Program-made: the position numbers and the translations under genes
Part shown: piece by piece, positions 1 through 64,000 of the stretch
Layout of the letters: every line of letters begins with the position of its first letter
Numbering within the stretch: position 1 is the first letter of the stretch
Notes under the pieces: model-generated
Databases searched by the model: none
The model's input: the letters and a program-made list of their open reading frames with translations, nothing else
Told to the model about the DNA's origin: nothing
Source of the DNA: Dehalococcoidales bacterium
Lineage (GTDB): Bacteria; Chloroflexota; Dehalococcoidia; Dehalococcoidales; RBG-16-60-22
Direction: 5' to 3'
Length of the DNA stretch: 64,000 nucleotides
Assembly: GCA_034414775.1 (NCBI GenBank)
Contig: DAOULX010000019.1
Location: 13,891-77,890, forward strand

Positions 1-1089
1 GGTATGACCATCATATTGATTGAACACCGCCTCGACCGGGTCGTCCACCTGGTTGACCGGGTGCTGGTAATGGACGAAGGTGTCGTCCAGGCCAGCGGCC
101 ATCCGCGGGAAGTCATGAGTCATACCAGCATAAATGGATTGGCACTGGGGGTGCCGCCGGTAATCAGGCTTGTACACCGATTACAAAAGAACGGTCTGGC
201 TATCAATGAAATGCCCTTGACGGTGAAAGATGCCCGGTTGATACTGCAAAAGGCCATCGGGCAGGCTAGGCCGGCGGAGTTTGTCGATGATGTTCCCGGG
301 AATAATCCGGTAGTCCGCGTCGAAAAGATGTGGTTCAGCTACGAAGAAAGGGCGGTACTTCGCGATATCAACCTGACGGTCAACCGAGGGGAATTCGTTG
401 CCGTTATCGGGAGGAATGCCTCCGGCAAGACAACACTGGTAAAACATCTCAACGGTCTGCTTAAGCCGGTCAAAGGCAAGGTAACTGTTTGTGGCGTTGA
501 TACCCGTCATGAGTCCGTCACCAAACTGAGCCGGCGGGTCGGCTACGTTTTTCAGAATCCCAACGACCACCTCTTCGCTGATACGGTCGAGGATGAGGTG
601 GCTTTCAGTCTCAAGAACCATGGATGGGAGACTGCCAGAATAGCCCGGGCGGTGGATGACATCCTGGCCAGGTTCAAGCTCGGCCAGTTCCGGGCTGCCT
701 ATCCCCGGTACCTCAGCGGGGGCGAAAAGCAACGCCTGGCGCTGGCCTCCGTCCTGGTGGGCGAGCCGGAGATAGTCATCCTTGATGAGCCGACGCGCGG
801 TATGGACTTCCGGTTAAAGGGAGAGCTGGTCGAGTTCCTCGAAGAATACCGCCGGCGCGGCGGTACCGTTATCATCGTTACCCATGATGTGGAAATGGTG
901 GCCGCCAGCACCGACCGCGTCATCCTCCTCAGTGAGGGAAGGATCGTGGTGGACGGACCAAAAAGGGAGGTGCTTCCCAAGGCGCTGCTTTTCTCGCCGC
1001 AGATCAACCGCCTGGCGCAGGCTTTAAGCAGCCGCGGTATCGCCGATACCACCCTTACCGTTGACGAAATGATGGGGCAGCTCCAGTGA
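1..1089 (+). CDS. ECF/CbiO-type ABC importer ATPase with two fused ATPase domains; 5' end lies outside the window
   Basis: The ORF is open at the left edge. It shows the tail of a first ABC domain (LIEHRLD..VMDEG), then a complete second domain with Walker A GRNASGKTT, signature LSGGEKQR, Walker B ILDEPT and H-loop VTHD. Confidence 0.85.
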   Translation, partial: GMTIILIEHRLDRVVHLVDRVLVMDEGVVQASGHPREVMSHTSINGLALGVPPVIRLVHRLQKNGLAINEMPLTVKDARLILQKAIGQARPAEFVDDVPGNNPVVRVEKMWFSYEERAVLRDINLTVNRGEFVAVIGRNASGKTTLVKHLNGLLKPVKGKVTVCGVDTRHESVTKLSRRVGYVFQNPNDHLFADTVEDEVAFSLKNHGWETARIARAVDDILARFKLGQFRAAYPRYLSGGEKQRLALASVLVGEPEIVILDEPTRGMDFRLKGELVEFLEEYRRRGGTVIIVTHDVEMVAASTDRVILLSEGRIVVDGPKREVLPKALLFSPQINRLAQALSSRGIADTTLTVDEMMGQLQ

Positions 1090-1790
1090 GAAAGAGCCAT
1101 ATTATTCTGATCGTGATCGTGGTGGCCGTGGTGACAATCTTTCTGGCGGCTACTTTCGACCTTGCCTGGACCGAATTTTTTAACTGGGGTATTTTCACGG
1201 CTGGCCTGGCGGTTCTGATCTGTATAGCTGTTTTTTTCGAGTTCGAGGAAGCCGCCACGACCTCCAAGGAAATAGCTTTGGTCGCCATGCTGGGGACCGC
1301 TTCGGCTGTTTTGAGGGTGCCGTTCGCCGCCGTCCCCGGCGTGCAGCCCTGCACCTATCTCATCATTTGCTCGGGGTATGTTTTCGGCCCGACATCCGGT
1401 TTCGTGGTAGGCACCATGACGCCTTTGGTTTCAAATTTTTTCCTGGGGCACGGTCCCTGGACGCTGTACCAGATGGTCGCCTGGGGTTTCGCCGGTCTTA
1501 CCAGTGGCTACCTTCACAGAATCAGGGTAAACCGGTTGTTTCTGATTATTCTGGGGATAGCATGGGGGTATTTATACGGTGTAATTTCCAACCTCTGGTT
1601 CTGGAGTGCCTTTATCTACCCACACACGCTCAATACTTTTGTCGTCACGCAGGTGAACTCCGTCTGGTTCGATACCCTTCATGCCGCCGGTAACGCCGTT
1701 TTTCTGGGTTTCCTCGGCATGAAGACCATCGCCGTATTAAACAGATTCAAGGAAAGATTTTCCTTAACCATTGTACGTGAAGGACCGTGA
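1086..1790 (+). CDS. Polytopic membrane protein, probable ECF-transporter membrane (S-type) component
   Basis: GTG start overlaps the upstream stop by 4 nt. About six hydrophobic helices. Assignment rests on operon context and remembered motif pattern only. Confidence 0.55.
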   Translation: MRKSHIILIVIVVAVVTIFLAATFDLAWTEFFNWGIFTAGLAVLICIAVFFEFEEAATTSKEIALVAMLGTASAVLRVPFAAVPGVQPCTYLIICSGYVFGPTSGFVVGTMTPLVSNFFLGHGPWTLYQMVAWGFAGLTSGYLHRIRVNRLFLIILGIAWGYLYGVISNLWFWSAFIYPHTLNTFVVTQVNSVWFDTLHAAGNAVFLGFLGMKTIAVLNRFKERFSLTIVREGP

Positions 1791-1991
1791 AATAACCGGC
1801 TGAAAATCACCCGTTTCAGGCTGTTACCGCCGGCGGTGGCAGCAACTGAACGGGCAAGAACTTGCCCGTGTCGGCAAGCGAATAAACTTCGGGGAGCCTG
1901 GCGACACTTTGTTTCGAAGCTGGTTCCCTTCGTCGGACATCCCCCGTTTTAATTTGAGGTTCACTCAACAAAAAATAATGGGCACTGCCAC

Positions 1992-2020
1992 TTGACTTCT
2001 AACGTGAAATGAGGTAATGT
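1992..2020 (+). promoter_or_regulatory. Sigma70-like promoter for the small zinc-ribbon gene
   Basis: TTGACT (1992-1997), 17-nt spacer, TAATGT (2015-2020), about 28 nt upstream of the ATG at 2049. Confidence 0.4.
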
Positions 2021-2048
2021 CAGTGTAAATTGAGGGAAGGAGGTAAAT

Positions 2049-2189
2049 ATGCAGGCTTATTGTGTGAAATGCCGGACCAAGCGGGATATGAAAGACCCGA
2101 AGAGCATTACGATGAAAAACGGCAAGCCAGCGACTCAGGGTACCTGCCCGGTTTGTGGCACCAAGATGTTCCGCATCGGCAAGAGCTAG
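2049..2189 (+). CDS. 46-aa zinc-ribbon protein (DUF5679-like)
   Basis: ATG at 2049 lies 5 nt after AAGGAGG (2037-2043). Translation is MQAYCVKCRTKRDMKDPKSITMKNGKPATQGTCPVCGTKMFRIGKS, with two CxxC pairs. It is followed by a terminator. It lies in a different frame from the 62-aa track ORF 2030..2218. Confidence 0.75.
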   Translation: MQAYCVKCRTKRDMKDPKSITMKNGKPATQGTCPVCGTKMFRIGKS

Positions 2190-2219
2190 GAGTTCTTGGC
2201 TCGGCTGATAATTTATAGA

Positions 2220-2259
2220 GGCCGGATTAATCGGAAACGGAGTCCGGCCTCTTTTTTTT
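2220..2259 (+). terminator. Rho-independent terminator
   Basis: Stem GGCCGGA (2220-2226) pairs with TCCGGCC (2243-2249), followed by TCTTTTTTTT. Confidence 0.6.
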
Positions 2260-3031
2260 ATTCCTTTTTCTCCGGCTGTTTACGGCGGACGTGCCGGTAG
2301 ATCATTATCACCACCAGCGCCACGATGACGATACCGCTTATCCAGCGGGCGGTCGGTATTCCCCCAAGCGTCCAGACATCGATCTTGAGCCCTTCCAGGT
2401 ACATACGCCCCACGCTGTACCAGATAGCGTACATAAAGAAGATATCGCCGTTGAGAAGGCGGTCCCGCCACTTCCGGCCGGCGAAGAGCAAAAAAGCGCC
2501 ACCGAGGATGTTCCAGATAAACTCATAGAAAAACAACGGGTGGAAATGGGTGGCGCTCTCATAGCCGGGCAGACGGTGGGCCTCGTCGATAAAAATGCCC
2601 CAGGGCAAGTCAGTCGGATAGCCGTAAAGTTCCTGGTTGAAAAAATTACCCCAACGGCCGATGGCCTGGGCCAGGATGACGCCGGGCGCGGCGACATCGA
2701 GCCAGTGAAGAGTGCTCAGCTTGCGCCATTGGGTATACACTATCACCCCTATGGCGCCTCCGATGACGGCCCCGAAAATCCCCAGCCCCGCCCCGCCGAA
2801 AATCTCGGCCGGGTGCTCGACGAAGTATGACCACCGGTCGATAACGTGGTAGAGCCGCGCCCCGATGGCACCCAGGGGTAGCACAACCAAAGTGATATTA
2901 ACTACGTGTCTGGTATCGTCGCCGTAGCGCCTGGCCTCCAGATAAGCAACGGTAATGGCCGCCACAATGCCGAGAGTTATCATGACACCGTACAAGCCTA
3001 TCGTCAACGGCCCCAGTTGTAGAGCGGTCAT
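2258..3031 (-). CDS. lgt: Prolipoprotein diacylglyceryl transferase
   Basis: Full-length 257-aa polytopic protein with Lgt-typical blocks (GPLTIGLYGVMITLG, GRWGNFFNQELYG, HPLFFYEFIWN). Confidence 0.9.
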   Translation of the reverse strand: MTALQLGPLTIGLYGVMITLGIVAAITVAYLEARRYGDDTRHVVNITLVVLPLGAIGARLYHVIDRWSYFVEHPAEIFGGAGLGIFGAVIGGAIGVIVYTQWRKLSTLHWLDVAAPGVILAQAIGRWGNFFNQELYGYPTDLPWGIFIDEAHRLPGYESATHFHPLFFYEFIWNILGGAFLLFAGRKWRDRLLNGDIFFMYAIWYSVGRMYLEGLKIDVWTLGGIPTARWISGIVIVALVVIMIYRHVRRKQPEKKE

Positions 3032-3105
3032 ATCGAAATTATTCCTTTGAGTTTGATTTTGCGGACATTTACGGGTTGAGCGATTATCGACCTGCCCGCT
3101 GCGCC

Positions 3106-3936
3106 TCAGGCGGTTTTATTCGTGCCGAACCTTTCACACTCATCGTGTTTGCACTCCAGCACACGGAGCTTGGAGTCCCCGGTGACGACGATGCCGAAGG
3201 TCTCCAGCAGGGCTTCGGCGGTGATCACCTCGTCCGGCGGGCCGATGGCTACGACGCGGCGGGCCAGCAGGACCACCTGGTGGCACAGGGAGGCTTCTTC
3301 CTCGATGTCGTGCGTGGCCATGATGACGGAGGCCCCCCGGGATATCTCGTTATCGATTGCCTGCAGGAAAAGCTCCCGGCCGCCGGCATCCAGCCCGGAA
3401 GTCGGCTCGTCCAGCACGAGCAGATCGGCCCGGTGGGCCAGGACCTGGGCAATATAGGTGCGCTGCTGCTGGCCGCCTGATAGAGAACGCAGAGGCAAGT
3501 CAGTCAGGTCCTCGATGCCCATCGTACGCATCGCCGCCAGCACGATTTCGTCATCCTGCCGGCCCATACGCTTCCATAATCCGTGCCAGGGGAACCGCCC
3601 CATGCGCACCACATCGACGGTGCGGATGGGAAGAACGAACCCGGAGTTATGGAACTGACCGAGATAGGCCAGGCGTGAACGTTCGCTGCCCGGGGGCTTT
3701 CCGAGGACCGTGGCCTTGCCCCGCAGCAGCGGCAGCAGACCGACCAGGGTCTTTAAAAGAGTAGACTTGCCCGAGCCATTGGTGCCGATGACCGCCATCG
3801 CCTGTCCCGATGTCAGATCGAAGCTGATGTCCGGTACGACGACATCGTTCGGGTAGCCGATAACGAGGTTCCTGGCGGTGACGCAAGAAGTGGCGGATTC
3901 ACCCGACGGCCTCAGGACCGTCTCTCGATTATCCAT
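3106..3936 (-). CDS. znuC: Metal (Zn/Mn-type) ABC transporter ATP-binding protein
   Basis: Walker A GTNGSGKST, signature LSGGQQQR, Walker B LLVLDEPT. 8-nt overlap with the permease gene. Cys/His-containing C-terminal tail (ECKHDEC). Confidence 0.85.
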   Translation of the reverse strand: MDNRETVLRPSGESATSCVTARNLVIGYPNDVVVPDISFDLTSGQAMAVIGTNGSGKSTLLKTLVGLLPLLRGKATVLGKPPGSERSRLAYLGQFHNSGFVLPIRTVDVVRMGRFPWHGLWKRMGRQDDEIVLAAMRTMGIEDLTDLPLRSLSGGQQQRTYIAQVLAHRADLLVLDEPTSGLDAGGRELFLQAIDNEISRGASVIMATHDIEEEASLCHQVVLLARRVVAIGPPDEVITAEALLETFGIVVTGDSKLRVLECKHDECERFGTNKTA

Positions 3937-4777
3937 GGCTGGGCTCCCGGCGTAGAACGTTCCGATTACGTACGTTCTGAATTGTAAAAACGATAAAGAA
4001 GATGAACACGGTAACGAGGGTTATGGCGGCACCGGCAGCCAGGTTGAAGTGGTAGCTGATGAGAAGTCCGGCGTACATGGAAAGCACCCCGAAAAATGCC
4101 GCCCACGTAATCATAGCCTCGATGCGCCGCGCCAGAAGCGCCCCCGCCCCCGCTGGCGCTATCAGCAGCCCGAAAACGAGCAGGGTGCCGACCGTCTGGA
4201 AAGAAACGATGACCGTAATGGCGATCATAAAAAGCATGATGTTGTGGTACAGACGCACCGGGAAACCGGCGACTTCGGCCTGCTCGGGATCGAAGCTGAG
4301 CAGGAGGAAAGGACGGGCACAGATGATTGCCATCACGGCGATAACAACCGTTGCCGCCAGTTGGATGAAGATGGAGGTCAAACTTATCCCCAGGATCTCG
4401 CCAAAGAGTATGCGGGTGAGGTCGCCGCTGAAGGAGCCGGAGCGGGATACAATGGCCACACCCAGGGCCAGCATGCCGACGAAGAGCAGCCCGATGGCCG
4501 TGTCCGAAGACAGCCGTGAACGCTGTGTGATTAGTGTGATGCCCCCGATCATCGCGGCCGCGCCGATGGCCGCCCCGAGTATCCCCGGGAAACCGATGAG
4601 TATTCCCAGCGCGATGCCCGGCAGGACGCCATGGGCCAGGGCGTCCCCGATAAAGGCCAGTCCCCGCAGTATAACGAACGTTCCAGCGATAGCGCAGGTG
4701 ATCGAGACCAGCACCCCGGCCAGAAGCGCCCGGAGCATAAAATCATTATCGAGGAAGGGCGTGATTATTGCGTCCAT
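3929..4777 (-). CDS. znuB: Metal ABC transporter permease (ZnuB/TroCD type)
   Basis: 282-aa, highly hydrophobic, 8-9 TM protein located between the SBP and ATPase genes. Confidence 0.85.
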   Translation of the reverse strand: MDAIITPFLDNDFMLRALLAGVLVSITCAIAGTFVILRGLAFIGDALAHGVLPGIALGILIGFPGILGAAIGAAAMIGGITLITQRSRLSSDTAIGLLFVGMLALGVAIVSRSGSFSGDLTRILFGEILGISLTSIFIQLAATVVIAVMAIICARPFLLLSFDPEQAEVAGFPVRLYHNIMLFMIAITVIVSFQTVGTLLVFGLLIAPAGAGALLARRIEAMITWAAFFGVLSMYAGLLISYHFNLAAGAAITLVTVFIFFIVFTIQNVRNRNVLRREPSHG

Positions 4778-4781
4778 ATAT

Positions 4782-5732
4782 CTATTCTAAAGCATTGACG
4801 ATGGTGGTGGCTATATCTTTCATGAAGGTAAAGTAGGAGCCGTCGGCGGGGAGAGCGTGGGTATTGAGTTCGACCACTTTTACTCCGGTCTCGTCGGCGA
4901 TGGTACTGGCTACCGCCGGCGACGTGCCCAGCTCCGTGAATATCGCTTTAACATCATTCTCGGCAATGGCCTGCTTCAGTGCCGCCAGGTTCGCGGCGGA
5001 GACCTCCGCCTGGCTCGAGAGACCGGGCACGATCATACCTACCAGCTTGAAGCCATAGCGTTCCGCGAAATAGCCCATCGACTCGTGGCCGGTGACCAGC
5101 TTGCGGTCTTCCTGCGGGAGCACGGAAAGGATTCCGGCCACCTCAGTATTTAGAGTATCGAGGCGACTTCCCAGGTCGGCGGCCTGCGCCGAGACATCCA
5201 GGCCGAGGTCATCCGTCAGCACCGGCACCAGGGCGGCGACGATACTCTTCATGTTCGCGGGGTCAAGCCACAGGTGCGGATCGGGCGCGCCGGCTTCGTG
5301 GTGGTGTTCATCTTCGTCGTGATGGGCTTCTTCCTCGTCATGGTGGACTTCGGAGGCGACTTCCTCGGGATCAACGTGGCGGACGGTGATATAGTCCGCG
5401 GCGGTAAAGAACCTGCCCCCGTTTTCCCGGGCCGTTTCCAGGGTGTTTTCCCAGCCCTCTTCCAGTCCCAGCCCGTTCTCGATAACGAGGTCGGCCTTGT
5501 TAATGGCCTCGATATCTTTAGCGGAAGGCTCGAACTCGTGTGGGTCGAGTCCGTCGGGTATGGATACGGTAACTTCGGCCGCGTCGCCCACCAGCTCTTT
5601 GACGACAGACCCGAGTACGGAGTAGGTAGCAACGATGGTCTTCCCGGTGCCAACTGTGGTCGGCTGACAGGACAACGTCGCCAGCAGTCCCATTATAATA
5701 AAGATAACAACAAACTTGCTTTTAGCTTCCAT
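4782..5732 (-). CDS. znuA: Metal ABC transporter substrate-binding protein, zinc-type
   Basis: N-terminal signal/anchor. Long acidic His-rich loop HHDEEEAHHDEDEHHHE, as in Zn-specific ZnuA. First gene of the znuACB-like operon. Confidence 0.85.
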   Translation of the reverse strand: MEAKSKFVVIFIIMGLLATLSCQPTTVGTGKTIVATYSVLGSVVKELVGDAAEVTVSIPDGLDPHEFEPSAKDIEAINKADLVIENGLGLEEGWENTLETARENGGRFFTAADYITVRHVDPEEVASEVHHDEEEAHHDEDEHHHEAGAPDPHLWLDPANMKSIVAALVPVLTDDLGLDVSAQAADLGSRLDTLNTEVAGILSVLPQEDRKLVTGHESMGYFAERYGFKLVGMIVPGLSSQAEVSAANLAALKQAIAENDVKAIFTELGTSPAVASTIADETGVKVVELNTHALPADGSYFTFMKDIATTIVNALE

Positions 5733-5744
5733 TAGACTGTATAA

Positions 5745-5760
5745 TGATAATTGATTATCA
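5745..5760. promoter_or_regulatory. Fur/Zur-box-like palindrome
   Basis: Perfect inverted repeat TGATAAT-TG-ATTATCA, 13 nt upstream of the znuA start, in the znuA/zur divergent intergenic region. Confidence 0.6.
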
Positions 5761-5846
5761 ATAAGCTGTCAATAGGGATTGTCTAATACTTGGTACTTTT
5801 CACCGGCGTCTGATAAAATTACGGTGAAAGCCGAGAAACTGAAACC

Positions 5847-6245
5847 ATGAAAAGGACGACACCACAGCGGAATGCCATTTACCGGGTTTTGACCGGCTCG
5901 GGTAGACCGCTTTCGGTTGCTGAGATACACAAGTTGGCCAGTAGTAAATCGGCCGGCCTGGGGATAGCCACGGTCTACCGCAATTTAAAGCTCCTGCATA
6001 CGGAGGGGGAGATTGTCGCCGTGGATTTACCGGGACATCCGCCGCGTTGGGAGGTGGCGCCGGAGCGTCATCACCACCATTTTCTCTGTCTTTCCTGTGA
6101 CAAGCTTTTCGAGGTACCCGGCTGCCCGGAAGGTCTCAGGCATCTTTTACCGGAAGGCTACACCCTGGAGGAACACGATATCCTGCTGCGGGGGCGTTGT
6201 GATGTCTGCACGCGCCGTGGTGATTCTGAGACTAAGGCGAAGTAA
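5847..6245 (+). CDS. zur: Fur-family metalloregulator, probably Zur
   Basis: 132 aa. N-terminal winged-helix block (PQRNAIYRVL), HHHHF, and two CxxC pairs (CLSC, CDVC). Divergent from the zinc uptake operon. Confidence 0.8.
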   Translation: MKRTTPQRNAIYRVLTGSGRPLSVAEIHKLASSKSAGLGIATVYRNLKLLHTEGEIVAVDLPGHPPRWEVAPERHHHHFLCLSCDKLFEVPGCPEGLRHLLPEGYTLEEHDILLRGRCDVCTRRGDSETKAK

Positions 6246-6289
6246 ACTGCCTTGATTTCCCGTTATCAGCGGGGTCTCCCTTCAGAAGG

Positions 6290-7723
6290 ATGAAAAATAC
6301 CGCTAATTTCCACCGACGCACCAAGATTGTCTGTACTATCGGCCCGGCCACCGCTTCGGCAAGGGTGATCCAGCGGTTGATCAGGGCGGGTATGGATGTC
6401 GCCCGCCTGAACCTTTCGCACGGCACGCTTGACGCACACGCCGGATACATCAAGATAATCAGGAATATGAGCCGGCGCCTTGGCATGGATGTCGCCATAC
6501 TCATCGATTTACCCGGGCCCAAGTACCGCATCGGCCGGCTCAAGGACGGGCAGGTGAAGTTGAGAAAAGGCAGCCTCGTCCGTTTGACCACAGCGGATAT
6601 CGAAGGGGATGCCTCGCTGCTTCCGGTCACTTTGCCTAATCTCACTCAGGATATCCGGGTAGGGGACACCGTCATTCTGGATGACGGCGCTATGCAGCTG
6701 CGGGTATTGGAGATCGAAGGTGATGCGGTACGTTGCCGCGTGACCGTCGGTGGCTTGTTGCATCAGGGGAAAGGGCTGGTCGTCCCCGGCCGGCGTGTCT
6801 CTGTCCCGTTCATCTCGGAAAAGCTCAGGGCCGGTATCGACTTTGCCGTCAAGCAGCAGCCGGACTTCCTGGCGCTCTCCTTCGTTACCGACGCCGGAAA
6901 TATCGCCGGCGTCCGGACAATCCTCCGGGAGAAGGGCACCGAGACACCGATCATCGCCAAGATCGAGCGGGGAGAAGCGGTTAAAAACTTCGGCAGCATC
7001 CTGGCCGCCAGTGACGGCGTCATGGTGGCGCGGGGTGACCTCGGCGTGGAGCTGCCCCTGGAAAAGGTACCGCTGATACAAAAAGCCCTTATCGCTAAAT
7101 GTAACCGGGCCGGTAAACCGGTCATCACCGCCACCGAGATGCTGGAATCGATGATAAACTCGGTGCGGCCGACCCGCGCCGAGACGACCGATGTCGCCAA
7201 TGCTATCTTCGACGGTACGGATGCTATCATGCTTTCCGCCGAGACCTCGGTGGGTAACTACCCGGTACCGGCCGTCAGGATGATGTCCGGCATTGCCCGG
7301 GCCGCCGAAAAAGAGATCCCCTACGAGTGGGTCCTGGCAGAAAGGCGTTCCTGGCTGGAAAGAGAGACGGACGAACTCATCAGCTACAGTGCCTGCCAGG
7401 TAGCCAACAGCCTTAAAGCATCAGCGATAGTGGCCTTTACCCAGTCCGGCAGCACGGCTGTCCGGGTTTCGAAATACCGCCCGAATGTGCCTGTCCTGGC
7501 ATTGACGACCAGCCGGGACGTAGCGGGGAAGCTGCTGCTTTACTGGGGAGTACGGCCGCAGGTGATCGTCGAGCCGGCCTCCGTAGATGAGATGTTCGCT
7601 CTGGCGTCCCGGCTCTCCCGGAAGCTGGGGGTGGTCAAGCCGGGTGGTCTTATTGTCATCACCGCCGGTATCCCCATCGGGGAGGCGGGTACCACCAATA
7701 TGCTTAAGGTTGAGAGGGTTTAG
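6290..7723 (+). CDS. pyk: Pyruvate kinase
   Basis: RRTKIVCTIGPA, NLSHG, MVARGDLGVE, and a C-terminal regulatory domain. 477 aa. Confidence 0.95.
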   Translation: MKNTANFHRRTKIVCTIGPATASARVIQRLIRAGMDVARLNLSHGTLDAHAGYIKIIRNMSRRLGMDVAILIDLPGPKYRIGRLKDGQVKLRKGSLVRLTTADIEGDASLLPVTLPNLTQDIRVGDTVILDDGAMQLRVLEIEGDAVRCRVTVGGLLHQGKGLVVPGRRVSVPFISEKLRAGIDFAVKQQPDFLALSFVTDAGNIAGVRTILREKGTETPIIAKIERGEAVKNFGSILAASDGVMVARGDLGVELPLEKVPLIQKALIAKCNRAGKPVITATEMLESMINSVRPTRAETTDVANAIFDGTDAIMLSAETSVGNYPVPAVRMMSGIARAAEKEIPYEWVLAERRSWLERETDELISYSACQVANSLKASAIVAFTQSGSTAVRVSKYRPNVPVLALTTSRDVAGKLLLYWGVRPQVIVEPASVDEMFALASRLSRKLGVVKPGGLIVITAGIPIGEAGTTNMLKVERV

Positions 7724-7805
7724 GGACAAGTTTACAGTTTTCGGTACGCAGTCTACGGTTCTTCCCTTCCCCGGGAACTGTTAACTGTAGACTAATAACT
7801 ATAAA

Positions 7806-9077
7806 CTAATTCGTAGTGTAGCCCTTGCTGAAGAATTTCAGGGCGGTTGCCTGGTTAACCGCCTGGTTGAGCAGCTTCTTGTCGAGCGTACTACCGGCAT
7901 CAATGCTGCGGGCCAGAAATACCTGGGCCATTCTCTGGCGGTCCTTCATGATAGCCCGGGTACCCAGGCCGCGATAGGTATCCGCGTCCTGGTAATAACG
8001 GAATCGGGCCATCTCCTGTGCGTTGAGCGGGTCCGGCGCGCCTTTGGGTAGCTGGGGCACGGTGTAGTGGACTTCGAGCCGGGCCGGGTGTGATTGTAAC
8101 AGGCCGGCGACGTAGCTCCAGGCTGTCAACACCGAAGGTACCAGGGCTTTCATGCGGAATACTTTGAAGTTGTCTTTGCTTTTTTTCACGGCGTCATACT
8201 GGGCACGGTGCAACCTGGCGAAAGCCCTGGCGGCCTGCGTCAGTCCCTTGTCCGACCAGAGCTTATTGCCCATTTTTTCGGTAAGCTGGCGGTATTCATC
8301 GTCCAGAAAAATACCGGTCTGGCAGAGGTAAGGCTCGTAGACATTGCGGTCGAGCTGGGCCCCGGCCATCTGCTCCCCGGTCTGCTTCCCCTTGAAGTAG
8401 TTGACGATGAAGCTGCGGGCGCCCTGCGTGGTAATCCTCTCGCTGTGGGAGCCCACGTCGGGGAAGTCCTCACCCTTCCGCAACAAGCCGACCTTGGTAC
8501 ACCAGCGCCGCAGGCTCGGCCCCAGGTACGTCTCCTCGAGCTGCCGGTCGAAAAGGTCATTGGATACGGAGATGCTGGTATTGGATATCAGGGCCAGCTC
8601 GGTACGTTGCTCCTTGGTCAGGCAGAAATAGACGCGAAAACCGTGGTAGCGGGAGACCTTTTTCTCCTCGAAGGCATCGACGATGGCCCGGGAGCGATGC
8701 TGGCCGCCCCATATCTTGAGGGGCCTTTCCGGCAGGTAGGATGTTATGTATTCGGCGATAATGTCGTTGAACTCGCGCTCGTTGCCGGCGTCCGCCTTCA
8801 TACGCAGGAATGTATTATGCGTCATTAGGATCTCGCGGTTGTCCCGGAACGTTTCTCCGTTATCCGGATTCAGCCGAGCGTCCAGGCTGATGGCCCGCGC
8901 CATAGTCTCGCCGGAGATGGCGCAGCGTATGTAGTAGCTCTTCCTGACGCCGTCCTGGAAAATCAAGACCGGTGCGTCACCGTCTTTCTCCAGGGTAGGC
9001 GCGGTCTCCAGGAACTCCCGGACGGTCCTGGCCACCTCCTTATCTTTGGCGGCGTCACGGTTGAAAGTAATTTCCAT
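7806..9077 (-). CDS. ParB/Srx-fold DGQHR-type (DndB-like) protein, orphan
   Basis: 423 aa. The motif PLKIWGGQHRSRAI (residues ~120-131) matches the DGQHR signature of DndB-like ParB-fold proteins. The rest is unassigned. Confidence 0.55.
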   Translation of the reverse strand: MEITFNRDAAKDKEVARTVREFLETAPTLEKDGDAPVLIFQDGVRKSYYIRCAISGETMARAISLDARLNPDNGETFRDNREILMTHNTFLRMKADAGNEREFNDIIAEYITSYLPERPLKIWGGQHRSRAIVDAFEEKKVSRYHGFRVYFCLTKEQRTELALISNTSISVSNDLFDRQLEETYLGPSLRRWCTKVGLLRKGEDFPDVGSHSERITTQGARSFIVNYFKGKQTGEQMAGAQLDRNVYEPYLCQTGIFLDDEYRQLTEKMGNKLWSDKGLTQAARAFARLHRAQYDAVKKSKDNFKVFRMKALVPSVLTAWSYVAGLLQSHPARLEVHYTVPQLPKGAPDPLNAQEMARFRYYQDADTYRGLGTRAIMKDRQRMAQVFLARSIDAGSTLDKKLLNQAVNQATALKFFSKGYTTN

Positions 9078-9197
9078 TTATGCACCCCGAATCAATTGTA
9101 AGCTGGGACGAGACATGAGGCAGTTGTTCGTGAAAACAAATGCTACCGTGGCCCGGTTGCCGGGCGTACTTTTATGATACACTCCGGGCGCGGAAAA

Positions 9198-10589
9198 TTA
9201 AAGGGGCACCCGGGCCATCTCTTTGGCAGACGTTCTCCCGATGGTGGCGGCCCTCCGGAATTCCCTGATGATGGGGATCGTAAGAATAACCGACAGGAGG
9301 AAAGTCAGCCCGTCCGAAACGGGGAAGGCGAAAAGGAGGCCGTCGTACCCCATGAATCGGGACATCAGCAGGGCGGCCGGTATCATAAAAACGAGCGGCC
9401 GGCAGATGGCCGTGACGAAAGCCTGCGTCGCCTTGCCCAACGCCTGGAAGGACGCCGTGCCGACCATCATCGTCCCGGTAATCGGCAGGATGATGAAAAC
9501 TCGCCGGGCCATGTATATAGCCTGGGCGATGACCTCCTGGTCGTTGGTGAAAATACTGACGATAGGCCCCGGGAGGAGGTACAGCACCAGAAAGACGATA
9601 ACGCTCGCGGACATGGCGGCTATATAGGCCATTATCAATGACTTCGCCGCCAGGTTAAAACGTTTCGCTCCGTAGTTGAAACCGAGGATGGGCTGCGCCC
9701 CCTGCCCTAGGACGATCCCCGGCATGATGGCAAACATTATGATCCGCTGGATAATACCGAAAGCGGACAGGGCAATATCTCCACCGTGGGTGACTATCAG
9801 CCGGATAACGAACATCGCCGAGAGGCTGCCGGCCACCGTCTGAATAAAGGACGCAATCCCTATCGCCAGGATTGATTTGAGAATCCCAAACTCCGGCCAT
9901 AGGTTGGCGGTGCGGATTTTCAGGTAGCTGCTTCCCGAGAGGTAATAGCTGATGAGGTACAGCATGGTGGTTGTCTGGCCGATAACGGTGGCCACGGCGG
10001 CACCCTTCACCCCCATGCCCAGCCAGATGATGAAGACGGCGTCGAGGATAATATTGAGCACGCCGCCGAGCACCATGCTGGTCATGCCGACCCTGGCGTT
10101 GCCTTCGCCGCGGGCGAAGTTGAGCATCGCCATGGCGAAGGTATTGAAAATGCTGCCGGCCATAATGATAACCAGGTACTCCCGCGCCAGCGGTAGGACG
10201 TGCTCCGAAGCGCCAATGAGCCGCAGCCAGAAATCTATATTGAGCAGGATGATAACCGCCATCACCACAGAGAGGACGATGGATAGGAATACTCCGTTGC
10301 CGAGGACACGCTCCGCCCGGGCATAGTCGCCAGAGCCGATGGACCGCGAGATAAGGGAAGAGCTACCCAGTCCCACCATCATGCCGACGCCCATGGAAAG
10401 AATCTGGAGCGGAAAGGCGATGGAAAGTCCAGCAATGGCCAGCGGGCCGACGAAGTGCCCGACAAAAATAGTATTGACGACGTTATACATGGTCTGGATA
10501 AACATGCCGAAGAAGACCGGCAGCGAAAGCGTTATCAGCAGGCGCCCGATTTTATCCGTGTTAAGTACGTGGTGGTTGTGATTTGCCAT
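9198..10589 (-). CDS. MATE-family efflux transporter
   Basis: 463 aa with 12 TM helices. MATE-typical N-terminal block (LLITLSLPVFFGMFIQTMYNVVNTIFVGH). Confidence 0.9.
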   Translation of the reverse strand: MANHNHHVLNTDKIGRLLITLSLPVFFGMFIQTMYNVVNTIFVGHFVGPLAIAGLSIAFPLQILSMGVGMMVGLGSSSLISRSIGSGDYARAERVLGNGVFLSIVLSVVMAVIILLNIDFWLRLIGASEHVLPLAREYLVIIMAGSIFNTFAMAMLNFARGEGNARVGMTSMVLGGVLNIILDAVFIIWLGMGVKGAAVATVIGQTTTMLYLISYYLSGSSYLKIRTANLWPEFGILKSILAIGIASFIQTVAGSLSAMFVIRLIVTHGGDIALSAFGIIQRIIMFAIMPGIVLGQGAQPILGFNYGAKRFNLAAKSLIMAYIAAMSASVIVFLVLYLLPGPIVSIFTNDQEVIAQAIYMARRVFIILPITGTMMVGTASFQALGKATQAFVTAICRPLVFMIPAALLMSRFMGYDGLLFAFPVSDGLTFLLSVILTIPIIREFRRAATIGRTSAKEMARVPL

Positions 10590-10635
10590 TTGGTTTGAGC
10601 ATCTTTCTTTTAAGTTGTTCTTGTTTCCGGAGCAT

Positions 10636-11091
10636 TTACTGGGTCTTGGAGAGAATGTCCCGCAGGTTCCTCAAAGACTCGCACAGCGTTTCCATATCGG
10701 CCTCGGTGAGGGTGGACGTAATCTCCCGGATGGCATTGACCAGGTTGGCCTGGTGCTCCTCCATGACCTGGTGCCCCTTGGCGGTCAGGGCAATGTTAAG
10801 GGTGCGCCGGTCGGCGGCGTCCATTCCTCTTTCCACCAGACTCAGCCCCACCAGTTTATCGATCAGATGGGTCATCTGTGCCTTGGCAATCTGCAGCCTC
10901 TCGCCGATTTCGGCTACGTGCAGTGTGCCCTCTTCCTTTAAAACCCTCATAATCTCAAAATGCGGCAGGTTGATGTCGGCATCGACGCCCGCCAGGGAGG
11001 TCCTGACCAGTTTCCTCCGCAGCAGTCTGAAGATGAGGGGCGGTATCGAGAGCAGGTCTAAGGCAACCCGGCTGAGGATTTCACCGCGCAT
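10636..11091 (-). CDS. MarR-family transcriptional regulator
   Basis: 151-aa winged HTH (VAEIGERLQIAKAQMTHLIDKLV..RRTLNIALTAKG). Lies immediately upstream of the MATE gene in the same orientation. Confidence 0.85.
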   Translation of the reverse strand: MRGEILSRVALDLLSIPPLIFRLLRRKLVRTSLAGVDADINLPHFEIMRVLKEEGTLHVAEIGERLQIAKAQMTHLIDKLVGLSLVERGMDAADRRTLNIALTAKGHQVMEEHQANLVNAIREITSTLTEADMETLCESLRNLRDILSKTQ

Positions 11092-11220
11092 GGTCTCCTC
11101 CTATTACCGTTAAAAGTGTTATAAGTATATAGAATAAACAGTCTATTAACTATATAGTATATATTATAAACTATTATCCCGCGAAATGCAATAGTAGAAA
11201 AGTACTCGCCATGTAATATA

Positions 11221-11229
11221 TGTTACAAT
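11221..11229 (+). promoter_or_regulatory. Extended -10 element (TGTTACAAT)
   Basis: TGnTAnAAT-type extended -10 in the AT-rich MarR/grx divergent region, ~35 nt upstream of ATG 11264. Confidence 0.35.
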
Positions 11230-11263
11230 TGAATGAAGGGAGAACACGATGAGGAGGTGTTTG

Positions 11264-11545
11264 ATGGATATCAAACACGTTGAAGGTAAAAGTAAGGGCA
11301 AGGTGATGCTTTATGCATTGAGTACCTGCGGCTGGTGCCGACGCACCAAAGCCCTGCTTAACGACCTCGGCGTGGCCTACGATTACACCGACGTCGATCT
11401 TCTCAAAGGCAAAGAGCAAGATGCAGCCATTGAGGAGATTAAAAAATACAATCCTGATTGCAATTTCCCGACTATGGTTATTGACGGCGATAAATGTATC
11501 GTCGGTTTCAGGGAAGACGAAATCCGGGAGGCCCTGGGAAAATGA
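11264..11545 (+). CDS. Glutaredoxin-like thioredoxin-fold protein (CGWC active site)
   Basis: [16 protein letters not shown] motif. AGGAGG (11252-11257) lies 6 nt before ATG 11264, so the track start at 11249 is unlikely. ATGA overlap with the next gene. Confidence 0.8.
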
Positions 11546-12054
11546 CTCTGGAGAGCGAAATTCCATCGGCAGAGATCGATAGTCTCTATGAAAGGCTCAA
11601 CCGGGAGGCCGAAGCCGGCGGCTACCACCTTAATCCGGACGCTGCCCTGACGCGGGACCTGGTAGCCGGCCTGCTAGTAAACGAGAAACGGTTCGGCTAC
11701 GGGTCGTGTCCCTGCCGGTTGGCCTCGGGGAAAAAGAACCAAGACCTGGACATCGTCTGCCCCTGTGACTACCGCGATCCCGACCTGGCTGATTACGATA
11801 CCTGCTACTGTGGCCTCTACGTGTCAACGGATGTCGTCGAAGGGAAGAAGAAAATCGGCGCCATTCCGGAACGCCGCCCCCCGCCCGTAAAGAAGCGTCC
11901 CACAAAACAGAAACGTAGTAAAGTCACCCCGGCTTCGCTCCCATTGCCGGTCTGGCGCTGTCGGGTCTGCGGCTACCTTTGCGCCCGGGATGGCCCGCCG
12001 GAGATCTGTCCCATATGCAAGGCCAAAAAGGAGCGCTTCGAGCGGTTCATGTGA
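11542..12054 (+). CDS. Ferredoxin:thioredoxin/disulfide reductase catalytic-subunit-like protein fused to a C-terminal rubredoxin domain
   Basis: FTR catalytic Cys pattern SCPCR..VCPCD..CYCGLY, then [14 protein letters not shown] (CxxC..CxxC). Start chosen at the ATG overlapping the grx stop. Confidence 0.75.
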
Positions 12055-12176
12055 CGTTCGGACGATCCTCGTGGCCGGGGATTCGCATTCCGCACAATTA
12101 TTGAAAACAACGGTCATGGGCTTCCCTAAAAAAGCAACTTTATATACTACGCTCAGGATGACACGTCGATACCGGC

Positions 12177-13352
12177 TTATTTCTCTATAACGACCGGGGC
12201 CTTGCCGGGGGTCATAAGTCTCTTGACTACGTCCTCATTGAGCTCAACACCGAGTCCCGGGCCGTCCGGCGGATAGAGGAAGCCGCCTTCATACCTGATG
12301 GGCTTGACAGCCAGGTCATTCTCCAGCGGGACGTTAACCGTGGTGAAGGTGTTGAAAAGATTCAGGGGGCCGATGGCTTCCTGCTCCATCCGGCCAATCC
12401 ACTCGGTGGCCGCCAGGAAATGGGCGTTGGCCGCCGCTCCGAGCGATGAATCAATCATGCAGCCGCACATAACTATCAGGCCGACTGACTGGGCTATCGC
12501 TACGAACTTCTGGGATTTGTGGATGCCGCCGGCCTTGGGTACCTTCAGGAAGAAACCGTCCACCGCGTTCCTCTGGATAAGTTTGGTCAGGTCATTGAGC
12601 TCGGCGGCCGATTCGTCGGCCATTATCGGCGTATCCACCTTTCGGCGTAGTCGCGCCAGCCCATCGATATCCCACCAGGGTATCGGCTGCTCGCAGAGGA
12701 ACAGGTCGTATTTAGCGGCCCCTTTGAGGAACCTGAGGGCATCGAAATAGTGCCAGCCCCCGTTGGTATCGGTCATTATCTTGATATCATTGCCGACCGC
12801 TTCTCTCAGGGCCCCGGTCATCTCGATGTCGTTTTCGATGGATTTGGAGCCCACTTTCAGCTTCAGGGCCCTAAAACCCTCTTTCACCAGGCCGCGACCC
12901 TCCTCAGCGACTTCTTCCGGAGTACCCGAAGACATCACGAACGCCAGCGGTATCTTGGGATTGGAAAGGCCCCCCAACAGCTTGTAGACCGGCACGCCCA
13001 GGGCCTTGCCCATGATATCGTGAAGAGTATAGTCGATAACGGCCTTCGATTGATTATTGGTCTTGGCGGCCTTGTCCATCCTGGCCACGATCGTCTCGAT
13101 GTTGAAGGGGTCCTCACCGAGGAGTATCTGCGGGCCGAAGATTTTGGTGATGTTATACAAAATCGAGTCCTGACTCTCGCCCATGTACCAGAGGGAAGTG
13201 TCCCCGGTCTCGCAGATACCCGTAATCCCTTCGTCGGTGTGTACTTTAACGACCACCGCATCGGAGACAGCGGCGGTGCCCAGGCCCATTTTCATCGGCT
13301 TAGCGAACGGTATAGATACGGGGATGCATTCTATCTTGGTTATTTTCACCAT
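12177..13352 (-). CDS. Enolase-superfamily enzyme (mandelate racemase/muconate lactonizing family)
   Basis: KxK (LKLKVG), DTNGGW, CEQP and MADES metal/catalytic blocks. 391 aa. Confidence 0.85.
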   Translation of the reverse strand: MVKITKIECIPVSIPFAKPMKMGLGTAAVSDAVVVKVHTDEGITGICETGDTSLWYMGESQDSILYNITKIFGPQILLGEDPFNIETIVARMDKAAKTNNQSKAVIDYTLHDIMGKALGVPVYKLLGGLSNPKIPLAFVMSSGTPEEVAEEGRGLVKEGFRALKLKVGSKSIENDIEMTGALREAVGNDIKIMTDTNGGWHYFDALRFLKGAAKYDLFLCEQPIPWWDIDGLARLRRKVDTPIMADESAAELNDLTKLIQRNAVDGFFLKVPKAGGIHKSQKFVAIAQSVGLIVMCGCMIDSSLGAAANAHFLAATEWIGRMEQEAIGPLNLFNTFTTVNVPLENDLAVKPIRYEGGFLYPPDGPGLGVELNEDVVKRLMTPGKAPVVIEK

Positions 13353-13534
13353 GTCCTCCTTGAGCCGGATTATTTGTTTCGTTGCAGGGATGATTATTTC
13401 TATATAGCATTTTAAGAGTGGTCAAGTCAAACGCCCTTGGATTTGAAATACGACAAAAGTCGTGGCAAGCTGATCTCTCATCGTGTAATATGAACTAGTA
13501 AAGGAAAGTACCTCAAACAAAGGAGGTAACGAAG

Positions 13535-13765
13535 ATGGATATGAAATGCCCGGGTCAGGATATCAGGAACCTGCGAGCGGCTATGTACAAGTGCCCCAAC
13601 TGCGGGGCCGAGGTGGAAATGTTTTCCGACGAGCTCAGGATAAAGTGCAAGAAATGTGGCGAATACGTTTATAAAGAGAAGACGCCTTCCTGCATCGAGT
13701 GGTGCCCGTCGGCCAAGCAGTGCCTCGGTGAGGAGCGCTGGAAAGCCCTGAAGGGCGAAGCCTAA
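13535..13765 (+). CDS. Small Cys-rich zinc-ribbon protein
   Basis: 76 aa with CPNCG..CKKCG plus further Cys residues (CIEWCPSAKQC). AAGGAGG lies upstream. Forms an operon with the downstream Fe-S protein. Confidence 0.65.
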   Translation: MDMKCPGQDIRNLRAAMYKCPNCGAEVEMFSDELRIKCKKCGEYVYKEKTPSCIEWCPSAKQCLGEERWKALKGEA

Positions 13766-13787
13766 AATACGTTCGGGAGTAACTGAA

Positions 13788-14498
13788 ATGGTAAGAAAGA
13801 CGGTCAGGAACATCGTTAAAATCGATGAGGAGAAATGTACCGGCTGTGGCATGTGTATCATCGCCTGTGCCGAGGGAGCGCTGGAGATCATCGATGGCAA
13901 GGCCAAGCTAATCAGCGAGCAATACTGCGACGGCCTGGGTAACTGCCTCGATTGCCCTGAGGGTGCTATAACCATCGAGCAGCGCGAGGCTGAGGACTTC
14001 GATGAGACTGCCGTTGAGCAGCACCTGGCGGCGGCCGGTGCCGAAGTAACTCTGGCCTGTGGCTGTCCTTCCTCAACCGTCACGCAGTTCGAAACGACCG
14101 CGGCTCCGGCGGAAAAACCGCAACCTTCCCGGCTCGGGCACTGGCCCGTGCAGCTGGCCCTGGTACCGCCGACGGCGCCGTTTCTGAAAAATGCAGACCT
14201 GATATTGGCGGCGGACTGTGTCCCCTTCGCCTGCGCCGGTTTTCACCAGGAGTTCCTCGGGGAAGGGCGTGCCCTGCTGGTGGCCTGCCCTAAGCTGGAC
14301 GACTTTCCGGCGCATCAGGCCAGACTGAACGCGATACTGGAACAGGCTGGCATTAAAAGTCTGACGGTGGTGCATATGGAAGTTCCGTGCTGCTCCGGCC
14401 TGGTTCATATGGCCAGACAGGCTATAATAGCCAGCGGCAATAACATACCTTTCAAGGATGTTACCATCAGCACCCGGGGCGAGCGTATCGCCGGCTAG
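13788..14498 (+). CDS. 4Fe-4S dicluster-domain protein with C-terminal Cys-rich domain
   Basis: CTGCGMCIIAC and CDGLGNCLDCP ferredoxin motifs. C-terminal CPKLDD and VPCCSG Cys motifs. Confidence 0.75.
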   Translation: MVRKTVRNIVKIDEEKCTGCGMCIIACAEGALEIIDGKAKLISEQYCDGLGNCLDCPEGAITIEQREAEDFDETAVEQHLAAAGAEVTLACGCPSSTVTQFETTAAPAEKPQPSRLGHWPVQLALVPPTAPFLKNADLILAADCVPFACAGFHQEFLGEGRALLVACPKLDDFPAHQARLNAILEQAGIKSLTVVHMEVPCCSGLVHMARQAIIASGNNIPFKDVTISTRGERIAG

Positions 14499-15058
14499 CC
14501 GCCGGCCAGCCTCTTACCCATCTCGAAGGCGTCAGCCAGGGCGTCGGGGTGGTCCTTTATTTCGCCCCTTTTATCGACGCCTCTTATGAGCAGTTCTTCG
14601 GTGTACACGGTGTTGATGGCCTTGAAGAAGTAGCTGGCGGTCAGCTTCGGCCCGTCAAAGAGCTTGGCGCCCTTGGTTGCCCCCACGGCGATGAAGGCGC
14701 CTTTTCTTTCCGGTATGTCCAGGTTCTTCAGGACGTACTTCCTGGCCCAGAGCGCCTGGCAGCGGCTGATGAGCGCCAGGATTTGGGCGCTGACGGCATA
14801 AAAAAATATCGGCGAGGCCAGTATGATGGCGTCCGCGCCGAGTATCTTCTGGTAAATATCATCCATGTCGTCCTCAATGACGCAGTTGCCGTCCTTGAGG
14901 CAGGCGTAGTATTCCTTGCAGGGGGTTATCTTCAGCTTGTCGACAACGATCTTCTCAACCTCCGCCCCCGTTTCCGCCGCCCCCCTGAGGGCCTCGTCCA
15001 GCAGCAGGTCGGTGTTACCTTTAATCCTCGGGCTCCCCATAATTCCAAGTATTTTCAA
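14495..15058 (-). CDS. Flavodoxin-like FMN reductase / iron-sulfur flavoprotein-like
   Basis: ILGIMGSPRIKGNT and ILASPIFF blocks. Cys triad C-x5-C-x5-C. Start moved to TTG 15058 (alternative ATG 15040) because the track's longer ORF overlaps the upstream tautomerase gene. Confidence 0.75.
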   Translation of the reverse strand: MKILGIMGSPRIKGNTDLLLDEALRGAAETGAEVEKIVVDKLKITPCKEYYACLKDGNCVIEDDMDDIYQKILGADAIILASPIFFYAVSAQILALISRCQALWARKYVLKNLDIPERKGAFIAVGATKGAKLFDGPKLTASYFFKAINTVYTEELLIRGVDKRGEIKDHPDALADAFEMGKRLAGG

Positions 15059-15062
15059 CGGA

Positions 15063-15254
15063 CTACCTCTGTTGATCGCACATGAGTGTGCCGGCGTCAG
15101 CGATATTTTCCCGGCCGTACTCGATGAGGTCGATGTGAACGGCCCCCGGCGAGCAGTTGACGTTCCGGACAATGGCCTCGGTAACGTCTTTAACCAGGCC
15201 GCGTTTCTGCTCCATAGTCCTGCCTTCAATCAACTTGATGGTTACCAGCGGCAT
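15063..15254 (-). CDS. 4-oxalocrotonate tautomerase family protein
   Basis: 63 aa. N-terminal MPLVTIKLIEGRT..EQKRGLVKDVTEAI, with the catalytic-type Pro at position 2. Confidence 0.85.
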   Translation of the reverse strand: MPLVTIKLIEGRTMEQKRGLVKDVTEAIVRNVNCSPGAVHIDLIEYGRENIADAGTLMCDQQR

Positions 15255-15403
15255 ATGGTTGTCCCCTTTCTCATATCCTCTCGCAGAGAGTTTAATGCGC
15301 GGTAGGGCGGGGAGTCAAATATCTCTGGATTGACATAGTCAGAATCTAATTGCTAAACTTCTTCTGCACACCTGGTTTTATGCATTAAGGGGCTTCATTA
15401 ACC

Positions 15404-15931
15404 GTGGCAAAAGCGAAAGGACTAGTCCAGGTATTCACCGGCACTGGTAAGGGAAAAACAACGGCGGCGCTGGGCACGGTGCTGCGGGCGGCCGGGCACG
15501 GACTGAAAATATACATCGTCTTTTTTATGAAAGGTGATTATGAACGAGGCGAGTTCAAGGCCCTTACTCAGTTTCCCAACGTCGAGGTGTCCCGGTCCGG
15601 TTTCCGTAAGTTCATCGATCCCGCCCATGTCACGCTGGAGGAAAAGAAAGAGGCAGGGCGGGCTTTGGCCACCGCTCGCGAGGTGATTACCGGTGGTAAC
15701 TACGACCTGGTCGTGCTTGATGAGCTGAGTATCGCCGTTGCCTATGGACTCGTCGGACTGGATGAAGTCATCCAACTGATACAGGACAAGCCTCCCCATG
15801 TCGAGCTCATCATTACCGGCCGTTACGCCGATAAGCAACTGATTGAAATGGCTGACCTCGTCACCGAAATGGTCAAGATCAAACACCCTCTCGATCAGGG
15901 TGTCAAGGCCAGGAAGGGCATCGAGTATTGA
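15404..15931 (+). CDS. cobO: Cob(I)yrinic acid a,c-diamide adenosyltransferase (CobA/CobO/BtuR type)
   Basis: P-loop FTGTGKGKTTAALG. 175 aa. GTG start. Confidence 0.85.
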   Translation: MAKAKGLVQVFTGTGKGKTTAALGTVLRAAGHGLKIYIVFFMKGDYERGEFKALTQFPNVEVSRSGFRKFIDPAHVTLEEKKEAGRALATAREVITGGNYDLVVLDELSIAVAYGLVGLDEVIQLIQDKPPHVELIITGRYADKQLIEMADLVTEMVKIKHPLDQGVKARKGIEY

Positions 15932-15950
15932 ACGGGAAGGCTGCGAAGCT

Positions 15951-16565
15951 TTGACCGAGACCAGACCGATACTCTTGCTGGCTACCGGCAACAAAGGCAA
16001 GGTCCGCGAGTACCGTGTCCTGCTACGAGGTATCCCCTACGAAATAAAGACACCCGCCGAACTGGGCGTCACCGTCGACGTTGACGAGGCCGGCGCAACC
16101 TTCGAGGAGAATGCTACCCTCAAAGCGACTACGCTCGCCCGGGTCAGCGGGCGGCTCTCCCTGGCCGATGATTCCGGCCTGGAAGTGGATGCCCTGGGCG
16201 GCGAGCCGGGATCGCGCTCTCACCGCTACGCCGGGGAACACGCTTCCGATACGAAACTGATCGACTATCTTCTTAAAAAACTGGAAGGCGTTCCCGAAAG
16301 TGAGCGTACCGCCCGTTTCCGCTGTGTCATCGCCGTTGCCACGCCGGAAGGCGAGGTGACGCTTTTTTCAGGGGAATGCCGGGGTATCGTTATATCTCAG
16401 CCCCGGGGCCGGCGAGGCTTCGGCTACGACCCTGTTTTTTATCTGCCGGAGCTGGGAAGGACCATGGCGGAGCTGACCCTGGCGGAGAAAAACCGGGTCA
16501 GCCACCGGGCGAGGGCAGCGGCCAGGGCGCGAGAGGCGCTGATGAAACAAGATAATTCTTTTTGA
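15951..16565 (+). CDS. rdgB: Non-canonical purine NTP pyrophosphatase (RdgB/HAM1)
   Basis: LLATGNKGKVREY, ADDSGLEVDAL and FGYDPVF blocks. The TTG 15951 start is inferred; the track ORF begins inside cobO. Confidence 0.8.
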   Translation: MTETRPILLLATGNKGKVREYRVLLRGIPYEIKTPAELGVTVDVDEAGATFEENATLKATTLARVSGRLSLADDSGLEVDALGGEPGSRSHRYAGEHASDTKLIDYLLKKLEGVPESERTARFRCVIAVATPEGEVTLFSGECRGIVISQPRGRRGFGYDPVFYLPELGRTMAELTLAEKNRVSHRARAAARAREALMKQDNSF

Positions 16566-16592
16566 GTGTTGGATTGCCTGAGCTTAATTACC

Positions 16593-17606
16593 TCATACCT
16601 TGCTGCCCGTAATCCCCCATAGCAGTTGACTAAACGGTTCAGGGACAATTTTCCTAAAATCAACCCATGTAAACTGTTGTAAGAATATAGGCAATTTTGG
16701 AACTTGAACACAATCTGCCAGAATTACGGGGATTACAGGACACCTTCTCCTAATGAATTCGCTGAGAAAGGCACGCGTTTCAGCATTCTGCCATGGCCCT
16801 ATACCACTTGGACCTACAAAAACCACGGCTGTTTTTATCTGACTTATTTGCTCTTCTAGTAGTTCCTGCCAGAGACGCCCCGGGGGTAATTGTTCTTCGT
16901 CAAACCATGTCACTATTCCAGCGTTCTTTAATCTGCCATTCATTTCACGTATAACGTCTCTATCTTCGCTGTTATAACTAATAAAAACATCAAATCTATC
17001 TTGCCTAGGCCTTATTTGCCAAAATTCACATATATCCATGTTACTTCGGGAGGCGTTGCTTAATTCATTCAAAACTGCCTGAATTTGCTTAAGAATCTCA
17101 GAATTCGACTTATCCCCGTATTCTTCATAATCGGCAAGGCATTCGGCGCATAATAGACCAGTTCGCATCCCTAAATCAACGCCTGTTTTATCCATCCATA
17201 GATCATTTATACATCCGGTATTGTCTTTGTGCCGGATTCCTATTCCAAGGTGCTGTAATACAACGGCACAGAGGAAAAATACAACGCCGTTATTCAATGA
17301 GAGATTCGAAAGATAATCCCATCCCCAAAAGGATATAATACTTTTGTTATCCACTCCCTCCCAGAAGTAGTTATTGTCATAAGGAATTCCAGTGAGCATG
17401 ATCGTATGGTCAGAATCAGAGCTTTCATCTAGAATTGACCGAGGTATTTTCGTATAGGTTTGCGGTGCTGAAATAAATTCGGTATTAATTTTGAAATGTG
17501 ACTTACCTCTTGCCAGGCTTAGATTTGGTGCAAGTTTCATAATATGTTCAGTAATACAAGCAAGGTCCATTCCAAGTGAACTCTCTGAATATAATGTAAT
17601 CTTCAA
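16593..17606 (-). CDS. TIR-domain protein with uncharacterised Cys/His-rich N-terminal domain
   Basis: The C-terminal ~130 aa are FDVFISYNSEDRD..VTWFDEEQL..GPWQNAETRAFL, a bacterial TIR pattern. TTG start with GGAGG 6 nt upstream. The gene is visibly AT-rich compared with its flanks. Confidence 0.85.
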   Translation of the reverse strand: MKITLYSESSLGMDLACITEHIMKLAPNLSLARGKSHFKINTEFISAPQTYTKIPRSILDESSDSDHTIMLTGIPYDNNYFWEGVDNKSIISFWGWDYLSNLSLNNGVVFFLCAVVLQHLGIGIRHKDNTGCINDLWMDKTGVDLGMRTGLLCAECLADYEEYGDKSNSEILKQIQAVLNELSNASRSNMDICEFWQIRPRQDRFDVFISYNSEDRDVIREMNGRLKNAGIVTWFDEEQLPPGRLWQELLEEQISQIKTAVVFVGPSGIGPWQNAETRAFLSEFIRRRCPVIPVILADCVQVPKLPIFLQQFTWVDFRKIVPEPFSQLLWGITGSKV

Positions 17607-17655
17607 TCTCTACCTCCGTATTGATAGATTACTTCAATTGTTGTGTAATTGCATC

Positions 17656-17684
17656 ATTTTAAAATCACCAATTTGAAATGTCAA
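17656..17684 (-). promoter_or_regulatory. Sigma70-like promoter of the TIR gene
   Basis: On the minus strand: TTGACA (17684-17679), 17-nt spacer, TAAAAT (17661-17656), ~50 nt upstream of the TTG start. Confidence 0.5.
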
Positions 17685-17775
17685 TATCAAAGCCCATTGA
17701 CACTTGCACAAAAGTTATTCACAACAGAATGTCATATCGTCTTGGTGTAGACGACGTCTACATCATCAAGGTGGA

Positions 17776-18420
17776 TCAGGTTACTTTTATTGGGAAAGGT
17801 TGCCCGTGGCCGGGATATACGGTCCTGATTTCCAGCTTCTTCAGCTTCTGGAAGCTGGCCCGGCCGGCCTGAAAGTCATCCATGTTTGTATTGAGGGTCG
17901 GTCTGCCGTTGTTTATAAACAGGTCTCCGGCAAAGAGGTCCCCCTCCCCCGTCAGCACGCCGATAGAGCCCGCCGAGTGCCCGGGAAGGTGGATGACCCT
18001 GGCGTCGAAGCCGAAGGGTGACAGGTCCTCGCCATCCTCGACATAGAGGTCGGGCCGGAAAGTACGGAATATGGCCAGCCTCAGGATGCCCAGCAGCAGA
18101 CGGGTTCTCCATCTCCGCTGTCGCCGGCGGGCGGCCAGCATGTCGCCGGTTTCGACCACCCTAGACTCATCGCGATGGACAGCTATCCTGGCGCGGTACT
18201 TCTTCCGGAAAAAGGCGCAGTTGCCGGTGTGGTCAAAGTCTCCGTGGGTGATAATTATGAGTTTGAGATCGCCCGGCTGGCAGCTGGCCTTTTTAAGCTC
18301 CTTTTCAATGGCACGACGCCGGAAGGAAAATCCCGTATCGATGAGGAAACAGCCGCCTCCGGTTTTAACGAGGTAGCAGTTCACGCCGGCCAGACTGATT
18401 ACCTTGATTTCCACGGGCAC
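17776..18420 (-). CDS. MBL-fold metallo-hydrolase
   Basis: HxHxDH motif (ITHGDFDH) and a later HLPGHS block. 214 aa. Confidence 0.85.
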   Translation of the reverse strand: MPVEIKVISLAGVNCYLVKTGGGCFLIDTGFSFRRRAIEKELKKASCQPGDLKLIIITHGDFDHTGNCAFFRKKYRARIAVHRDESRVVETGDMLAARRRQRRWRTRLLLGILRLAIFRTFRPDLYVEDGEDLSPFGFDARVIHLPGHSAGSIGVLTGEGDLFAGDLFINNGRPTLNTNMDDFQAGRASFQKLKKLEIRTVYPGHGQPFPIKVT

Positions 18421-18563
18421 ATGAACCTCTTCGGCCGGCGTTCGACAGACTCGCCGACATTCGTCACAATTGTAACACCCCGGAAAGCAGGCATCAAACC
18501 GGCCTGTCGATAAACCTTTGTAGCTTCTTGCCCCGTCTTTCGTGTATAATACGGTTAGAACCT

Positions 18564-19547
18564 ATGACCGGACTATCAGATTCTTTCCAGCGTCCCATAA
18601 ATTACTTTCGCATCTCGGTGACGGACCGCTGTAATCTGCGGTGCGTCTACTGCATGCCCGAAGGTGGCGTCACCCTGATGTCGCACCGTGATATCCTCAG
18701 CTACGAGGAAATCTTGACCGTCGTCAAGGCGGCCGCCGAGCTGGGTGTCGATAAGGTCAGGCTGACCGGCGGCGAACCATTAGTGAGGGCCGGGCTGGCT
18801 GATCTCGTGGGTATGCTGGCGGATATCGAAGCGATTACTGATATCTCGCTGACGACCAATGGCATCCTGCTGGCCGAGCATGCCGCCGAGCTTAAAAACG
18901 CCGGTTTGATGAGGGTCAACGTTAGTCTGGACACCCTCCAGCCGGAGAGATTCCAGCGCATCACACGCTGGGGCCACCTTGAGGATACGTTGAAAGGCAT
19001 CGAGGTGGCCCGGGAAATAGGGCTTAACCCTGTCAAGGTCAACATGGTGGTCATGGCCGGCCTGAATGAAGATGAGGTGCCGGATTTCGCCCTCAGGACC
19101 GTCAGAGACGGCTGGCACGTACGTTTCATCGAACTGATGCCGACCAGCGGCGGCGATTCGGTTGGTTCGAAGCTGGTGTCCGCCGATGAAATCAAAAAAC
19201 GCCTCGAGCCACTGGGCCCGCTGGAACCGTGGCGTACCGATGTCGGTAACGGCCCGGCGAAGTATTTTCGCCTCCCCGGCGCATCCGGGACCATCGGTTT
19301 TATCACGCCGGTCAGCGAGCACTTCTGCTACCAGTGCAACCGCCTCCGCCTTACCGCCGACGGCAAGCTCCGCCCCTGCCTCCTCAATGAAAGTGAGATC
19401 GACCTCCGGACGGCTTTGCGCGGCGGATCTTCGGCCGAGGAGCTGAAAAGCCTCATCGAAAAGGCTATCGCTGGCAAACCACAGGGCCACCAGCTCATAA
19501 ATGGGTCCAAACATCAGGGGCGGCCTTTCTCCCAGGTGGGGGGATGA
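18564..19547 (+). CDS. moaA: GTP 3',8-cyclase (molybdenum cofactor biosynthesis A)
   Basis: Radical-SAM CNLRCVYC, a C-terminal second cluster motif (CYQCNRLRLTADGKLRPC), and a terminal GG. Start set at ATG 18564. Confidence 0.9.
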   Translation: MTGLSDSFQRPINYFRISVTDRCNLRCVYCMPEGGVTLMSHRDILSYEEILTVVKAAAELGVDKVRLTGGEPLVRAGLADLVGMLADIEAITDISLTTNGILLAEHAAELKNAGLMRVNVSLDTLQPERFQRITRWGHLEDTLKGIEVAREIGLNPVKVNMVVMAGLNEDEVPDFALRTVRDGWHVRFIELMPTSGGDSVGSKLVSADEIKKRLEPLGPLEPWRTDVGNGPAKYFRLPGASGTIGFITPVSEHFCYQCNRLRLTADGKLRPCLLNESEIDLRTALRGGSSAEELKSLIEKAIAGKPQGHQLINGSKHQGRPFSQVGG

Positions 19548-19584
19548 TACCTGTCTTTCGGTGGGGAGGGGGATTGAACGATAG

Positions 19585-20067
19585 ATGACGGACAAGAAAC
19601 TGACCCACCTTGACGAGGACGGACGGCCCCGCATGGTGGATGTTACCGGCAAGGCGGATACGGCGCGGGTTGCTATCGCCAAGGGCCTTGTCAGGATGCA
19701 GCCCGCTACCTTTAAATTGATCACTCAGGGCGGTATCGCCAAAGGCGATGTTCTATCAGTGGCCCAGGTGGCGGGCATCATGGCCGCTAAAAAGACGCCC
19801 GACCTCATTCCGCTGTGCCATCCTCTTCTCATCGGCAGTGTCGCTATTGACTTCGGTCTCGACGAGGCGGCCAGTACCATAGAGATTACCACCACCGTTG
19901 AGAGCACTGGCAAGACCGGCGTCGAGATGGAGGCACTGACGGCCGTCGCCGTAACCGCCCTGACCATCTACGATATGTGCAAGGCCGTCGACCGGGGCAT
20001 AAAGGTAGAGAACATTCGCCTCGTCAGGAAGAGCGGCGGCAAAAGCGGCACCATAAATCTTGAATAG
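19585..20067 (+). CDS. moaC: Cyclic pyranopterin monophosphate synthase
   Basis: 160 aa. LTHLD..MVDV..K and IPLCHPL blocks. Confidence 0.9.
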
Positions 20068-20068
20068 T

Positions 20069-20077
20069 TGTGGATAA
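20069..20077 (-). promoter_or_regulatory. Perfect DnaA box (TTATCCACA)
   Basis: The plus strand reads TGTGGATAA, 41 nt upstream of the dnaN start. It is adjacent to the 10-bp palindrome TAGTATACTA. Confidence 0.4.
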
Positions 20078-20117
20078 TGTAGTATACTAGTCCACCACTG
20101 TCATTCGGGGGTGTGCC

Positions 20118-21251
20118 ATGAAACTATCATGCCTTCAAGAAAACCTGAACCGGGGACTTAATATCGTGGGGCGGGCGGTAGCTACCAGGACAACTCTGCC
20201 CATCACGAATAACGTCCTTCTGGCGACGGACGACGGCCGCTTGAAACTGGTGGCAACCAATCTCGAAATGGCCATTAGCTGCTGGATTGGCGCCAAGATA
20301 GAGGACGAAGGGGCCATCACCGTACCGGCCCGCCTCCTCACCGAGTTCGTCAGTTCCTTGCCGAACGATAACATTGATATCAATCTTTCTCCCCAGACGA
20401 AAACCCTAGGCCTCAAGTGCGCCCGCTTCGAGGCGCGCATCAGCGGAGTAGACGCGCGAGAATTCCCGCCCATTCCGAGCGTGGAAGAAGGCATCAATAC
20501 CAGCGTAGAGGTAGAGACGTTGACCCGGGGTATCAACCAGGTGGTCTTCGCGGCGGCCACCGAGGAATCGAGGCCAGTACTCACCGGTGTCTCGACAAAG
20601 TTCGAAGGTGACAAGGTGACACTGGCGGCGGCCGATGGCTTCCGTCTGGCGGTCTTTGACCTGCCCCTGGCCGAGCCGGTCGAATCGACGACGGAGGTTA
20701 TCATACCGGCCCGGACTCTCTCCGAGCTGAATCGTCTCGTGGCTGACCAGGAAGAACCGGTCCTCATTACTCTCAATCCCAATAAGAGCCAGGCGCTTTT
20801 CCGTTTGAAGAACATCGAGCTTGTATCACAGCTGGTACAGGGGTCTTTCCCCAACTACTCGCAGCTCATCCCGCAGAGCTATAATACCCGGGTGATTGTG
20901 AGTGTCGATGATTTTCTACGGGCCACCCGAACGGCGTCGATATTCGCCCGTGACGGTAGCGGCATCGTGCGGCTGGTGATTAGTCCCGGCAGTGAGGCCG
21001 GCCCCGGAAAAATCTCAGTGTCCGCCCGCTCCGAGGAGATTGGCGAAGACACCGGCGAGATCGATGCAACAGTCGAAGGCGACGAAGCCAAGATTGCCTT
21101 TAACGGCAAATACCTCAATGATGTCCTCAGCGTCCTGCGCGAGTCACAGGTGGCGCTGGAGACCACCAATCCATCCAGCCCCGGCCTGATCCGCCCCGTC
21201 GGCACCGACAATTACACCCATGTCGTCATGCCGATGTTTGTCCAGTGGTGA
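20118..21251 (+). CDS. dnaN: DNA polymerase III beta sliding clamp
   Basis: 377 aa with the three-domain clamp pattern (LPITNNVLL, ATDGFRLA-like AADGFRLAV, C-terminal MPMFVQW). Confidence 0.92.
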   Translation: MKLSCLQENLNRGLNIVGRAVATRTTLPITNNVLLATDDGRLKLVATNLEMAISCWIGAKIEDEGAITVPARLLTEFVSSLPNDNIDINLSPQTKTLGLKCARFEARISGVDAREFPPIPSVEEGINTSVEVETLTRGINQVVFAAATEESRPVLTGVSTKFEGDKVTLAAADGFRLAVFDLPLAEPVESTTEVIIPARTLSELNRLVADQEEPVLITLNPNKSQALFRLKNIELVSQLVQGSFPNYSQLIPQSYNTRVIVSVDDFLRATRTASIFARDGSGIVRLVISPGSEAGPGKISVSARSEEIGEDTGEIDATVEGDEAKIAFNGKYLNDVLSVLRESQVALETTNPSSPGLIRPVGTDNYTHVVMPMFVQW

Positions 21252-21255
21252 GTAG
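21228..21255 (+). repeat. Direct repeat copy 1 (last 7 codons plus stop of dnaN)
   Basis: ATGCCGATGTTTGTCCAGTGGTGAGTAG is identical to 22899-22926. Confidence 0.95.
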
Positions 21256-21413
21256 TATATTTAGTTTATGCACACTTTAAACGGCAATCCTACGCACGTT
21301 GGTATAGTCATGCTAGAGAATACGTGGGATGTCCCGCTTTTTTATGGGTTATTGGCGCTGATTCTGAGGTGAAAGGGTAGGCTGTAATCAGTCTGGGTCA
21401 GTCGTAATGTGCC

Positions 21414-22664
21414 CTATCTAGCAATATGCACCTTGCGCCTGACGAGGAATATACCTCCCGCCATAACAATTATGGTGAGGGCAATCCAGGGCACTATTAT
21501 AGCGACTTTGTTAACCGGATAAACATCTCCCCCTACAACCACGGGTTCAGATGGAGGTGGCGTACCCAGTAAGAGGTAGGTCTGACCGGTATAATTATCG
21601 CCATCGACTTCATTCTCATCTCCATAAGCACCGATGAGGAAGTCGTCGCCGCCGTCACCGTTGACATCCCCGGCCGTGCTAACTGACCAGCCAGAATAAT
21701 CATTACCATCCTCACCTAAGAATGAAGCATCGGCATCCGATAGGCTGGTGTCCATCACCCAGCCATCAGCCTTCCCCAGGATGAGATAGGTTTGACCGGC
21801 ACCACTACCACCATCTTCATCCGCATAAGCACCGATGAGGAAGTCATCGTAGCCATCAGCGTCGACATCGCCGGCCGCGGCGACTGAACGACCAGAACGA
21901 TCGCTGGCATCTTCACCTAGGAATGAGGCGTCGGCAGTCGACAGGTCGTATTCCATGCCCCAGTCGGCGGCCTGCCGCCCCAGGATGAGATAGGTCTGAC
22001 CGGCTGTACTACCACCGTCTTCATCCCCAAAAGCACCGATAAGGAAGTCATCGCAGCCGTCACTATTAACATCCCCGGCCGTGGCTACCGAATAACTGGA
22101 ATAGTCGTAGCTATCCTCACCCAAGAACGAGGCGTCGGCAGTCGACAGAGGGGTATCCAACCCCCAGCCATCAGCCTTCCCCAGGATGAGATAGGTTTTA
22201 CCGGCATAACTACCGATGCCTTCTTCATACCCATAAGCACCGATGAGGAAGTCATCGTAGTCATCACCATTGACATTCCCGGCCGCGGCTACCGAATAAC
22301 CAGAATAGTCGTAGCTATATTCACCCAAGAATGAGGCGTCGGCAGTAGACAGGTCGTATTCTATGCCCCAGTCGGTGGCCTGCCGCCCCAGAATGAGATA
22401 GGTCTGACCGGCATATGTATAGCTTTCATCATTACCATGAGCACCGATGAGGAAGTCGTCCCGGCCGTCACCGTTGACGTCCCCGGCTGTTGATACCGAG
22501 TAACCAGCATTGTCGTTGCCATCCTCGCCCCAGAACGAGGCGTCGGCAGTTGACAGGCTGGTATCCGGGTCAAAGGCGTAGACAGTGCCCGCCAGGGCAA
22601 AAACGGATACTAGTATCAGAGATAATACGAGTAGAAGAGGGGAAAGCCATCTTAATGTCTTCAT
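21414..22664 (-). CDS. FG-GAP (integrin-alpha-like) repeat protein with signal peptide and C-terminal TM anchor
   Basis: Signal peptide ending VYA. Five ~68-aa repeats (LSTADASFLGE..YSV..AGDVNGDG.DDFLIGA...AGQTYLILG). C-terminal hydrophobic helix followed by RRKVHIAR. Confidence 0.85.
   Translation of the reverse strand: MKTLRWLSPLLLVLSLILVSVFALAGTVYAFDPDTSLSTADASFWGEDGNDNAGYSVSTAGDVNGDGRDDFLIGAHGNDESYTYAGQTYLILGRQATDWGIEYDLSTADASFLGEYSYDYSGYSVAAAGNVNGDDYDDFLIGAYGYEEGIGSYAGKTYLILGKADGWGLDTPLSTADASFLGEDSYDYSSYSVATAGDVNSDGCDDFLIGAFGDEDGGSTAGQTYLILGRQAADWGMEYDLSTADASFLGEDASDRSGRSVAAAGDVDADGYDDFLIGAYADEDGGSGAGQTYLILGKADGWVMDTSLSDADASFLGEDGNDYSGWSVSTAGDVNGDGGDDFLIGAYGDENEVDGDNYTGQTYLLLGTPPPSEPVVVGGDVYPVNKVAIIVPWIALTIIVMAGGIFLVRRKVHIAR
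21561..22574 (-). repeat. Five tandem coding repeats (~200 nt each) inside the FG-GAP gene
   Basis: Repeat units alternate between two subtypes, one ending GRQA.DWG.EY and the other ending GKADGW..DT. Confidence 0.8.
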
Positions 22665-22898
22665 GTCCTTTCTCCTTCGTGATTAAAAATAAAACAATAA
22701 CCTATTATATTTATACTTTTAAACGGTAATATTTTGGATGCCGTGCATCAACCACCCAATGGACTATTTCGATATTATGATTACGCTTATCAGCATGTTC
22801 AATAGGAGGATACTATTAGCTAATAGAAAGTATCTAGGCGATTGAATCCGGGAGAACTGACCTTTCCCATGCTGAAACATACGCATGGAAAGGCAAAT

Positions 22899-22926
22899 AT
22901 GCCGATGTTTGTCCAGTGGTGAGTAG
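22899..22926 (+). repeat. Direct repeat copy 2 (orphan copy of the dnaN 3' end)
   Basis: Identical 28-mer to 21228-21255. Preceded by the hairpin CCTTTCCCATGC..GCATGGAAAGG (22861-22894). Confidence 0.95.
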
Positions 22927-23276
22927 CTTATAACGCCTGTAGGCTTTTGGGCACCGTTTCAATTCCGGCCGCCGGGGTATCCCCAACATGTCCCGTCTAA
23001 ATTGTAACCTAAGTTACATGCGGGGTATCTCCCTGGCCGATGATGCTGGCGTCATAATACTCCATACGGAAGATGTCCGTCTGCACCTCATAGCTTATCT
23101 CGTCCCACCCCGGCACCGAGGACGCTACCCGGCGGGGTGGGCAGCCCGTAAAGTTTCGCTGAAAAACCGAAATTAACCTGGCGGCTGACCTTTCGGCTAT
23201 TCCGGTCGGAAGCCGGAACTGGTATAATTTACTGGAGAGATATCAAGCGTTCAGAACGTGTTCGGAAGGAGACCAG

Positions 23277-23837
23277 ATGGAAATCTCGGCAGTGCGTAAA
23301 AGCACCAAGCTAATCATCGATGGGGTACTTTACAACACCGAAGAAGTCGAGTTCATGAAACCCGGCAAGGGGCGCTCGGTCTACCGCCTCAAGCTGAAGA
23401 ACCTGCGCGATGGCAACACCATCGAGCGTACCTATCGCTCCGGCGAGAAGGTCGAAGACGCCCAGCTGAACACTCAGGACGCGCAATACCTCTACCGCGA
23501 GGGCGACCACTTCGTCTTCATGAACTCCGAGACGTTCGAACAGCTTTTGATATCCGAGGATATGATAGGAGAAAAAGTCGGCTATCTCAAAGAAGGAACG
23601 ATGGTCGTGCTGCTGATGATGGGCGACGAGCCGATTGACGTTACCCTACCGACCACCGTCGAACTCGAAGTGGTGGAGACGGAAATCTCGACCAAGACGG
23701 CCACCATTACAGCCCAGTCCAAGTCCTCGGTCATGGAGACCGGCATCAAGGTGGATACCCCCTCTTTCATCAAGGAAGGCGATATCATCAAAGTAGATAC
23801 CCGCGCCGGCACCTACGTGGAGCGGGTATCCAGATAG
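23277..23837 (+). CDS. efp: Elongation factor P
   Basis: 186 aa. Contains the KPGKG loop with the modifiable Lys (EFMKPGKGRS). Confidence 0.93.
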   Translation: MEISAVRKSTKLIIDGVLYNTEEVEFMKPGKGRSVYRLKLKNLRDGNTIERTYRSGEKVEDAQLNTQDAQYLYREGDHFVFMNSETFEQLLISEDMIGEKVGYLKEGTMVVLLMMGDEPIDVTLPTTVELEVVETEISTKTATITAQSKSSVMETGIKVDTPSFIKEGDIIKVDTRAGTYVERVSR

Positions 23838-23840
23838 AAG

Positions 23841-24770
23841 ATGGCCGAAGACGAGCGCCGGTCTCTCGCCCGCCTCGGGCCGAACCTGAGGCGGCGGGCC
23901 CTGATTATCGAGTCCATCCGAGCATTTCTCCGTGAGAAGGACTACCTTGAGATAGAAACCCCCGTCCGCGTCCCCGCCATCGCTCCCGAGCCCAATATCG
24001 AGCCTTTCCGGAGCGAGGGCTGGTTCCTGGCGACATCCCCCGAGCTCCACATGAAACGGCTGCTGGCCGCGGGTTATCCGAGGCTCTTTCAGTTCAGCCG
24101 TTGTTTCCGCCGTGGCGAACGCGGCCGCTGGCACAATCCGGAGTTCACGATGCTGGAGTGGTACCGCACCGGCGCCGACTACAATGACATTATCAATGAA
24201 ATGGTGGATCTTGTTCACGCTGTGGCAAATACGCTAGGGCTGGGTGAGAGTCTGACATACCAGGGGACACGAATCGATATTACAAGGCCTTGGCCGGCGA
24301 CGACCGTCAGGGAAGCTTTCATTGATTCGGCAGGCTGGGACCCCGTCGCCAACCCGGACCCGGCCCGTTTCGATAGGGACTTTATAGACCGTGTACTACC
24401 CGCCCTGGCGCCGGACCGCCCTACCGTTTTGATGGGCTACCCGGCCGGTATGGCCTCGCTGGCGCGCTTGAAGCCAGATAATCCCACTGTTGCGGAACGG
24501 GCTGAGGTGTTTATCGGGGGGTTGGAGTTGGCCAACGCTTACAGCGAACTCACCGATCCCCGTGAGCAGGCGGAGCGCTTCGATGAAGCAACCAATGAGA
24601 TAAGCCGGGAAGGCCGGTCGCCGGGGCCTTCGCCCGACCGGTTCCTGGAGTCAGTTGAATATCTGCTCGAGTGCGGCGGGGTCGCCCTCGGCATCGACCG
24701 GCTGGTCATGCTTTTCTGCGATGCCGCCTCCATCGACGAGGTGATGGCGTTTACTGAGGATACTGTGTAA
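23841..24770 (+). CDS. epmA: EF-P lysine aminoacylase (class II LysRS paralog, EpmA/GenX/PoxA)
   Basis: 309 aa with class II aaRS core motifs (YLEIETP, FRRGERGRWHNPEFTMLEWY, GVALGIDRLVM). Starts 4 nt after efp. Confidence 0.85.
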   Translation: MAEDERRSLARLGPNLRRRALIIESIRAFLREKDYLEIETPVRVPAIAPEPNIEPFRSEGWFLATSPELHMKRLLAAGYPRLFQFSRCFRRGERGRWHNPEFTMLEWYRTGADYNDIINEMVDLVHAVANTLGLGESLTYQGTRIDITRPWPATTVREAFIDSAGWDPVANPDPARFDRDFIDRVLPALAPDRPTVLMGYPAGMASLARLKPDNPTVAERAEVFIGGLELANAYSELTDPREQAERFDEATNEISREGRSPGPSPDRFLESVEYLLECGGVALGIDRLVMLFCDAASIDEVMAFTEDTV

Positions 24771-24787
24771 GGCAGTTGTACGCGCTT

Positions 24788-26308
24788 TCAGTCCTCGCGG
24801 TAGTATTCCATGCCAAGGTGCGTTATTTGTTCGACACCCATTAACCATCTCAGCGTATTCTTGAGTTTCGCCTGCTGTATAAAGAGATCGTGCTCCGGAT
24901 AGACGGTTGGGGCGTGCTGGGGGCTCTTGAAATAGAAAGACAGCCACTCCTGTATGCCGCCAAGCCCAGCTCGCGCGGCAAGGTCCATGAAGAGGGCGAG
25001 GTCGAGCACCAGTGGGGCGGCCAGGCTGGAATCCGAGCACAGGAAGTTGATCTTTATCTGCATACGCCGGCCAAGCCAGCCGAAGATATCGATGTTGTCC
25101 CAACCTTCTTTATTGTCCGCCCGGGGCGGATAGTAGTTGATGCAGACCTTGTGATAGGCGCTGTGGTAGAGGTCGGGGTAAAGTTTAGGTTGTAAGATAT
25201 ACTCCAGGACACCCAGCTTTGATTCCTCTTTCGTCTTGAAGTTCTCCGGCTCGTCTAGGATCTCGCCGTCACGGTTGCCCAGTATATTGGTCGAGAACCA
25301 GCCGTCCACGCCGAGCATCCTGGCCTTCAGCATTGGGGCGATGACTGTCTTTACCAGCGTCTGGCCGGTCTTGAAGTCCTTACCGCAGATGGGGACCCTG
25401 GCGTCGTTTGCCAGCTTCACTAGGGCCGGGATATCGACGGTCAGGTTCGGTGCGCCGTTGGCGAAGGGGACGCCTTCCTGAAGGGCTGCGAAAGCGTACA
25501 TCATCGAAGGCGAAATGTTTGCATCATTATCCACGAGGCCACGCTCGAAACCGGCCAGATCCTGATGAACCTCTGAGGTTGTAATGAATTTTTCGGTAGA
25601 AGCGCACCAGACCATTACTAGTCGGTCGCAGCTGTTTTCGGCCTTGAAGCGGCGTATGTCCTCGCGGATGGCATTGACCAGTTCGAAATTGGTCCCGGCA
25701 CTCTTTACATTGGTGCCTTCGATACGCTTGCAGTACCGGCGATCGAATACTGCCGACATAGGCCTGATGCTTTTCAGGAAATCCGCCACGGGCTCGATGG
25801 CTTCGGAACGATGCAGCACCCCGCACTTCACAGCGGCTTCGTAGGCATTGTCCGGGATGGGGTCCCAGGCGCCGAATACCAGTTGGTCGAGGCCGGCAAG
25901 CGGCACGAAATCACGTATCAAGGGCATCCGTTTTTCTGTGCGTTTGCCGAGGCGTATCGTGGCCATTTGTGTTACTGATCCGAACGGTTTGCCCATGCCC
26001 CGCCGTACATGCTCGACGCCGGCAATGAATGTGGAACTGACCGCCCCCAGGCCTACAAGCAGAACGCCGAGCCGGCCGGTTGCCGGCCTGATGACTGGGG
26101 CTTCACCTTTGATGAGGTCCTTCGGCTCGAGGGCGATGCCTTTTTCCCGGGCGATCTTCAACAACGGCCCGTGCCATTGCGATGGGATACGGCCGGTTTT
26201 AACCCAGTGCTGGACGGTGCTCTGGCGGCGGCCTAGGAGATTCGCTAGGGCCGATTGTCCGCCAAAGCGGCTGATGATTTGCTCCGCAGAGTTTTTTTGT
26301 TCTTTCAT
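24788..26308 (-). CDS. ino1: Inositol-3-phosphate synthase with an N-terminal Cro/YdaS-like HTH domain
   Basis: MIPS blocks (LLVGLGAVSSTF, FANGAPNLT, STNILGNRDG). The N-terminal ~70 aa read GGQSALANLLGRRQSTVQHWVKTGRIPSQW, an HTH pattern. Start set at ATG 26308, which sits directly behind a promoter. Confidence 0.85.
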   Translation of the reverse strand: MKEQKNSAEQIISRFGGQSALANLLGRRQSTVQHWVKTGRIPSQWHGPLLKIAREKGIALEPKDLIKGEAPVIRPATGRLGVLLVGLGAVSSTFIAGVEHVRRGMGKPFGSVTQMATIRLGKRTEKRMPLIRDFVPLAGLDQLVFGAWDPIPDNAYEAAVKCGVLHRSEAIEPVADFLKSIRPMSAVFDRRYCKRIEGTNVKSAGTNFELVNAIREDIRRFKAENSCDRLVMVWCASTEKFITTSEVHQDLAGFERGLVDNDANISPSMMYAFAALQEGVPFANGAPNLTVDIPALVKLANDARVPICGKDFKTGQTLVKTVIAPMLKARMLGVDGWFSTNILGNRDGEILDEPENFKTKEESKLGVLEYILQPKLYPDLYHSAYHKVCINYYPPRADNKEGWDNIDIFGWLGRRMQIKINFLCSDSSLAAPLVLDLALFMDLAARAGLGGIQEWLSFYFKSPQHAPTVYPEHDLFIQQAKLKNTLRWLMGVEQITHLGMEYYRED

Positions 26309-26315
26309 GACGGCT

Positions 26316-26344
26316 AGTATAACGAAATAATCGTTAATTGTCAA
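26316..26344 (-). promoter_or_regulatory. Sigma70-like promoter placing the TSS at or next to the ino1 ATG (leaderless candidate)
   Basis: On the minus strand: TTGACA, 17-nt spacer, TATACT, then 7 nt to the ATG. There is no SD sequence. Confidence 0.5.
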
Positions 26345-26354
26345 GCGTTTGACA
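26339..26354. promoter_or_regulatory. Operator-like palindrome TGTCAA-N4-TTGACA overlapping the -35
   Basis: Perfect 6-bp arms with a 4-nt spacer, in the ino1/usp divergent region. Confidence 0.4.
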
Positions 26355-26444
26355 GCGCCAAATAAAGCCGGGGTAGATTCTCGCTGGGGCCGCACATCCG
26401 GTTGCCCTGCCGCATACCGCTATGTTATTATCGGATAGGTAACC

Positions 26445-26915
26445 ATGTTTGAAAAAGTGCTTGTCTGCCTGGATGGTTCCGCCCACGCCGAAGAAATATT
26501 GCCCCGAATTGCCGGGGAGGGCAAGTCTATCGGTAAGGTCATCCTTGTCAAAGTGCTGGCACCCCCGGAGCTCAACCTGCCCATAGGGGTACCCGGGGAA
26601 ACTCTGGCGCCCGTAAGCACCGGCGGCCGCCTCCAGCATTTTCAAAAGGAGATGGAAGAGGCCCCCGCCTATCTGGAGTCGAAAGCACAAATGCTGAGGG
26701 AAAGCGGTCTGGACGTGGAGACCGCCGTCCTCCAGGGCGTTCCGAGCCAGGCCATCATCGACTATGCCCATGATAGTGGCACTACTCTCATCGCCATCGC
26801 CACCCACGGTCATTCCGGTTTCCGGAGTATCACTCTGGGAAGCACGGCTGAGTATGTACTGAGGCACTCGGGGTTGCCGGTCCTGCTGGTATCACCGCAG
26901 AAGCAGCCAAAATAA
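26445..26915 (+). CDS. Universal stress protein (UspA family)
   Basis: 156 aa. MFEKVLVCLDGS at the N-terminus and a C-terminal GSTAEYVLRHSGLPVLLV block. Confidence 0.88.
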   Translation: MFEKVLVCLDGSAHAEEILPRIAGEGKSIGKVILVKVLAPPELNLPIGVPGETLAPVSTGGRLQHFQKEMEEAPAYLESKAQMLRESGLDVETAVLQGVPSQAIIDYAHDSGTTLIAIATHGHSGFRSITLGSTAEYVLRHSGLPVLLVSPQKQPK

Positions 26916-27040
26916 TCACGCCGCCGGAATGCCACTATTAATGGTCAGCCCGAACCAAGTACCAAGCCGCCCCTTTTGACACCCCCCAAACCCGATGATA
27001 TCATTAATTCGTTGGAGTAGTACCCAGTTAAACTGAATAC

Positions 27041-28330
27041 ATGCCTGATGTAGAGCTCTATATCGTCCTTCTCGTTGTATGTCTGGCGTTCTCCGCATTC
27101 TTCTCCGGATCGGAGACGGCCTTTATCTCCCTGCAGCATTTCCGCCTGGAATACCTGGTCAGTACCAATGTCAAAGGGGCCAAAGGTGTCGCCGGACTCA
27201 TCGAGCGGCCGGAGCGGTTCCTTTCGGTGGTGCTGCTGGGAAATACGCTGGTCAATGCCGCTGCGGCCGCTCTGGCCACTTCCCTGGCGGTATTCTGGTG
27301 GGGCGAGCGGGGTATCATCATCGCCACCCTGGCCTTAACCGTCATCCTGCTTATCTTCTGCGAGGCCTCTCCGAAGACCATCGCCGCCCGGCACGCCGAG
27401 AGGCTTTCGCTGTTGCTGTACCGTCCTCTCAAGCTGGTCTCCTGGCTGTTTACACCGTTTGTCTTCGTCCTGAGCTGGGTAAGCGCCGGTTTTACTCGCA
27501 TTGCCGGCGGTACCCCGGTGCCCCGCTCGATCATTAGTGACGAGGAGATTCGCACGATGATATCGGTGGGGCGCGATGAGGGTACCGTCGAAGAAGCCGA
27601 GGCCAAGATGTTGCATCGGGTCTTCGACTTCGGTGACCGGCCGGTATGTGAAATCATGGTACCCCGCCTCGAGGTCGCTGCTATTCCGCAGGGGGCCACC
27701 ATGACCGATTTCCTCAAGCTTTATACGGAAAAGCCCCTCTCCCGCTTTCCGGTTTATAAGGAAAATATGGACAACGTTGTAGGATTCCTGTCCGTGAAAG
27801 ACGTGCTGATGGCCCGGGCCAGGGGCGCTGTCAGTAACGAAAGCACCATCGACGACCTGGTCAGGTCGGCGTACTTCACGCCGGAGACCAAGCGCGTCAA
27901 CGAACTTTTTTTCGAGATGCGCGATAACAATTACCGCATGGCCGTTATCGTTGACGAGTATGGTGGCACGGCGGGGATTGTCAGCCTGAGCCGGCTCGTC
28001 GAGGAGATCGTCGGGGAGGTCGGCGATGAGCTGGCCGGGGTGGAGAAGGAATACGAGGTCATCAATGAGTATACTTTCCAGATTGACGGCAGTATGCGCA
28101 TCGAAGAGGCCAACGAGGAGATGGAGCTCGACCTTCCTGAAGGCGAAGACTACGAGACCGTGGCCGGCTTCATTCTCAACCTGCTGGGTCATATACCCCG
28201 TCGCAACGAGCAGCTACGCTACCAGGGGATGAAGATGGTGATAACGGAGATGAAAGGCCAGAAAATCGAGAAGATACTGTTAACGCGGGAAAAGCTACCG
28301 GAACAGGCCGGGGGTGGGTCGAAAGCATGA
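27041..28330 (+). CDS. CNNM/CorC-HlyC family protein (DUF21 TM domain, CBS pair, CorC_HlyC), paralog 1
   Basis: N-terminal 4-TM DUF21 domain (FFSGSETAF), a CBS pair, and a C-terminal transporter-associated domain. Confidence 0.88.
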   Translation: MPDVELYIVLLVVCLAFSAFFSGSETAFISLQHFRLEYLVSTNVKGAKGVAGLIERPERFLSVVLLGNTLVNAAAAALATSLAVFWWGERGIIIATLALTVILLIFCEASPKTIAARHAERLSLLLYRPLKLVSWLFTPFVFVLSWVSAGFTRIAGGTPVPRSIISDEEIRTMISVGRDEGTVEEAEAKMLHRVFDFGDRPVCEIMVPRLEVAAIPQGATMTDFLKLYTEKPLSRFPVYKENMDNVVGFLSVKDVLMARARGAVSNESTIDDLVRSAYFTPETKRVNELFFEMRDNNYRMAVIVDEYGGTAGIVSLSRLVEEIVGEVGDELAGVEKEYEVINEYTFQIDGSMRIEEANEEMELDLPEGEDYETVAGFILNLLGHIPRRNEQLRYQGMKMVITEMKGQKIEKILLTREKLPEQAGGGSKA

Positions 28331-29637
28331 GCGGTCTGGAAGTCACCTACCTGATTCTGATCGTGGTCTTTATCGGGCTGACGGCTTTCTTCTGTAGCTC
28401 GGAGACGGCCTTCCTGGCCCTGCAAAAAGTCAGGCTGGAAACGCTGGTCAATAACGGAGTTAAGGGCGCGGCGGTAGTGTCTCGCATGCTCGAAAAGCCG
28501 GAGAAGTTCCTCTCCGTGGTGCTGCTTGGTATTAACGTCTGCAACACGGCCGCCGCCGCACTCGTCACGGCCCTGGCGGTAAACATCTGGGGTGAACATG
28601 GCATAATCTACGCTACGGTGGGGATAACCGTCATTATACTTATCTTCGCCGAGACAACACCCAAGACATTCGCCGCCCAGCACCCGGAGAGGCTGACACT
28701 GCTCTTCATCCGGCCGCTTGGCCTGCTGTCATGGCTGTTGACGCCGTTCGTGGCGGCGCTGAGCTGGGTAAGTGCCGGATTTGCCAGCATATTCGGCGGG
28801 CCGGTAGCCCGAACATTGGCCAGCCCGGAGGAAATCCGCAACATGATTTCCGTCGGCCGCCGCGCGGGTACGGTGGAGGAACACGAGGCCAGGTTGCTGC
28901 ACAAGGTCTTTGAGTTCGGCGACCGACCCGTTTACGAAGTTATGGTGCCCCGCCCGGAGGTGACGGCCGTCCCTGATGGTTCGAAAATAGAGGACTTCCT
29001 CAAAGTATACCTGGAAGAACCCCTTTCCCGTTTCCCCGTATATAAGGAGAACATGGACAACGTCGTCGGGACGCTGGCGGTGAAAGACGTCCTCATGGCC
29101 CTGGCCAGGGGTACTGCTGACGAATCGAGCGCTATCGACGAGCTGGTTCGGCCCGCCTACTTTGCCCCGGAAACGAAGCACATTGACGAGCTTTTTACCG
29201 AAATGCGCGATAAAAATTACCGGATGGCTATCGTCGTCGATGAGTACGGCGGCACGGCCGGGGTTGTCAGCCTGAGCCGGCTCGTCGAGGAAATCGTCGG
29301 GGAGGTCGGTGATGAGATGGCCGGCGTGGAAAAAGACTACCAGGTCATTAATGAATACACTTTCCAGATCGACGGCAGCATGCGCATCGAAGAGGCCAAC
29401 GAGGAAATGGAGCTGGACCTTCCCGAGGGCGAGGACTACGAGACCGTGGCCGGTTTTATCCTCAGTCTCCTCGGCCATATTCCCCGGCGCCACGAGCAGT
29501 TGCGCTACGGCGGGCTCAAGATGGTCATTACGGAGATGAAAGGATTGAAGATAGAGAAGATCCTGCTGACGAAGGAAAGGCCGCCGGGCAGTCGGAAAAC
29601 GTCCGACAAACCGGGGGAGGATTCGAAGGGAGACTAA
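28327..29637 (+). CDS. CNNM/CorC-HlyC family protein, paralog 2
   Basis: Same architecture as paralog 1. 4-nt overlap with paralog 1. The C-terminal 112 aa differ from paralog 1 at 9 positions by my count. Confidence 0.88.
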   Translation: MSGLEVTYLILIVVFIGLTAFFCSSETAFLALQKVRLETLVNNGVKGAAVVSRMLEKPEKFLSVVLLGINVCNTAAAALVTALAVNIWGEHGIIYATVGITVIILIFAETTPKTFAAQHPERLTLLFIRPLGLLSWLLTPFVAALSWVSAGFASIFGGPVARTLASPEEIRNMISVGRRAGTVEEHEARLLHKVFEFGDRPVYEVMVPRPEVTAVPDGSKIEDFLKVYLEEPLSRFPVYKENMDNVVGTLAVKDVLMALARGTADESSAIDELVRPAYFAPETKHIDELFTEMRDKNYRMAIVVDEYGGTAGVVSLSRLVEEIVGEVGDEMAGVEKDYQVINEYTFQIDGSMRIEEANEEMELDLPEGEDYETVAGFILSLLGHIPRRHEQLRYGGLKMVITEMKGLKIEKILLTKERPPGSRKTSDKPGEDSKGD

Positions 29638-29644
29638 CGTAATT

Positions 29645-29696
29645 GTCATTCTGAGGGAGCGCAGCGAAGGATGACATATGTAGGCAGGATGACATA
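29645..29696. repeat. Intergenic imperfect hairpin plus an 11-nt direct repeat
   Basis: GTCATTC..GGATGAC stem (29645-29675). AGGATGACATA occurs twice (29668-29678 and 29686-29696). Confidence 0.5.
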
Positions 29697-29729
29697 ATCC
29701 ATCCCTTTTGTGACTAGAGGGTTAGAATA

Positions 29730-30377
29730 ATGCAGCGACTGCGTATTAAGTTCAGCCGGGGCGAAGAGGTCAAGTTCATTTCTCACCTTGACATAATGCG
29801 TTTGTGGCAGCGGGCGCTCAACCGCGCCGGGATAGCCATAGCCTACTCAGAGGGATTCAACCCCCACCCCCGTATGTCCCTGGCGGTGCCGCTGGCCATC
29901 GGTGTTACCAGTGAAGCCGAGTTGATGGATATATTCCTGGAAGATTGGTCTTCTCCTCACACTTTCAGCACTGCCGTCGGAAGACAGCTACCGCGCGGCA
30001 TCGAGATCAGCCAGGTCTATAACATCGCTCCGGTGCTGCCTTCTTTGCAATCGCAGGTGCGTTTCGCCGAATACACCGTCAAGTTAGAGACCGACCGCAC
30101 ACCTGAGGATGTCGAAGGAGCTATCGCATCACTGCTAGCGCGGGAGAGCCTCCCCTGGCAGCACCAACGGGACACGGGACCGCGGCATTATGACCTGCGC
30201 AAGCTCATCGACGCGATATGGCTGATCGGTGGCCACAACGACCACTGTTCCATCGGCATGAGGCTGCGCTGCGATAGCGCCGGCTCTGGCCGTCCCGAAC
30301 AGGTAGCGGCCGCCCTCGGCTTCGAGAACTACCCCGAATCAATCCACCGCACCAGATTGCTGTTGCAGTCGAAATAG
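29730..30377 (+). CDS. Radical-SAM-associated DUF2344-family protein
   Basis: MQRLRIKFSRGEEVKFISHLDIMRLWQRALNRAGI..YSEGFNPHPRMS matches the remembered DUF2344/TIGR03936 pattern. Confidence 0.75.
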   Translation: MQRLRIKFSRGEEVKFISHLDIMRLWQRALNRAGIAIAYSEGFNPHPRMSLAVPLAIGVTSEAELMDIFLEDWSSPHTFSTAVGRQLPRGIEISQVYNIAPVLPSLQSQVRFAEYTVKLETDRTPEDVEGAIASLLARESLPWQHQRDTGPRHYDLRKLIDAIWLIGGHNDHCSIGMRLRCDSAGSGRPEQVAAALGFENYPESIHRTRLLLQSK

Positions 30378-30386
30378 CAGGAACAA

Positions 30387-31820
30387 GTGAGTGGATTAAA
30401 GAATCAGAACACCATTGAATCCCGCGTCCTTGATTTCATCCGGAAAGAAGGCCTGGCAGTTACCGGCCAGAAGCTCGTCGTGGCGGTGTCCGGTGGGGCG
30501 GATTCGGTCTGCCTTCTTTATGTGCTGGCTGATCTACAGAAAGAACTTGATATCAGTCTGCACGTCGCCCATCTGGACCATCAATTACGCGGTAGTCAAT
30601 CCCGTGGTGACGCCGGATACGTCGCCGGGCTGGCCCGGCGTTTGGGTTTGCCGGCCACCGTAGAATCGCGGGATGTCAGGCCATACAGGCAAAAACACCG
30701 CCTCTCCCTGGAAGAAGCGGCGCGCGAAGTCCGCTACGCATTTCTGGCCGAGGTCGCCGGAAGGGTCGAGGCCGAACGTGTGGCGGTCGGGCATACCGCC
30801 GACGACCATGTCGAGACCATCCTCATGCACCTTATCAGGGGTAGCGGACTGGGAGGAATGCGGGGACTCCGGCCGCTCAGCCAGCAGGTCTTCTCGGGAC
30901 GCAGCTTCACCATCATCAGGCCATTGCTCGGGCTGGACCGGCAGGATACCGCCGCCTACTGCCGAAAACATCGCCTAAGACCCCGGACGGACGCATCAAA
31001 TCTGTCCGTGGAGCCGTTCCGCAATAGAATCAGGCTTGAGCTACTGCCCGAGCTTCGGAGATACAATCCTCGCATCGACGAGGCCCTAATGCGGATGGCA
31101 CGACTGGCCGCCGCCGACCTGGACTTCATTGAGGATGAAGCCGCGAAACAATGGGGAGAGGTGGCCAGAGAAGAAGGCGACCGGGTATTCCTTGATAGAG
31201 AGAAGCTGGCAGCCTTGCCGCCAGCCCTGCAGCGGCACCTGCTGAGAGCGGCCGTGGCAAAACGGCTCGGCGGCCTCAAGGACATCGAGGCGGGTCACAT
31301 CGAGGATCTCTTGGACGCTTTGGAAAAGCCGGCCGGAAAGATAATCAGCCTGCCCGAAGGCTTAAATTTCGTCATCGAGCCTGACCGTTTCCTGCTGGCC
31401 GGAGATGCGGTGGCCTCCTGCCCTTTCCCCCCTCTAGAAGGTGAGGCGACGCTGAACATCCCCGGTCGGACAAGTCTGCCCGGCTGGAATATACACGCCG
31501 AGATTCTTTCACCCGCCGGTGAGCCGGCTTCTTCTTCCGATGGGCTTGATGCCATCTTTGACTTCGCCAGGACGGGGGATAAGCTTGTCGTGCGCCCCCG
31601 CCGGCCCGGAGAACGCTTTCAGCCGCTGGGCCTGGGCGGGACCAAGAAACTCACGGAATTCATGATCGATGCCGGGATACCGCGGGCCTGGCGGCGTCGT
31701 GTCCCCATCGTGGCCTCGCCGGAAGGAGTCATCTGGGTGGTCGGCTGGCGAATCGACGAACGCGTCCGGCTCACCGAGGACACTCGCAGGGTGTTACACC
31801 TGGCCTTCAGGCCCGTTTGA
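30387..31820 (+). CDS. tilS: tRNA(Ile)-lysidine synthase
   Basis: PP-loop VAVSGGADSVCLL, HLDHQLRG, and a C-terminal TilS domain. GTG start. Confidence 0.9.
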   Translation: MSGLKNQNTIESRVLDFIRKEGLAVTGQKLVVAVSGGADSVCLLYVLADLQKELDISLHVAHLDHQLRGSQSRGDAGYVAGLARRLGLPATVESRDVRPYRQKHRLSLEEAAREVRYAFLAEVAGRVEAERVAVGHTADDHVETILMHLIRGSGLGGMRGLRPLSQQVFSGRSFTIIRPLLGLDRQDTAAYCRKHRLRPRTDASNLSVEPFRNRIRLELLPELRRYNPRIDEALMRMARLAAADLDFIEDEAAKQWGEVAREEGDRVFLDREKLAALPPALQRHLLRAAVAKRLGGLKDIEAGHIEDLLDALEKPAGKIISLPEGLNFVIEPDRFLLAGDAVASCPFPPLEGEATLNIPGRTSLPGWNIHAEILSPAGEPASSSDGLDAIFDFARTGDKLVVRPRRPGERFQPLGLGGTKKLTEFMIDAGIPRAWRRRVPIVASPEGVIWVVGWRIDERVRLTEDTRRVLHLAFRPV

Positions 31821-31829
31821 AACCGTCCT

Positions 31830-32828
31830 TTAGAGCACCCGCTTCAGCCGCGGGTTGGCGGTGATGCCCGGAATGCGCCCCCGCTTGGCGATGGGCTTCC
31901 CTTCGATTTCGTGGAGGTCGGCCGTGAAATCGATAGGTCGCGCCCCGCTGATATAGCTGCCGACGCCGAAGCCGTTCACCGGTGCGCCTCTCTCCAGGAA
32001 GTGCGTGATTCGTTCCGGGTCGAAGCCGCCGCTGACGAAAATGCCGACATTTTTGAAGCCGGCCAGGTCGAGACGGGCGCGTACTTCCTTGACCAAGTCG
32101 ATGGTGACCCGTCCGCGTTCGCCGGGGGTATCCAGCCGCACGGCCTGGAGCTTTCCCCCGAGCGCTTCCGCCACCCGCAGGCTCTCCTCGGCCTCGTCCT
32201 TGAATGTGTCCACGAGCGATACCAGTGGTACCTCCGGCGGTATGTGCTTATCGAAAAGAAGGGTGGCGGTAACTGTGTCACCCATGATGATAATCAGGGC
32301 GTGGGGCATGGTGCCCGAGGCCTCGATGCCGGCCAGGCGGGCACCGTTGACGCTGGAGCAGCCCGTGCAGCCCCCCACCACCGCCGCGTAGTCCATCACG
32401 CCGGTCACCGATGGGTGGACGTGCCGCGCTCCGAAGCTGACGACCGGTATGTCCCCGGCTGCCTCGACACATTCCCGGGCGGCCGTCGCCCAGCCGCTGC
32501 ACTGTGCCAGGGTGCCGATGATGGCCGTCTCATAGACTCCGTAGCTCTGGTAGGGGGCGGTGATGCGAAGCACGACCTCCTTAGCCGCCATGGCGTCCCC
32601 CTCCGCCAGCGCCCATACCTCTCTGTTATCTTCGGGCAGGGCCTCGGCCAGCAGCGCTTTGACCTCTTCAATGCCGCAGAGCAATCCGGCATGACTACCG
32701 AACACCTCCATCGTGGCGGTAGGATTGATTCCCTCCCGGCGTAAGATATCGATAGTGCGGACGAAGTAGATATCGGCGGTCTCGCCGGAGAGGACGTCAG
32801 GGTTCGGCCTGAACTTCGGCTCCACCAT
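31830..32828 (-). CDS. pncB: Nicotinate phosphoribosyltransferase (short archaeal-like type)
   Basis: Type II PRTase blocks. AGGAGG lies 6 nt before ATG 32828. Sits directly downstream of pncA. The track's longer start overlaps pncA. Confidence 0.7.
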   Translation of the reverse strand: MVEPKFRPNPDVLSGETADIYFVRTIDILRREGINPTATMEVFGSHAGLLCGIEEVKALLAEALPEDNREVWALAEGDAMAAKEVVLRITAPYQSYGVYETAIIGTLAQCSGWATAARECVEAAGDIPVVSFGARHVHPSVTGVMDYAAVVGGCTGCSSVNGARLAGIEASGTMPHALIIIMGDTVTATLLFDKHIPPEVPLVSLVDTFKDEAEESLRVAEALGGKLQAVRLDTPGERGRVTIDLVKEVRARLDLAGFKNVGIFVSGGFDPERITHFLERGAPVNGFGVGSYISGARPIDFTADLHEIEGKPIAKRGRIPGITANPRLKRVL

Positions 32829-32838
32829 ATTCCACCTC

Positions 32839-33354
32839 CTAAACGAGTTTAGCCCCCAGCACTTTTTCCATGTGTTCCAGGGCGAAGCGGTGGGCTGACT
32901 CATCGGGAGACGCGACGCAGTCCACCGGCACCTCAACGTCGTAGTCGCGGTTTCGGGCGTCGGCGGTGGTGTGCAGGACGCAGATATTGGTCAGTACGCC
33001 GCAAACGATGATTTTTTCCGGCTTGAGCTCCTTCAACCTGTCTTCAAGTGGTGTGTTATAAAAGGCGCTGTAGCGTTTCTTGGGGATAACTTCTCCGGAA
33101 AATCCGGCCAGTTCCGGGATTACCTCGGCTTCCTCGGTACCGGCCACGCAGTGGGGCGGAAACATCTTGAACTCCAGGTCGTCGGGATCGTGGTTATCGC
33201 AGATAAAGAATATCTTCAAACCGGCGGCCTGCTCTTTCTCCAGAAGGCGCTGGACATTGGGGATGATGTTTCGTGCCTTGTCGCCGGAGTATAGGGCGTG
33301 GCCTGGCTCCATGAAGCACCGCAGCATATCTATGACTAATACGGCGTTGGGCAT
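32839..33354 (-). CDS. pncA: Nicotinamidase / isochorismatase-family cysteine hydrolase
   Basis: VLVIDM, FICDNHDPDD, and CGVLTNICV carrying the catalytic Cys. Confidence 0.8.
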   Translation of the reverse strand: MPNAVLVIDMLRCFMEPGHALYSGDKARNIIPNVQRLLEKEQAAGLKIFFICDNHDPDDLEFKMFPPHCVAGTEEAEVIPELAGFSGEVIPKKRYSAFYNTPLEDRLKELKPEKIIVCGVLTNICVLHTTADARNRDYDVEVPVDCVASPDESAHRFALEHMEKVLGAKLV

Positions 33355-33375
33355 TTACCTCACCCCCTACTTGGA

Positions 33376-34920
33376 TTAATGCCGGAAGTGCCTGACCCCG
33401 GTCAGGACCATGGCGATATCGTGCTTGTCCGCGGCGTCGATGGACTCCTGGTCGCGGATGGAGCCGCCGGGCTGGATGATGGCCGTCACGCCTATCTTGG
33501 CGGCATGCTCGACGACGTCCGGGAAGGGGAACATGGCGTCCGAGGCCAGGACGCTGCCCCTGGCTTTGTCGCCGGCCTTCTCCCCGGCTATCTGGGCGCT
33601 GACAATGCGGCTGGGCTGCCCTGCCCCCATCCCCACCACCGTCTTGTCCCTGGCGAGCATGATGGCGTTGGACTTAACGTGTTTGGCGGCGTGCCAGGCG
33701 AAGAGCAGGTCGTCTTTTTCCTTGGCCGTCGGCGGGCGTTTGGTGACCACTTTGAGGTCGACCTTGCCCTCCGGCAAGGAGTCCGAGCCCTGGACCAGGA
33801 AGCCGCCTTTAACGTGGCGGTAGTCGGTGTAGTCGCACTCTTCTTTGCCGTAGCCGGGCGGCAGTTCCGCCACCAGGATGCGGAGGTCCCTTTTCTTCTT
33901 GAGCATCTCCAGGGCCTTGGGGTCATACTCGGGGGCGATGACAATCTCGTAAAACACCGGTTTCATCGCCTCGGCCATGGCCGGGGTGACGGGGCGGTTG
34001 GCCGCCACGATGCCGCCGAAGGCCGCCACCTCGTCACCGCTGAAAGCCTGCCGGTAAGCCTCGGCGATGTCTTCGTGACTGGCCAGGCCACAGGGATTGG
34101 TGTGCTTGATGACGGAAACGGTCGGGGCGGCGAAATCGACGGCGGCGCCCCAGGCGGCGTCCGCGTCCAGGATGTTGTTGAAGGAAAGCTCCTTACCATG
34201 CAGCACCTTGGCCCAGGTGATGCCAGTATTAGGCTTCGGGTCGATGGAAAGCTCGGCGTAGAAAGCGGCTGTCTGGTGGGGGTTCTCCCCGTAGCGCAGG
34301 CCGTAGCGTTTCTTCATGGCGATGGTTAACTCCTCGGGAAGGCCGGGCTCGCCCCGGCGCAGGTACTGGGCAATGGCGGTATCGTAGATGGCCGTGTGCT
34401 GGAAGGCCTTCTGCGCCAGCCGCTGGCGTTCTTCGAGGGGCAAATCGCCTTTCTGGAGCTTCTCCAGCACGACCGGGTAATCGGCCGGGTCCACGACGAC
34501 GATAACGCCGGGGAAGTTCTTGGCTGAGGCGCGAATCATCGTGGGTCCGCCGATGTCGATGTTCTCCAGGGCGTCGGTAAGGGTAACGCCGTCTTCAGTG
34601 ACCGTCTGCACGAAGGGATAAAGATTGACCGCCACCAGGTCTATCTTCTCGATGTGCTTTTCGGCCAGCTCATCCATGTGGGCGGGCAGGTCGCGGCGGG
34701 CGAGGATGCCGCCGTGGACCATCGGGTGCAGGGTCTTGACCCGCCCGTCGAGGATTTCCGGGAAACCGGTGATGTCCGAGACGCTTTTAACGGGCACCCC
34801 GGCCTCACCGATGGCCTTTTTGGTGTTGCCGGTGCTGAAAATCTCGTAGCCGAGCTGGCTCAGGCCGCGGGCGAAATCGGCGACGCCGGTTTTATCCGAA
34901 ACGCTAACGATGGCTCTCAT
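33376..34920 (-). CDS. purH: Bifunctional AICAR transformylase / IMP cyclohydrolase
   Basis: 514 aa. MRAIVSVSDKTG, KTLHPMVHGGIL, and a C-terminal RHFRH. Confidence 0.95.
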   Translation of the reverse strand: MRAIVSVSDKTGVADFARGLSQLGYEIFSTGNTKKAIGEAGVPVKSVSDITGFPEILDGRVKTLHPMVHGGILARRDLPAHMDELAEKHIEKIDLVAVNLYPFVQTVTEDGVTLTDALENIDIGGPTMIRASAKNFPGVIVVVDPADYPVVLEKLQKGDLPLEERQRLAQKAFQHTAIYDTAIAQYLRRGEPGLPEELTIAMKKRYGLRYGENPHQTAAFYAELSIDPKPNTGITWAKVLHGKELSFNNILDADAAWGAAVDFAAPTVSVIKHTNPCGLASHEDIAEAYRQAFSGDEVAAFGGIVAANRPVTPAMAEAMKPVFYEIVIAPEYDPKALEMLKKKRDLRILVAELPPGYGKEECDYTDYRHVKGGFLVQGSDSLPEGKVDLKVVTKRPPTAKEKDDLLFAWHAAKHVKSNAIMLARDKTVVGMGAGQPSRIVSAQIAGEKAGDKARGSVLASDAMFPFPDVVEHAAKIGVTAIIQPGGSIRDQESIDAADKHDIAMVLTGVRHFRH

Positions 34921-34921
34921 A

Positions 34922-35452
34922 TTACTCTTTCCTTTTGCTTTTTTGTTGCAATAGCCTGTATATTCCCAGAAAAAAGTTCGTCCTGGGCACCTTTTGCATA
35001 TAACTTCGATAGTCGGCGCCGAACTTCTTGATAAGTTTTTTGTCTTCCTCGATACAACCCAGATAAATAACCGTGACGCCAGCAGCCCCGAGTATGCCGA
35101 ACAACCAGTGCGGATTCGCTAACAGATTGGTCAGGAAAATTGCGTATATGCCACCGGTATATTGCGGGTGCCTGACGATGGAGTATATGCCCGTGTCCAC
35201 CAGTCGCGTGGTGTTGACATACGATTTTCCTTTTGAGACCCCGCCCCGCCGGGGGAACATGACTATCGGCGCCATGACCAGGATCATACCCACCACCCAG
35301 ACGACCCAGGCGATAATAGCCAGGGGCAGGTATGATTCCACCTTAATAACTCCGGTTAGGACCAAGGGATTGACAGGGAAACAGGCGATAGCCAGAACGG
35401 TCATAAGAGCGCTCCAGAGTATGTCCCCTTTGCTCATTTTCCAGGTTGCCAA
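34922..35452 (-). CDS. Isoprenylcysteine carboxyl methyltransferase (ICMT)-family membrane methyltransferase
   Basis: 4-5 TM helices. GIYSIVRHPQYTGG motif. Confidence 0.75.
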   Translation of the reverse strand: MATWKMSKGDILWSALMTVLAIACFPVNPLVLTGVIKVESYLPLAIIAWVVWVVGMILVMAPIVMFPRRGGVSKGKSYVNTTRLVDTGIYSIVRHPQYTGGIYAIFLTNLLANPHWLFGILGAAGVTVIYLGCIEEDKKLIKKFGADYRSYMQKVPRTNFFLGIYRLLQQKSKRKE

Positions 35453-35464
35453 TCCCCCTCCTCC

Positions 35465-36472
35465 CTAGTCAATGATCACCCTCTCGTCCCCTACCTGCCG
35501 CACCACCTCCCCGATGACCATGATCTCCGGCAGTTTAGCCTGAAGCTCGCTGACGCTCTCCGGGGCGGTGACTACCACCATGCCGACGCCCATGTTGAAA
35601 ACGTGATACATCTCGTCGCGGGCCACGCCGCCGAGCCGCTCTAGCAGTGGAAAGATTGGCGGCACTGGCCATTTCGCAGTCTCGAAGCGGGCCGCCAGGC
35701 CCTCCGGCAGGATGCGCGGCACGTTGTCGATTAGCCCGCCGCCGGTAATGTGCGCCATCCCTTCGACGAGTGGCAGTAGCGGTCTCAGCTCATTGTAGTA
35801 GCAGCGGTGCGGCTTCAGGAGCATCTCCCCAATAGGCCGGTCCAGCTCCGGGTAGCGCTTTTCCAGCGCTTCGCGGGTGTCCCCGAAGACCTTCCGGGCC
35901 AGCGTGTAGCCGTTGGTATGCAGCCCGCTGGAAGGCAGTCCGAGGATGGCGTCTCCGGCGGCGATCCCTTTTCCGGCGATTATCTCGTCTTTCTCCACCA
36001 CCCCGACGACGAATCCAGCCAGGTCGAAGTCGTCGCCCGTATAGATGTCGGCCATCTCGGCGGTTTCCCCGCCGATCAGCGCGCAGTCGACCTCCCGGCA
36101 GGCCGCCGCCAGTCCGCCAACGATGGCCTCCGCCCTTTCCGGTACGAGCTTCCCGATGCCGATATAGTCCAGAAAGAACATCGGGCTGGCGCCGCAGGTG
36201 AAGATATCGTTGACGCAATGGTTGACGATGTCGATGCCGACCGTGTCGTAACGGTCCAGGGCGATGGCCAGCTTGATCTTCGTACCTACCGAATCGGTGC
36301 TGGAAACGAGAACGGGCTGGCGGTAGCCCCTGAACTCGTACATGCCGGAGAAAAAGCCGGCGTCGCTTAATACCTCGGGGCGGTAAGTTGTGCTGGCGAC
36401 TTTTCCGATCAGGCGGTTGGAGATGTTTTTAGCGTTGATGTCAACGCCGGCCCGGGCGTAGGCGTCGGTCAT
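35465..36472 (-). CDS. purM: Phosphoribosylformylglycinamidine cyclo-ligase (AIR synthetase)
   Basis: 335 aa. YARAGVDI, DSVGTK and GGETAEM blocks. Confidence 0.95.
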   Translation of the reverse strand: MTDAYARAGVDINAKNISNRLIGKVASTTYRPEVLSDAGFFSGMYEFRGYRQPVLVSSTDSVGTKIKLAIALDRYDTVGIDIVNHCVNDIFTCGASPMFFLDYIGIGKLVPERAEAIVGGLAAACREVDCALIGGETAEMADIYTGDDFDLAGFVVGVVEKDEIIAGKGIAAGDAILGLPSSGLHTNGYTLARKVFGDTREALEKRYPELDRPIGEMLLKPHRCYYNELRPLLPLVEGMAHITGGGLIDNVPRILPEGLAARFETAKWPVPPIFPLLERLGGVARDEMYHVFNMGVGMVVVTAPESVSELQAKLPEIMVIGEVVRQVGDERVIID

Positions 36473-36495
36473 AACGTCACCTCCTGGCGGCGTTA

Positions 36496-37677
36496 CTATG
36501 GTTCTAGCTTAGCAGAAAGGCCGGCGGGCTGCAAATGAGCGGCACTTTTCGGGGCTTTGATTCCGAACAGGAAACGCGTCACCCTGGTGCGGCGGACCGC
36601 TTCGTAGATAGCCAGGGCGCTCAGGAAGACGCCGAAGATGATCAGGAAGTATTTGGCGGCGATGGGGATGTCCCAGGTGACGATATAAAACCCGAAAACG
36701 ACTATCAGCGTCTGGTGCAGGATGTACACCGGCAGCACCGCGTCGCTAGCATAGCGGCGCAGCCTGCTATCGATATTGAGTAATTGCATGCCCATCCCGA
36801 CAATGGCGAGCAACCAGATCCAACAAGCGATGCCATAAAGAGCCAGGAGAGTCCATTCCGGGATCCCGAACACCTTGGTTTCTATGAGATAAAGCAAAAC
36901 GAGTATAACGATGGCCGTCGCCAAGAAGATGTAGCGCTGCCGCCAGACCGTCCGCGTTATCTGGCTGTCCGAGACAAGTATGAAGCCGCTGAAAAAGACG
37001 GTAATGTAAAAAAGGAAGTTCCTCCAATCGCTGATGAGGGTATGATTACCCGAGCCATAAATCGGTAGGAGAAAGACTTCGTAGACTATCAGCGGGATGG
37101 CCGGCAAGAGTATAGCGCCGGAACGCGAGAAAAAATTGCCGATGTGGTATAGTATTGCCACATTTTCCTCTCGGCGCAGATAGCGGAGAAGCGGCAGGAG
37201 GAGCAAGGAAAAAACGAAGAGGTAGGCCAGGAACCAGAGGTGGTGCCAGCTCAGGTTGCCGGTGGCGGCGTCGTCATTGGAATAGGTGCCGTGGAAAGTG
37301 TTGGGGTACCATGTGAAAAACGAGCCGGTAAAATCTCCATTAAAAATGCGTTCCACGTAGACCTGCGGCGGCACGATGACGAGCATGCCGAAGATGAGCG
37401 GCACTAGGATGCGGAAAAACCTTTCCCGTGAGAACTGCCAGGAGGTGCGTTTGCCAAGGGAAAACCAGACCGCCGCACCGGCAACGAGGAAGAACAACGG
37501 CATCTGCCAAACATCTAGAACGCTATTAAACACCTCAATGGCGAAGTTCTCGGTGGTGTTCTTGATATGCCAGGGCGTTTCGTCGAACAGTCTACCGGTG
37601 TGAAAAAATACCAGCAGAAACATGGCCCCGGCCCGGAGCCAATCGATGTAGTATTGCCGGTCCGGCTTTTGCTGCAT
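36496..37677 (-). CDS. Acyltransferase-3 family membrane protein
   Basis: 10-11 TM helices. N-terminal YIDWLRAGAMFLLVFFH motif. Start set at ATG 37677. Confidence 0.8.
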   Translation of the reverse strand: MQQKPDRQYYIDWLRAGAMFLLVFFHTGRLFDETPWHIKNTTENFAIEVFNSVLDVWQMPLFFLVAGAAVWFSLGKRTSWQFSRERFFRILVPLIFGMLVIVPPQVYVERIFNGDFTGSFFTWYPNTFHGTYSNDDAATGNLSWHHLWFLAYLFVFSLLLLPLLRYLRREENVAILYHIGNFFSRSGAILLPAIPLIVYEVFLLPIYGSGNHTLISDWRNFLFYITVFFSGFILVSDSQITRTVWRQRYIFLATAIVILVLLYLIETKVFGIPEWTLLALYGIACWIWLLAIVGMGMQLLNIDSRLRRYASDAVLPVYILHQTLIVVFGFYIVTWDIPIAAKYFLIIFGVFLSALAIYEAVRRTRVTRFLFGIKAPKSAAHLQPAGLSAKLEP

Positions 37678-37756
37678 CAGGACTGCCCTTGAAGACCGCC
37701 CTATTTCGTCGATAATGCTACCACAATGGCGTCGTCGCAGCAAGATGGCTGCGGCA

Positions 37757-38971
37757 TTATCTCCTCAAACTGCGCATTATCTCCCCAAGCCCGGGCCGCT
37801 TGCCGTACATCAGGAGGTACGACCGGATGATCCTGGCGGAGAGCAGCAGTCCCCCGGCGATACACAGCGCCAGCACGGCTAGGCTGGCGGCTATCTGCCA
37901 GGCGGGAATCTCCGATGCGCCGATCCTGAGCATCACCACCACCGGGGCGGTGATGGGGAAAATCGTCAGAACGATCCATATCACGGCTTTGGGGAACAGG
38001 AGAAGTAGGGACGAAAACCAGAGGGGTGAAACGGCGGTGAGGACGAACAATGTGGAGAGCTGCTGGCCCTCCCGTGCCGAGGGGCTGACGGCGCCGATGC
38101 TCGTTGATATCACGGCGAACAACAGGTAACCCAGCACGAAATAGACGATTGCCAGGACCAGGAATCCGGCGGGGAGTTCTATCGTGGCGATGAAACCGCC
38201 GAAAGTAGACGAGGCCAATCCCAGCAGGAGCGGCAATGAGATTACCCAGACAACCACCTGCACCAGGCCGCCGGCGCCGATACCGAAGACCTTGCCGATC
38301 ATCACCTGCCGGGTCGAAACAGAGGATAGCAGCACCTCGATGAGGCGATTCTCTTTCTCCTCACCCAGCCCTTGCAGTAGGTAGCCCGAGGAAAACGTGA
38401 TAGCGAGCACCAGCAGCAGGCTAAAGACCGCCGGGATGATAAGGTTGCCGTAACCGCCCTGCTCGGTGGCGATGTCCCCCGTCTCCGTCAGCCGAGTGGT
38501 AATCAGGAAGGGGGGAGCCTGGATACGGTCGATAGTGGCCTGGGGCACGTTACTGGCCAGGAGATTGCTGGAAACGAAAGTACTGATGGCAGCGGCTACC
38601 GACGGCGGCGCTTCAAGCTGTTTTTCCAGGGTGTAGCGGTCGATCACACCCCTGTCGACATAGTCCTGCGGGATAACGAAGTACTCCTTGACGGCGCCGC
38701 TGAGTAAGGCTTCTCTGGCATCGGCCTCGGTGTCAAAGGAGGTCAGTGTTATGTTCCCCTGCGTCGTGTAGCCTTCGAATCCGCCACCCTTGGCAACGTA
38801 ACCGACATCTATGAATTCCGGTGGCCCCGGCTGGAGACTCCCCGAAATGATTGAAACGACGGCGATGGCGAGCAGTCCCAGGACCGGCACGATGAAGGTC
38901 ATGATGATGAAACCCGGCCTCTTTATCGTGGAAAGGAACTCGTGTTTCAGTATCAGGCCCGTCTTATTCAT
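37757..38971 (-). CDS. ABC-2 type transporter permease (NatB-like)
   Basis: 404 aa. One N-terminal TM helix, a large extracytoplasmic loop, and a C-terminal 5-TM bundle. 8-nt overlap with the ATPase gene. Confidence 0.8.
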   Translation of the reverse strand: MNKTGLILKHEFLSTIKRPGFIIMTFIVPVLGLLAIAVVSIISGSLQPGPPEFIDVGYVAKGGGFEGYTTQGNITLTSFDTEADAREALLSGAVKEYFVIPQDYVDRGVIDRYTLEKQLEAPPSVAAAISTFVSSNLLASNVPQATIDRIQAPPFLITTRLTETGDIATEQGGYGNLIIPAVFSLLLVLAITFSSGYLLQGLGEEKENRLIEVLLSSVSTRQVMIGKVFGIGAGGLVQVVVWVISLPLLLGLASSTFGGFIATIELPAGFLVLAIVYFVLGYLLFAVISTSIGAVSPSAREGQQLSTLFVLTAVSPLWFSSLLLLFPKAVIWIVLTIFPITAPVVVMLRIGASEIPAWQIAASLAVLALCIAGGLLLSARIIRSYLLMYGKRPGLGEIMRSLRR

Positions 38972-39860
38972 GGCTCTTACTCACCACATCGATAAATATT
39001 TCGTGTAACGGGGGAGTCGCTATTTCAAATCGGTTGATTTCGATGCCCCGGCTAACCAGGTATTCTAGTACCTCCTGAGGCGTACCACCGCTATCCAGGA
39101 ACAGTTCCGTGTGGTCCTTGTGGACCTGTGTCCGGGCGACTCCTGGCACGTCCCCCAGTTCGCCCTTGAAATCGAGTTGGATCGAGTTGCTTCTGTATCG
39201 GGACTTGATCTCATTCAGGTCTCCGTACAGGACGGCCTTCCCGCGGTCCATCATGAGGATACGGTCGCAGAGTTCCTCCACCTGGTTCATCTGGTGGGTA
39301 CTCAGGACGATGGATTTGCCCTGGCCGCGCAGGTCTAATAGCATCCCTTTCAACAGCTCGGTGTTGACCGGGTCGAGGCCGGAGAAGGGGTCGTCCATGA
39401 TAATAAGCTCGGGATCGTGGACAACGGTCACGATGAACTGGATAATCTGGCCCATACCCGTGCTCAGCTCGTCTATCTTCTTCCTCTGGTGCGGCAACAT
39501 TCCGGTCATGCCGAGCAGTTCGTTGGCCCTGGTGAGAGCGACCTCCCTGCTGGTGCCTTTGAGCGATGCCAGGTAGATGATGGACTCGATGACCCTCATC
39601 TTTTTATAGAGGCCTCTTTCCTCCGGCAGGTAGCCGAGCCGGTTCTTGGTGGCCTCACCAAGTTGCTCGCCGAGGATGGTCACCTGTCCCGAGTCCGGTT
39701 TGATAATATCCATCATCATCCTGATGGTGGTGGTCTTGCCCGCGCCGTTGGGGCCGATCAGACCGAATATTTCGCCCTGGTCGAGGGAGAAAGAGAGGTC
39801 ATTCACGGCGACCTTATCCGCAAAGGACTTGGAGATATGACTTACTTCGACGGCGTGCAT
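38964..39860 (-). CDS. ABC transporter ATP-binding protein (NatA-like)
   Basis: Walker A GPNGAGKTT, signature LSTGMGQ, and Walker B LIIMDDPFSGLD. Confidence 0.88.
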   Translation of the reverse strand: MHAVEVSHISKSFADKVAVNDLSFSLDQGEIFGLIGPNGAGKTTTIRMMMDIIKPDSGQVTILGEQLGEATKNRLGYLPEERGLYKKMRVIESIIYLASLKGTSREVALTRANELLGMTGMLPHQRKKIDELSTGMGQIIQFIVTVVHDPELIIMDDPFSGLDPVNTELLKGMLLDLRGQGKSIVLSTHQMNQVEELCDRILMMDRGKAVLYGDLNEIKSRYRSNSIQLDFKGELGDVPGVARTQVHKDHTELFLDSGGTPQEVLEYLVSRGIEINRFEIATPPLHEIFIDVVSKSHE

Positions 39861-40127
39861 CTACCCCTCCTTCGACCTAGGTACTCGCCGTATCCAATCC
39901 CAGCATCGAGCCGAGTTCTCCATCGTGGTTTTGCCCGGGAGTCGCCAGCGGCGGCCATCTGGTGAACGATTTCCACTGCCGGAGGGAGTTACCAGGTGGA
40001 GTCCGTTGGCATTAATAGCGCCTACATGCCACGGGCGGCCCACGAGGACAACGCTGTAACCGGCGCACACCAGATGGCCCCCCATAACACTCCCGATACC
40101 GCCGGCACCATAAATGATATAACGCAT
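39861..40127 (-). pseudogene. N-terminal remnant of a 2-dehydropantoate 2-reductase (PanE/ApbA-like) gene
   Basis: The first ~50 codons read MRYIIYGAGGIGSVMGGHLVCAGYSVVLVGRPWHVGAINANGLHLVTPSG (Rossmann GxGxxG). The remaining ~38 codons are non-homologous and end in a TAG abutting the ABC ATPase ATG. Confidence 0.55.
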
Positions 40128-40301
40128 TCGTAAAATCTGCCGCGCCGTGTTTGAGTTCGGTAATCCGCTTCCCGAAAATCAGGCATTACCGAACACCATA
40201 TAGGTTGATGCGGGCATTTCAATTATATACTAACTGGCAAGGGAAACACCAAGACCACGTTTAAATACAATCGAAGAGACTTGATTGGTCGCCGGTTTTA
40301 A

Positions 40302-41555
40302 TCATGCCGCAGACTGCGTAACTTGTTTCGAACGACCTGTTTTAGCTACCCGGTAAGAAGAGAGCCATATTCCACCGCATATACCGAGAATCACGGCCAA
40401 GACGGTTGCGCCCCTGAAACCTATTATCAGGTCATACCAGGTGTAGACGGAATACAGGAGCAGCACAAGCAGGCTGCCATACCTCCCGAATAGATGCAGG
40501 AATCCGAACCGGCGGAAAACGAAAAGCCCGATAAAGAACGTTACAACAACCGAGATGACCAGTAATGTGAAATAGAAAAGGACTGGTATTAGCCAGGTAT
40601 TGAATTTCATATTGCCCACCGTGTCAAGGGACGGGTAATATAGCAACTCATTCGTGATGAACGGTGGAGATAAAACATTCGGTGGCGAGAGTATTTCCTG
40701 GTAGCTTTTGTAGAGATGTGAGTCAAGGCCGGTAATAAGTTCAACTGTATCATCAATGGTGAGTGTCCGAACGTCCGGCTGTGATGCCACCCACTTCAGA
40801 ATTTCGTCAAATTCCTGGAAAGTCACAAAACCCCTTTTTGTGTCTATTTCCCGGAAGTCGTCGGCATAGAACAGGGTAATGATGATGGGATGAGAATCGC
40901 GGCTTTTTCTGGCTTCCCTGATGGCATTCTGTAATTCAGGGATGCCGCCGGTCGATGGTAAAAAATTGAGTCGGGACGGGTCTACCGCCGGACCATTCAA
41001 ATCCGCCGATATGGTAGTGAAATTCAGCTCTTCAAGTACTTGTACTGTTGTAGAATCGTAGCTATTCCACGGCGGAGTGAATGTTGTGATTTTTGTATCA
41101 AGCATATCCTCTAACAACTTTTTCCCTTCGACTATTTTCTGTCTTTGACCATCATAGTCGAGGCCGGCGAACTCCGTATACCCTCCTTCGGATGACGCGC
41201 GGCGTGTTTGATGAGAGTATCCGTGCAGGGCTACCTCAACGGTAGTGTCCATGGTGTCTTTTAGTATACCAGCCTTCTCCGGGGAGAGGAGGATAACACC
41301 CTGCGGGGAAGGATCTAATATATCTTTATCACTCAAACATGGAACGACGCCAATTGTGCACGAAAGGTTGTAGGTCTGCAGGGCGTCGATCATTTTAACG
41401 TAAAAATCAGTCCCGCTTATGCTGCTGCAGTCGTCGAACCGAAAAACGACCGTGATTGTTTTCGGTTCGCTATCCGAGGCGGACACCGAGGATGTCAACC
41501 AGAGAGATAGCAGAACCGTCAGGGCAGCGAAAAAGCCTATCTTGTTACGTGTCAT
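40302..41555 (-). CDS. DUF2334/polysaccharide-deacetylase-like exported protein with C-terminal TM helices
   Basis: Signal peptide. VVFRFDD and ALHGYSHQ blocks. Three C-terminal TM helices. The gene is AT-richer than its neighbours. Confidence 0.65.
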   Translation of the reverse strand: MTRNKIGFFAALTVLLSLWLTSSVSASDSEPKTITVVFRFDDCSSISGTDFYVKMIDALQTYNLSCTIGVVPCLSDKDILDPSPQGVILLSPEKAGILKDTMDTTVEVALHGYSHQTRRASSEGGYTEFAGLDYDGQRQKIVEGKKLLEDMLDTKITTFTPPWNSYDSTTVQVLEELNFTTISADLNGPAVDPSRLNFLPSTGGIPELQNAIREARKSRDSHPIIITLFYADDFREIDTKRGFVTFQEFDEILKWVASQPDVRTLTIDDTVELITGLDSHLYKSYQEILSPPNVLSPPFITNELLYYPSLDTVGNMKFNTWLIPVLFYFTLLVISVVVTFFIGLFVFRRFGFLHLFGRYGSLLVLLLYSVYTWYDLIIGFRGATVLAVILGICGGIWLSSYRVAKTGRSKQVTQSAA

Positions 41556-41659
41556 GTTAATTCAATCTCGTGTAGCCCGTTCAGAGTCTTTGTTCCGCTG
41601 TATTTCTCCTTGAGATGACTAAGAAGGGGTAATATTTTCCGGGTATTAGGGGCTACAGC

Positions 41660-42601
41660 TCATTTCCCGAGGCTGTCGTAAATACTCCGCAGCCCGTCTT
41701 CAAGATTGAACTCCGGATTATATCCGAATTCCCGGGCCCGGGATATGTCCGCCAGGCTATATAAGATATCACCGGGGCGGGGGTCTTCGTATTTCGGGCT
41801 CAGGTCCCGGCCGGATAGACTTATGACAAGCTGGGCGAGCTCATTGATGGTAACGCTCTCCCCCCGGCCGATATTATAGATGCCCGAGGCTGTTCCCTCT
41901 GCGGCCAGGATATTGGCAACTGCGACATCCTTGACAAAGGTGAAGTCCCTCGTCTGTGTGCCATCCCCGTAGATAACCGGCGCTTCGCCGGAGCCGGTCC
42001 GCTGGATGAAGCTGGGGATGACGGCGGCGTACTGAGAACTGGGGTCTTGCCTCGGCCCGTACACGTTGAAATACCTCAGGCTGGCGGTAGGTAGGGAGTA
42101 GACCTGCTCGAAAACCCCGCAGTAGTATTCCCCGGCGACTTTGGAAACGGCGTAGGGAGACTGCGGACTGGGTGACATGTCCTCACGTTTGGGCAGGGTG
42201 GGGGTATCTCCATAGACGGACGATGATGAGGAATACACGACCTTACTGACGCCGGCATCTCGGGCCGCCATGAGCACCTTAAGCGTGCCGGTGCCGTTGA
42301 TTTCGTGTGAAGCCAGGGGTTCCTGGATACTCCTCGGTACGCTGGGCAGGGCCGCCAGATGAAAAACGAAACGCGCCCCCCGGAATACATTATTCAGGGA
42401 AGGCAGGTCGGTGATGCTCCCCCGATGAAACTCGACATCCTGGTTTTCTAAGAGCACCTCGATGTTAGCCATGGATCCTGTTGAAAGATCATCGAAAATG
42501 ACGACCCTGTAACCGCGTTCAGTAAGCTCCTCAGCCACATGAGACCCGATAAAACCGGCCCCGCCGGTAACGACCGCTTTATCCATCCGGCTCCTTTTCA
42601 A
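41660..42601 (-). CDS. NAD-dependent sugar-nucleotide epimerase/dehydratase (extended SDR)
   Basis: GGAGFIGSH Rossmann motif and YxxxK (YAVSK). Confidence 0.85.
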   Translation of the reverse strand: MKRSRMDKAVVTGGAGFIGSHVAEELTERGYRVVIFDDLSTGSMANIEVLLENQDVEFHRGSITDLPSLNNVFRGARFVFHLAALPSVPRSIQEPLASHEINGTGTLKVLMAARDAGVSKVVYSSSSSVYGDTPTLPKREDMSPSPQSPYAVSKVAGEYYCGVFEQVYSLPTASLRYFNVYGPRQDPSSQYAAVIPSFIQRTGSGEAPVIYGDGTQTRDFTFVKDVAVANILAAEGTASGIYNIGRGESVTINELAQLVISLSGRDLSPKYEDPRPGDILYSLADISRAREFGYNPEFNLEDGLRSIYDSLGK

Positions 42602-42753
42602 GTATCTGGCTCGGTGTAAACGACCGGATTATTATACCCGCAACCAGAAAGCAATAACAAGGCTCGCGAATGTTCCAGAGTATGGCTAGCAAGGCAATAG
42701 TCTGATGACACTCCCGGCTTGATATCAATGACCTGAAGAGGATTACCCTCGCC

Positions 42754-43965
42754 TTATGAAGATAAATTTTGTGCCGCTGTTCGTTCCAAGACTTCGTTGA
42801 GTCGGTCCGCCAGCTTTGCCCAGGAATGTTCGGTGACCATTAGATGCCTCGCCGCCACACCGATTCGTTCCCGGAGACGTTTGTCATTGAGGAGAGCAAT
42901 GACCCTATCGGCGAACTCAGCCGGTCTTTCGGCAATGATGATATTTTCCTCCGGGGAAACATCGATCCCGGTGGTTACCGGTGGCGTAGCCACGACCGGC
43001 CGTCCGGTGGCCATGGCCTGCAATATCCTGACCTTAACGCCGAAGCCCTCCTGTAGCGGGGCTGCCACTACCCAGGCACGGCGAAGGTACGGGCGCAGAT
43101 CGGGGACATAACCGGTAACAGTCACCGAGGCGTCCTCCGCCAGCGCCTTTATCTCCGTATCTGGATTGCTGCCTACAACTTGTAGTTGAATCCTCGGAAT
43201 CCTTTCCTTTATCAGCGAGTATATTTCACGGTAAAATTCCATCACCGCGGCTGTGTTCCGGGGACCGCTCATCGAACCGGTGATAATCAATGTCGGCGAC
43301 TCTGCCTCCATATCATCGGCCTCGAAAAAGCCATCATCAACGCCGTAGGGTATTACTACGAAGTTCAGACTCGAGTCGTGTGCTCTTACCATATCCCGCT
43401 GGTGTGATGAAACGGCAATCAAGAGATTTACCCGGTGGTAGAGCCTGGCATAGCCCCGCGTTTGCCGGTGGTAAACGTAGCGCAAAATCTTCTTCAGCGG
43501 ATTCTTTTCTAGCCGATACTCTAGATGGCTTATCTCGGCCGGGGCGAAGGCTTCCAGTAGTACCACCGGGATGCCCTTATCCAGCACGTAACCCAGCATG
43601 GCCGGATGGTCAACGGCGATGATATCATAGCCTGCACCATGCAAAAGGGCATTTACCCGGGTATCCATCTCCGAGGAGTAGCCATAACGTGTGAAAGCGG
43701 GCAGCCCGGAGGACATATTCAATATTCGCGGGATGCTTTTCAGGATCACCCCCGGGGCCCCGAAGCCGGGTCGGCGGGCTAACTCCACCGTTTCCACACG
43801 GGCGTGCTGGCTCAGGTCCGGGTAGCTTTTACCCCGCAGCTTAAACGCCGCCAGGGTAACTTGGTGGCCGTGTTTCCCGGCAAGGTGTTCTAGCGAGTAA
43901 CGCACCCGGTGGCTGCCGGCTATCTCCGGGGCGGGGTGTTCGTAGCAGAGAAAGAGAATTTTCAT
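42754..43965 (-). CDS. Glycosyltransferase, GT4-like (GT-B fold)
   Basis: C-terminal EGFGVKVRILQAMATGRPVVATP block. Confidence 0.8.
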   Translation of the reverse strand: MKILFLCYEHPAPEIAGSHRVRYSLEHLAGKHGHQVTLAAFKLRGKSYPDLSQHARVETVELARRPGFGAPGVILKSIPRILNMSSGLPAFTRYGYSSEMDTRVNALLHGAGYDIIAVDHPAMLGYVLDKGIPVVLLEAFAPAEISHLEYRLEKNPLKKILRYVYHRQTRGYARLYHRVNLLIAVSSHQRDMVRAHDSSLNFVVIPYGVDDGFFEADDMEAESPTLIITGSMSGPRNTAAVMEFYREIYSLIKERIPRIQLQVVGSNPDTEIKALAEDASVTVTGYVPDLRPYLRRAWVVAAPLQEGFGVKVRILQAMATGRPVVATPPVTTGIDVSPEENIIIAERPAEFADRVIALLNDKRLRERIGVAARHLMVTEHSWAKLADRLNEVLERTAAQNLSS

Positions 43966-43967
43966 GT

Positions 43968-45071
43968 CTATGCACCGTACGCAATCAATCGACTGTATAA
44001 CTTAATCAACTTCGCGGAGTTGTCTTCCAAAGCTATTCCATCAAGGATTTGCCGGTGCTGCTCGTAGTTCTGTAATACGTCCTTCACCTGGCGTGTCAGG
44101 TCATCGATGTCCCGGTTCTTAAAGATAGTCGCCCCTTCCGGTCGGGGGCAAACGTCACTGGCTACCGAGGGTACCTTGAAAAACAATGCCTCGCGGAGTG
44201 AGTTGGCATCACCATCAGTGTTGGTGGGCCTGATAAAGACCTGGCTTTTCATCAGGATAGGGTAGAGTTGATAGGCACCGGTGATGAATTTGAAATTGCT
44301 TTCCAGCCCCATTTCTGCGATACGTTGCCTCATCACATCGAAATATTTTTTATCGCCAACCTGGGGCAGGGAAAAAACCATGCCCAATCCGGGGTAACTG
44401 GACTTCAGGTTGGCACAGAGCTCGACACAAAGGTCCAGTCCGTAGAGGTCCTGGCCCCGATAAAATGTTAGGGCATAGGCATTCGCCGAGATTATCGGCT
44501 GGTGGCTATCAATGAACTCCCATACGTCCGGTGGTATAGCGTCGAATTCATCCTTCCGCACGGGGGGCGGAATAAAGTTCGGGATGATGGTAATACGCTC
44601 CGGCGCGACCCCCAGCGACAGGCAAAGCTCCCTAATGATCTCATTGTGGGCGATTACAGCGTTGTAGCGCCTCAGTGAAGAGGCGATGATTTTGCGGCGG
44701 AGCCATCGATTTTCCAGGGAGTCCTGGAGGCTTTGCCCGCCGATGGAGATTAGCGTTCGTTTTCCCAGTAGGCCTATTGTCCCCACCGCCACCCGCACCC
44801 GCCAGTCGATGTAATGGCAACAGATCAGGTCCTCTTTGGCCGTAAAAAGGTATCGAAGCAACCACCAGGCCCTATTTCCAATGCGAGCCACAGCGCCGTT
44901 CCGATGGACTACTCTTCTATTTACCAGGTCGTAGACCACGTATTCAAGATCGGTTTCATCTATCCGCTGAACCAGCCGTTGTAAGGGTACGGTGAATCCA
45001 CCGAAGGGCGGTGGCAGCGCCCCCAGAAAAGCTATAACCGGCTTCTTTCCGGCCTTAGACATCGGCATCAT
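43968..45071 (-). CDS. Glycosyltransferase, GT-B fold
   Basis: C-terminal GDANSLREALFFKVPSVAS (E-x7-E-like) block. Confidence 0.7.
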   Translation of the reverse strand: MMPMSKAGKKPVIAFLGALPPPFGGFTVPLQRLVQRIDETDLEYVVYDLVNRRVVHRNGAVARIGNRAWWLLRYLFTAKEDLICCHYIDWRVRVAVGTIGLLGKRTLISIGGQSLQDSLENRWLRRKIIASSLRRYNAVIAHNEIIRELCLSLGVAPERITIIPNFIPPPVRKDEFDAIPPDVWEFIDSHQPIISANAYALTFYRGQDLYGLDLCVELCANLKSSYPGLGMVFSLPQVGDKKYFDVMRQRIAEMGLESNFKFITGAYQLYPILMKSQVFIRPTNTDGDANSLREALFFKVPSVASDVCPRPEGATIFKNRDIDDLTRQVKDVLQNYEQHRQILDGIALEDNSAKLIKLYSRLIAYGA

Positions 45072-46428
45072 CCGCCAGACTGACGGGAAGTTTCTGGATC
45101 AAGAAGTTATATTTTCCTCGAGCTGTGCGGGGGATTTCCTCCACGAAACGTATCTCCAGTTTCATATCATCGCCCAGTTTTTTAAGCAGTTCCGCCCTGA
45201 TGTAATCCGTATCCCCATCGGTATAGCTGTCCTTCCTGACGATTTTGAAGACGACCTCCCCCTTTTTCTCCTGGTAGAACTGGAACTGGGCCACGTTCTC
45301 GAAGACGTCCGAGTGCATGTTGATGGCCGTGATGGAAATGGGCCGGTTGTTCGTGGCGACGATAAACTCTTGGAGCCAGCGGCCCCGCACGCCCTTGATG
45401 CGGGGGTACTGCCGGCGGCAGTGGCAGTCGCCGTCGGCCCACATGGCCAGGTCGTCAGTCCGGTACCGGATGAACGGCATAGCTAAGCTGGTAAGCGCCG
45501 TTCCCACGATGTTGCCGGCCTCGTCGGCGTTGGCAACCGGGCTGCCGTCCTCCCGGACGAGCTCGGTAATGCCATATTCGGGGAAGAGGTGGTACTCCCG
45601 GTTCGTCTCGCACTCACCGGCCAGCACCGCCCTTTCGGCGTGGCCGTACCAGGTATAGACGCGGCATTTCAGGGCTTCTTCCAGGAGCTCGCGCTGGCCG
45701 GGATACATGTTTTCCGAGCCGCAAAGGACCGCCCGCAGGCCGTTAAAAGCCGCGGTACCGTTCTTTTTCATGAAACGCGCCACTATCGATACCGTCGAAG
45801 GATAGGCCTGGATAAAGCGTGGTCGGAACCGTCGTATCTCTTCAATATAGCGGGGAATGTTGTCATTCGCCAGATGGTAAGTCGACAGCACCAGCCAGCG
45901 GTCGAAGAGCGTTTTTTCCCAAAGCCGGCCCGCCTCGGCGCCGGCTACGACGCTACCCTTGAGAACGGCGCACCTGTCACGGAAATGATAGCCGACACGC
46001 TCCCAGAGCATCTTGATGAAGGCCCATTCCGTTGCCCGCGATACCGCTTTCTCATAGTAAAATCCGAGGGGAACGCCCGTAGAGCCGCCGGTAGTAACGT
46101 ACTCCAGCCTGGCGGGGGAATAGTTGCTGGATATCAGGTCTTTCAGGTTAGTGCGGACCAGGTCACGGGTCAGGAAGGGCAGCTTTTTAAGGTCGTTGAA
46201 GTCCTGGATGTGCCCCGGTTTGAGGCCGCGTTCGTCAAAGACACGGCGGTAGTAGGGGACGCTAGTATAGGCATGCTCCAGCAAGCGGCCCAACTGCCGC
46301 ATCTGGTACTCCTCGAGCTGTTGCCGGCTCCACCACTGCGATTTTTTTAAAAGGTTATAGGTCTTCAAGAAAGCCGGTAGCGCCGGCAGCAGGCCGACCG
46401 CTTTCTGCGTTACCGATGCTTCTTTCAC
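45055..46428 (-). CDS. Adenylate-forming enzyme of the phenylacetate-CoA ligase / CapK / F390-synthetase family
   Basis: TTGGSTGVPL AMP-binding motif and a C-terminal RTARGKYNF. 17-nt overlap with the downstream GT gene. Confidence 0.8.
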   Translation of the reverse strand: MKEASVTQKAVGLLPALPAFLKTYNLLKKSQWWSRQQLEEYQMRQLGRLLEHAYTSVPYYRRVFDERGLKPGHIQDFNDLKKLPFLTRDLVRTNLKDLISSNYSPARLEYVTTGGSTGVPLGFYYEKAVSRATEWAFIKMLWERVGYHFRDRCAVLKGSVVAGAEAGRLWEKTLFDRWLVLSTYHLANDNIPRYIEEIRRFRPRFIQAYPSTVSIVARFMKKNGTAAFNGLRAVLCGSENMYPGQRELLEEALKCRVYTWYGHAERAVLAGECETNREYHLFPEYGITELVREDGSPVANADEAGNIVGTALTSLAMPFIRYRTDDLAMWADGDCHCRRQYPRIKGVRGRWLQEFIVATNNRPISITAINMHSDVFENVAQFQFYQEKKGEVVFKIVRKDSYTDGDTDYIRAELLKKLGDDMKLEIRFVEEIPRTARGKYNFLIQKLPVSLADDADV

Positions 46429-46440
46429 CGCACTTTCAGG

Positions 46441-47502
46441 CTAGCCGACCTGGTATTTCTCCTTCATCCGGGCCACCACCATCTCCAAAGCACGGGTCGT
46501 CTCCCGGCCCTCCTCGGCTGTAATCGGCGGTTCGCGGCCGGTAATCACGCTATCAACAAAGGCACCGATGATTTTATTGTGACCGAAAAACTCACCCCTC
46601 CTGGTGATTACGTTGAGTGTATTTCCTCCCACCCCGCCGGCTGTACGGGCAGCCCCTCCCAGGGCGGCTGAAGCCAGCGAAACAGGGCTCATCTTCCGGT
46701 TCTTACCTTCCCGCACCAGCAACATGCCGAGCAGATCCAGATGCAGGGCTCCATCCGTCCCCAAAAGGTCGAGAGTCGAGGCGCGCCTGTGGCTGCTGTA
46801 GGAGATGACGATAGAGCTGTAGCCTTGCTCGCCTTCGAGGTCGATGCGGAACTCGTCGAAGGGGGCCCAGGGGTGCTCCAGGCGGCGCGTCGCAAAGACA
46901 TCGGCGCCTTTGATATTGCCGATAAAGGCGATGGACTTGTACACCGGGTGTGGCCCCGTCTCCCCGATGACGCCTCCGGGGAGCTTGTGTATCCAGTAGT
47001 CCTCCCTCATGATCATCTCATCCTGGGGATCGGACATGAAGATACGCATGCCAATGAAGTCCCCGATTACTCCCTTCGCCACCAGTTGCCTGGCTTTAAC
47101 AACCGGGGGATAAAAAAGCTGGTTGTGGACGATGCACAGCTTACGTCCACTTTTATCGGCGGCGGCTATCATGGCGTCGCAGTCCGAGGTCTTGAGGGCC
47201 ATGGGCTTTTCCAGGATGACATGGCAACCCGCTTCCAATGCCTCGATGGCCAGGGAGGCGTGGACCTGCGGGGGCGTGCAGATATCGATGATGTCCGGCT
47301 TCTCCGCTTCGAGCAGGGGCGCCAGGTCGTTATAGACGCCCGGAATGCTGTTCTTCGCCGCCGTTTCGGCGGCGAGTGTTTCGTTCTTATCACAGACGGC
47401 CCGGAGGGCGGCTTTGCCTTTTAGTCTCAGAAAAGCCGGGATGTGGCGTATGGTGGCGATGGCTCCGCAGCCGACTATACCAACCTTCAACAGGTCTGCC
47501 AT
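46441..47502 (-). CDS. Gfo/Idh/MocA-family oxidoreductase
   Basis: N-terminal VGIVGCGAIATIRHIPA Rossmann motif and an EKPMA block. Confidence 0.85.
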   Translation of the reverse strand: MADLLKVGIVGCGAIATIRHIPAFLRLKGKAALRAVCDKNETLAAETAAKNSIPGVYNDLAPLLEAEKPDIIDICTPPQVHASLAIEALEAGCHVILEKPMALKTSDCDAMIAAADKSGRKLCIVHNQLFYPPVVKARQLVAKGVIGDFIGMRIFMSDPQDEMIMREDYWIHKLPGGVIGETGPHPVYKSIAFIGNIKGADVFATRRLEHPWAPFDEFRIDLEGEQGYSSIVISYSSHRRASTLDLLGTDGALHLDLLGMLLVREGKNRKMSPVSLASAALGGAARTAGGVGGNTLNVITRRGEFFGHNKIIGAFVDSVITGREPPITAEEGRETTRALEMVVARMKEKYQVG

Positions 47503-47517
47503 GATGCCTCCCCGGGC

Positions 47518-48516
47518 CTAGAACCTGGCATCCTGCTCGATTCGTTCACGGTTCTGGATGATCCAGTCATAGGCGGCCCGAATCCCCCGCTCCATGTCCG
47601 TCCCCGGCCGGTAGCCGAGGACACGACCGGCCTTTTCAATGGAGGCCCGCCGGCGTGTGATAAGGTCCCAGTCCCGTCGCGGTACCATCTTCACGCCGCT
47701 CTCGCTGCCGGTCATTTTGTTGACGATATTGGCGATGTCGATGACCTTAGTCTCTGTCTCCGAGGCCAGGTTGAAGGCGTCGCCGACCGCTTCCGGTATA
47801 ATACCCAATTTCAGCGTCCCGTCGACGATGTCATCGACGAAGGTGAAATCTCGCGTCTCTTCGCCGGTGCCGGTGATCGGGAGAGGCTGCTTGTGCAAGG
47901 CCCACCACAGGAAATTGGGAATCACGTTACGGTAGGCGCCAGGTATTTCGCCGGGACCGAAGACATTGAAGTACCGCGCGATTGCCACCGGCAGGCCGTA
48001 GTAGTTATAAAAGAAATTGCAGTAAAGCTCGCCGAGCAGCTTGGTAATCTGGTAGGGGGTATCCAGGTGCAGCGAGACGAAGTCCTCCTTGAGGGGCAGG
48101 GGCGCCCGGCTACCGTAGACCGAGCAGCCCGACGAGGCGAAGACAACCCGCTTCACTTTTGTCAGGTGAGAGTACTGTAATACTTTAATCGTACCCTGGC
48201 CATTAACGGCCAGGTCCGTCTCCGGGTGGTCCACCGAGTTCTGGTTGGCGAAGTGCGCCGCCAGGTGAAAAACATAGTCGATGCCGGGGGCGAAGGCGTG
48301 CTTGAGGACCTCGTCGTCGAGGATGCTGCCTTCGATGAAAGCCACGGAAGGGTCGGCGGGAACGTTCCAGCGGGCGGCCGCGGAAAGGTCGTCGAGGACA
48401 ATGATTCTGGCAGCCCCGGCTTTTATCAGGCCCTTGGTAAGGTTGGAGCCGACGCAGCCGGCGCCACCGGTGATGAGGACTTTGGTGCCTTTGTATTCCT
48501 TCAGATATTCGTCCAT
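47518..48516 (-). CDS. NAD-dependent sugar-nucleotide epimerase/dehydratase (extended SDR)
   Basis: VLITGGAGCVGSN and YQITK (YxxxK). Confidence 0.85.
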   Translation of the reverse strand: MDEYLKEYKGTKVLITGGAGCVGSNLTKGLIKAGAARIIVLDDLSAAARWNVPADPSVAFIEGSILDDEVLKHAFAPGIDYVFHLAAHFANQNSVDHPETDLAVNGQGTIKVLQYSHLTKVKRVVFASSGCSVYGSRAPLPLKEDFVSLHLDTPYQITKLLGELYCNFFYNYYGLPVAIARYFNVFGPGEIPGAYRNVIPNFLWWALHKQPLPITGTGEETRDFTFVDDIVDGTLKLGIIPEAVGDAFNLASETETKVIDIANIVNKMTGSESGVKMVPRRDWDLITRRRASIEKAGRVLGYRPGTDMERGIRAAYDWIIQNRERIEQDARF

Positions 48517-48567
48517 GATTCGCCCCTGAGCCTGTTAAGTTTCACACCCGCGAGGAGGGTTTACCCG

Positions 48568-48576
48568 ATTATAACA
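48568..48576 (-). promoter_or_regulatory. Extended -10 element TGTTATAAT (internal promoter of the glycan cluster)
   Basis: The minus strand reads TGTTATAAT, ~50 nt upstream of the SDR start at 48516. A TTGGCC sits 18 nt upstream. Confidence 0.4.
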
Positions 48577-48649
48577 CTGTAGTTGCCTTGAGGCCAAGTG
48601 ACCGAATGCTAAATGGCACAAAAAAATCCCAATAAAATGACTCAAAGGC

Positions 48650-49858
48650 TTATTTGCCGACTGCCTCCTGTATCTTTTCTTCGAGCTGCCGGGCGATGCT
48701 CTCGTGGCTGTGAGTCCGCAGGACATACTCCAGGCCGGCCTTCCCCAGAGCCGCCCGTCTTTCCGCAGAACCGAGCAGGTCTGTTACCGCTTCGGCCATA
48801 CCGGGCGTGTCCGCAGTATAGACGATACCTTGCTCCTCCCCTAGGATGACAGCGATCATTCCGGGCAGGGCCGTGGCCACGAAAGGCTTACCGCAGGCCA
48901 GGAACTGCACCGTCTTGCCGGGGAAAATGTCCCGTGTGGCGTCGACGATGTTGAAGGTATTGATACAGACGTCCGCTAGGTTGATATACTGCGGCATCGT
49001 CTCGTAAGGCTCGAAGCCGGTGATGGTGACGCTTTCCCGCAGTTTATTTTCGTCGATTATCCCTTCCAGCTTGTCCCGCTGCGGGCCGTCTCCGACGATG
49101 AGCAGTCTGGCCCCGGGCACTTTCCCGGTGACCTGCCGGAAGGCCGGAATAAACGAGTCCAGGCCGCTGAAGTCGAACAGGGTTCCCATGAACAGGACCA
49201 CTGGATCCTTTTCACTGAGGCCCCAGCGGTGGCGGAGGTCGGCGGGGGGAGGCTGGGGATGAAATATCCCGGTGTCCACCGGCATCAATAGCAGGCTGAC
49301 CTTGCTCTCATCCGCTCCCAGCCCTGCCACGTATTTGGTCAGGCCGGGCGTCAGCGCCAGTATCCGGTCGGCCTGGGTGTAGACCCGCTTTTCCAGGTAT
49401 CGGGTGACCGGCCGCAGCGGCGGCGCCACCACCAGCTGGTTGAGGATATCTATCGAGCGGAAAAGGACGGGTATACCGTGCTTGCGGGCGGTACGGATGG
49501 TCTGTATTCCCGTAGTTGGAACGCTATAGAGCACGATAGCATCGATCTTTTCCTGCCGGACAACGTTTTCAATAACGCGGCCACTGGTACATCTCGCAGA
49601 AAGACGGCTCAGACAGGGCGCCTTAATGAAGCCGGGTCGGACAAGCTCCACCGACGATCCGGGCAGAGCCCGGGAGACACCGGGAAACCGCCGCGTCCTG
49701 AGGCTCCCGAAATCGAAGGGGCTGCTTTTTTGCCAGGTATTTTCGTAATCGACAGCGAAGATGCGATGTCCCCGCAGCGAACGGGCTTCCGCCAGGCTAT
49801 GAATATCGAAGACGACTTTTTTAAGCCAGTCTACCTCGTGGACGAAGAGGATATTCAT
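48650..49858 (-). CDS. Glycosyltransferase, GT4-like
   Basis: GT-B C-terminal block (TVQFLACGKPFVATALPGM). Confidence 0.8.
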   Translation of the reverse strand: MNILFVHEVDWLKKVVFDIHSLAEARSLRGHRIFAVDYENTWQKSSPFDFGSLRTRRFPGVSRALPGSSVELVRPGFIKAPCLSRLSARCTSGRVIENVVRQEKIDAIVLYSVPTTGIQTIRTARKHGIPVLFRSIDILNQLVVAPPLRPVTRYLEKRVYTQADRILALTPGLTKYVAGLGADESKVSLLLMPVDTGIFHPQPPPADLRHRWGLSEKDPVVLFMGTLFDFSGLDSFIPAFRQVTGKVPGARLLIVGDGPQRDKLEGIIDENKLRESVTITGFEPYETMPQYINLADVCINTFNIVDATRDIFPGKTVQFLACGKPFVATALPGMIAVILGEEQGIVYTADTPGMAEAVTDLLGSAERRAALGKAGLEYVLRTHSHESIARQLEEKIQEAVGK

Positions 49859-49870
49859 GCCGGGGCTTCC

Positions 49871-50797
49871 CTATTTAATACCATAGACGGTCTTCATCCA
49901 CTCGATCGTCCTCGGAATGCCCTTTTCCGGCGGCACCTTCGGGTCGTGCTTCAGGTCACGGCGGGACTTGCTGTAGTCCATATGCTTGACCTGGGTGGTG
50001 AACGGCTCGGCCTCTTTGTAGGTTACCTGCGAGTCGTCCTTGCCCAGGTAGTTCAGGATGATATCGGAGACGTGCTTTATCTCGCACTCCCATTCTTCCT
50101 TGCCGCCGATGTTGTAGACTTCGCCGGGGATAAAGTTGTCGACGATGTTGGCGAAGGTGCGGGCTGTATCTTCAATATAGTCGAAGATGCGTTTGTGTCC
50201 CATGTAGACGGTATACGGCTCATCGTGGAGGGCTTTGTAGATGAAAGCCGGGACGACGCCGCGGTAGGAGTGGTAATGCTCGTGGGGGCCGTAGGCATTG
50301 ACCGGGCGCACCCGGACGGTCTCGGTGCCGAACATGGCCGCCGAGTTCAGTACCATCAGCTCGCCGGCCCACTTGGTGACGGCGTAGTCGTTCATCTGCT
50401 TGATGGCGAGTTTGTCCATGACGTCTTCGCTCATGACGCCGGTATAGTCGCCGTAGACCTCGGCGCTGGAAAAGAATACCATGCGGAACTTTTTCTGCTC
50501 CTGGAGGCGCAATAGATGCTTGGTACCGATAACATTGGTCTGCCAGAGGTTCTCGTAGTAGTCTTCACCGTTCCAGCGTCCGTACTCCGCCGCCAGATGA
50601 TAAACGTAGTCGTAGTCCTGATTAATAAAGAGCCGTTCTAGCTGGCGGTATTCCCTGGCGTCACACCGGGTGTAGTTGGCTGTGGCCGCCGAGTTCATCA
50701 GATCGCAGACCCAGACATCATGGCCGCGTCCCCGGAGCTCCGGCACCAGGTTAGAGCCGATAAACCCCAGGCCACCGGTTACCAGTATCTTCGCCAT
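49871..50797 (-). CDS. NAD-dependent sugar-nucleotide epimerase/dehydratase (extended SDR)
   Basis: ILVTGGLGFIGSN and YAVTK (YxxxK). Confidence 0.85.
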   Translation of the reverse strand: MAKILVTGGLGFIGSNLVPELRGRGHDVWVCDLMNSAATANYTRCDAREYRQLERLFINQDYDYVYHLAAEYGRWNGEDYYENLWQTNVIGTKHLLRLQEQKKFRMVFFSSAEVYGDYTGVMSEDVMDKLAIKQMNDYAVTKWAGELMVLNSAAMFGTETVRVRPVNAYGPHEHYHSYRGVVPAFIYKALHDEPYTVYMGHKRIFDYIEDTARTFANIVDNFIPGEVYNIGGKEEWECEIKHVSDIILNYLGKDDSQVTYKEAEPFTTQVKHMDYSKSRRDLKHDPKVPPEKGIPRTIEWMKTVYGIK

Positions 50798-50971
50798 CTT
50801 GCCCCCCTTTTAAACATGAAAGTGTACCGTTTCGGTCATCCGGCAAACTCGAGCGTGGTTCACACACCGGATGGTAAGGTAAAATGCCGTCTCGTTTCTG
50901 TAATGGCATTTTAACTGATTATAGACCACCGTCTGGCCGCAATCAAGGCAAATTCCTTTACTCTGATTCTC

Positions 50972-51000
50972 TTGCCAATTGAGTTTAGGTGTGCCATAAT
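50972..51000 (+). promoter_or_regulatory. Sigma70-like promoter of the oligosaccharyltransferase gene
   Basis: TTGCCA, 17-nt spacer, CATAAT, with TGc immediately upstream (extended -10). Confidence 0.45.
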
Positions 51001-51047
51001 AGGCCTAATTCAAGCCCTTCAAATGTATCCCGGTCAGGAGTAGACAC

Positions 51048-53582
51048 TTGAATACTAACAGGTTATCGCCAAGGGTGATTGTCGGTATTCTGCTACTCGT
51101 GTTCTTCGGGGTTTCACTAATTATTCGGATAGTCTTACCTTACGGCCAGGTCTTCGAGGGCCAGATGGTGGTCTACACCAGTGTGGACGGCTACTACTAT
51201 ATGCGCCTGGTCGACAGCATGGTTCACAACTTCCCCCAGTACCTCAGCTTCGATCCCTTCCACATATTCCCGGGTGGTCAGACAATCGAACACCTGGGAT
51301 TCTTTTATCAGGTATTGGCCGGCATCATCTGGCTCTTCGGTCTGGGTAGCCCGAGCCAGAGTTTTATCGATGCTTTCGGCACGCTGTTCCCGCCTATCCT
51401 GGCGGCTTTAACGATTATCCCCGTATATTTCATCGGCAAGACGCTTTTCAACCGATGGGTCGGAGTCATCGCAGCGGTGTTGATGGCGGTTTTCCCGGGG
51501 GAATATCTGGGCCGGAGTCTACTCGGCTTTACCGATACCCCGGTGGTCGAGACTTTCTTCACCGCCACAGCGATGGCTTTCCTGGTTCTGGCAATTAAAT
51601 CGGCCTCGGAAAGGCAGCTGACCGTCAGTCATCTGCTTAAGCTCGAACGGGGTATTTTCCTCCGACCGGTTATTTACAGTCTCCTGGCGGGGGTCTTTCT
51701 GGGCACTTACATGGCCACTTGGAACGGGGGCCTTCTTTTTGTTTTCATCATCACGCTGTACCTGGTGGTTCAGTTCATCATCGACCACTTGAGGGGGCCT
51801 TCCTCCCCTGAAAGGACCGAATACCTGGGTATCGTGGGATTCGTGCTGTTTTTAATTACCGGCATCTTCTTTTTGCCCGTTTCGGAGGAACGATTTATAT
51901 CTGCAGCCGTGGTTATCGCCATAATCATTCCGGTGGCTATGGCGGCGGCTTCCCGCTTCATGTCCAGCCGTGGCCTGAAACCGGCTTATTACCCCCTGGC
52001 CATCCTCGGGCTGGCGGTGGTGATTGGAGGCATCACCTTTGCTATTTCCTCCCGCACCATGGAACTTATGGTCGGGGCCTTCCGTATCTTCGCCCCGGTG
52101 GGTAGCACCGCCGTTACCACGATGGAAATGCAGCCCTTCCTTGCCCCCACGGGTAGCTTCTCAACGGCGGTCGCCTGGGGCAACTTCACCACCAGTTTTT
52201 TCCTCTTCCCCGGCTGGGCGATACCGGGGATCGGGCTGATTGCTTACTTGGTTTTAACTTGGGTAATAACCAAGCAGCCAACGAATAGCCCGCAGCGTCT
52301 GCAGTTACGTGCGGCTAGCGTGGTAATGCTGGCGTTAGGCATTCTGTTACTCCTGATTTACTTTTCCTTGACGTCTTCGGTGGTAATTTTGGTATTCGCG
52401 GCCATTATATTGATACTATTCTTCATTGTTTTCATCTGGCTTTTTAGCAGGCCGGGCAACAACCGAAATGCTATAGTCATCTTCTTCATCTGGACATTGA
52501 TTATTCTTTCGCTGACGCTCGTGCAGCGTCGCTTCGCCTATTATCTGGTGGTGAACATGGCGCTGCTTACGGCCTACCTGTCCTGGGAGATAATCTGGCG
52601 GTTCAGCCTGAAGAAACTGGCGGAAAAGCCGGAAGTGGTGCCTGAGGAGGCCAAATCCAAAAAACGCCGGAGGCGCCGCACCGGTCCCAGCGTGGGTGGT
52701 TATCGCGTTATCACCGGAGCAGTTGCGGTGGTGCTTTTGGTAGTTGTCATACCTTGGAACATAATTAAATCTGTAGAGATAGCCTCGGCACCGGCTTTTC
52801 TGCCCTCGGCGGCCTGGCAGGAGTCACTGACCTGGATGAAAGACAATACCCCGGAGCCTCTCGGGGCTCCTGATGACTATTACCAGCTTTACAAATCAGA
52901 TTTCGAATACCCGGCCTCGGCCTACGGTGTAACATCATGGTGGGACTACGGCTACTGGATAACGCGGATTGGCCATCGGATTCCCAGTGCCAATCCTTCC
53001 CAGGAACCCGATCCGATTTTGAAAGTCGCTTCCCTTTTCCTGTCCCATGATGCTTCCCAGGCCGGGAATATCCTGGGTGAATTGCAGACCAAATATATCG
53101 TCGGGGATCATGCCACCGCTACCAGCAAGTTCTGGGCCATCGTCACCTGGGCCGGCGAGCCACAGGAAAATTACCTACCTGCGTATTTCGTCCAGCAGGG
53201 AGACGCTATCCAGCAGGCGCAAGTCTATACACCGGAGTACTACCAGACGTTATATATCCGGCTCTATAATTTCAACGGTCAAGAGGTAACTAAAGCGAGG
53301 CCGATTGTCGTTGCTTTCACAGAGAGAGAGACGAGCGATGGCGTACCCTACCGCCTGGTTACGGAATCACGGCAGTTTGATAGTTATCCGGCAGCGCTGG
53401 CCTATGTGGAGGAAGCTGGAGCGGAGACCCACGCTGTTGTCGGTAGTAATCCCTTTATAAGCCCGGTGCCACTGGAAGCGGTGCCGGACTTTTCGCTGGT
53501 ATTTGAATCAACGAAAAAAATCAGCGTCCCGGAGGCCGGTTCGAAACCGGAAGTCAAAATCTTTGAATATACCCGGCCTTAG
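51048..53582 (+). CDS. STT3/AglB/PglB-family oligosaccharyltransferase (archaeal-like)
   Basis: 844 aa. A ~13-TM N-terminal domain plus a soluble C-terminal domain. Hallmark motif SWWDYGYWI. First-loop acidic motif VDGYYYMRLVD and second acidic motif GFTDTPVVE. TTG start with AGGAG 7 nt upstream. Confidence 0.85.
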   Translation: MNTNRLSPRVIVGILLLVFFGVSLIIRIVLPYGQVFEGQMVVYTSVDGYYYMRLVDSMVHNFPQYLSFDPFHIFPGGQTIEHLGFFYQVLAGIIWLFGLGSPSQSFIDAFGTLFPPILAALTIIPVYFIGKTLFNRWVGVIAAVLMAVFPGEYLGRSLLGFTDTPVVETFFTATAMAFLVLAIKSASERQLTVSHLLKLERGIFLRPVIYSLLAGVFLGTYMATWNGGLLFVFIITLYLVVQFIIDHLRGPSSPERTEYLGIVGFVLFLITGIFFLPVSEERFISAAVVIAIIIPVAMAAASRFMSSRGLKPAYYPLAILGLAVVIGGITFAISSRTMELMVGAFRIFAPVGSTAVTTMEMQPFLAPTGSFSTAVAWGNFTTSFFLFPGWAIPGIGLIAYLVLTWVITKQPTNSPQRLQLRAASVVMLALGILLLLIYFSLTSSVVILVFAAIILILFFIVFIWLFSRPGNNRNAIVIFFIWTLIILSLTLVQRRFAYYLVVNMALLTAYLSWEIIWRFSLKKLAEKPEVVPEEAKSKKRRRRRTGPSVGGYRVITGAVAVVLLVVVIPWNIIKSVEIASAPAFLPSAAWQESLTWMKDNTPEPLGAPDDYYQLYKSDFEYPASAYGVTSWWDYGYWITRIGHRIPSANPSQEPDPILKVASLFLSHDASQAGNILGELQTKYIVGDHATATSKFWAIVTWAGEPQENYLPAYFVQQGDAIQQAQVYTPEYYQTLYIRLYNFNGQEVTKARPIVVAFTERETSDGVPYRLVTESRQFDSYPAALAYVEEAGAETHAVVGSNPFISPVPLEAVPDFSLVFESTKKISVPEAGSKPEVKIFEYTRP

Positions 53583-53636
53583 TTTCGCCCGGCACCAGTC
53601 TTTTGGCCTTTGGGCCTCTTTAAACGCGGGCAAGCT

Positions 53637-54083
53637 ATGAGCGGCAAGAAGAGGTTGTCCAAGGCTCTTTCTATTATCCTCGGACTTATTATCCTTGGAT
53701 TAGTTGTTGCCGTGGTTATAACGCTTGTTTTTCCAGCGGCGGAGGAGGCCTACACCGAGTTCTATATCCTCGGCCCCGGCGGGAAAGCGGTCGGCTATCC
53801 TTTGGAGTTTACCGCCGGCGATGAGCAATCGGTAATCATCAGTATCGTCAGCCACGAACGTGATAGAAATACCTTCCGGGTCGATGTCGAAGCCGGCGGG
53901 ACGATTCTCGCGGCAGCCGGCCCGATTGTGCTGGACCCTCTTGAAAAATATGAAGAACCCATCGTCTTCACGGTAAATCCGGCCGGCAGCCAGCAGCAGG
54001 TGACATTCCTCCTCTACAAGGACGGGGAGGCGGGGGCCTACCGTTCCCTGCACCTTTGGGTAGACGTGTCCCCGCCGCCCTAG
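53637..54083 (+). CDS. Single-pass membrane protein with a DUF1616-like extracytoplasmic domain
   Basis: N-terminal TM helix, then YTEFYILGPGGKAVGYPLEF..SVIISIVSHERD..FRVDV, which resembles the archaeal DUF1616 pattern as I remember it. The start (ATG 53637 versus TTG 53610) is uncertain. Confidence 0.55.
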   Translation: MSGKKRLSKALSIILGLIILGLVVAVVITLVFPAAEEAYTEFYILGPGGKAVGYPLEFTAGDEQSVIISIVSHERDRNTFRVDVEAGGTILAAAGPIVLDPLEKYEEPIVFTVNPAGSQQQVTFLLYKDGEAGAYRSLHLWVDVSPPP

Positions 54084-54415
54084 ATACTGACCACCTCGGC
54101 CATTAGCATCGTTTCGATTGTCTTTCCCATGGTGGTGGGCTTGCCTGCTTCCAGCTTATTCAGGAGGTCGAAATATTCGAGGCAGGTCGTGCAGGCCAGT
54201 AACTCGACTCCCTGCTCGGCGAGTTGTTTAATGTGGGTCAGGAAGATGGAGCCCTGGCAAACCAAACGCACACCAGAGTTCAGGAATATCATGGCGGCCG
54301 GCTTTTCCGGGCTGTCCGCGAGTAACCGTAGAAAGCTGGACATAAGTAATCGTCCCAGTTGGTCGTCGCCGCGGCCAATGACATCGGATTTGATGATGAA
54401 TGTTTTCCTGGACAT
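54080..54415 (-). CDS. DsrE/DsrF-like (YedF C-terminal-like) sulfur-carrier family protein
   Basis: 111 aa. FIIKSD..GRGDD.LG and a CTTCLEYF block. AAGGAG lies 8 nt upstream. Confidence 0.55.
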   Translation of the reverse strand: MSRKTFIIKSDVIGRGDDQLGRLLMSSFLRLLADSPEKPAAMIFLNSGVRLVCQGSIFLTHIKQLAEQGVELLACTTCLEYFDLLNKLEAGKPTTMGKTIETMLMAEVVSI

Positions 54416-54431
54416 TTCAAAAGCTCCTTAT

Positions 54432-54472
54432 AAAAATAAAAAAGACGATAGCCGGAGCGGCTCCGAACCATC
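54432..54472 (-). terminator. Intrinsic terminator/attenuator between the leader RNA and the DsrE-like gene
   Basis: The minus strand reads GATGGTTCGGAGCCGCTCCGGCTATC (stem), then GTCTTTTTTATTTTTAT. It ends ~15 nt before the RBS. Confidence 0.5.
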
Positions 54473-54517
54473 ACGCCGGGTTCACGTACATATAGACGTC
54501 AGGTAGTATTTTCCCCC

Positions 54518-54636
54518 GGGAGGGTAATGAAGCGGAGGCTCGAACAGTTGACCGGTGCAAAACTTGCACCGAGCCGGTAGGCTCAGACTCAGCCTAAAGT
54601 AAATGACGTGCGGTAGGTCACCGCACTCACCCCCTC
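54518..54636 (-). ncRNA. Candidate structured cis-regulatory RNA (riboswitch-like leader), class unknown
   Basis: A closing helix GAGGGGGT/ACCCTCC encloses three or four hairpins: GTGCGGT/ACCGCAC (54608-54626), AGGCT/AGCCT (54579-54595), GGTGCAA/TTGCACC (54554-54570), and GGCTC/GAGCC. Confidence 0.4.
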
Positions 54637-54658
54637 TTAATGAAGTAGTTTCAGACCG

Positions 54659-54688
54659 ATTATATCAATCGGATGAGATAGAGTTCAA
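54659..54688 (-). promoter_or_regulatory. Sigma70-like promoter driving the structured leader
   Basis: On the minus strand: TTGAAC (54688-54683), 18-nt spacer, perfect TATAAT (54664-54659). Confidence 0.5.
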
Positions 54689-54694
54689 TGTTTA

Positions 54695-54817
54695 CTATGG
54701 TTGTTTGGGTTCCGTGAGGTAGCCGGCTTCCACCCAGGCGTTAAAACCATCCTTAAGGGGATACACGTCCGTAAAACCGTTATCGAGGAGCATCTGCGCC
54801 GCACGGTATAGAACGGT
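54695..54817 (-). pseudogene. C-terminal remnant of a rhodanese-domain gene
   Basis: The frame reads TVLYRAAQMLLDNGFTDVYPLKDGFNAWVEAGYLTEPKQP and then a stop, which is a rhodanese C-terminal pattern. It is preceded by in-frame TGA codons, and there is no active-site Cys loop and no start codon. Confidence 0.5.
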
Positions 54818-54830
54818 TCATAATGACAAC

Positions 54831-55535
54831 TCAAATCCGTCCCGGTTGTTTCAAATATTTCTTCGTCCAGGGGCAGGCGGCGATGCACATCCCGCATATA
54901 TTATTGTGGACCCCTTCTCTGGTCATTTCAAATTCCTGGGCGGTCCGGCGGCAGGCAAAAGCATCGTACAAAGACTGGCGCGGCATACCCGGCTGCCAGT
55001 TCAGACCGACTATGGCATGACCGGGGCAGATATCGACACAGTCGGTACACTCTCCACATCGGGAGGTCTTTACCGGTTCCCCGGCTTGAAAAGAGGCATC
55101 AGTTAACACGGTAGTGAATCGGACTGCCGGACCGTACTCTTGGGTAATGAGCAGGGCGCACTTGCCGATCCATCCCAGACCGGAGCGAGCGGCTACCGTC
55201 TTGTGAGGGAGTATCGTTGAGAGGGTATCCCAGTCGATGCCGGCATTCGTGGCGGCAATGAACCGGGCCCGGTGCCCCTTCTCCTGGAGAAGTCTGGCGG
55301 CATAACTGCCAAGGTTGTCCAGCTGGCTATTGGCCCGGCGGTATTCATCGTAATACCGCCGGTTTGGGCCGTCTTTAATACCGGCAATAATATCCGGGTC
55401 CAGAGCCACGGCAATGGAAATTCCGAACGGGAAGCCGTCGCGCGCTTTTGGATCTATTTCGTGTAAATCGCCAAACCCGATAAGGCTGGCTCCCTGGGAT
55501 TTCAGGGAATCGGTCACTTCTTCATTCAGAGTCAT
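54831..55535 (-). CDS. QueG-like (epoxyqueuosine reductase-related) 2x[4Fe-4S] protein, short form
   Basis: GLGWIGKCALLITQEYG block. CGECTDCVDICP and CGMCIAACP cluster motifs. Confidence 0.7.
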   Translation of the reverse strand: MTLNEEVTDSLKSQGASLIGFGDLHEIDPKARDGFPFGISIAVALDPDIIAGIKDGPNRRYYDEYRRANSQLDNLGSYAARLLQEKGHRARFIAATNAGIDWDTLSTILPHKTVAARSGLGWIGKCALLITQEYGPAVRFTTVLTDASFQAGEPVKTSRCGECTDCVDICPGHAIVGLNWQPGMPRQSLYDAFACRRTAQEFEMTREGVHNNICGMCIAACPWTKKYLKQPGRI

Positions 55536-55682
55536 GATTGTGTATGATACCAGCAGCGAGCGAGGGTGTCAAAAAGCTGGCCAATGCCTAAATACGATAA
55601 AGATCACAGACAGAGACCTTTTATCGCTCTATCCTGATAATGGAAGGCTGGTGACCGTCCACTCAAGTATGGGTGGAGGACG

Positions 55683-57376
55683 ATGACAAACAAGAAAACG
55701 CAGAACCGGCTCGCCCGTGAAAAAAGCCCCTACCTGGCCCAGCACGCCGATAATCCCGTAGACTGGTATCCGTGGGGAGATGAGGCCTTCGAGAAGGCCG
55801 AAAAGGAAGACAAACCGATTTTCCTTTCTATCGGCTATTCAACCTGTCACTGGTGTCACGTGATGGCGCATGAATCGTTCGAGGACGCGCAGGTAGCCGC
55901 CCTGATGAACGACGCCTTTGTTTCTATCAAAGTTGACCGCGAGGAGCGCCCGGACATCGATATGCTCTATATGCTGGTCTGCCAGATGATGACCGGAAGC
56001 GGCGGCGAAATGGCGGCATCTACGACCATATAGGCTTCGGTTTCCATCGCTATGCGACGGACCGGCAGTGGCTCGTTCCGCATTTTGAGAAGATGCTTTA
56101 CGACCAGGCTTTGCTGGCAACGGCCTACCTCGAGGCTTTTCAGGCGACCGGCAAAGAGGAATACGCCCGGATGGCCCGTAAGATTTTCACCTATGTACTT
56201 CGGGACATGACGGACCCGGCCGGCGGTTTCTATTCGGCCGAAGACGCCGATAGCGAAGGGGAAGAGGGGAAGTTCTACTTATGGACATTGGATGAAATCA
56301 GGCAGGTGCTCTCACCCGGTGAGACTGACTTCGCTGCCAAGACTTTCAACATCAGGGAAAGCGGTAACTTCTCCGATGAAGCCACCGGGCGGAAAACCGG
56401 GAGAAATATTCTTCACCTGACCGGACCATTTGTAGAAACCGACTCCCCAAAAGCGCCTGAGTCTGAAATCCACCGGCAACTGGAATCAATACGGGAGAAA
56501 CTATTTGCGTATCGCGAAAAACGCGTTCATCCCCACAAAGACGATAAAATCCTGGCCGATTGGAATGGTCTCATGATCGCCGCCCTGGCCAGGGGGGCAA
56601 GAATCCTGGGGGAACCCGCCTATGCCACCGCCGCCAAACGGGCCGTTGATTTCATACTCGGATACATGCGCGCTCCGGACGGGAGTCTTTATCACCGCTA
56701 CCGCGACGGCGAGGCTGCTGTTCCGGCCCATCTGGATGACTATGCTTTCCTTATTCAAGGAATGCTGGAACTGTATGAAAACACCTTTGAAGTCGATTAT
56801 CTGAAAATGGCGTTGACACTGAACGAATACCTGCTGAAGCACTTCTGGGACGGAGAAAACGGCGGGTTCTATTTTACCTCCGATGATGGTGAGGACCTGC
56901 TTGTCCGCTAGAAGGAGATTTACGACGGCGCTATCCCTTCGGGGAACTCGGTAGCGATGTTGAACCTGCTTCGCCTGGGCCGGATTACTACCGATCCCGG
57001 TCTGGAAGAGAAGGCCGCTGTTATCGGCCGGGCCTTTTTCGAAAGCGTACGGCAATCACCCGGGGCTCATACTCAACTCCTGACGGCAGTAGACTTCGCC
57101 GTGGGGCCATCATATGAAGTCGTCGTCACCGGGCGTACCAAAGCTGACGATACCGAAAAAATGCTGAAGGCCGTGCGTCGAGAATTCGTACCCAATAAGG
57201 TCGTGCTTTTCGTTCCACCACATGGCGAAGTCTCCGGGATTAGAGAAATCGCCCCGTTTATAGCCAGTATGTCACCCGTCGACGACAAAGCTACTGCTTA
57301 CGTATGCGTCAATTATAACTGCAATCTTCCGACCAATGGTGTGGATACCATGCTTTCCATGTTGAAATCCCCTTAA
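55683..57376 (+). pseudogene. Disrupted thioredoxin-domain/DUF255 (YyaL, SPATA20-like) gene
   Basis: Three collinear pieces. 55683-56033 ends in a frameshift just after MTGSGG. Homology resumes at [33 protein letters not shown] in another frame, with roughly 120-130 aa of the family architecture missing. An in-frame TAG sits at 56909-56911 within LLVR*KEIYDGAIPSGNS. Confidence 0.75.
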
Positions 57377-57406
57377 TATCGGGTTGCTACTGATGGGAAA
57401 GAGCGA

Positions 57407-57556
57407 CTACTGCTTGGGCAGCGTGAAGCTGAAGACGCTACCGTCGCCGCGTCGGCTGGTAGCCGAGATACTACCGCCGTGTGCCTCGACGATGCCGCGT
57501 GATATGCTCAAGCCCGGCCCGGTACCGCGCATCCGGCTAAATGGAATTCTCCGAGG
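57407..57556 (-). pseudogene. Histidine-kinase HATPase_c C-terminal remnant
   Basis: The minus frame reads [44 protein letters not shown] and then a stop. There is no upstream kinase sequence, and a TAG sits 5' of the fragment. Confidence 0.6.
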
Positions 57557-57566
57557 CTATCCTGAA

Positions 57567-57779
57567 GAGCCCCAGCGGCTCATCAAGCAGTGCCTGGGCA
57601 CCTGCTGGGGCGGGGCGATAAACCCTAAAGAGATACACAAGGTCATGGGACTGCCGGATGATATCTTCGTACACAGCCTGCTGCCGCTGGGATATCCCGA
57701 CGAGGACCCCAAACCGAGACTGAGAATAGATCCCAACAAGGTCATTTTCCGGGAACAATACGAACCGCCGGGGGGGTAG
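57567..57779 (+). pseudogene. Nitroreductase-family C-terminal remnant
   Basis: CLGTCWGGAINPKEIHKVMGLPDDIFVHSLLPLGYPDEDPKPRLRIDPNKVIFREQY is the C-terminal third only. The 5' part of track ORF 57384..57779 is antisense to the kinase remnant. Confidence 0.55.
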
Positions 57780-57846
57780 ATTCCCGGGTTATTTTTCAAG
57801 ACCGGACCGGAAGCTTCCTGCCCCAGGTATCCGGTAAATCCGTGCG

Positions 57847-60225
57847 TTATTCCTCCGGCGGCGTCAGGATAAAGAAATCATCCTCAAGCTGTAAGCCGGT
57901 CTCGATGGCTACATCCTCAACAATATTCCTGCCCGACTGCTCATTGCTTGATATCGACCGATAGGGGGTACGGATGCCGTGTACCTCGCGGAAATCTTCC
58001 GACCGCGTGGTAACCGGGATGCCGATGCCCCCTTCCTGGATAGTGATGATATCGGAACGCAATATATCCCCCGTTGCCGCGTCGACATACACCGTCATCG
58101 GCGGCAGGCTACCGGTCTGGAGCTCTATCACATAGACGTCCGTGTCATCGAGGGTATCGGCCCGAACAACCTTAATCGAATCAAAGTAGTCCCGCCAGTC
58201 ACCGGTCAAAACATAAGGATGCCCGATTTTCGCCTGCTCCAGTAACTGGCCGCGCAGTTCTTTGAACGGCGCGAAGCTTGATTCGGTCCAGGCGCGGTCG
58301 CCATTGATTACCGTATGGCTGTAGCCATACTTACCAAAGTCCGAATCGACGCGGTATTTATCCGGGCCGGAGACGTATAAGGAGACCGTACCTCTGACTC
58401 CGGACTGAGCGACGTAGATATTGCTGTCAACCCGGTAGTCACCCATGGCTTCCAGGGCAGCTTCGTTGCCGGCAGTATCGCGGAGGGCCATGATTTCGGC
58501 GACGGTCGGCAGCCGCTTGCTTTCAATCTGCGGCATGACGAACTCCAGGCCGCCCTGGTACATGGTCAGCGATTCCACCCGACCGTCGGAAGTCTCGTTG
58601 AACCTCAGGCTTATTTCCGGTGTAACACGGAAGACCCACCGGCCTTCCCCATCGGGGGGATACAGTTCGTAGGCCATCTGCCCGGGGACATCGATGGCCA
58701 GCCGGTTGTTCTGTATGACGACCTCGGTGGTTAGCGCCAGCTCCTCGGAGCGGTAGCTGCCGAGATACTTTTGCAGTTCATCCAGGGGTATCTCCGGAGC
58801 AATCTCAAAGCCTTCCCTGGGTATTTCGAAGGTCAGGCCGGCCTGGTACAGCTTCATGCCGATAACGTTATCGTCTTCATCACGGTCAAAAGACACGGCG
58901 ATATCGTTGCTGACGACAAAGTACCATTTGCCTTCCTGGTCGGGCTCCTTCAGCTCGAAAACCTGTTGGCCGGGTATATCGATAGCCAGTCGGCCGTTCT
59001 GCACCATCACCGTGAATACTGTGTCACTGAACTGCCCGAAATTGGCGACATAGTTGCCGACGTATGGCTCATAGTCCTCGGTATCTCCGTTAGCGGTGGG
59101 CTCCTCTCCGAGCAGCGTATCCCAGACAACATTGATGACCAGCGGCGGCAGGGGACTCGCCGAGGCGTTGGTAAGCAGAACGAATCCGAGGTCGGATTCC
59201 GGCAGCATGGCTACCTGGGCCGAGAAGCCGTCCACATTGCCGCCGTGCTCTATGACCGGCTGACCTTGCCACTCACGCACCATCCAGCCCATTCCGTAGC
59301 CCACATTCGGAGCAATTTCGATCTGAGTTGTCCAGGTTTCCCGGAGGTTTTCCTCGCTGATGAGGCGCCGGCCCTCGTATTCTCCGCGGCCGAGCTGGAG
59401 ACGGAGCCATTCCGCCATGTCAAGTACGTTGGAGTTTATGGCCCCGGACGGGCCGATATTATCGACATTACGCAAGGGTTTATATTCGTAGGCCTGCAAA
59501 TCTTCATCCCACAGATATCCGGATGCCAGGTGGGAATCTTTTTCCGCTTCCGTTACGGACGTGGTGGTGTCGTCCATATCCAGTGGCTTGAAGATACGGT
59601 CTTCAACAAGTTCGTTCCAGGTAGTACCTTCGACCTTACCGGCAGCTACGCCAGCGGACATGTAAACTACATTGCTGTAATAGAACTTCTCGCCAAGAGG
59701 CGCGTAAGGTTCGGCCTTGGTAGCGTCTTGCAGCACCTCTTCGATGGGGATCTGGCCGCTGGCAAAAAGCAGGCCCATGCGGGGAAAACCGCTACGGTGG
59801 GAAAGCGCGTCACGCACCGTCAGCTGGGCGCTGATGTTATCGCTCTCAACATTCATCTGGAAGTACGGCAGGTAATCGGCTACCGGAGCGTCCCAGTCCA
59901 TCTTACCTTCGTCAACCAGCATGCCGACAAGAGTCGAGGTAAAAGCCTTCGTCGTTGAACCTATTGCGAAAATGGTCTCTGGGGTAACAGGCTTTTCTTT
60001 CTCAACATCAGCGACACCGAAGCCGTGGGTAAGGATTACCTCGTCATCCTTGACCACCGCGATGGCCATTCCTGGTACATTCAGCGTCTGGCGCTGCTGT
60101 TCAAGCTGTTCCACTAGAAGGTCGAGCTTCTGCTGCAATTCCGGGGATACTGTCGGGGTGGTTGGGCCCGAACAACCGGCTAGCAGAATGATACTCAGCA
60201 GCAGAGGTAGAACTAGTTTTTTCAT
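57847..60225 (-). CDS. Serine hydrolase (beta-lactamase/PBP-like) lipoprotein with duplicated DUF3471-like and C-terminal accessory domains
   Basis: Lipobox LLAGC. SxxK motif (GSTTKAF). Two paralogous ~80-aa modules (NGRLAIDIPGQ.. and NNRLAIDVPGQ..). 792 aa. Confidence 0.85.
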   Translation of the reverse strand: MKKLVLPLLLSIILLAGCSGPTTPTVSPELQQKLDLLVEQLEQQRQTLNVPGMAIAVVKDDEVILTHGFGVADVEKEKPVTPETIFAIGSTTKAFTSTLVGMLVDEGKMDWDAPVADYLPYFQMNVESDNISAQLTVRDALSHRSGFPRMGLLFASGQIPIEEVLQDATKAEPYAPLGEKFYYSNVVYMSAGVAAGKVEGTTWNELVEDRIFKPLDMDDTTTSVTEAEKDSHLASGYLWDEDLQAYEYKPLRNVDNIGPSGAINSNVLDMAEWLRLQLGRGEYEGRRLISEENLRETWTTQIEIAPNVGYGMGWMVREWQGQPVIEHGGNVDGFSAQVAMLPESDLGFVLLTNASASPLPPLVINVVWDTLLGEEPTANGDTEDYEPYVGNYVANFGQFSDTVFTVMVQNGRLAIDIPGQQVFELKEPDQEGKWYFVVSNDIAVSFDRDEDDNVIGMKLYQAGLTFEIPREGFEIAPEIPLDELQKYLGSYRSEELALTTEVVIQNNRLAIDVPGQMAYELYPPDGEGRWVFRVTPEISLRFNETSDGRVESLTMYQGGLEFVMPQIESKRLPTVAEIMALRDTAGNEAALEAMGDYRVDSNIYVAQSGVRGTVSLYVSGPDKYRVDSDFGKYGYSHTVINGDRAWTESSFAPFKELRGQLLEQAKIGHPYVLTGDWRDYFDSIKVVRADTLDDTDVYVIELQTGSLPPMTVYVDAATGDILRSDIITIQEGGIGIPVTTRSEDFREVHGIRTPYRSISSNEQSGRNIVEDVAIETGLQLEDDFFILTPPEE

Positions 60226-60285
60226 ATGTTATCTCCTTATACCGTTTCTATTATAGCTTGTTCAGGAACAAAGTTGAAACAATAG

Positions 60286-60483
60286 GGTCGGTGTCAAATA
60301 TACGATGATCATGGTGCAATAAATAACCTGGCATACGAGTTAATCGTTCCGGGATTAGGATTGAGCATCTGCTTTGGTATTGTGACCTCTCACGGTGGGC
60401 GAATCTACGCCGAAGGATATACGGTAAGAGGAACAACTTTGTTCTTGAATTTCCCGTTTTCAACTTGTGATGGTATCTACTAA
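60286..60483 (+). pseudogene. Histidine-kinase HATPase_c remnant
   Basis: The frame reads ..IYDDHGAI..PGLGLSICFGIVTSHGGRIYAEGYTVRGTTLFLNFPF... It has no start codon, is preceded by a TAG, and lies in AT-rich sequence. Confidence 0.55.
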
Positions 60484-60624
60484 ACCAACATTTAACTTCG
60501 TATAGGAATAGATACAACAATATAGGAATTGTTTATACATTTGGTTGAAAATTTTACGGCTTTGTTATGCTTGATGTGGTTTATTTATAGCAGGACTCTG
60601 CTCCCTGAAAAAATGTAGATTCAG

Positions 60625-63600
60625 ATGAGATTTATAGAGTATATCCCCATATTTTTGACAGCCATGGCCCTCGTCATAGCCTTTTTGGTAATGCTTCGTG
60701 CCTGGCGTTACCGGACCCGGCCTCCCGCGCAAGCCTTCCTGTTCTTGATGGCGTCATTAGCCTGGTGGCTGCTCTGCTCAATCATTGAAAATTCGAGCCC
60801 AAATCCGGCGGTCAACGTTTTTTGGATGAACACAAGTTACCTGGGAATCACCACGCTGCCGGTGTTTTGGCTGCTCTTCATTCTGCATTACGCAGACAAT
60901 GGTAGATGGTGGCGGCGGCGCGGTTTGGCGTTTCTTTTTATCTTGCCCGCTATCACCCTGGTCATGGTCTGGACAGATGGTCTGCATCACCTCGTGTGGA
61001 GAAACATACAGCTGGACACCAGCCTGTACCCACCTATAAAAACGCTGGTCTATGGTAGCTGGTACTGGGTGCATGCCGGGTACTCCTACCTTTTACTGAT
61101 CACGGGTAACCTATTACTGTTCCACCGATTACTGAGAAGCTCAGGTATCTACAGGAGACAGGCCGGTATAATGCTGCAGGCGTCGTTCATTCCCTGGATT
61201 GTAAATATCCTTTATATCATCCCTATCGGCCCCAACTTCGGTGTTGATCCCACCCCCATGGCCTTCGTCATCACCAGTGTCGCTTTGTTGGGAGGCCTTA
61301 ACCGCATGAAGCTGCTCAGCATCATGCCGGTGGCCTTTGAGGCTATCTTTAAAAGCATCGGGGATGGCGTTATCGTAATCGACGAACGAAATTACATCCG
61401 CGAGGTTAATCCGGCCGCCGCCGCTATCCTCCAGGCAAAGACAACCGATTTGCTGGGTAAAAAACTCTGCCGGGTGATACCGGCACATGCCTACTCTCAG
61501 GAGAAAATTCCGGAAAGCCGCCTGACAGAGACGGTGATCTCGCTGGTGAATGGCCAGATCCAGCGTTTCTACAAGATGCAGGTATATCGTATTTCCGACA
61601 GGCAAAATGTCAGCGGCAGGGTGGTCCTTCTCCATGATGATACTGAGCGGAGGACTGCGGAAAAAGTAACCAGGGAGAGGGCGCTCCTGGAGACCGAGCT
61701 CAAGGCGAGTACGGAAACACAGCAGGCATTAGCGGATACCAGCCGGAGACTGCAAATCTTGATGGAAGAATCACCGGTAATGATATGCAGCGTTGACATC
61801 GAGGGCCGGTATACCTATATGAATAAAAAATACGAAGAGGTTACCGGGTACCACCGCGAAGAGGTACTGGGTAAAACCGGTTTTAATACCGGTATGTATG
61901 ATAAGGAGACCACGCGGTTACTGAAAGAACGTATGAAAGCCAGGCTCCAGGGCGAAAAATTGGGGCCGCTCGAGGTAAGGTGCCAGCGCTGGGATGGCGA
62001 AGTAATATGGATTTCGACAGTGGCTGAGCCTATCCATGAAGGCAACACAACCATTGGCTTCCAGATAATCGCCCAGGACGTTACCGAGCGGCGCCAGATG
62101 GAGCAAGCCCTGCGTGAATCTGAGGACGCCTTCTCCCGGGCTTTCCGCGCCAGCCCTGACAGGATGGTCATTACCAGGCTTAAGGATGATACATTCGTCG
62201 ATGTCAATGATAGCTACCTCCGTTATGCCGGCTATACCCGGGAACAAGTGATTGGTAAAACTCCTCTCGAATTCAGATCCTGGGCAGACGCGGAGCACCG
62301 TCAGAGGTTGAAAGAGAAGCTGAAGAATGATGGTCATGTTGTTAATGAGGAAGTTGACTTTCGCCTCAAGTCGGGAGAGATACGCACATCGCTTTTCTCG
62401 GCCGAGCCAATTAATATCGGCGGCGAACCTTGCATGATATCCATAGCCACGGACATAACCGAGCGTAAAAAAACCGAACAGCTCCAGAAAGACGAAAATC
62501 ACGTACTCACCCTTCTAAGTCAGGGCGCGGAATTGAGTGAATTATTGGATAGCATCGTCCGACTTGGAGAGGCCCACGATCCCTCTATTCGGGGTTCTAT
62601 ATTACAATTCGATGCCTCTAAAAACCTGCTGTTCGTAGCCGCCGCCCCCAACATACCCGCTGATTACCTGAAGTTACTGGAGGACGGGCTGCTGGTTGGT
62701 CCCAATAAAGGTGCTTGTGGTACTTCCGCTTATCTAAAGGACACGGTGATCGTGCCGGATATAAAAAATAGCCCTTACTTCGAATCAGCGGAAGTTGTCG
62801 AGCGTGCTGTCCGTCACCGGCTGCTGGCTGTCTGGTCGCAGCCTATCCTCGCTTCCAGCGGGGAGGTCCTTGGCATTATCGCTAATTATGCTGACCGCGT
62901 CGGCCTACCGGATGAGGATACCCGGAAAGTACTGGAGTGGTCTACCCGTATTGCCGCCATCGCTATCGAGCGCAAGATGGCTGAAAGGGCCCGGGCCGAT
63001 GAAGCGATTCGCCGGCGCATCCTGATGGAGCAGTCCAGTGATGGTATTTTCGTGATTGATGAACAAGGACAGGTCTACGAGGCCAACCAGCGCTTTGCGG
63101 AAATGTTAGGGTACTCGATGGAAGAGGTCCGCCATCTGGGAGTGTGGGACTGGGAAGCAAGCTATCCCCGTGAAAAAGTCGCCGAAATGCTCCAAAGTGT
63201 CGATGAAAAAGGTGACCACTTCGAAACGAAGCACGTCCGAAAAGACGGCAGTCTCTATGATGTTGAGATCAGCACTAATGGTGCAATCATCGGGGGTCAA
63301 AAGCTAATTTTTTGCGTTTGCCGCGATATCACCGAGCGGAAGCGGGCGGAGGCAGCCCTGAGAGAATCCGAAGAGAAGTTCTCCAAGGCCTTCCGCTCCA
63401 GCCCTAATTCAATCTGCATAGGCACGTTGAAGGACGGAACGTTTCTTGAAGTCAACGATAGCTTTACACGAGATAACGGCTGGACTCGCGAAGAGGTCAT
63501 CGGCCGCAGTTCTAGATCCTTAAATATGTGGGCAAAGCCTGAGGAGCATGCCAGGATAATGCGAAAGCTGGTAAAGGATGGAAGGGTGGTGAACGAAGAA

Positions 63601-64000
63601 TACACCAGCGTCACCAAGTCCGGGGATGTCCGCACCAAGCTTTTCTCCGCCGAGACAATTAGCGTGGCCGGAGAGCCTTGTATCATCGCCGTGACCACAG
63701 ATATCACCGAGCGCAAACAGATGGAGGAAACCATCCGTAAGTCGGAGGAAAGGTACCGCACGATTTTCGAATCGGCCAACGATATCATCATACTCATGGA
63801 CAAGAAAGGCAAAATCATTGATATCAACCAGAATATAATCAAGTTGGGTGGCTACAGCCGGGAACAGCTGGTGGGTAAGAATTTCCGGACACTCTCCAAG
63901 ATCATGCCCAAGAAGACCATGGCTGTTGTTGTTAAAAAATTCATGCTTCGGATGATGGGAGTCGATGTACCGCCGTACGAGGTCGAGATGTACCGGGATG
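60625..64000 (+). CDS. Large multi-sensor signalling protein: N-terminal 7TM domain, PAS x3, GAF, PAS x3...; 3' end lies outside the window
   Basis: I translated 60625-63999 codon by codon and found 1125 sense codons with no stop. It has an N-terminal 7-helix domain, repeated PAS modules each ending in D(I/V)TER(K/R), and a GAF block (62500-62975). It is absent from the supplied track, which shows only antisense shadow ORFs here. Confidence 0.9.
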   Translation, partial: MRFIEYIPIFLTAMALVIAFLVMLRAWRYRTRPPAQAFLFLMASLAWWLLCSIIENSSPNPAVNVFWMNTSYLGITTLPVFWLLFILHYADNGRWWRRRGLAFLFILPAITLVMVWTDGLHHLVWRNIQLDTSLYPPIKTLVYGSWYWVHAGYSYLLLITGNLLLFHRLLRSSGIYRRQAGIMLQASFIPWIVNILYIIPIGPNFGVDPTPMAFVITSVALLGGLNRMKLLSIMPVAFEAIFKSIGDGVIVIDERNYIREVNPAAAAILQAKTTDLLGKKLCRVIPAHAYSQEKIPESRLTETVISLVNGQIQRFYKMQVYRISDRQNVSGRVVLLHDDTERRTAEKVTRERALLETELKASTETQQALADTSRRLQILMEESPVMICSVDIEGRYTYMNKKYEEVTGYHREEVLGKTGFNTGMYDKETTRLLKERMKARLQGEKLGPLEVRCQRWDGEVIWISTVAEPIHEGNTTIGFQIIAQDVTERRQMEQALRESEDAFSRAFRASPDRMVITRLKDDTFVDVNDSYLRYAGYTREQVIGKTPLEFRSWADAEHRQRLKEKLKNDGHVVNEEVDFRLKSGEIRTSLFSAEPINIGGEPCMISIATDITERKKTEQLQKDENHVLTLLSQGAELSELLDSIVRLGEAHDPSIRGSILQFDASKNLLFVAAAPNIPADYLKLLEDGLLVGPNKGACGTSAYLKDTVIVPDIKNSPYFESAEVVERAVRHRLLAVWSQPILASSGEVLGIIANYADRVGLPDEDTRKVLEWSTRIAAIAIERKMAERARADEAIRRRILMEQSSDGIFVIDEQGQVYEANQRFAEMLGYSMEEVRHLGVWDWEASYPREKVAEMLQSVDEKGDHFETKHVRKDGSLYDVEISTNGAIIGGQKLIFCVCRDITERKRAEAALRESEEKFSKAFRSSPNSICIGTLKDGTFLEVNDSFTRDNGWTREEVIGRSSRSLNMWAKPEEHARIMRKLVKDGRVVNEEYTSVTKSGDVRTKLFSAETISVAGEPCIIAVTTDITERKQMEETIRKSEERYRTIFESANDIIILMDKKGKIIDINQNIIKLGGYSREQLVGKNFRTLSKIMPKKTMAVVVKKFMLRMMGVDVPPYEVEMYRD

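Follow-up and report, generated by a model that had tools for sequence, protein, structure and literature searches.

Our findings indicate, with a probability of about 0.8, that the two 28-mers on either side of an insert in the dnaN 3' end represent the attL and attR sites of a site-specific integration catalysed by a large serine recombinase (LSR), that the family of elements concerned targets this site throughout the Dehalococcoidia, and that the copy in our window (the whole 64-kb stretch of DNA that was analysed) is non-autonomous, since it keeps both att arms but has no recombinase gene. An earlier note, made from the letters of the window, had proposed site-specific integration into the dnaN 3' end. 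We agree with that proposal, as LSR genes abut the dnaN stop in relatives, repeats of this kind bound cargo in 21 genomes, and the ends of the window insert match attP arms. The locus comprises the following features.

20118-21251, plus strand: dnaN (DNA polymerase III beta clamp), the target gene; a full-length ORF of 377 aa with the three DNA_pol3_beta Pfam domains (PF00712, PF02767 and PF02768)
21228-21255, plus strand: proposed attL, exact copy 1 of the repeat; dnaN-side arm (ATG), inferred crossover CC (21231-21232) and element-borne P' half-site up to GTAG
21256-21413, no strand assigned: left non-coding flank, with a terminator-like hairpin and T-run on the plus strand at 21324-21337 (terminator scan)
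21274-21288, plus strand: imperfect inner repeat TTTAAACGGCAAT, partner TTTAAACGGTAAT at 22715-22730; 13 nt with one mismatch
21414-22664, minus strand: cargo gene for a secreted or membrane-anchored FG-GAP repeat protein of 416 aa (PF01839 five times, E 2.6e-30)
22774-22802, minus strand: promoter-like -35/-10 pair upstream of the cargo gene (TTGAAC-17-CATAAT, 9/12)
22834-22926, minus strand: orphan 3' end of an LSR reading frame (LTTGQTSAYLPFHAYVSAWERSVLPDSIA*), the tail that the LSR would have on the excised circle (frame analysis of 29 junctions)
22861-22894, plus strand: hairpin, with the conserved P arm as its 3' arm and a 5' arm that lacks conservation
22877-22898, plus strand: P arm (proposed left half of the element attP), family A, ATACGCATGGAAAGGCAAATAT; the motif also adjoins the second dnaN-end copy on its left in L011, L015, L038, L057, L065 and L068
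22899-22926, plus strand: proposed attR, exact copy 2 of the repeat; P arm junction, CC (22902-22903) and the dnaN end displaced by the insertion
23277-23837, plus strand: efp (EFP_N/EFP/Elong-fact-P_C), the first gene past the insert and outside the element

The 28-mer, ATGCCGATGTTTGTCCAGTGGTGAGTAG, occurs exactly twice in the window, in the same orientation, and did not occur once in 100 shuffles, even with three mismatches allowed. When aligned, the copies are identical and regenerate the end of dnaN, as the earlier note had it: the first consists of the final seven dnaN codons, the stop and GTAG. Identity ends at both borders (c/t on the left and t/c on the right), and the pair stretches to 31/33 if two mismatches are tolerated. 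The window dnaN is 77-87% identical at the amino acid level to dnaN of 80 Dehalococcoidales genomes, with the upstream moaC-dnaN synteny conserved, and in none of these 80 relatives does efp lie within 6 kb of dnaN. No tRNA or tmRNA genes were found in the window.

Between the copies lie 1.67 kb with one real gene, the remaining ORFs being nested antisense frames. This confirms the reading of a single minus-strand FG-GAP cargo gene, whose product has a signal peptide-like N-terminus, five FG-GAP repeats and a C-terminal hydrophobic anchor. Its nearest database relatives are 66-71% identical at most, and the one full-length homologue inspected (P0097) stands in an unrelated genomic context. Recombination or transfer genes, a transposase and terminal inverted repeats were all sought inside the insert and none were found. 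The flanks had been called AT-rich, which holds for the right one (GC 0.37-0.43) and only mildly for the left (0.48-0.51), nearby DNA being at about 0.55-0.60. The putative promoter upstream of the cargo gene is a match to the consensus and is not taken as evidence of function.

The enzyme to which we attribute the integration is found at the corresponding position in relatives. In related Dehalococcoidales and in cultured Dehalococcoides mccartyi an LSR gene lies directly 3' of dnaN on the opposite strand, and its ORF continues across the junction, antisense to the final dnaN codons (in L055 the LSR spans 5198-6859 on the minus strand with the dnaN end at 5349; in L050 it spans 7109-8596 on the minus strand with the dnaN end at 7134). 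These proteins carry Resolvase, Recombinase and Zn_ribbon_recom domains, all over the Pfam cut-offs, have SPbeta YokA and TP901-1 integrase as their best PDB relatives, and end in ...SDSC-LLTTGQTSA. Full-length LSRs are present in L018, L050, L055 and L063 and on about ten more metagenome contigs, and 3' remnants in L015, L017, L044, L053, L065 and L077. The D. mccartyi chromosome CP179927.3 encodes a 504-aa LSR, 73% identical to that of L055, that overlaps dnaN by 26 nt and is neighboured by genes for a ParE toxin and unknown proteins, with a second dnaN-end copy 8.9 kb away. A reverse-strand LSR overlapping attL was seen in L050, L055, L121 and D. mccartyi L128, and not in the window.

The use of the dnaN end as an integration site extends over 21 related genomes, 43 metagenome contigs and D. 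mccartyi. The copies that bound cassettes in the 21 genomes are all in direct orientation, and 819 kb of shuffled sequence gave no dnaN-end match. We delineated 25 cassettes of 0.44-5.35 kb bounded by such copies, with cargo unrelated between genomes, and arrays of up to four copies. In L041, L044, L053 and L054 every difference between the second copies and the genome's own dnaN end is at a wobble position, which is what arms of independent origin should show. Occupied and empty sites can be compared directly in L054 and L052, where homology is back 23 nt past the second copy, and in L041 against both L036 and L058. The search for an empty site that the earlier note had called for was thus answered by syntenic relatives, but not by an empty dnaN-efp site of the window's own lineage: exact-protein look-ups with dnaN, the FG-GAP protein and efp gave two contigs only, both occupied, and scanning metagenomes for the 28-mer gave 43 contigs, none of them from that lineage. 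Viral contigs yielded nothing with either a 25-mer or the LSR as query. Ten of 80 related contigs stop within 40 nt of the dnaN stop, which is consistent with strain heterogeneity at the junction. We also considered an inversion with a breakpoint at the att site, as purM and purH follow dnaN in relatives and lie inverted at 33-36 kb in the window; this was rejected, as the window lacks purF and the neighbouring hydrolase gene and gave no inverted att remnant.

The window insert can be tied more closely to one LSR subfamily, as sequence comparison shows that each of its ends has its homologue in an att arm of cognate autonomous elements of the L055 type. In 39 metagenome contigs, dnaN genes that are otherwise diverged finish in the very same 28-mer, non-coding GTAG included, and in about 35 of the 43 contigs that contain the 28-mer the 3' end of an LSR gene follows directly; the window 28-mer with its GTAG is the arm that accompanies L055-type LSRs. 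At the other end, the P arm is of the family that occurs alongside L055-type remnants in L015, L065 and L044, and its antisense encodes the LSR tail ...LPFHAY(I/V), with differences between loci that are synonymous only. What sets the insert apart from an autonomous LSR element is the lack of its own LSR, as attL and attR are in place at a site used by the family. Neither tblastn with three LSRs (E<=10) nor an nhmmer profile of 28 LSR 3' ends detected an LSR gene or fragment in the 64-kb window, and neither found a remnant in the left flank or to the right of copy 2, leaving the 30-codon tail frame at 22834-22926 as the sole surviving trace. The earlier reading of an insertion without an integrase stands, with no LSR in the window and no transposase in the insert. 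A KRCPKAYRRYK frame to the right of copy 2 bears a faint likeness to a frameshifted LSR end in L099 that the profile search did not support, and it was set aside.

Integration is proposed to proceed as follows. The element circle would carry an attP whose right half copies the final dnaN codons, the stop and a few more bases, and whose left half, the P arm, would be contained in the 3' end of the LSR gene. Crossover would most likely fall at the invariant CC of a Pro codon, the centre of the palindrome ACAT-NCCN-ATGT, a placement suggested by this symmetry and the ATG/ATC pattern. Element DNA would then complete dnaN, forming attL, and the original end would move to the far side with the P arm before it, forming attR; the final ~20 nt of the window dnaN thus probably come from the inserted element. 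As attL would again resemble attB, more elements may insert, giving tandem arrays with the newest member beside dnaN. On this model the empty attB would read ...CCCATGTCGTC-28mer-CTTATAACGCC... and the attP of the circle ...GGAAAGGCAAAT-28mer-TATATTTAGTT... A second dyad, AAACATACGCAT / ATGCCGATGTTT, was rejected: it would place the centre outside the shared block, which the junctions do not allow, and family A does not conserve it. Speaking against our reading, canonical LSR recombination gives right halves that are not mutual copies; their 23/23 identity here demands an additional assumption, namely gene conversion or the earlier presence of the same element family at the site.

That the window insert is a decayed or non-autonomous member of the LSR family is supported by these data, and it may be what a deletion has left of a full element, or else a minimal cassette depending on an LSR in trans. 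As no LSR remnant adjoins either copy, a deletion origin would require a breakpoint exactly at the edge of the half-site. We consider it possible, though the less likely case, that the insert is a functioning non-autonomous cassette, made up of a P' arm, one gene with its own promoter and a P arm, that is excised and re-integrated by the LSR of another element, in which case the dnaN arrays would act much like a serine-recombinase analogue of the integron cassette array. Both arms are intact when compared with the family consensus, and about 15 of the 25 cassettes of relatives have clean boundaries without any LSR remnant, a state that random deletion would hardly produce. Single-gene cassettes recur (catalase in L121 and CetZ in L028), and the cassette shared by L041 and L061 is more alike (87.6% nt) than their dnaN genes (82.2%). 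Moreover, the right halves of attB and attP coincide, with attL resembling attB and attR resembling attP, so that excision might need no directionality factor; excision without such a factor has been reported for CcrAB. Weighing against a functioning cassette, no cassette recurred in identical form at another place or in another host, the public data searched held no circular junction and no second copy of the window cassette, the window contains no LSR, its P arm reads CAAAT beside the core in place of the common CAAAC or CAGAC, and the LSR remnants in six of the cassettes show that decay occurs. A broader and somewhat more doubtful extension would make the dnaN 3' end of the Dehalococcoidia an LSR-run platform for cassette capture, in which minimal units move in trans without a directionality factor and arrays grow on the dnaN-proximal side. 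A further possibility is that the C-terminal tail of the LSR is swapped on integration, attP lying inside the LSR gene, and so acts as a built-in switch. The LSR of the integrated element would then end in ...TSA* and that of the circle in ...TSGCLPFHAYI*.

The explanations that dispense with an LSR fare considerably worse. It is improbable that the duplication arose by illegitimate or short-homology recombination, or by uptake of foreign DNA carrying a dnaN end. No recombinase lies in or near the insert, and the duplicated segment of L061 runs ~50 nt past the gene end into the terminator, indicating longer homologous arms at some loci; however, such an origin leaves unexplained the conserved P arm with its remnant of LSR tail-coding sequence beside copy 2, the exact match of the 28-mer to an LSR-linked arm, and the same boundaries at more than 40 loci beside LSR genes.

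We regard an integron-type cassette, a tyrosine-recombinase island or a transposon with target-site duplication as very improbable. The units are short, often single-gene and structured at one end, which gives them a superficial likeness to attC-bounded cassettes, but neither the window nor the relatives examined gave a tyrosine recombinase or a transposase at this site, where every recombinase found was an LSR, and the duplication is 28 bp and always of the same sequence across genomes. To our knowledge, this length far exceeds known target-site duplications. Nor is the structured end conserved. The hairpin abutting copy 2, pointed out in the earlier note, is real as DNA (dG -8.7 kcal/mol, z = -3.0, with 1 of 200 shuffles folding equally well), but the six homologous P arms of other genomes show no significant folding (z +1.7 to -1.2), and we reject it as a conserved recombination structure and find no support for it as a functional part. 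The earlier note's inner repeat bracketing the cargo gene likewise exists, but is probably due to chance and was dismissed as a cassette boundary, as 6 of 300 random flank pairs from a Markov-1 model equalled it and it is absent from all related loci. That the repeat is an assembly artefact, from a misjoin or a collapsed repeat, is the least credible explanation: several MAG contigs do break at the dnaN end, where assemblers struggle, but the dnaN-FG-GAP-efp order recurs on a differently broken contig of a second assembly (GCA_964393175.1), which answers the earlier concern over an artefact of one contig, and structures of this kind are present in the long-read complete chromosomes L006, L010 and D. 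mccartyi CP179927.3.

Taken by itself the window is modest, adding one more integrase-less island with an FG-GAP surface protein. The wider interest lies in the last codons of dnaN as a recurrent, lineage-wide landing site for serine recombinases in the Dehalococcoidia, including the bioremediation organism D. mccartyi, which explains why MAG contigs of this group often break at dnaN. Our literature search, which was incomplete, found no paper describing this landing site. The dnaN end is also an entry hotspot through which streamlined genomes receive accessory genes, among them surface proteins, catalase, the tubulin-like CetZ and candidate defence genes. In addition, a set of LSRs testable as genome-engineering tools comes with natural attB/attP pairs that have a whole half-site in common. 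Should the platform reading be true, it would constitute a functional analogue of the integron built on an unrelated enzyme.

Several known systems share parts of this architecture. The staphylococcal SCC elements are inserted by the LSRs CcrAB or CcrC at the 3' end of rlmH (orfX), with short direct repeats and the gene kept intact. Like them, the elements described here occupy the 3' end of a conserved single-copy housekeeping gene and form tandem composites, and psi-SCC elements lying between the same repeats are also without recombinase; phylum, target and cargo differ, as do the use of a CcrA and CcrB pair or CcrC and the position of the recombinase gene, which in SCC is internal and does not span attP. 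The CIMEs of Streptococcus (ICESt-type) have the attL and attR of a cognate autonomous element and no recombination or transfer genes, with an origin by decay and persistence in tandem (accretion). The window insert, which has cognate att arms and no recombination or transfer genes, corresponds to both CIMEs and psi-SCC, although CIMEs depend on tyrosine integrases and the 3' end of fda, the concept being shared and the enzyme unrelated. Phage integrations at comK (A118), spsM (SPbeta) and sigK (skin) involve the same enzyme family and short att sites, but they split the target gene where here its end is regenerated, and their att sites share few bases where here a whole half-site of ~23 nt is shared.

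Comparison with the ssrA-GIs of Dehalococcoides and their serine recombinase DsiB (McMurdie et al. 2011, PMC3146451), for which a parallel with SCC has been drawn in the same work, is one of architecture. The target there is ssrA, the tmRNA gene, and here the protein-coding dnaN; the islands there measure 10-30 kb, in contrast to the many single-gene cassettes of 0.4-2 kb here; and no second small serine recombinase (DsiA) stands beside the LSR in L055 or L050, where the adjacent ORFs (DUF4357/RAMA in L055, no Pfam hit in L050) lack a Resolvase domain. In its architecture the site otherwise agrees with the ssrA islands, which lends support to our reading. In the same class of organism, an LSR of ~500-540 aa on the reverse strand adjoins attL with its ORF entering the 3' end of the target, a direct repeat of 20-28 bp regenerates the target end, and a conserved motif lies just upstream of the distal repeats (PMC3146451). 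The full element in L050 also encodes a ~700-aa protein with a weak, sub-threshold match to a primase-type CHC2 zinc finger, a further likeness to the ssrA-GIs. As at the dnaN end, ssrA islands occur in tandem, and some are integrase-less and have been interpreted as cis-mobilisable (PMC3146451).

On sequence comparison, the 1.67-kb segment at the 3' end of dnaN is an integrase-less member of a family of large serine recombinase (LSR) islands that targets this gene end. The 28-mer ATGCCGATGTTTGTCCAGTGGTGAGTAG is present in exactly two copies in the window, where no chance occurrence is expected even with three mismatches allowed, and the bases flanking the two copies differ on either side.

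Features of the insertion at the dnaN end in the window
20118-21251: dnaN, complete gene
21228-21255, plus strand: copy 1 (attL), the last seven dnaN codons, the stop and GTAG
21324-21337, plus strand: terminator-like hairpin (consensus match only)
21414-22664, minus strand: cargo gene, the single credible gene between the copies
22802-22774, minus strand: promoter-like pair upstream of the cargo gene (consensus match only)
22899-22926, plus strand: copy 2 (attR)

The exact direct repeat and the lone minus-strand FG-GAP gene, both described in an earlier note made from the sequence alone, were recovered. The cargo protein (416 residues) has a signal-like segment at its N-terminus, five FG-GAP repeats and a hydrophobic anchor at its C-terminus. 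The terminator-like hairpin may end dnaN transcripts. The AT-richness claimed for both flanks holds for the right one (GC 0.37-0.43) and only mildly for the left. A second assembly, GCA_964393175.1, carries the exact proteins in the same gene order on contigs broken elsewhere, so the insert structure is not an artefact of one assembly, a possibility that the note had raised.

The comparative set comprised 80 loci from Dehalococcoidales and Dehalococcoidia MAGs, retrieved with the dnaN protein at 77-87% amino-acid identity (L numbers denote loci of related genomes or metagenome contigs). The moaC-dnaN synteny upstream is kept in almost all of them, and the DNA 3' of dnaN is variable. In none of the 80 does efp lie within 6 kb downstream of dnaN. 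Syntenic relatives supplied occupied and empty sites: homology of L054 (occupied) to L052 (empty) resumes 23 nt past the second copy, and in L041 about 2.2 kb separates dnaN from a gene that L036 and L058 have immediately downstream of dnaN. The contig ends within 40 nt of the dnaN stop in ten loci (L004, L009, L020, L040, L045, L047, L051, L064, L067 and L072), several of them inside the repeat at a wobble position, which suggests that strain-level presence/absence variation breaks assemblies at this junction. In several relatives (L052, L054, L056, L059, L066 and L068) dnaN is followed, in its own orientation, by purH and purM; in the window these two genes lie in the opposite orientation at 33376-36472 (minus strand), 12-15 kb downstream of dnaN, and there is no purF. 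The stretch 3' of dnaN has been rearranged in the window's lineage.

Scanning all loci with the degenerate dnaN end ATGCCNATGTTYRTNCARTGGTRR, at up to three mismatches, revealed extra copies that bound cassettes in 21 related genomes, all in direct orientation and 0.46-5.4 kb downstream, with two extra copies in some; L017, an additional genome, shows just one extra match, which is weak, inverted and located upstream of dnaN, and 819 kb of shuffled sequence gave no match. Four second copies (L041, L044, L053 and L054) differ from the genome's own dnaN end at wobble positions alone, and are therefore independently derived gene ends and not recent duplicates. The 25 cassettes so delimited span 0.44-5.35 kb, hold mostly one to three ORFs, and carry cargo that is unrelated from genome to genome: radical SAM, cupin, CetZ-type tubulin, metallophosphoesterase, beta-lactamase-fold hydrolase, NYN/OST-HTH, GT2 glycosyltransferase, SDR and several proteins without a Pfam match. 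Sizeable Pfam-less proteins in one- or two-gene cassettes (L038 7325-9496, L065 8077-9171, L059 5397-6572 and L041 2415-3764) may serve in defence or in another accessory role, to judge from a low GC content (0.33-0.41) and their position in islands. The duplication in L061 (4577-4640 and 6066-6140) extends some 50 nt beyond the stop of dnaN, taking in a copy of the downstream terminator hairpin, so the shared arm is much longer than 24-28 nt in some cassettes. Arrays of up to four dnaN-end copies occur in metagenome contigs (L121 and L125); the four direct copies in a row in L121 (838-8776) set out, in order from dnaN, a complete LSR element of 4.8 kb, then a cassette that retains an LSR remnant, then a one-gene cassette for catalase.

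Clustering of the ORFs downstream of dnaN across loci yielded one dominant family, a minus-strand LSR directly after dnaN, in which Resolvase, Recombinase and Zn_ribbon_recom domains each exceed their Pfam cut-offs. Among proteins of solved structure, its best relatives are SPbeta integrase YokA and TP901-1 integrase. The ORF spans the junction, ending in the antisense of the last dnaN codons; it is full length in L018, L050, L055 and L063, and 3' remnants abut dnaN in L015, L017, L044, L053, L065 and L077. With the L055 LSR as query, a database search brought up 52 clustered proteins of Dehalococcoides mccartyi that are 73% identical to it. The arrangement thus extends to a cultured species: the complete D. 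mccartyi chromosome CP179927.3 and three other assemblies (L129-L131) encode a 504-aa LSR convergent with dnaN, with a 26-nt overlap, and in CP179927.3 a second dnaN-end copy 8.9 kb away is followed by a 71-aa LSR fragment.

Loci with an LSR beside dnaN
L055, 5198-6859, minus strand: LSR; dnaN end at 5349
L050, 7109-8596, minus strand: LSR; dnaN end at 7134
L128, D. mccartyi CP179927.3, locus at 1087774-1105288: LSR adjoining a ParE-toxin gene; IS (rve) inside the 8.9-kb element

Both ends of the window's insert match the attP arms of one LSR subfamily, the L055 type. The exact 28-mer was found in 43 metagenome contigs, terminating dnaN in 39 of them after codons heavily diverged at synonymous sites, and in about 35 of the 43 the 3' end of an LSR follows directly (antisense C-terminus ...DKKDAYTYLDLKVKATPEGADIKGYLDPSVIKSDSC-LLTTGQTSA), about ten of the adjoining ORFs being full length and most truncated. 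Because diverged dnaN ends share it and LSR 3' ends adjoin it, the 28-mer, including its non-coding GTAG, is taken as the element-borne right half-site (P') of the L055-type LSR. The 22 nt left of copy 2, ATACGCATGGAAAGGCAAATAT, belong to a motif family (family A of the left half, or P arm) found at the same position by second copies in L011, L015, L038, L057, L065 and L068, and paired with L055-type LSR remnants in L015, L065 and L044. Read in the LSR frame, these P arms encode ...TSGCLPFHAY(I/V)..stop, with only synonymous DNA differences between loci, and the window keeps TSAYLPFHAYVSAWERSVLPDSIA-stop; other arm families have their own conserved tails at the protein level (e.g., CLILLxY...KESLxIxP). 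Most integrated LSR copies end ...LTTGQTSA-stop, the stop arising from the antisense of dnaN GTC-ATG. The LSR gene thus appears to contain attP within its 3' end, with different C-termini predicted for the circular and integrated gene, and integration may switch the recombinase from one C-terminus to the other. The same integrase/target overlap has been reported, but not explained, for dsiB at ssrA (PMC3146451).

The hairpin reported next to copy 2 (22861-22894) is thermodynamically significant (z = -3.0), but none of six homologous arms folds, and only its 3' arm, which is the P arm, is therefore conserved. Within the P arm, AAACATACGCAT forms an inverted repeat, matching at 10/12 positions, with ATGCCGATGTTT, which lies 12 nt away where copy 2 begins (window 22875-22910); this repeat is not clearly conserved in other family-A arms. 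As for the inner direct repeat said to bracket the cargo gene, 2% of random flank pairs do as well and no other locus has it, and we regard it as probably due to chance.

The attP arm/core junction carries a palindrome, (C)AAACAT-CCCG-ATGTTTG, with a weaker counterpart in dnaN, GTCAT-GCCG-ATGTT, and most second copies start with ATC where dnaN has ATG. We infer a mechanism in which the palindrome would be centred on the CC of the invariant Pro codon and crossover would fall at or right of this CC, which the ATC/ATG pattern fits. The stretch from this CC through GTAG measures 23 nt, close to the half-site length to be expected, on the background of published abstracts, for an LSR attP of 40-50 bp. 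The right halves of attB and attP would coincide, leaving attL nearly attB and attR nearly attP, so that serial insertion beside dnaN could build arrays, the pattern seen in L121; the scheme also suggests that excision may proceed without a directionality factor. As the two right halves would have different origins under an LSR mechanism, the perfect 28/28 match does not speak for a recent event; strong conservation of the arm accounts for it better, possibly together with a previous visit by this element family.

In the window both arms of the L055-type attP are present and intact, yet neither an LSR gene nor a remnant was found beside either copy or anywhere in the 64 kb, and the insert is therefore a non-autonomous derivative; no other recombinase was found in the annotated parts (14-27 kb, 41-64 kb and ten further ORFs). 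The insert may be a cassette mobilised in trans, as its intact arms and the clean boundaries of most cassettes, which hold no LSR fragment, would favour, or it may be a deletion remnant of an LSR element, of the kind suggested by six cassettes in relatives that still hold LSR fragments. The earlier proposal of a site-specific attL/attR insertion into the dnaN 3' end, lacking an integrase, is supported by the family-wide repeats, the LSRs at dnaN and the presence of both arms. Elsewhere in the window, 2.5 kb upstream of dnaN (16593-17606, minus strand), a gene flanked by a Ham1-like gene and a metallo-beta-lactamase-fold gene encodes 337 residues that end in a TIR_2 domain; it may act in defence or signalling. 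A large polysaccharide/glycan cluster (41660-53582; several GT1/GT4 glycosyltransferases, epimerases and a CapK-like ligase) is adjoined by a gene for an 844-aa STT3/AglB-type oligosaccharyltransferase, an unusual enzyme for a bacterium.

Taken alone, the window locus is nothing unusual among remnants of genomic islands. More interest attaches to the family as a whole, which uses a new target gene, builds arrays of cassettes, has attP within the integrase gene and extends to D. mccartyi. Literature searches of incomplete coverage, pairing dnaN with serine recombinase, attB or Dehalococcoides, turned up no pertinent paper, a result that counts only as absence of evidence. Among described systems the nearest is that of the Dehalococcoides ssrA genomic islands, likened by their own report to SCCmec at rlmH (PMC3146451). 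Both families have a reverse-strand LSR overlapping attL, a repeat of the target end (20 bp at ssrA), a conserved motif upstream of the distal repeats, and tandem as well as integrase-less islands. The present family differs in that its target is dnaN, that it apparently lacks a second small serine recombinase, and that very small cassettes are abundant.

Follow-up and report, generated by a model that had tools for sequence, protein, structure and literature searches.

Candidate AglB-type N-glycosylation in a Dehalococcoidales bacterium

In the usual teaching, N-linked glycosylation in bacteria is a speciality of PglB, found in the Campylobacterota and in some Desulfobacterota. The Campylobacter PglB (PDB 3RCE, 5OGL, 6GXC) is a single-subunit oligosaccharyltransferase (OST) of GT-C fold, with a WWD motif, acidic catalytic residues and an MxxI motif. 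It is encoded beside a glycan-assembly cluster and works with a PglC-type initiating enzyme and a PglK-type flippase. The archaeal-type enzyme AglB links sugar chains to Asn residues of surface proteins. AglB-L of A. fulgidus (AfAglB-L; AF_0380; PDB 3WAJ, 3WAK, 5GMY, 7E9S) joins a transmembrane (TM) domain of ~13 helices to a C-terminal core domain and carries a DK-type Lys, with a Glu three residues before it. The eukaryotic STT3 (yeast 6EZN, human STT3A/B 6S7O/6S7T) has the DK-type motif, the WWD and the Glu of external loop 5 (EL5), and acts in a multi-subunit complex.

An AglB-type gene is found in the window, i.e. the whole 64,000-nucleotide stretch analysed here, which belongs to a metagenome-assembled genome (MAG) of a Dehalococcoidales bacterium (DnaN 87% identical). 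The bacterial genomic background described in an earlier, sequence-only reading is borne out by lgt, dnaN, efp, tilS, moaA/C and znuABC. The 844-residue product of the plus-strand gene at 51048-53582 is an STT3/AglB oligosaccharyltransferase, encoded by an apparently intact copy. The OST identity first proposed from motifs is supported by Pfam (STT3 N-terminal, 8e-23; AglB_core-like, 2e-17) and by NCBIfam TIGR04154, whose curated cut-off of 450 bits is passed with 563.8 bits; the same model gives 519-631 bits for other homologues from Dehalococcoidia and 577.8 for an archaeal one from Methanoregula. These matches, like those behind the DUF1616, bacterial-background and glycan-cluster genes discussed below, are far above chance. 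TIGR04154 is the model of the archaeosortase A system-associated OST; its seed sequences are archaeal and its name refers to archaeosortase A. Around the window AglB, the sequence available shows neither archaeosortase A nor a PGF-CTERM context: the called genes of the window hold no exosortase/archaeosortase Pfam match, and among 7182 ORFs from 80 related loci none has a PGF-CTERM-like tail. The annotations of PGAP and IMG already name these AglB-type proteins, although neither an experimental nor a comparative treatment of Dehalococcoidia AglB was found in the searched literature.

The gene starts with a TTG codon preceded by AGGAG 8 nt upstream. Its start had earlier been placed at 50972, which coincides instead with a promoter-like site upstream of aglB on the plus strand (50972-51000, TTGCCA-17-CATAAT, with a TG before the -10 hexamer). 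A second promoter-like site (50918-50946, minus strand, TTGATT-17-TATAAT) faces the divergent glycan cluster. Both come solely from a consensus scan that returned 5 sites against 2.7 +/- 1.8 expected. The quoted protein motifs are all present, VDGYYYMRLVD at residues 46-56, GFTDTPVVE at 160-168 and SWWDYGYWI at 630-638.

The hydropathy profile gives AglB ~13 or more TM segments followed by an external C-terminal domain of ~270 residues, in agreement with the large soluble domain noted in the first reading. Together with the AF2 model (pLDDT 83.6, pTM 0.84) and its Foldseek matches, this architecture supports a GT-C fold. The best match of the model is AfAglB-L (7e9s, E 2.7e-29, TM 0.66). The eukaryotic STT3 structures form the second-best class (1e-18 to 1e-12, 14% identity), although no homologues of the other subunits of their complex are found here. 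PglB is the weakest fold match among OSTs (E ~1e-9, TM 0.42-0.46, 12% identity). All full-length OST structures come first, with ArnT (6e-3), AftA and DPY19 far below. The phmmer search of PDB sequences is concordant, with AfAglB-L at 2.3e-50 and its motifs aligned, STT3A only at 7e-5 and no PglB chain at E <= 0.01. TIGR04154, the PDB sequence search and Foldseek thus agree on the long archaeal AglB type rather than PglB, as the sequence-only reading had surmised; an ArnT/PMT-like GT-C enzyme is ruled out by the same three lines. AfAglB-L is the closest relative of solved structure in sequence and fold, with the same ~13-helix TM domain and C-terminal core domain, but the identity is only ~21-22% and the host of the window AglB is bacterial. 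Unlike AfAglB-L, the window protein has, ahead of its final TM helix, a short cytoplasmic loop rich in Lys and Arg. In AglB of sister lineages, a J-domain is inserted in the last cytoplasmic loop. The main reading, given a probability of roughly 0.78, is that 51048-53582 encodes a functional single-subunit AglB-type OST of this bacterium; its activity is inferred from these comparisons and from the active site described below.

The next gene (53637-54083, plus strand) encodes a DUF1616 protein of 148 residues from ATG 53637, or 157 from TTG 53610. The identification suggested earlier, a single-pass membrane protein of the DUF1616 family, is upheld by Pfam PF07760 (1.2e-27, 97.4 bits against a cut-off of 31.6) and by a single TM helix. 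The match covers only profile positions 146-307 of 307, i.e. the C-terminal half; the multi-TM part that forms the N-terminal half in the family is missing from the window protein. This short form is conserved at 146-150 residues in the closest relatives. In the homologue alignment, its TEFYILGPGGKA..YP..HE pattern, which follows the TM helix, corresponds to the conserved family core. Another member of Pfam DUF1616 is Haloferax volcanii HVO_2173, a membrane protein itself N-glycosylated by AglB (PMC8241124). The window DUF1616 protein holds no N-X-S/T sequon in its translation. In its AF2 model (pLDDT 95), a TM helix at the N-terminus is followed by an external beta-sandwich of 8 strands; Foldseek gives CARDB/Ig-like matches. 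To our knowledge, no member of the DUF1616 family has a known function. Since the gap after the aglB stop is only 54 nt and holds no terminator-like site in the terminator scan, the two genes are probably co-transcribed. A short DUF1616 gene also lies on the same contigs as the three closest long-contig AglB homologues. The pairing is nevertheless limited to closest relatives, and three more distant DUF1616 genes belong to glycan clusters without STT3, so that DUF1616 is not supported as a specific partner of N-glycosylation.

Like PglB, the window AglB is encoded beside a glycan-assembly cluster, here divergent, on the minus strand, and confirmed by Pfam profile matches. Closest to aglB are Epim1, an NAD-dependent sugar-nucleotide epimerase/dehydratase (49871-50797, Pfam Epimerase 3e-44), and the GT4 glycosyltransferase GT4a (48650-49858, Glycos_transf_1). 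Of the cluster genes, these two recur most often beside AglB, their orthologues (62-87% and 52-59% identity, respectively) adjoining AglB in 7 related loci each. Then come a second NAD-dependent epimerase/dehydratase, Epim2 (47518-48516, Pfam; orthologues of 75-79% identity in 5 loci), and a GFO/IDH/MocA oxidoreductase (46441-47502, Pfam), possibly a sugar-nucleotide 3-dehydrogenase, which matches the NCBIfam archaeal UDP-GlcNAc 3-dehydrogenase weakly, at 90.9 bits and below the cut-off; an orthologue (72% identity) adjoins AglB in one related locus, L042. The following gene (45055-46428) encodes a CapK-like/phenylacetate-CoA-ligase-like adenylating enzyme (Pfam AMP-binding, weak, and CapK_C; NCBIfam matches); as called in the NCBI record, it has 415 residues. 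Two further GT4 glycosyltransferases were assigned with Pfam, GT4b (43968-45071) and GT4c (42754-43965), the latter with a sub-threshold NCBIfam match to the PEP-CTERM/XrtA-system glycosyltransferase stp1. Epim3 (41660-42601) is UDP-sugar 4-epimerase-like (Pfam Epimerase 1e-63; sub-threshold NCBIfam TviC/GalE). A polysaccharide deacetylase/DUF2334 protein (40302-41555, Pfam), secreted and membrane-anchored by its N- and C-terminal hydrophobic segments, is encoded at a lower GC of 0.48. The ABC-2 transporter (37757-39860; ATPase 38964-39860, permease 37757-38971; Pfam) is a candidate for exporting or flipping the lipid-linked glycan, and its orthologues (57-72% identity) are directly divergent from AglB in the loci L005 and L029. 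At the cluster edge, an Acyltransferase-3 family membrane protein (36496-37743, Pfam Acyl_transf_3; sub-threshold NCBIfam match, MdoC-like) is a possible glycan O-acyltransferase.

Three GT4 enzymes, three epimerases and the GFO oxidoreductase are thus glycosyltransferases and sugar-nucleotide enzymes conserved beside the OST, and the neighbourhoods of 79 AglB loci are rich in such genes. In 13 related loci, AglB has orthologues of Epim1, Epim2, GT4a, the GFO oxidoreductase and the ABC transporter beside it (five cluster genes, or six if a weaker match to the ABC ATPase is counted), despite a rearranged gene order and an AglB diverged to 39-50% identity. This supports a functional link between cluster and AglB and ties the two together as first suggested. 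The locus had also been called plausibly complete, which is not supported since, among the window's called genes, there is no initiating phosphoglycosyltransferase (PF00953, PF02397), no GT2 Dol-P-sugar synthase and no Wzx/MurJ-type flippase. Unlike the PglB system, the window lacks a PglC-type initiating enzyme and a PglK-type flippase, and no sequon-rich acceptor candidate was found in it.

It is possible, if somewhat doubtful, that AglB is a genuine OST whose N-glycan donor genes lie elsewhere, the cluster making an unrelated exopolysaccharide (EPS), capsule or S-layer-associated glycan exported via the ABC-2 transporter, and the adjacency reflecting a general clustering of envelope genes. 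In its favour, the window has no initiating transferase and no Wzx flippase; the best, sub-threshold NCBIfam matches of the GT4 enzymes are glycosyltransferases of PEP-CTERM/XrtA EPS systems, the acyltransferase resembles MdoC, the C-terminal domain of the ABC ATPase is of the DrrA type and was not recognised as Wzt-like, and DUF1616 relatives reside in polysaccharide clusters without STT3. Nevertheless, the five-gene linkage persists across the 13 loci, as a shared pathway predicts.

The catalytic acidic residues of AglB align with those of AfAglB-L, according to the PDB alignment and to conservation among 193 homologues. On the plus strand, these are D47 (codon 51186-51188, external loop 1; AfAglB-L D47, PglB D56), D163 in the GFTD motif (51534-51536; AfAglB-L D161) and E360 in EL5 (52125-52127; TTME, aligned with E360 in TIAE, the TIXE motif of AfAglB-L; E319 of SVSE in PglB). 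R156 aligns with R154, SWWDYGYWI with SWWDYGHWI (WWDYG codons 52938-52952) and K694 of ATSKFWAI (53127-53129) with K618. D47 is kept in 192/193 homologues, D163 in 190/193, E168 in 189/193, E360 in 193/193 and K694 in 180/193; WWDYG is essentially invariant, with W632, D633 and G635 each in 193/193. The motif typing proposed earlier, DK versus MI, gives a DK-type Lys (K694) and no MxxI motif, unlike PglB; three residues before the Lys, Ala replaces the Glu of AfAglB-L, where the DK type has Asp. The third-position ligand of the second metal-binding motif, D-x-(D/E/H), is absent, with Pro165 at the position of AfAglB-L His163. The metal ligand equivalents are AfAglB-L His163, PglB Asp156 and yeast STT3 Glu168 (PMC7226087). 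Of the 193 homologues, 133 have His at position 165 and 55 have Pro, and the D-[T/N/V]-P form is confined to some Dehalococcoidia subclades. Pro165 could alter or weaken catalysis, though the 55 relatives that carry Pro are otherwise intact.

By analogy with AfAglB-L, and with residue roles taken from PMC7226087, Asp47 and Glu360 would grip the carboxamide of the acceptor Asn. A divalent cation would be held by Asp47, Asp163 and Glu360, with Arg156 nearby, and the Ser/Thr at +2 of the N-X-S/T sequon would be read by WWDYG and Lys694. A preassembled glycan would move from a presumed polyprenyl-(pyro)phosphate carrier to the Asn of putative secreted or envelope acceptor proteins; archaeal dolichol phosphate is an unlikely carrier in a bacterium. 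The donor glycan would probably come from the divergently transcribed cluster, with the initiating transferase encoded elsewhere in the genome, and the DUF1616 protein, a membrane-anchored external beta-sandwich that turns up repeatedly in loci for surface glycans, may bind glycan or assist AglB.

It is unlikely that the D-T-P variant departs from classical N-glycosylation altogether, hydrolysing the lipid-linked oligosaccharide (LLO) to free glycan, using another metal geometry or serving a non-Asn or non-protein acceptor. Its clade restriction, and a Pro where AfAglB-L, PglB and yeast STT3 have His163, Asp156 and Glu168, are compatible with altered chemistry. However, the sequon-reading WWDYG and Lys694 and the Asn-activating D47 and E360 are all conserved in the variant clade, which is diverse and keeps its full length, suggesting purifying selection on an OST-like function. 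A more ambitious picture appears rather improbable, too: a full archaeal-style N-glycosylation pathway in which AglB works with the short DUF1616 protein as its dedicated accessory subunit, making a two-component prokaryotic OST with a D-T-P metal site, and in which the J-domain of sister lineages couples glycosylation to DnaK-assisted export.

A functional AglB-type OST, the reading preferred here, would not be peculiar to this genome. AglB relatives were found in > 500 species genomes, mostly of Dehalococcoidia. Some occur also in Planctomycetota and Acidobacteriota. The window aglB lies deep in the Dehalococcoidia radiation, in a subclade with 100/100 bootstrap (unrooted tree), and its GC3, at 0.647, falls among the values of the neighbouring genes, whereas a clearly foreign TIR gene has 0.355. 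Because of this deep position and ordinary composition, aglB is not a recent archaeal import, and the acquisition from archaea envisaged earlier is not supported if taken as an event of this genome alone. The archaeal seeding and name of TIGR04154, and a junction of two contigs of GCA_964393175.1 within the window, could hint at a recent import, an archaeal contaminant or a chimeric join in the MAG, but this is highly improbable and already essentially refuted: besides the GC3 and the bootstrap, the junction is at ~32.4 kb, 19 kb from aglB, which in two assemblies is internal to a single contig and flanked by bacterial genes, and the closest relatives all come from Dehalococcoidia genomes, some of them on contigs 1.1 and 1.56 Mb long that also encode an 85-86% identical DnaN. 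The aglB gene has thus long been resident in this bacterial lineage, and it is conserved, fast-evolving and lineage-wide in Dehalococcoidia. An ancient archaeal origin of Dehalococcoidia AglB is plausible. According to recent work, Chloroflexota took whole archaeal surface machines, e.g. the archaellum, from Methanotecta (PMC12488501).

According to the literature, cells of D. mccartyi and SAR202, of the same class, are devoid of peptidoglycan and bear S-layers; an S-layer envelope of the present host is suggested by this literature on the lineage and not by the sequence itself. No experimental N-glycoprotein from Dehalococcoidia is reported in the searched literature. The window AglB is presented as a candidate for bacterial AglB-type N-glycosylation. 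The lineage-wide presence of an archaeal-subfamily AglB in Dehalococcoidia contrasts with the PglB-centred textbook picture. Should the enzyme be active, a major environmental class of bacteria would generally carry N-glycosylated envelope proteins. Nature would then have provided experiments on the OST mechanism, in the D-T-P active-site variant and in the relatives with an inserted J-domain, and these enzymes would enlarge the bacterial glycoengineering toolbox.

The 844-residue protein AglB, listed among the ORFs at 51048..53582 on the plus strand, matches the Pfam families STT3 N-terminal (8e-23) and AglB_core-like (2e-17) and scores 563.8 bits against the NCBIfam model TIGR04154, whose curated cut-off is 450. 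In the PDB sequence search, its top match is the Archaeoglobus fulgidus enzyme AfAglB-L (3WAJ/5GMY/7E9S; E 2.3e-50); human STT3A is recovered with just 7e-5, and no chain of the Campylobacter-type oligosaccharyltransferase (OST) PglB is found at E <= 0.01. An AlphaFold2 model made from 59 homologues (pLDDT 83.6, pTM 0.84) was compared with solved structures using Foldseek. AfAglB-L is retrieved with E 2.7e-29 (TM 0.66, 21-22% identity), eukaryotic STT3 with E 1e-18 to 1e-12 (13-15% identity), PglB with E 6e-10 to 1e-8 (TM 0.42-0.46), and DPY19, AftA and ArnT with E weaker than 1e-7. This ranking of OST structures above ArnT, together with the alignment of the catalytic residues with AfAglB-L, speaks against an ArnT/PMT-like GT-C enzyme and upholds the first identification of the protein as an OST.

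The motifs quoted in the sequence-only reading are all present in the translations of aglB and of the following ORF, with VDGYYYMRLVD at AglB residues 46-56, GFTDTPVVE at 160-168 and SWWDYGYWI at 630-638. In the HMMER alignment to AfAglB-L, D47, R156, D163 and E360 (TTME) of the window protein pair with D47, R154, D161 and E360 (TIAE), WWDYG 631-635 pairs with its archaeal counterpart, and K694 (ATSKFWAI) pairs with K618 of the DK motif. This pairing, DK lysine included, characterizes the protein at the level of its sequence as a DK-type, long, archaeal-type AglB and answers the earlier question of DK versus MI type. Asn activation in AfAglB-L is attributed to D47 and E360, metal binding to D161 and H163, and recognition of the +2 Ser/Thr to WWD and the DK lysine (PMC7226087). 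Among 193 homologues, D47 is conserved in 192, D163 in 190, E168 in 189, E360 in all 193 and K694 in 180, and WWDYG is essentially invariant.

In the metal motif D-x-(D/E/H), the third position is occupied by His163 in AfAglB-L (D156 in PglB, E168 in yeast) and by Pro165 (codon 51540-51542) in the window AglB. This position is His in 133 of the 193 homologues and Pro in 55. The D-[T/N/V]-P form (D-T-P, D-N-P or D-V-P) occurs only in some Dehalococcoidia subclades, which retain all other catalytic residues. The window AglB carries what reads as a clade-specific active-site variant, and we infer that Pro165 is tolerated and does not mark a dead enzyme.

Among the 120 best-ranked AglB homologues, about 20 contain a DnaJ (J) domain. 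The Pfam J domain is internal (residues 538-599 of the related protein P0065, encoded at 9956-12820 of locus L020, and 565-625 of P0017): it follows the TM domain and precedes the AglB core, within the cytoplasmic loop that leads into the last TM helix. The same loop of the window AglB (residues ~520-553, about 52605-52706) is short, Lys/Arg-rich and of low confidence. To our knowledge, no OST with an inserted J domain has been described.

The start codon of aglB is TTG, with AGGAG 8 nt upstream. Position 50972, the left coordinate given previously, is not where the gene starts; it coincides with a plus-strand promoter-like site (TTGCCA-17-CATAAT). A second promoter-like site lies in the opposite direction at 50946-50918 on the minus strand; both are consensus matches only. 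Rfam and tRNA scans of the 64,000-nt window returned no matches.

The 157-residue ORF that follows (53610..54083, plus strand) begins 27 nt after aglB, while the public gene call starts at ATG 53637 and gives 148 residues. Its translation carries TEFYILGPGGKAVGYP...SHE, and its initial attribution to DUF1616 is confirmed by a Pfam match of 97.4 bits, which covers the C-terminal half of the model only. The short form is conserved (homologues of 146-150 aa, 56-86% identity). Three short homologues share contigs with the closest long-contig AglB homologues, and weaker copies lie near AglB in the related loci L002, L020, L004 and L049. In the AF2 model (pLDDT 95), a TM helix at the N-terminus precedes a beta-sandwich of eight strands. 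No meaningful match was obtained in the PDB sequence search, and the nearest solved folds, CARDB and other Ig-like beta-sandwiches, are generic and uninformative on function. Three distant DUF1616 genes on long contigs (Peptococcaceae, Methanomicrobia and a third) belong to polysaccharide, exosortase or PglC-type clusters. The sole literature match is HVO_2173 of H. volcanii, a DUF1616 protein that is itself an AglB-dependent N-glycoprotein (PMC8241124). DUF1616 is thus a surface-glycan-associated membrane protein. Its adjacency to aglB in close relatives, to which the support is limited, makes an accessory role to the OST possible. A wider role as general STT3 neighbour or strict OST partner is unsupported beyond the closest relatives, the three distant copies having no STT3 within 8 kb. 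In five related loci, a protein of ~488 aa without Pfam match is encoded directly downstream of AglB; in L002 it lies between AglB and the DUF1616 gene (2557-4023, plus strand), and it is absent from the window.

Divergent from aglB, a minus-strand glycan cluster (36496-50797) encodes three NAD-dependent epimerase/dehydratases, three GT4 glycosyltransferases, a GFO/IDH/MocA oxidoreductase, a CapK-like adenylating enzyme, a polysaccharide deacetylase, an ABC-2 transporter and an acyltransferase-3. Orthologues of the cluster genes adjoin AglB in 13 related Dehalococcoidales loci, in varied arrangements and with an AglB only 39-50% identical. Those of the cluster members Epim1 (62-87% identity) and GT4a (52-59%) are each found in seven loci, of Epim2 in five (75-79%), of the ABC transporter in two (57-72%) and of GFO in one (72%). 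The main classes of AglB neighbours across 79 loci are sugar-nucleotide enzymes, GT4 and GT2 transferases, UDP-GlcNAc 2-epimerase, UDP-sugar dehydrogenase, DegT aminotransferases and Wzx-like flippases. The persistent linkage of the cluster genes with AglB supports a putative shared pathway. A complete N-glycosylation locus, as first proposed, is nevertheless not demonstrated, because the 64-kb window contains neither an initiating phosphoglycosyltransferase nor a Wzx flippase and the closest named relatives of the GT4s are EPS-system enzymes, by sub-threshold NCBIfam matches. The initiating enzyme may be encoded elsewhere in the genome; WecA, too, is encoded outside O-antigen clusters.

Sequon counts singled out no sequon-rich acceptor candidate among the secreted and unknown proteins of the window, and a regex for PGF-CTERM tails matched none of the 7182 ORFs examined in related loci. 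An FG-GAP repeat protein (21414-22664, minus strand) combines a signal peptide with a hydrophobic C-terminal helix that ends in an RRK tail, an arrangement resembling a sorting signal; it contains a single N-X-S/T sequon.

The genomic background is bacterial, as had been noted, with lgt, dnaN, efp, tilS, moaA/C, znuABC and pyruvate kinase around aglB. The window matches the NCBI MAG GCA_964393175.1, and its DnaN shares 87% identity with proteins named "Dehalococcoidales bacterium". At ~32.4 kb the window bridges the MAG contigs CAYMSP010000012 and CAYMSP010000002, the junction falling inside a quinolinate phosphoribosyltransferase-like ORF (31830-32936, minus strand). The window therefore derives from another assembly of this population, which is more contiguous and has a contig of 85,362 bp.

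When one genome per species was scanned, at least 527 loci encoding AglB relatives were recovered, the best 80 of which come overwhelmingly from Dehalococcoidia and other Chloroflexota. Distant copies (26-32% identity) occur in Phycisphaerae, Planctomycetes, Bryobacterales, other Acidobacteria, a few other bacteria and Methanoregula. In a midpoint-rooted NJ tree with only four archaeal sequences, the window AglB and four metagenomic proteins (59-63% identity by BLASTP) form a clade (bootstrap 100/100) deep within the Dehalococcoidia radiation. The GC3 of aglB, 0.647, is within the range of its neighbours, that of a clearly foreign TIR gene being 0.355. The wide distribution in Dehalococcoidia, the tree position and the ordinary GC3 indicate that aglB is a resident gene of the lineage. 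The suggested acquisition from archaea does not hold as a recent import into this genome; an ancient archaeal origin of the Dehalococcoidia AglB is plausible and would fit the reported transfer of the archaellum from Methanotecta to Dehalococcoidia and Anaerolineae (PMC12488501). The midpoint-rooted tree is thin on archaea, its split of Chloroflexota from the remaining bacteria and archaea has a bootstrap of 64/100, and the Methanoregula loci from the scan have a degenerate VWDAG motif, which makes them poor archaeal references; neither the direction nor the donor of such a transfer therefore follows from it. AglB evolves much faster than housekeeping genes: two genomes share 85-86% identity with the window in DnaN but only 44-48% in AglB. 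One Chloroflexota genome encodes two AglB paralogues (L024, L034) on the same 760-kb contig, CAVTJN010000004.1.

Elsewhere in the window, the TIR_2-domain gene (16593-17606, minus strand; GC 0.40, GC3 0.355 vs about 0.7 in neighbours) was probably gained by horizontal transfer and is of defence type. The stretches 23277-24770 (plus strand) and 24788-26395 (minus strand) encode EF-P, directly after it an EpmA/GenX-like truncated class II lysyl-tRNA-synthetase paralogue, and beside these a 535-residue myo-inositol-1-phosphate synthase. Three consecutive plus-strand ORFs of 116, 272 and 139 aa (55683-56033, 56093-56911 and 56957-57376) resemble fragments of a single YyaL/DUF255-type protein, which comprises a thioredoxin and a six-hairpin domain; the first matches Thioredox_DsbH (2e-56), and matches of the second to six-hairpin glycosidase-like domains are weak. 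They are also split in the NCBI gene calls, possibly as a pseudogene or through assembly frameshifts. A HisKA_7TM sensor kinase with many PAS domains runs from ~60625 (plus strand) past the window edge and has 1510 residues in the public record.

PGAP and IMG names already label AglB relatives, so the annotation is not new. Full-text literature searches found no paper describing AglB/STT3 in Chloroflexota or Dehalococcoidia; S-layer glycosylation in the group has so far been a matter of speculation, with other enzymes in mind (PMC4959059). Overall, the finding is of moderate interest, mainly in that it opens AglB-type N-glycosylation to direct testing in a major class of bacteria.

What the first reader, a model, noticed from the sequence alone, without database searches (positions are those of the whole stretch)
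54416..54694. Promoter, ~120-nt multi-hairpin leader and terminator upstream of a DsrE-like gene: unclassified riboswitch or attenuator candidate
The elements are all on the minus strand. A strong promoter (TTGAAC-18-TATAAT, 54688-54659) comes first. It is followed by a closed multi-helix structure spanning 54636-54518. In this structure the helix GAGGGGGT/ACCCTCC encloses the hairpins GTGCGGT-GACCT-ACCGCAC, AGGCT-GAGTCTG-AGCCT and GGTGCAA-GTT-TTGCACC, nested in GGCTC/GAGCC. Next comes a hairpin plus a T6-A-T5 run (54472-54432), and then AAGGAG and the ATG of the DsrE/YedF-like gene. This is the canonical layout of a transcription-attenuating riboswitch. I could not match the core to the TPP, SAM, Moco, cobalamin, ZTP, guanidine or fluoride consensus sequences that I remember. 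A segment TTCGAGCC in the aptamer resembles the 5' half of the terminator (TTCGGAGCC), which hints at mutually exclusive pairings.
Basis: partly seen in the sequence, partly recalled or inferred. Interest (0 to 1): 0.6.

Follow-up and report, generated by a model that had tools for sequence, protein, structure and literature searches.

The report
Selenocysteine-sensing leader peptide attenuator
The supposed riboswitch is most likely a short translated leader gene with two selenocysteine (UGA) codons, a selenocysteine-insertion hairpin and a terminator, which would let the cell tune selenium-handling genes to its selenocysteine supply, a control device I could not find described anywhere.

Summary
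The "multi-helix aptamer", however, is not conserved.

About 80 homologous leaders from Dehalococcoidia/Chloroflexota share these parts:
- a perfect Shine-Dalgarno sequence and a start codon;
- 7-13 variable codons;
- an invariant in-frame UGA, usually UGA-NNN-UGA;
- a covarying hairpin whose loop matches the E. coli fdnG/fdhF SECIS, with its G-U at the canonical distance from the second UGA;
- an open frame for about 30 more codons to a position-conserved stop (TAG, TAA or TGA);
- an intrinsic terminator, then yedF, or double-cubane reductase-activase-yedF, or permease-yedF.

Indels inside the ORF are multiples of three; after it they are not. Selenocysteine (Sec) decoding is supported by tRNA-Sec genes on two leader-bearing contigs, and by a known selenoprotein rhodanese beside the leader in the window's closest relatives.

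Best reading: a ribosome-mediated attenuator that senses Sec-tRNA(Sec). The antiterminator pairing and the sign (Sec scarcity gives read-through) are inferred, not shown. No Rfam, Pfam or NCBIfam family matched, and I found no paper describing such a device. Confidence is about 0.7.

The parts
54659..54688 (-). Sigma-70-type promoter TTGAAC (54688-54683), 18-nt spacer, TG-extended TATAAT (54664-54659)
   Evidence: 10/12 match, TG before the -10. Similar TGnTAnAnT boxes lie upstream of several homologous leaders.
54627..54637 (-). Shine-Dalgarno sequence of the leader ORF (AGAGGGGGTGA; homologues have AAGGAGGTGA), 8 nt before the start codon
   Evidence: columns 12-21 nearly invariant in 59 leaders.
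54499..54621 (-). Leader ORF: GTG 54621-54619 to stop TGA 54501-54499. Product MTYRTSFTLG-U-V-U-AYRLGASFAPVNCSSLRFITLPGENTT (40 residues if both UGAs are read as Sec).
   Evidence: the frame is conserved, the stop position is conserved with changing stop codon, and indels are multiples of three.
54589..54591 (-). First in-frame UGA. It is present in every leader, including the sets found without requiring it.
54583..54585 (-). Second in-frame UGA. It is TGA in 48 of 65 distinct leaders; otherwise CGC, AGC, GAC, GGC, CGG, TTT, TGC or TGG.
54552..54572 (-). SECIS-like hairpin UCGGUGCAA-GUU-UUGCACCGG. The invariant loop G-U is at 54563-54562, which is positions 23-24 from the second UGA and 29-30 from the first.
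   Evidence: 92.6% of cells paired, 4 of 9 pairs covary, 0 of 500 shuffles reach the score. The same GCAAGU(C/U)UUGC and the same spacing occur in E. coli fdnG. Clade variants resemble fdhF.
54524..54541 (-). Element 1, inside the leader ORF: GAGCCUCCG (54541-54533) plus UCAUUAC (54530-54524). Proposed 5' strand of the antiterminator.
   Evidence: CCUCCG is invariant even at codon third positions. It pairs with the 5' half of the terminator in the window's minimum-free-energy fold and in truncated-transcript ensembles. Divergent leaders show compensatory versions.
54513..54517 (-). Element 2: an SD-like GGGGG (GGRGG in most homologues) about 12 nt before the leader stop codon. Role unknown.
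   Evidence: It is absent from L158 and L005.
54432..54474 (-). Intrinsic terminator: GAUGGU-U-CGGAG-CCG-CUCCG-GCUAUC (54472-54447), then T6-A-T5 (54443-54432). The nearly invariant CGGAG is at 54465-54461.
   Evidence: (186/216 changes AU<->GC in 25 sequences).
54080..54429 (-). Regulated gene: SD AAGGAG (54429-54424) and a short-form yedF (54415-54080, 111 aa, only the DsrE-like half)

Best explanation
The leader is a ribosome-mediated transcription attenuator whose regulatory codons are selenocysteine codons.

Shown parts. Transcription would start at the 54688-54659 promoter. A ribosome would load on a near-perfect Shine-Dalgarno sequence and translate about 10 codons to UGA-GUC-UGA. A SECIS-type hairpin sits directly downstream. 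The frame then stays open for about 30 more codons and ends at a conserved stop about 30 nt before a terminator hairpin.

Inferred mechanism.
- When Sec-tRNA(Sec)-SelB is scarce, RF2 ends translation at the UGA. The downstream leader stays free of ribosomes. The ORF-internal segment (GAGCCUCCG...UCAUUAC) pairs with the 5' half of the terminator (GUGAUGG..CGGAG) as an antiterminator. RNA polymerase then reads into yedF, or in relatives into double-cubane reductase/activase/yedF or permease/yedF.
- When Sec is plentiful, ribosomes read through the UGAs and run over that segment. The terminator forms and the operon is shut off.

Status of the claims. Shown: the anatomy, its conservation, translation-type constraints, SECIS likeness, and Sec-decoding capacity in related carriers. 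Inferred: the identity of the antiterminator and the sign of regulation.
For: (1) Homologous leaders precede yedF or yedF operons in about 80 Chloroflexota/Dehalococcoidia contigs. They were found in three independent ways: from the protein YedF, from a DNA pattern, and from the permease or nearest YedF relatives.

(2) Coding signature beyond the UGA.
- Frame 0 is free of stops for 30 codons in 58 of 59 sequences. Frames 1 and 2 have stops in 30 and 32 of 59.
- The stop is fixed at +90/+93 but is TAG (43), TAA (11, plus one at +96) or TGA (the window).
- ORF indels are 3 or 6 nt, except in three error-ridden contigs. Indels after the stop have any length.

(3) The peptide itself is weakly constrained: entropy by codon position is 0.78/0.57/0.78. 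The second UGA is replaced by Arg, Ser, Asp, Gly, Phe, Cys or Trp codons. No sense-codon homologue exists among 5.8 billion protein clusters. No Pfam or NCBIfam family matches. This pattern fits a leader, not an enzyme.

(4) SECIS likeness. GCA-R-GU-NN-UGC is invariant and the stem covaries. The 11-mer and the G23-U24 spacing equal those of E. coli fdnG. Clade variants resemble fdhF.

(5) Sec decoding in carriers. tRNA-Sec lies on the leader contigs L143 and L160. The rhodanese_LYCAU (seleno)protein with an in-frame TGA lies immediately upstream of the leader in L151-L155. A SelD-like AIRS gene lies next to L156.

(6) A terminator with a U-run follows at a constant distance (about +150). Only about 30-40 nt then remain before the next start codon, which leaves no room for a promoter.

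(7) Antiterminator.
- CCUCCG (in the ORF) and CGGAG (in the terminator apex) are invariant at the RNA level.
- Before the 3' arm is made, their pairing dominates the predicted ensemble: mean P 0.64, rising to 0.84-0.88 with the SD occupied; 0.91-0.98 in the window.
- Divergent leaders keep the pairing with different sequences: L005 CAAAGAGCC/GGCUCUUUG, L158 UCGAAGAACCUC/GAGGUUCUUCGA, L160 UCGAAAAG(C)CUCCG/CGGAG-CUUUUCGA.
- Masking the segment as a ribosome would restores the terminator in the window. Across the family it lowers antiterminator-type pairing.

(8) The regulated genes are selenium-linked: YedF is TIGR03527, and YedF is associated with dehydratase-like and activase genes in PMC5322559.
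Against: - No experiment shows translation, Sec insertion or conditional termination.
- The window's 64 kb holds no tRNA gene, and I did not find selA/selB there. Sec decoding in this particular genome is inferred from relatives.
- The canonical spacing fits the second UGA, yet the first UGA is the invariant one. In 17 of 65 leaders only the first remains, 6 nt further from the hairpin.
- Column-wise covariation for the antiterminator is not significant within the 59-sequence alignment.
- Duplex energies beat shuffles clearly in only a minority of leaders. The median z is about -1.3, and about 0 for the window and its nearest relatives.
- At equilibrium the terminator wins in all simulated ribosome states.
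- A ribosome parked at the leader stop codon does not cover element 1, so the OFF state needs ribosomes in transit or trailing ribosomes.
- The metagenome set was selected with a pattern that required CTGA and CCTCCG, so invariance at those sites is partly an ascertainment effect.
Confidence: 0.7

Rival explanations
1. Same Sec-dependent attenuator, but with the opposite sign. Read-through of the UGAs when Sec is plentiful parks a ribosome near the leader stop. That frees element 1 from a local partner (element 2 or the SD), the antiterminator forms, and yedF is induced by selenium sufficiency or excess (a detoxification logic).
For: The leader stop codon is 25-35 nt downstream of element 1, so a terminating ribosome covers the SD-like element 2 rather than element 1. 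RNAalifold and partition functions pair element 1 with the leader SD in naked RNA. PMC5322559 discusses a possible detoxification role for YedF.
Against: The predicted element 1:element 2 pairing is negligible (P 0.00-0.08). Element 2 is missing in L158 and L005. L005 has no CCUCC that could pair with its SD, yet it keeps the element 1:terminator complementarity. Sec-tRNA charging should saturate at nutritional sufficiency, which makes it a poor sensor of excess (own reasoning).
Confidence: 0.2
2. The small ORF is an independent, functional 40-residue selenoprotein gene with its own terminator. It is merely encoded next to yedF.
For: There is an in-frame UGA with a SECIS-like hairpin and a conserved open frame. 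Some residues recur (LGASFA, a frequent Cys, NLR).
Against: There are no Cys or other sense-codon homologues. The second Sec is replaced by unrelated residues, not Cys. Codon positions 1 and 3 are equally variable, and the recurring residues coincide with RNA elements that are invariant even at wobble positions. The downstream operon has no room for its own promoter after the terminator. The leader precedes three different gene arrangements.
Confidence: 0.07
3. The first UGA is an ordinary stop codon, giving a 10-residue leader peptide. The downstream hairpin acts as a protein-binding (for example SelB) or ligand-binding RNA sensor that controls the terminator without read-through.
For: In E. 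coli a SECIS-like hairpin in the selAB leader is bound by SelB and regulates expression without Sec insertion (own knowledge; Thanbichler and Boeck 2002). The first UGA lies 6 nt further from the hairpin than the canonical spacing.
Against: This does not explain several observations: the frame stays open for 30 codons after the UGA, the stop position is conserved while the stop codon changes, indels are multiples of three up to that stop and arbitrary after it, and a second in-frame UGA sits at exactly the canonical SECIS distance.
Confidence: 0.08
4. A metabolite-binding riboswitch.
For: The layout is promoter, structured leader, terminator. No known family matches.
Against: The proposed junction helices are not conserved. 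Every conserved block has another explanation: SD, start, UGA, SECIS, anti-SD-like segment, stop, terminator.
Confidence: 0.03

Closest known systems
Leader-peptide (ribosome-mediated) transcription attenuators of amino-acid operons (trpL, hisL, leuL, pheL, thrL, ilvL; own knowledge)
   Same: A short SD-led ORF in the leader. Regulatory codons for the sensed aminoacyl-tRNA, typically in tandem (here UGA-NNN-UGA). An intrinsic terminator before the structural genes. An ORF-internal RNA segment that can pair with the terminator's 5' half.
   Different: [quoted passage not shown] Shortage would lead to release by RF2 rather than to a stalled ribosome. The ORF continues about 30 codons beyond the regulatory codons. 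The regulated genes are selenium-handling genes, not a biosynthetic pathway for the amino acid backbone.
Bacterial SECIS elements of formate dehydrogenase genes (E. coli fdnG, fdhF)
   Same: A hairpin immediately 3' of an in-frame UGA. The apical sequence GCAAGU(C/U)UUGC equals that of fdnG. Variants GGUGCAGGU(C/U)(C/U)UGCACC resemble fdhF GGUUGCAGGUCUGCACC. The loop G-U falls at positions 23-24 from the (second) UGA.
   Different: It sits in a 40-codon leader ORF, not in an enzyme gene. There are two UGAs per hairpin, and the invariant one lies 6 nt further upstream. The bulged U of the E. coli elements is absent. SelB binding is untested.
SECIS-like operator in the E. coli selAB leader (Thanbichler and Boeck 2002; own knowledge)
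   Same: A SECIS-type hairpin in a 5' leader, used to couple gene expression to the state of the Sec-decoding machinery.
   Different: That element has no decoded in-frame UGA and acts on translation initiation of selA. Here the hairpin follows in-frame UGAs inside a translated ORF, and an intrinsic terminator lies between it and the regulated gene.
Translation-coupled transcription of fdhF(Sec) in Treponema primitia (PMC3892789)
   Same: Selenium supply changes transcription downstream of a UGA/SECIS through translation.
   Different: There the effect is polarity inside the selenoprotein gene itself: selenium increases downstream transcript. Here a dedicated leader ORF with its own stop and terminator would control other genes, probably with the opposite sign.
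RF2 (prfB) autoregulatory frameshift site (own knowledge)
   Same: A regulatory device that measures how efficiently an in-frame UGA is decoded or terminated, with an SD-like element nearby.
   Different: There is no slippery sequence and no frameshift. The competitor of RF2 would be SelB-Sec-tRNA. The output would be transcription termination.

Membership tests
Leader-peptide transcription attenuator | Short ORF with its own SD and start codon in the 5' leader | tested here: met
   SD AGAGGGGGTGA plus GTG 54621; conserved in all leaders.
Leader-peptide transcription attenuator | Regulatory codons for the sensed aminoacyl-tRNA inside the ORF, often tandem | tested here: met
   The first UGA is invariant, and UGA-NNN-UGA occurs in 48 of 65 leaders.
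Leader-peptide transcription attenuator | Intrinsic terminator between the leader ORF and the structural genes, with no intervening promoter | tested here: met
   Only about 30-40 nt lie between the U-run and the next start codon.
Leader-peptide transcription attenuator | Antiterminator that is mutually exclusive with the terminator and overlaps translated RNA | tested here: inconclusive
   For: ensemble prediction, the window's minimum-free-energy fold, and compensatory versions in L005, L158 and L160. Against: no column covariation in A2 and weak shuffle statistics for many leaders, including the window.
Leader-peptide transcription attenuator | Read-through depends on supply of the sensed aminoacyl-tRNA | not testable with these tools
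   Needs Term-seq or reporter assays with and without selenium.
Bacterial SECIS element | In-frame UGA followed by a continuing reading frame | tested here: met
Bacterial SECIS element | Hairpin at a fixed short distance 3' of the UGA, with a conserved loop G-U | tested here: met
   The spacing is canonical for the second UGA and +6 nt for the first.
Bacterial SECIS element | Host encodes tRNA-Sec, SelA, SelB and SelD | tested here: inconclusive
   tRNA-Sec lies on leader contigs L143 and L160. A selenoprotein rhodanese lies next to the leader in L151-L155. A SelD-like gene lies near L156. Nothing was found in the window's 64 kb; the rest of that genome was not available.
Bacterial SECIS element | Binding by SelB and Sec insertion | not testable with these tools
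   A biochemical assay is needed.
Any Rfam family (riboswitches, leaders, SECIS models) | Covariance-model score at or above threshold | tested here: not met
   No hit at gathering score in the window or in 8 related loci apart from tRNA-Sec. Nothing relevant at E<=10 in 54350-54760.
Metabolite riboswitch | Conserved multi-helix aptamer supported by covariation and independent of translation | tested here: not met
The conserved blocks map to ORF features.
Functional selenoprotein family | Sec aligned with Cys in homologues, and purifying selection on the protein | tested here: not met
   No homologues with sense codons. The second Sec is replaced by R, S, D, G, F, C or W. Codon-position entropy is 0.78/0.57/0.78.
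selAB-type SECIS-like translational operator | SECIS-like hairpin without a decoded UGA, overlapping or adjacent to the RBS of the regulated gene | tested here: not met
   In-frame UGAs are present. The hairpin is about 140 nt upstream of the yedF RBS, with a terminator in between.

The most novel reading that the evidence does not exclude
This is the first example of transcription attenuation driven by selenocysteine decoding. A leader peptide with tandem UGA codons and a formate-dehydrogenase-like SECIS reports the cell's Sec-tRNA(Sec)/SelB status. It thereby defines a selenium regulon in Dehalococcoidia: YedF, an ATP-dependent double-cubane-cluster reductase with its activase, and an ArsP-type permease. 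That points to those unstudied proteins as a selenium acquisition or activation pathway.
Probability: 0.55. Interest if true: 0.85.

Novelty: new variant of a known kind. Interest (0 to 1): 0.8.

Why it matters
How bacteria sense selenium status is largely unknown. PMC5322559 states that the regulatory network is not understood.

A Sec-codon leader attenuator would be a direct, protein-free read-out of Sec-tRNA availability. It would extend the classical attenuation principle to a recoded stop codon.

It would also give a practical marker for finding selenium-responsive genes in uncultured anaerobes. It links YedF, a double-cubane-cluster reductase/activase pair and an ArsP-type permease into one co-regulated selenium module, which gives testable functional hypotheses for all of them.

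For annotation: such leaders are invisible to gene callers because of the in-frame UGA, and to Rfam because no model exists.

Tried and rejected
- Rfam at gathering score and at E<=10: nothing relevant.
- Leader peptides against Pfam and NCBIfam, and a peptide profile against 5.8 billion proteins: no hits.
- Element 1:element 2 local hairpin as an anti-antiterminator: negligible predicted probability.
- Equilibrium folding of full-length leaders with ribosome masks: the terminator always wins, so this is uninformative.
- Column covariation for the antiterminator in the 59-sequence alignment: not significant.
- Cognate versus non-cognate duplex test: not discriminating, -18.5 against -17.8 kcal/mol.
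- Duplex-versus-shuffle tests: significant only for a minority of leaders.
- tRNA search in the window: none found.
- Five literature searches for a Sec leader or attenuator: no description found.
- L148 (TauE/YedF locus): no leader.
- The genetic-code explanation (UGA as a sense codon) is rejected, because the window's own leader ORF ends in TGA.

Full report
**1. Observation**

- The promoter is TTGAAC(54688-54683)-18-TATAAT(54664-54659), preceded by TG.
- The three small hairpins are present.
- There is a hairpin plus a T6-A-T5 run.
- AAGGAG and ATG 54415 begin a 111-aa ORF.

That ORF is the short form of the 'sulfurtransferase-like selenium metabolism protein YedF'. It scores 116.7 bits against TIGR03527 (cut-off 110) and covers only the C-terminal DsrE-like half. 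Its relatives are annotated in Chloroflexota/Dehalococcoidia.

The source record is contig CAYMSP010000002.1 of MAG GCA_964393175.1.

Rfam gives nothing, either at gathering score for the whole window or at E<=10 for 54350-54760.

The 245-nt leader folds only slightly better than shuffles (z = -2.2).

**2. Homologues change the picture**

I collected homologous leaders in three independent ways.
- Eighty yedF loci from GTDB genomes include 16 with a leader homologous to the window's. It lies either directly upstream of yedF or 1.5-2.2 kb upstream, at the head of an operon.
- A pattern scan of metagenomes added 62 more.
- The window's nearest YedF relatives and a set of permease loci added still more divergent versions.

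In all of them the order of parts is the same (alignments A2 and A4):
1. a near-perfect SD (AAGGAGGUGA);
2. ATG, GTG or TTG after 8 nt;
3. 7-13 variable codons;
4. an invariant UGA, usually as UGA-NNN-UGA (48 of 65 distinct leaders);
5. a hairpin with the invariant apex GCA-R-GU-NN-UGC;
6. an invariant CCUCCG;
7. usually a GGRGG;
8. a stop codon;
9. a terminator hairpin whose apex carries a nearly invariant CGGAG;
10. a U-run about 150 nt after the UGA;
11. about 30-40 nt later, the SD and start of the next gene.

**3. The RNA after the UGA behaves like coding sequence**

- In 59 distinct leaders, the frame set by the start codon and the UGA has no stop between +9 and +90 in 58 of them. The exception is a contig with obvious indel errors. 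Frames +1 and +2 carry stops in 30 and 32 sequences, at 11 and 16 different places.
- The frame then ends at +90 or +93 in 55 of 59. The stop codon there is TAG (43), TAA (11, plus one at +96) or, in the window, TGA. So the position is conserved, not the letters.
- All indels between start and stop are 3 or 6 nt, except in three error-ridden contigs whose downstream genes are also frameshifted. Indels after the stop have every length.
- The peptide itself is not conserved like a protein. Entropy by codon position is 0.78/0.57/0.78. The invariant stretches (GCAAGU, CCUCCG) are invariant even at wobble positions.
- The second UGA is replaced by CGC, AGC, GAC, GGC, CGG, TTT, TGC or TGG.
- No Pfam or NCBIfam family matches. 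No predicted protein among 5.8 billion clusters resembles the peptide with sense codons in place of the UGAs.

Translation appears to be selected for. The product does not.

**4. The hairpin looks like a SECIS**

- In 42 diverse leaders the 9-bp stem is paired in 92.6% of cells. Four pairs covary, no shuffle of 500 reaches the covariation score, and slid controls collapse.
- The loop G-U is invariant.
- I fetched the E. coli elements for comparison. In fdnG the sequence reads UGA CAC GGA CCA ACG GUA GCAAGUCUUGC UCC. This is the same 11-mer as in the leaders (GCAAGU[U/C]UUGC). Its G-U sits at positions 23-24 from the UGA, exactly where it falls when counted from the leaders' second UGA (54585-54583 in the window).
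- The window's nearest relatives and several permease-linked leaders have GGYGCAGGU(C/U)(C/U)UGCRCC. This resembles fdhF GGUUGCAGGUCUGCACC.
- A difficulty remains. The invariant first UGA lies 6 nt further from the hairpin, and in 17 of 65 leaders it is the only UGA.

**5. Sec decoding in the carriers**

- tRNA-Sec genes lie on two leader-bearing contigs: L143 by ARAGORN, and L160 by Rfam at 71.6 bits, immediately after the leader-controlled permease.
- In the window's closest relatives (L151-L155), the gene just upstream of the leader is a rhodanese with an in-frame TGA at the active-site position. It matches NCBIfam 'rhodanese-related (seleno)protein' at 117.7 bits (cut-off 115).
- A SelD-like AIRS gene neighbours L156.
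- The window itself has no tRNA gene in its 64 kb. For this genome, Sec decoding is therefore inferred.

**6. What is regulated**

The leader precedes four arrangements:
- yedF alone (the window and many others);
- a double-cubane-cluster anaerobic reductase (NF040772, 513 bits), plus an acyl-CoA-dehydratase-type activase, plus yedF;
- the reductase plus yedF (L151-L155);
- an ArsP_1-family permease plus yedF or tRNA-Sec.

Lin et al. (PMC5322559) had already linked YedF by gene neighbourhood to a dehydratase subunit and an activase.

The window seems to have lost the reductase gene that its relatives carry between leader and yedF. One MAG carries three leader-headed loci (L029, L046, L056).

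**7. Mechanism**

Shown:
- a promoter;
- a translated-looking leader ORF with Sec codons and a SECIS;
- a conserved terminator directly before genes that have no room for a promoter of their own.

Inferred, evidence for the antiterminator:
- The ORF-internal segment around CCUCCG is complementary to the 5' half or apex of the terminator.
- In transcripts truncated before the terminator's 3' arm, this pairing dominates the predicted ensemble. Mean P is 0.64, rising to 0.84-0.88 when the leader SD is occupied, and 0.91-0.98 in the window.
- In the window the minimum-free-energy fold contains a composite helix: GAGC:GCUC + CUCCG:CGGAG + UCAUUAC:GUGAUGG (54541-54524 with 54474-54455). Masking 54555-54525, as a ribosome would, restores the terminator.
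- Divergent leaders keep the complementarity with other sequences. L005 has CAAAGAGCC/GGCUCUUUG and no CCUCC at all. L158 has UCGAAGAACCUC/GAGGUUCUUCGA. L160 has UCGAAAAG(C)CUCCG/CGGAG-CUUUUCGA, with two compensatory changes relative to L158.

Inferred, evidence against the antiterminator:
- There is no column-wise covariation inside the 59-sequence alignment, because the core is invariant.
- Shuffle tests are weak for many leaders, including the window.
- At equilibrium the terminator always wins.
- A ribosome scan lowers antiterminator-type pairing only from about 0.65 to about 0.4 when the ribosome sits on element 1.

My preferred reading follows the logic of amino-acid operons.
- Sec scarce: the ribosome is released at the UGA, the downstream leader is naked, the antiterminator forms, and read-through follows.
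- Sec ample: ribosomes traverse element 1, the terminator forms, and the genes are off.

The opposite sign is not excluded. A ribosome at the leader stop does not cover element 1, and the SD-like element 2 near the stop has no assigned role.

**8. Comparison and novelty**

- It works like a trp-type attenuator and contains a SECIS like those of fdnG and fdhF.
- It differs from the E. coli selAB SECIS-like operator, which has no decoded UGA and acts on translation (own knowledge).
- It differs from the polarity effect inside fdhF(Sec) of Treponema primitia (PMC3892789).
- Five full-text searches found no description of a Sec-codon leader peptide or attenuator. Rfam has no model for it.
- I therefore class it as a new variant of a known kind of device.
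- Confidence is about 0.7 that it is a Sec-decoding-dependent attenuator. Given that, confidence in the sign is about 0.6-0.65.

Noticed in passing
window 54695-54820 (-); L151 936-1270, L155 1086-1427: In the window's nearest relatives the gene just upstream of the leader is a rhodanese with an in-frame TGA (…TYCT-U-HHEASSARAAQ…). It matches NCBIfam rhodanese_LYCAU '(seleno)protein' (117.7 bits, cut-off 115). The window keeps only the C-terminal remnant, from the TGA (54820-54818) to the TAG (54697-54695), with the N-terminal two thirds missing. It is probably a pseudogene fragment.
   Followed up: partly
window 54416-54431 versus L151 1585-2872, L155 1712-2997: Relatives carry a 381-424-aa double-cubane/HGD-D-type reductase gene between the leader and yedF. 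The window goes from the leader terminator straight into yedF, so the reductase gene appears to have been deleted. L001 shows a different deletion, which fused the first 12 codons of the reductase to yedF (MMDNRQMWRDLG-KTFVIQSD…).
   Followed up: partly
window 55683-57376 (+): A YyaL-like thioredoxin-domain gene is broken into three ORFs. There is a deletion or frameshift after …MTGSGG near 56010-56030, and an in-frame TAG at 56909-56911 (…LLVR*KEIYDGAIPSGNS…). This is either a pseudogene or assembly error.
   Followed up: partly
window 51048-54083 (+): An archaeal-type oligosaccharyltransferase (STT3/AglB core, 844 aa) and a DUF1616 membrane protein lie convergent to yedF in a Chloroflexota genome. 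The same synteny is seen in L151-L155.
   Followed up: no
L029, L046, L056 (contigs of one MAG, MFD01231.bin.2.26): Three separate leader-headed reductase-activase-yedF loci occur in a single MAG, each with a somewhat different leader peptide. One of them (L056) has TGG in place of the second UGA.
   Followed up: no
L160 3076-3168; L143 6770-6864; L050, L065, L067, L072: tRNA-Sec genes lie within a few kb of yedF in several phyla. In L160 the tRNA-Sec gene comes directly after the leader-controlled permease, so it might itself be under leader control.
   Followed up: partly
L165/L166 about 900-1130: A more distant leader upstream of a DsrE-like gene plus permease has the same SD, …FT-UGA-GUU-UGA, but a different GC-rich hairpin (CACGUGGG-GUGU-CCCGUG) placed closer to the UGAs. 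I saw no obvious U-run terminator. It may be a second structural class.
   Followed up: no
A2 columns 134-138 (window 54517-54513): An SD-like GGRGG sits 9 nt upstream of the last sense codon of the leader ORF, the same geometry as an initiation complex. In one subgroup it forms an 8-bp helix (CAGGAGGC/GCCUCCUG) with a segment just before the terminator. Its role is unexplained.
   Followed up: partly
window 54831-55535 (-): A 234-aa protein with a 4Fe-4S double-cluster domain (weak QueG / reductive-dehalogenase similarity) occupies the place where relatives have a PIG-L family gene. This indicates a local rearrangement next to the rhodanese remnant.
   Followed up: no
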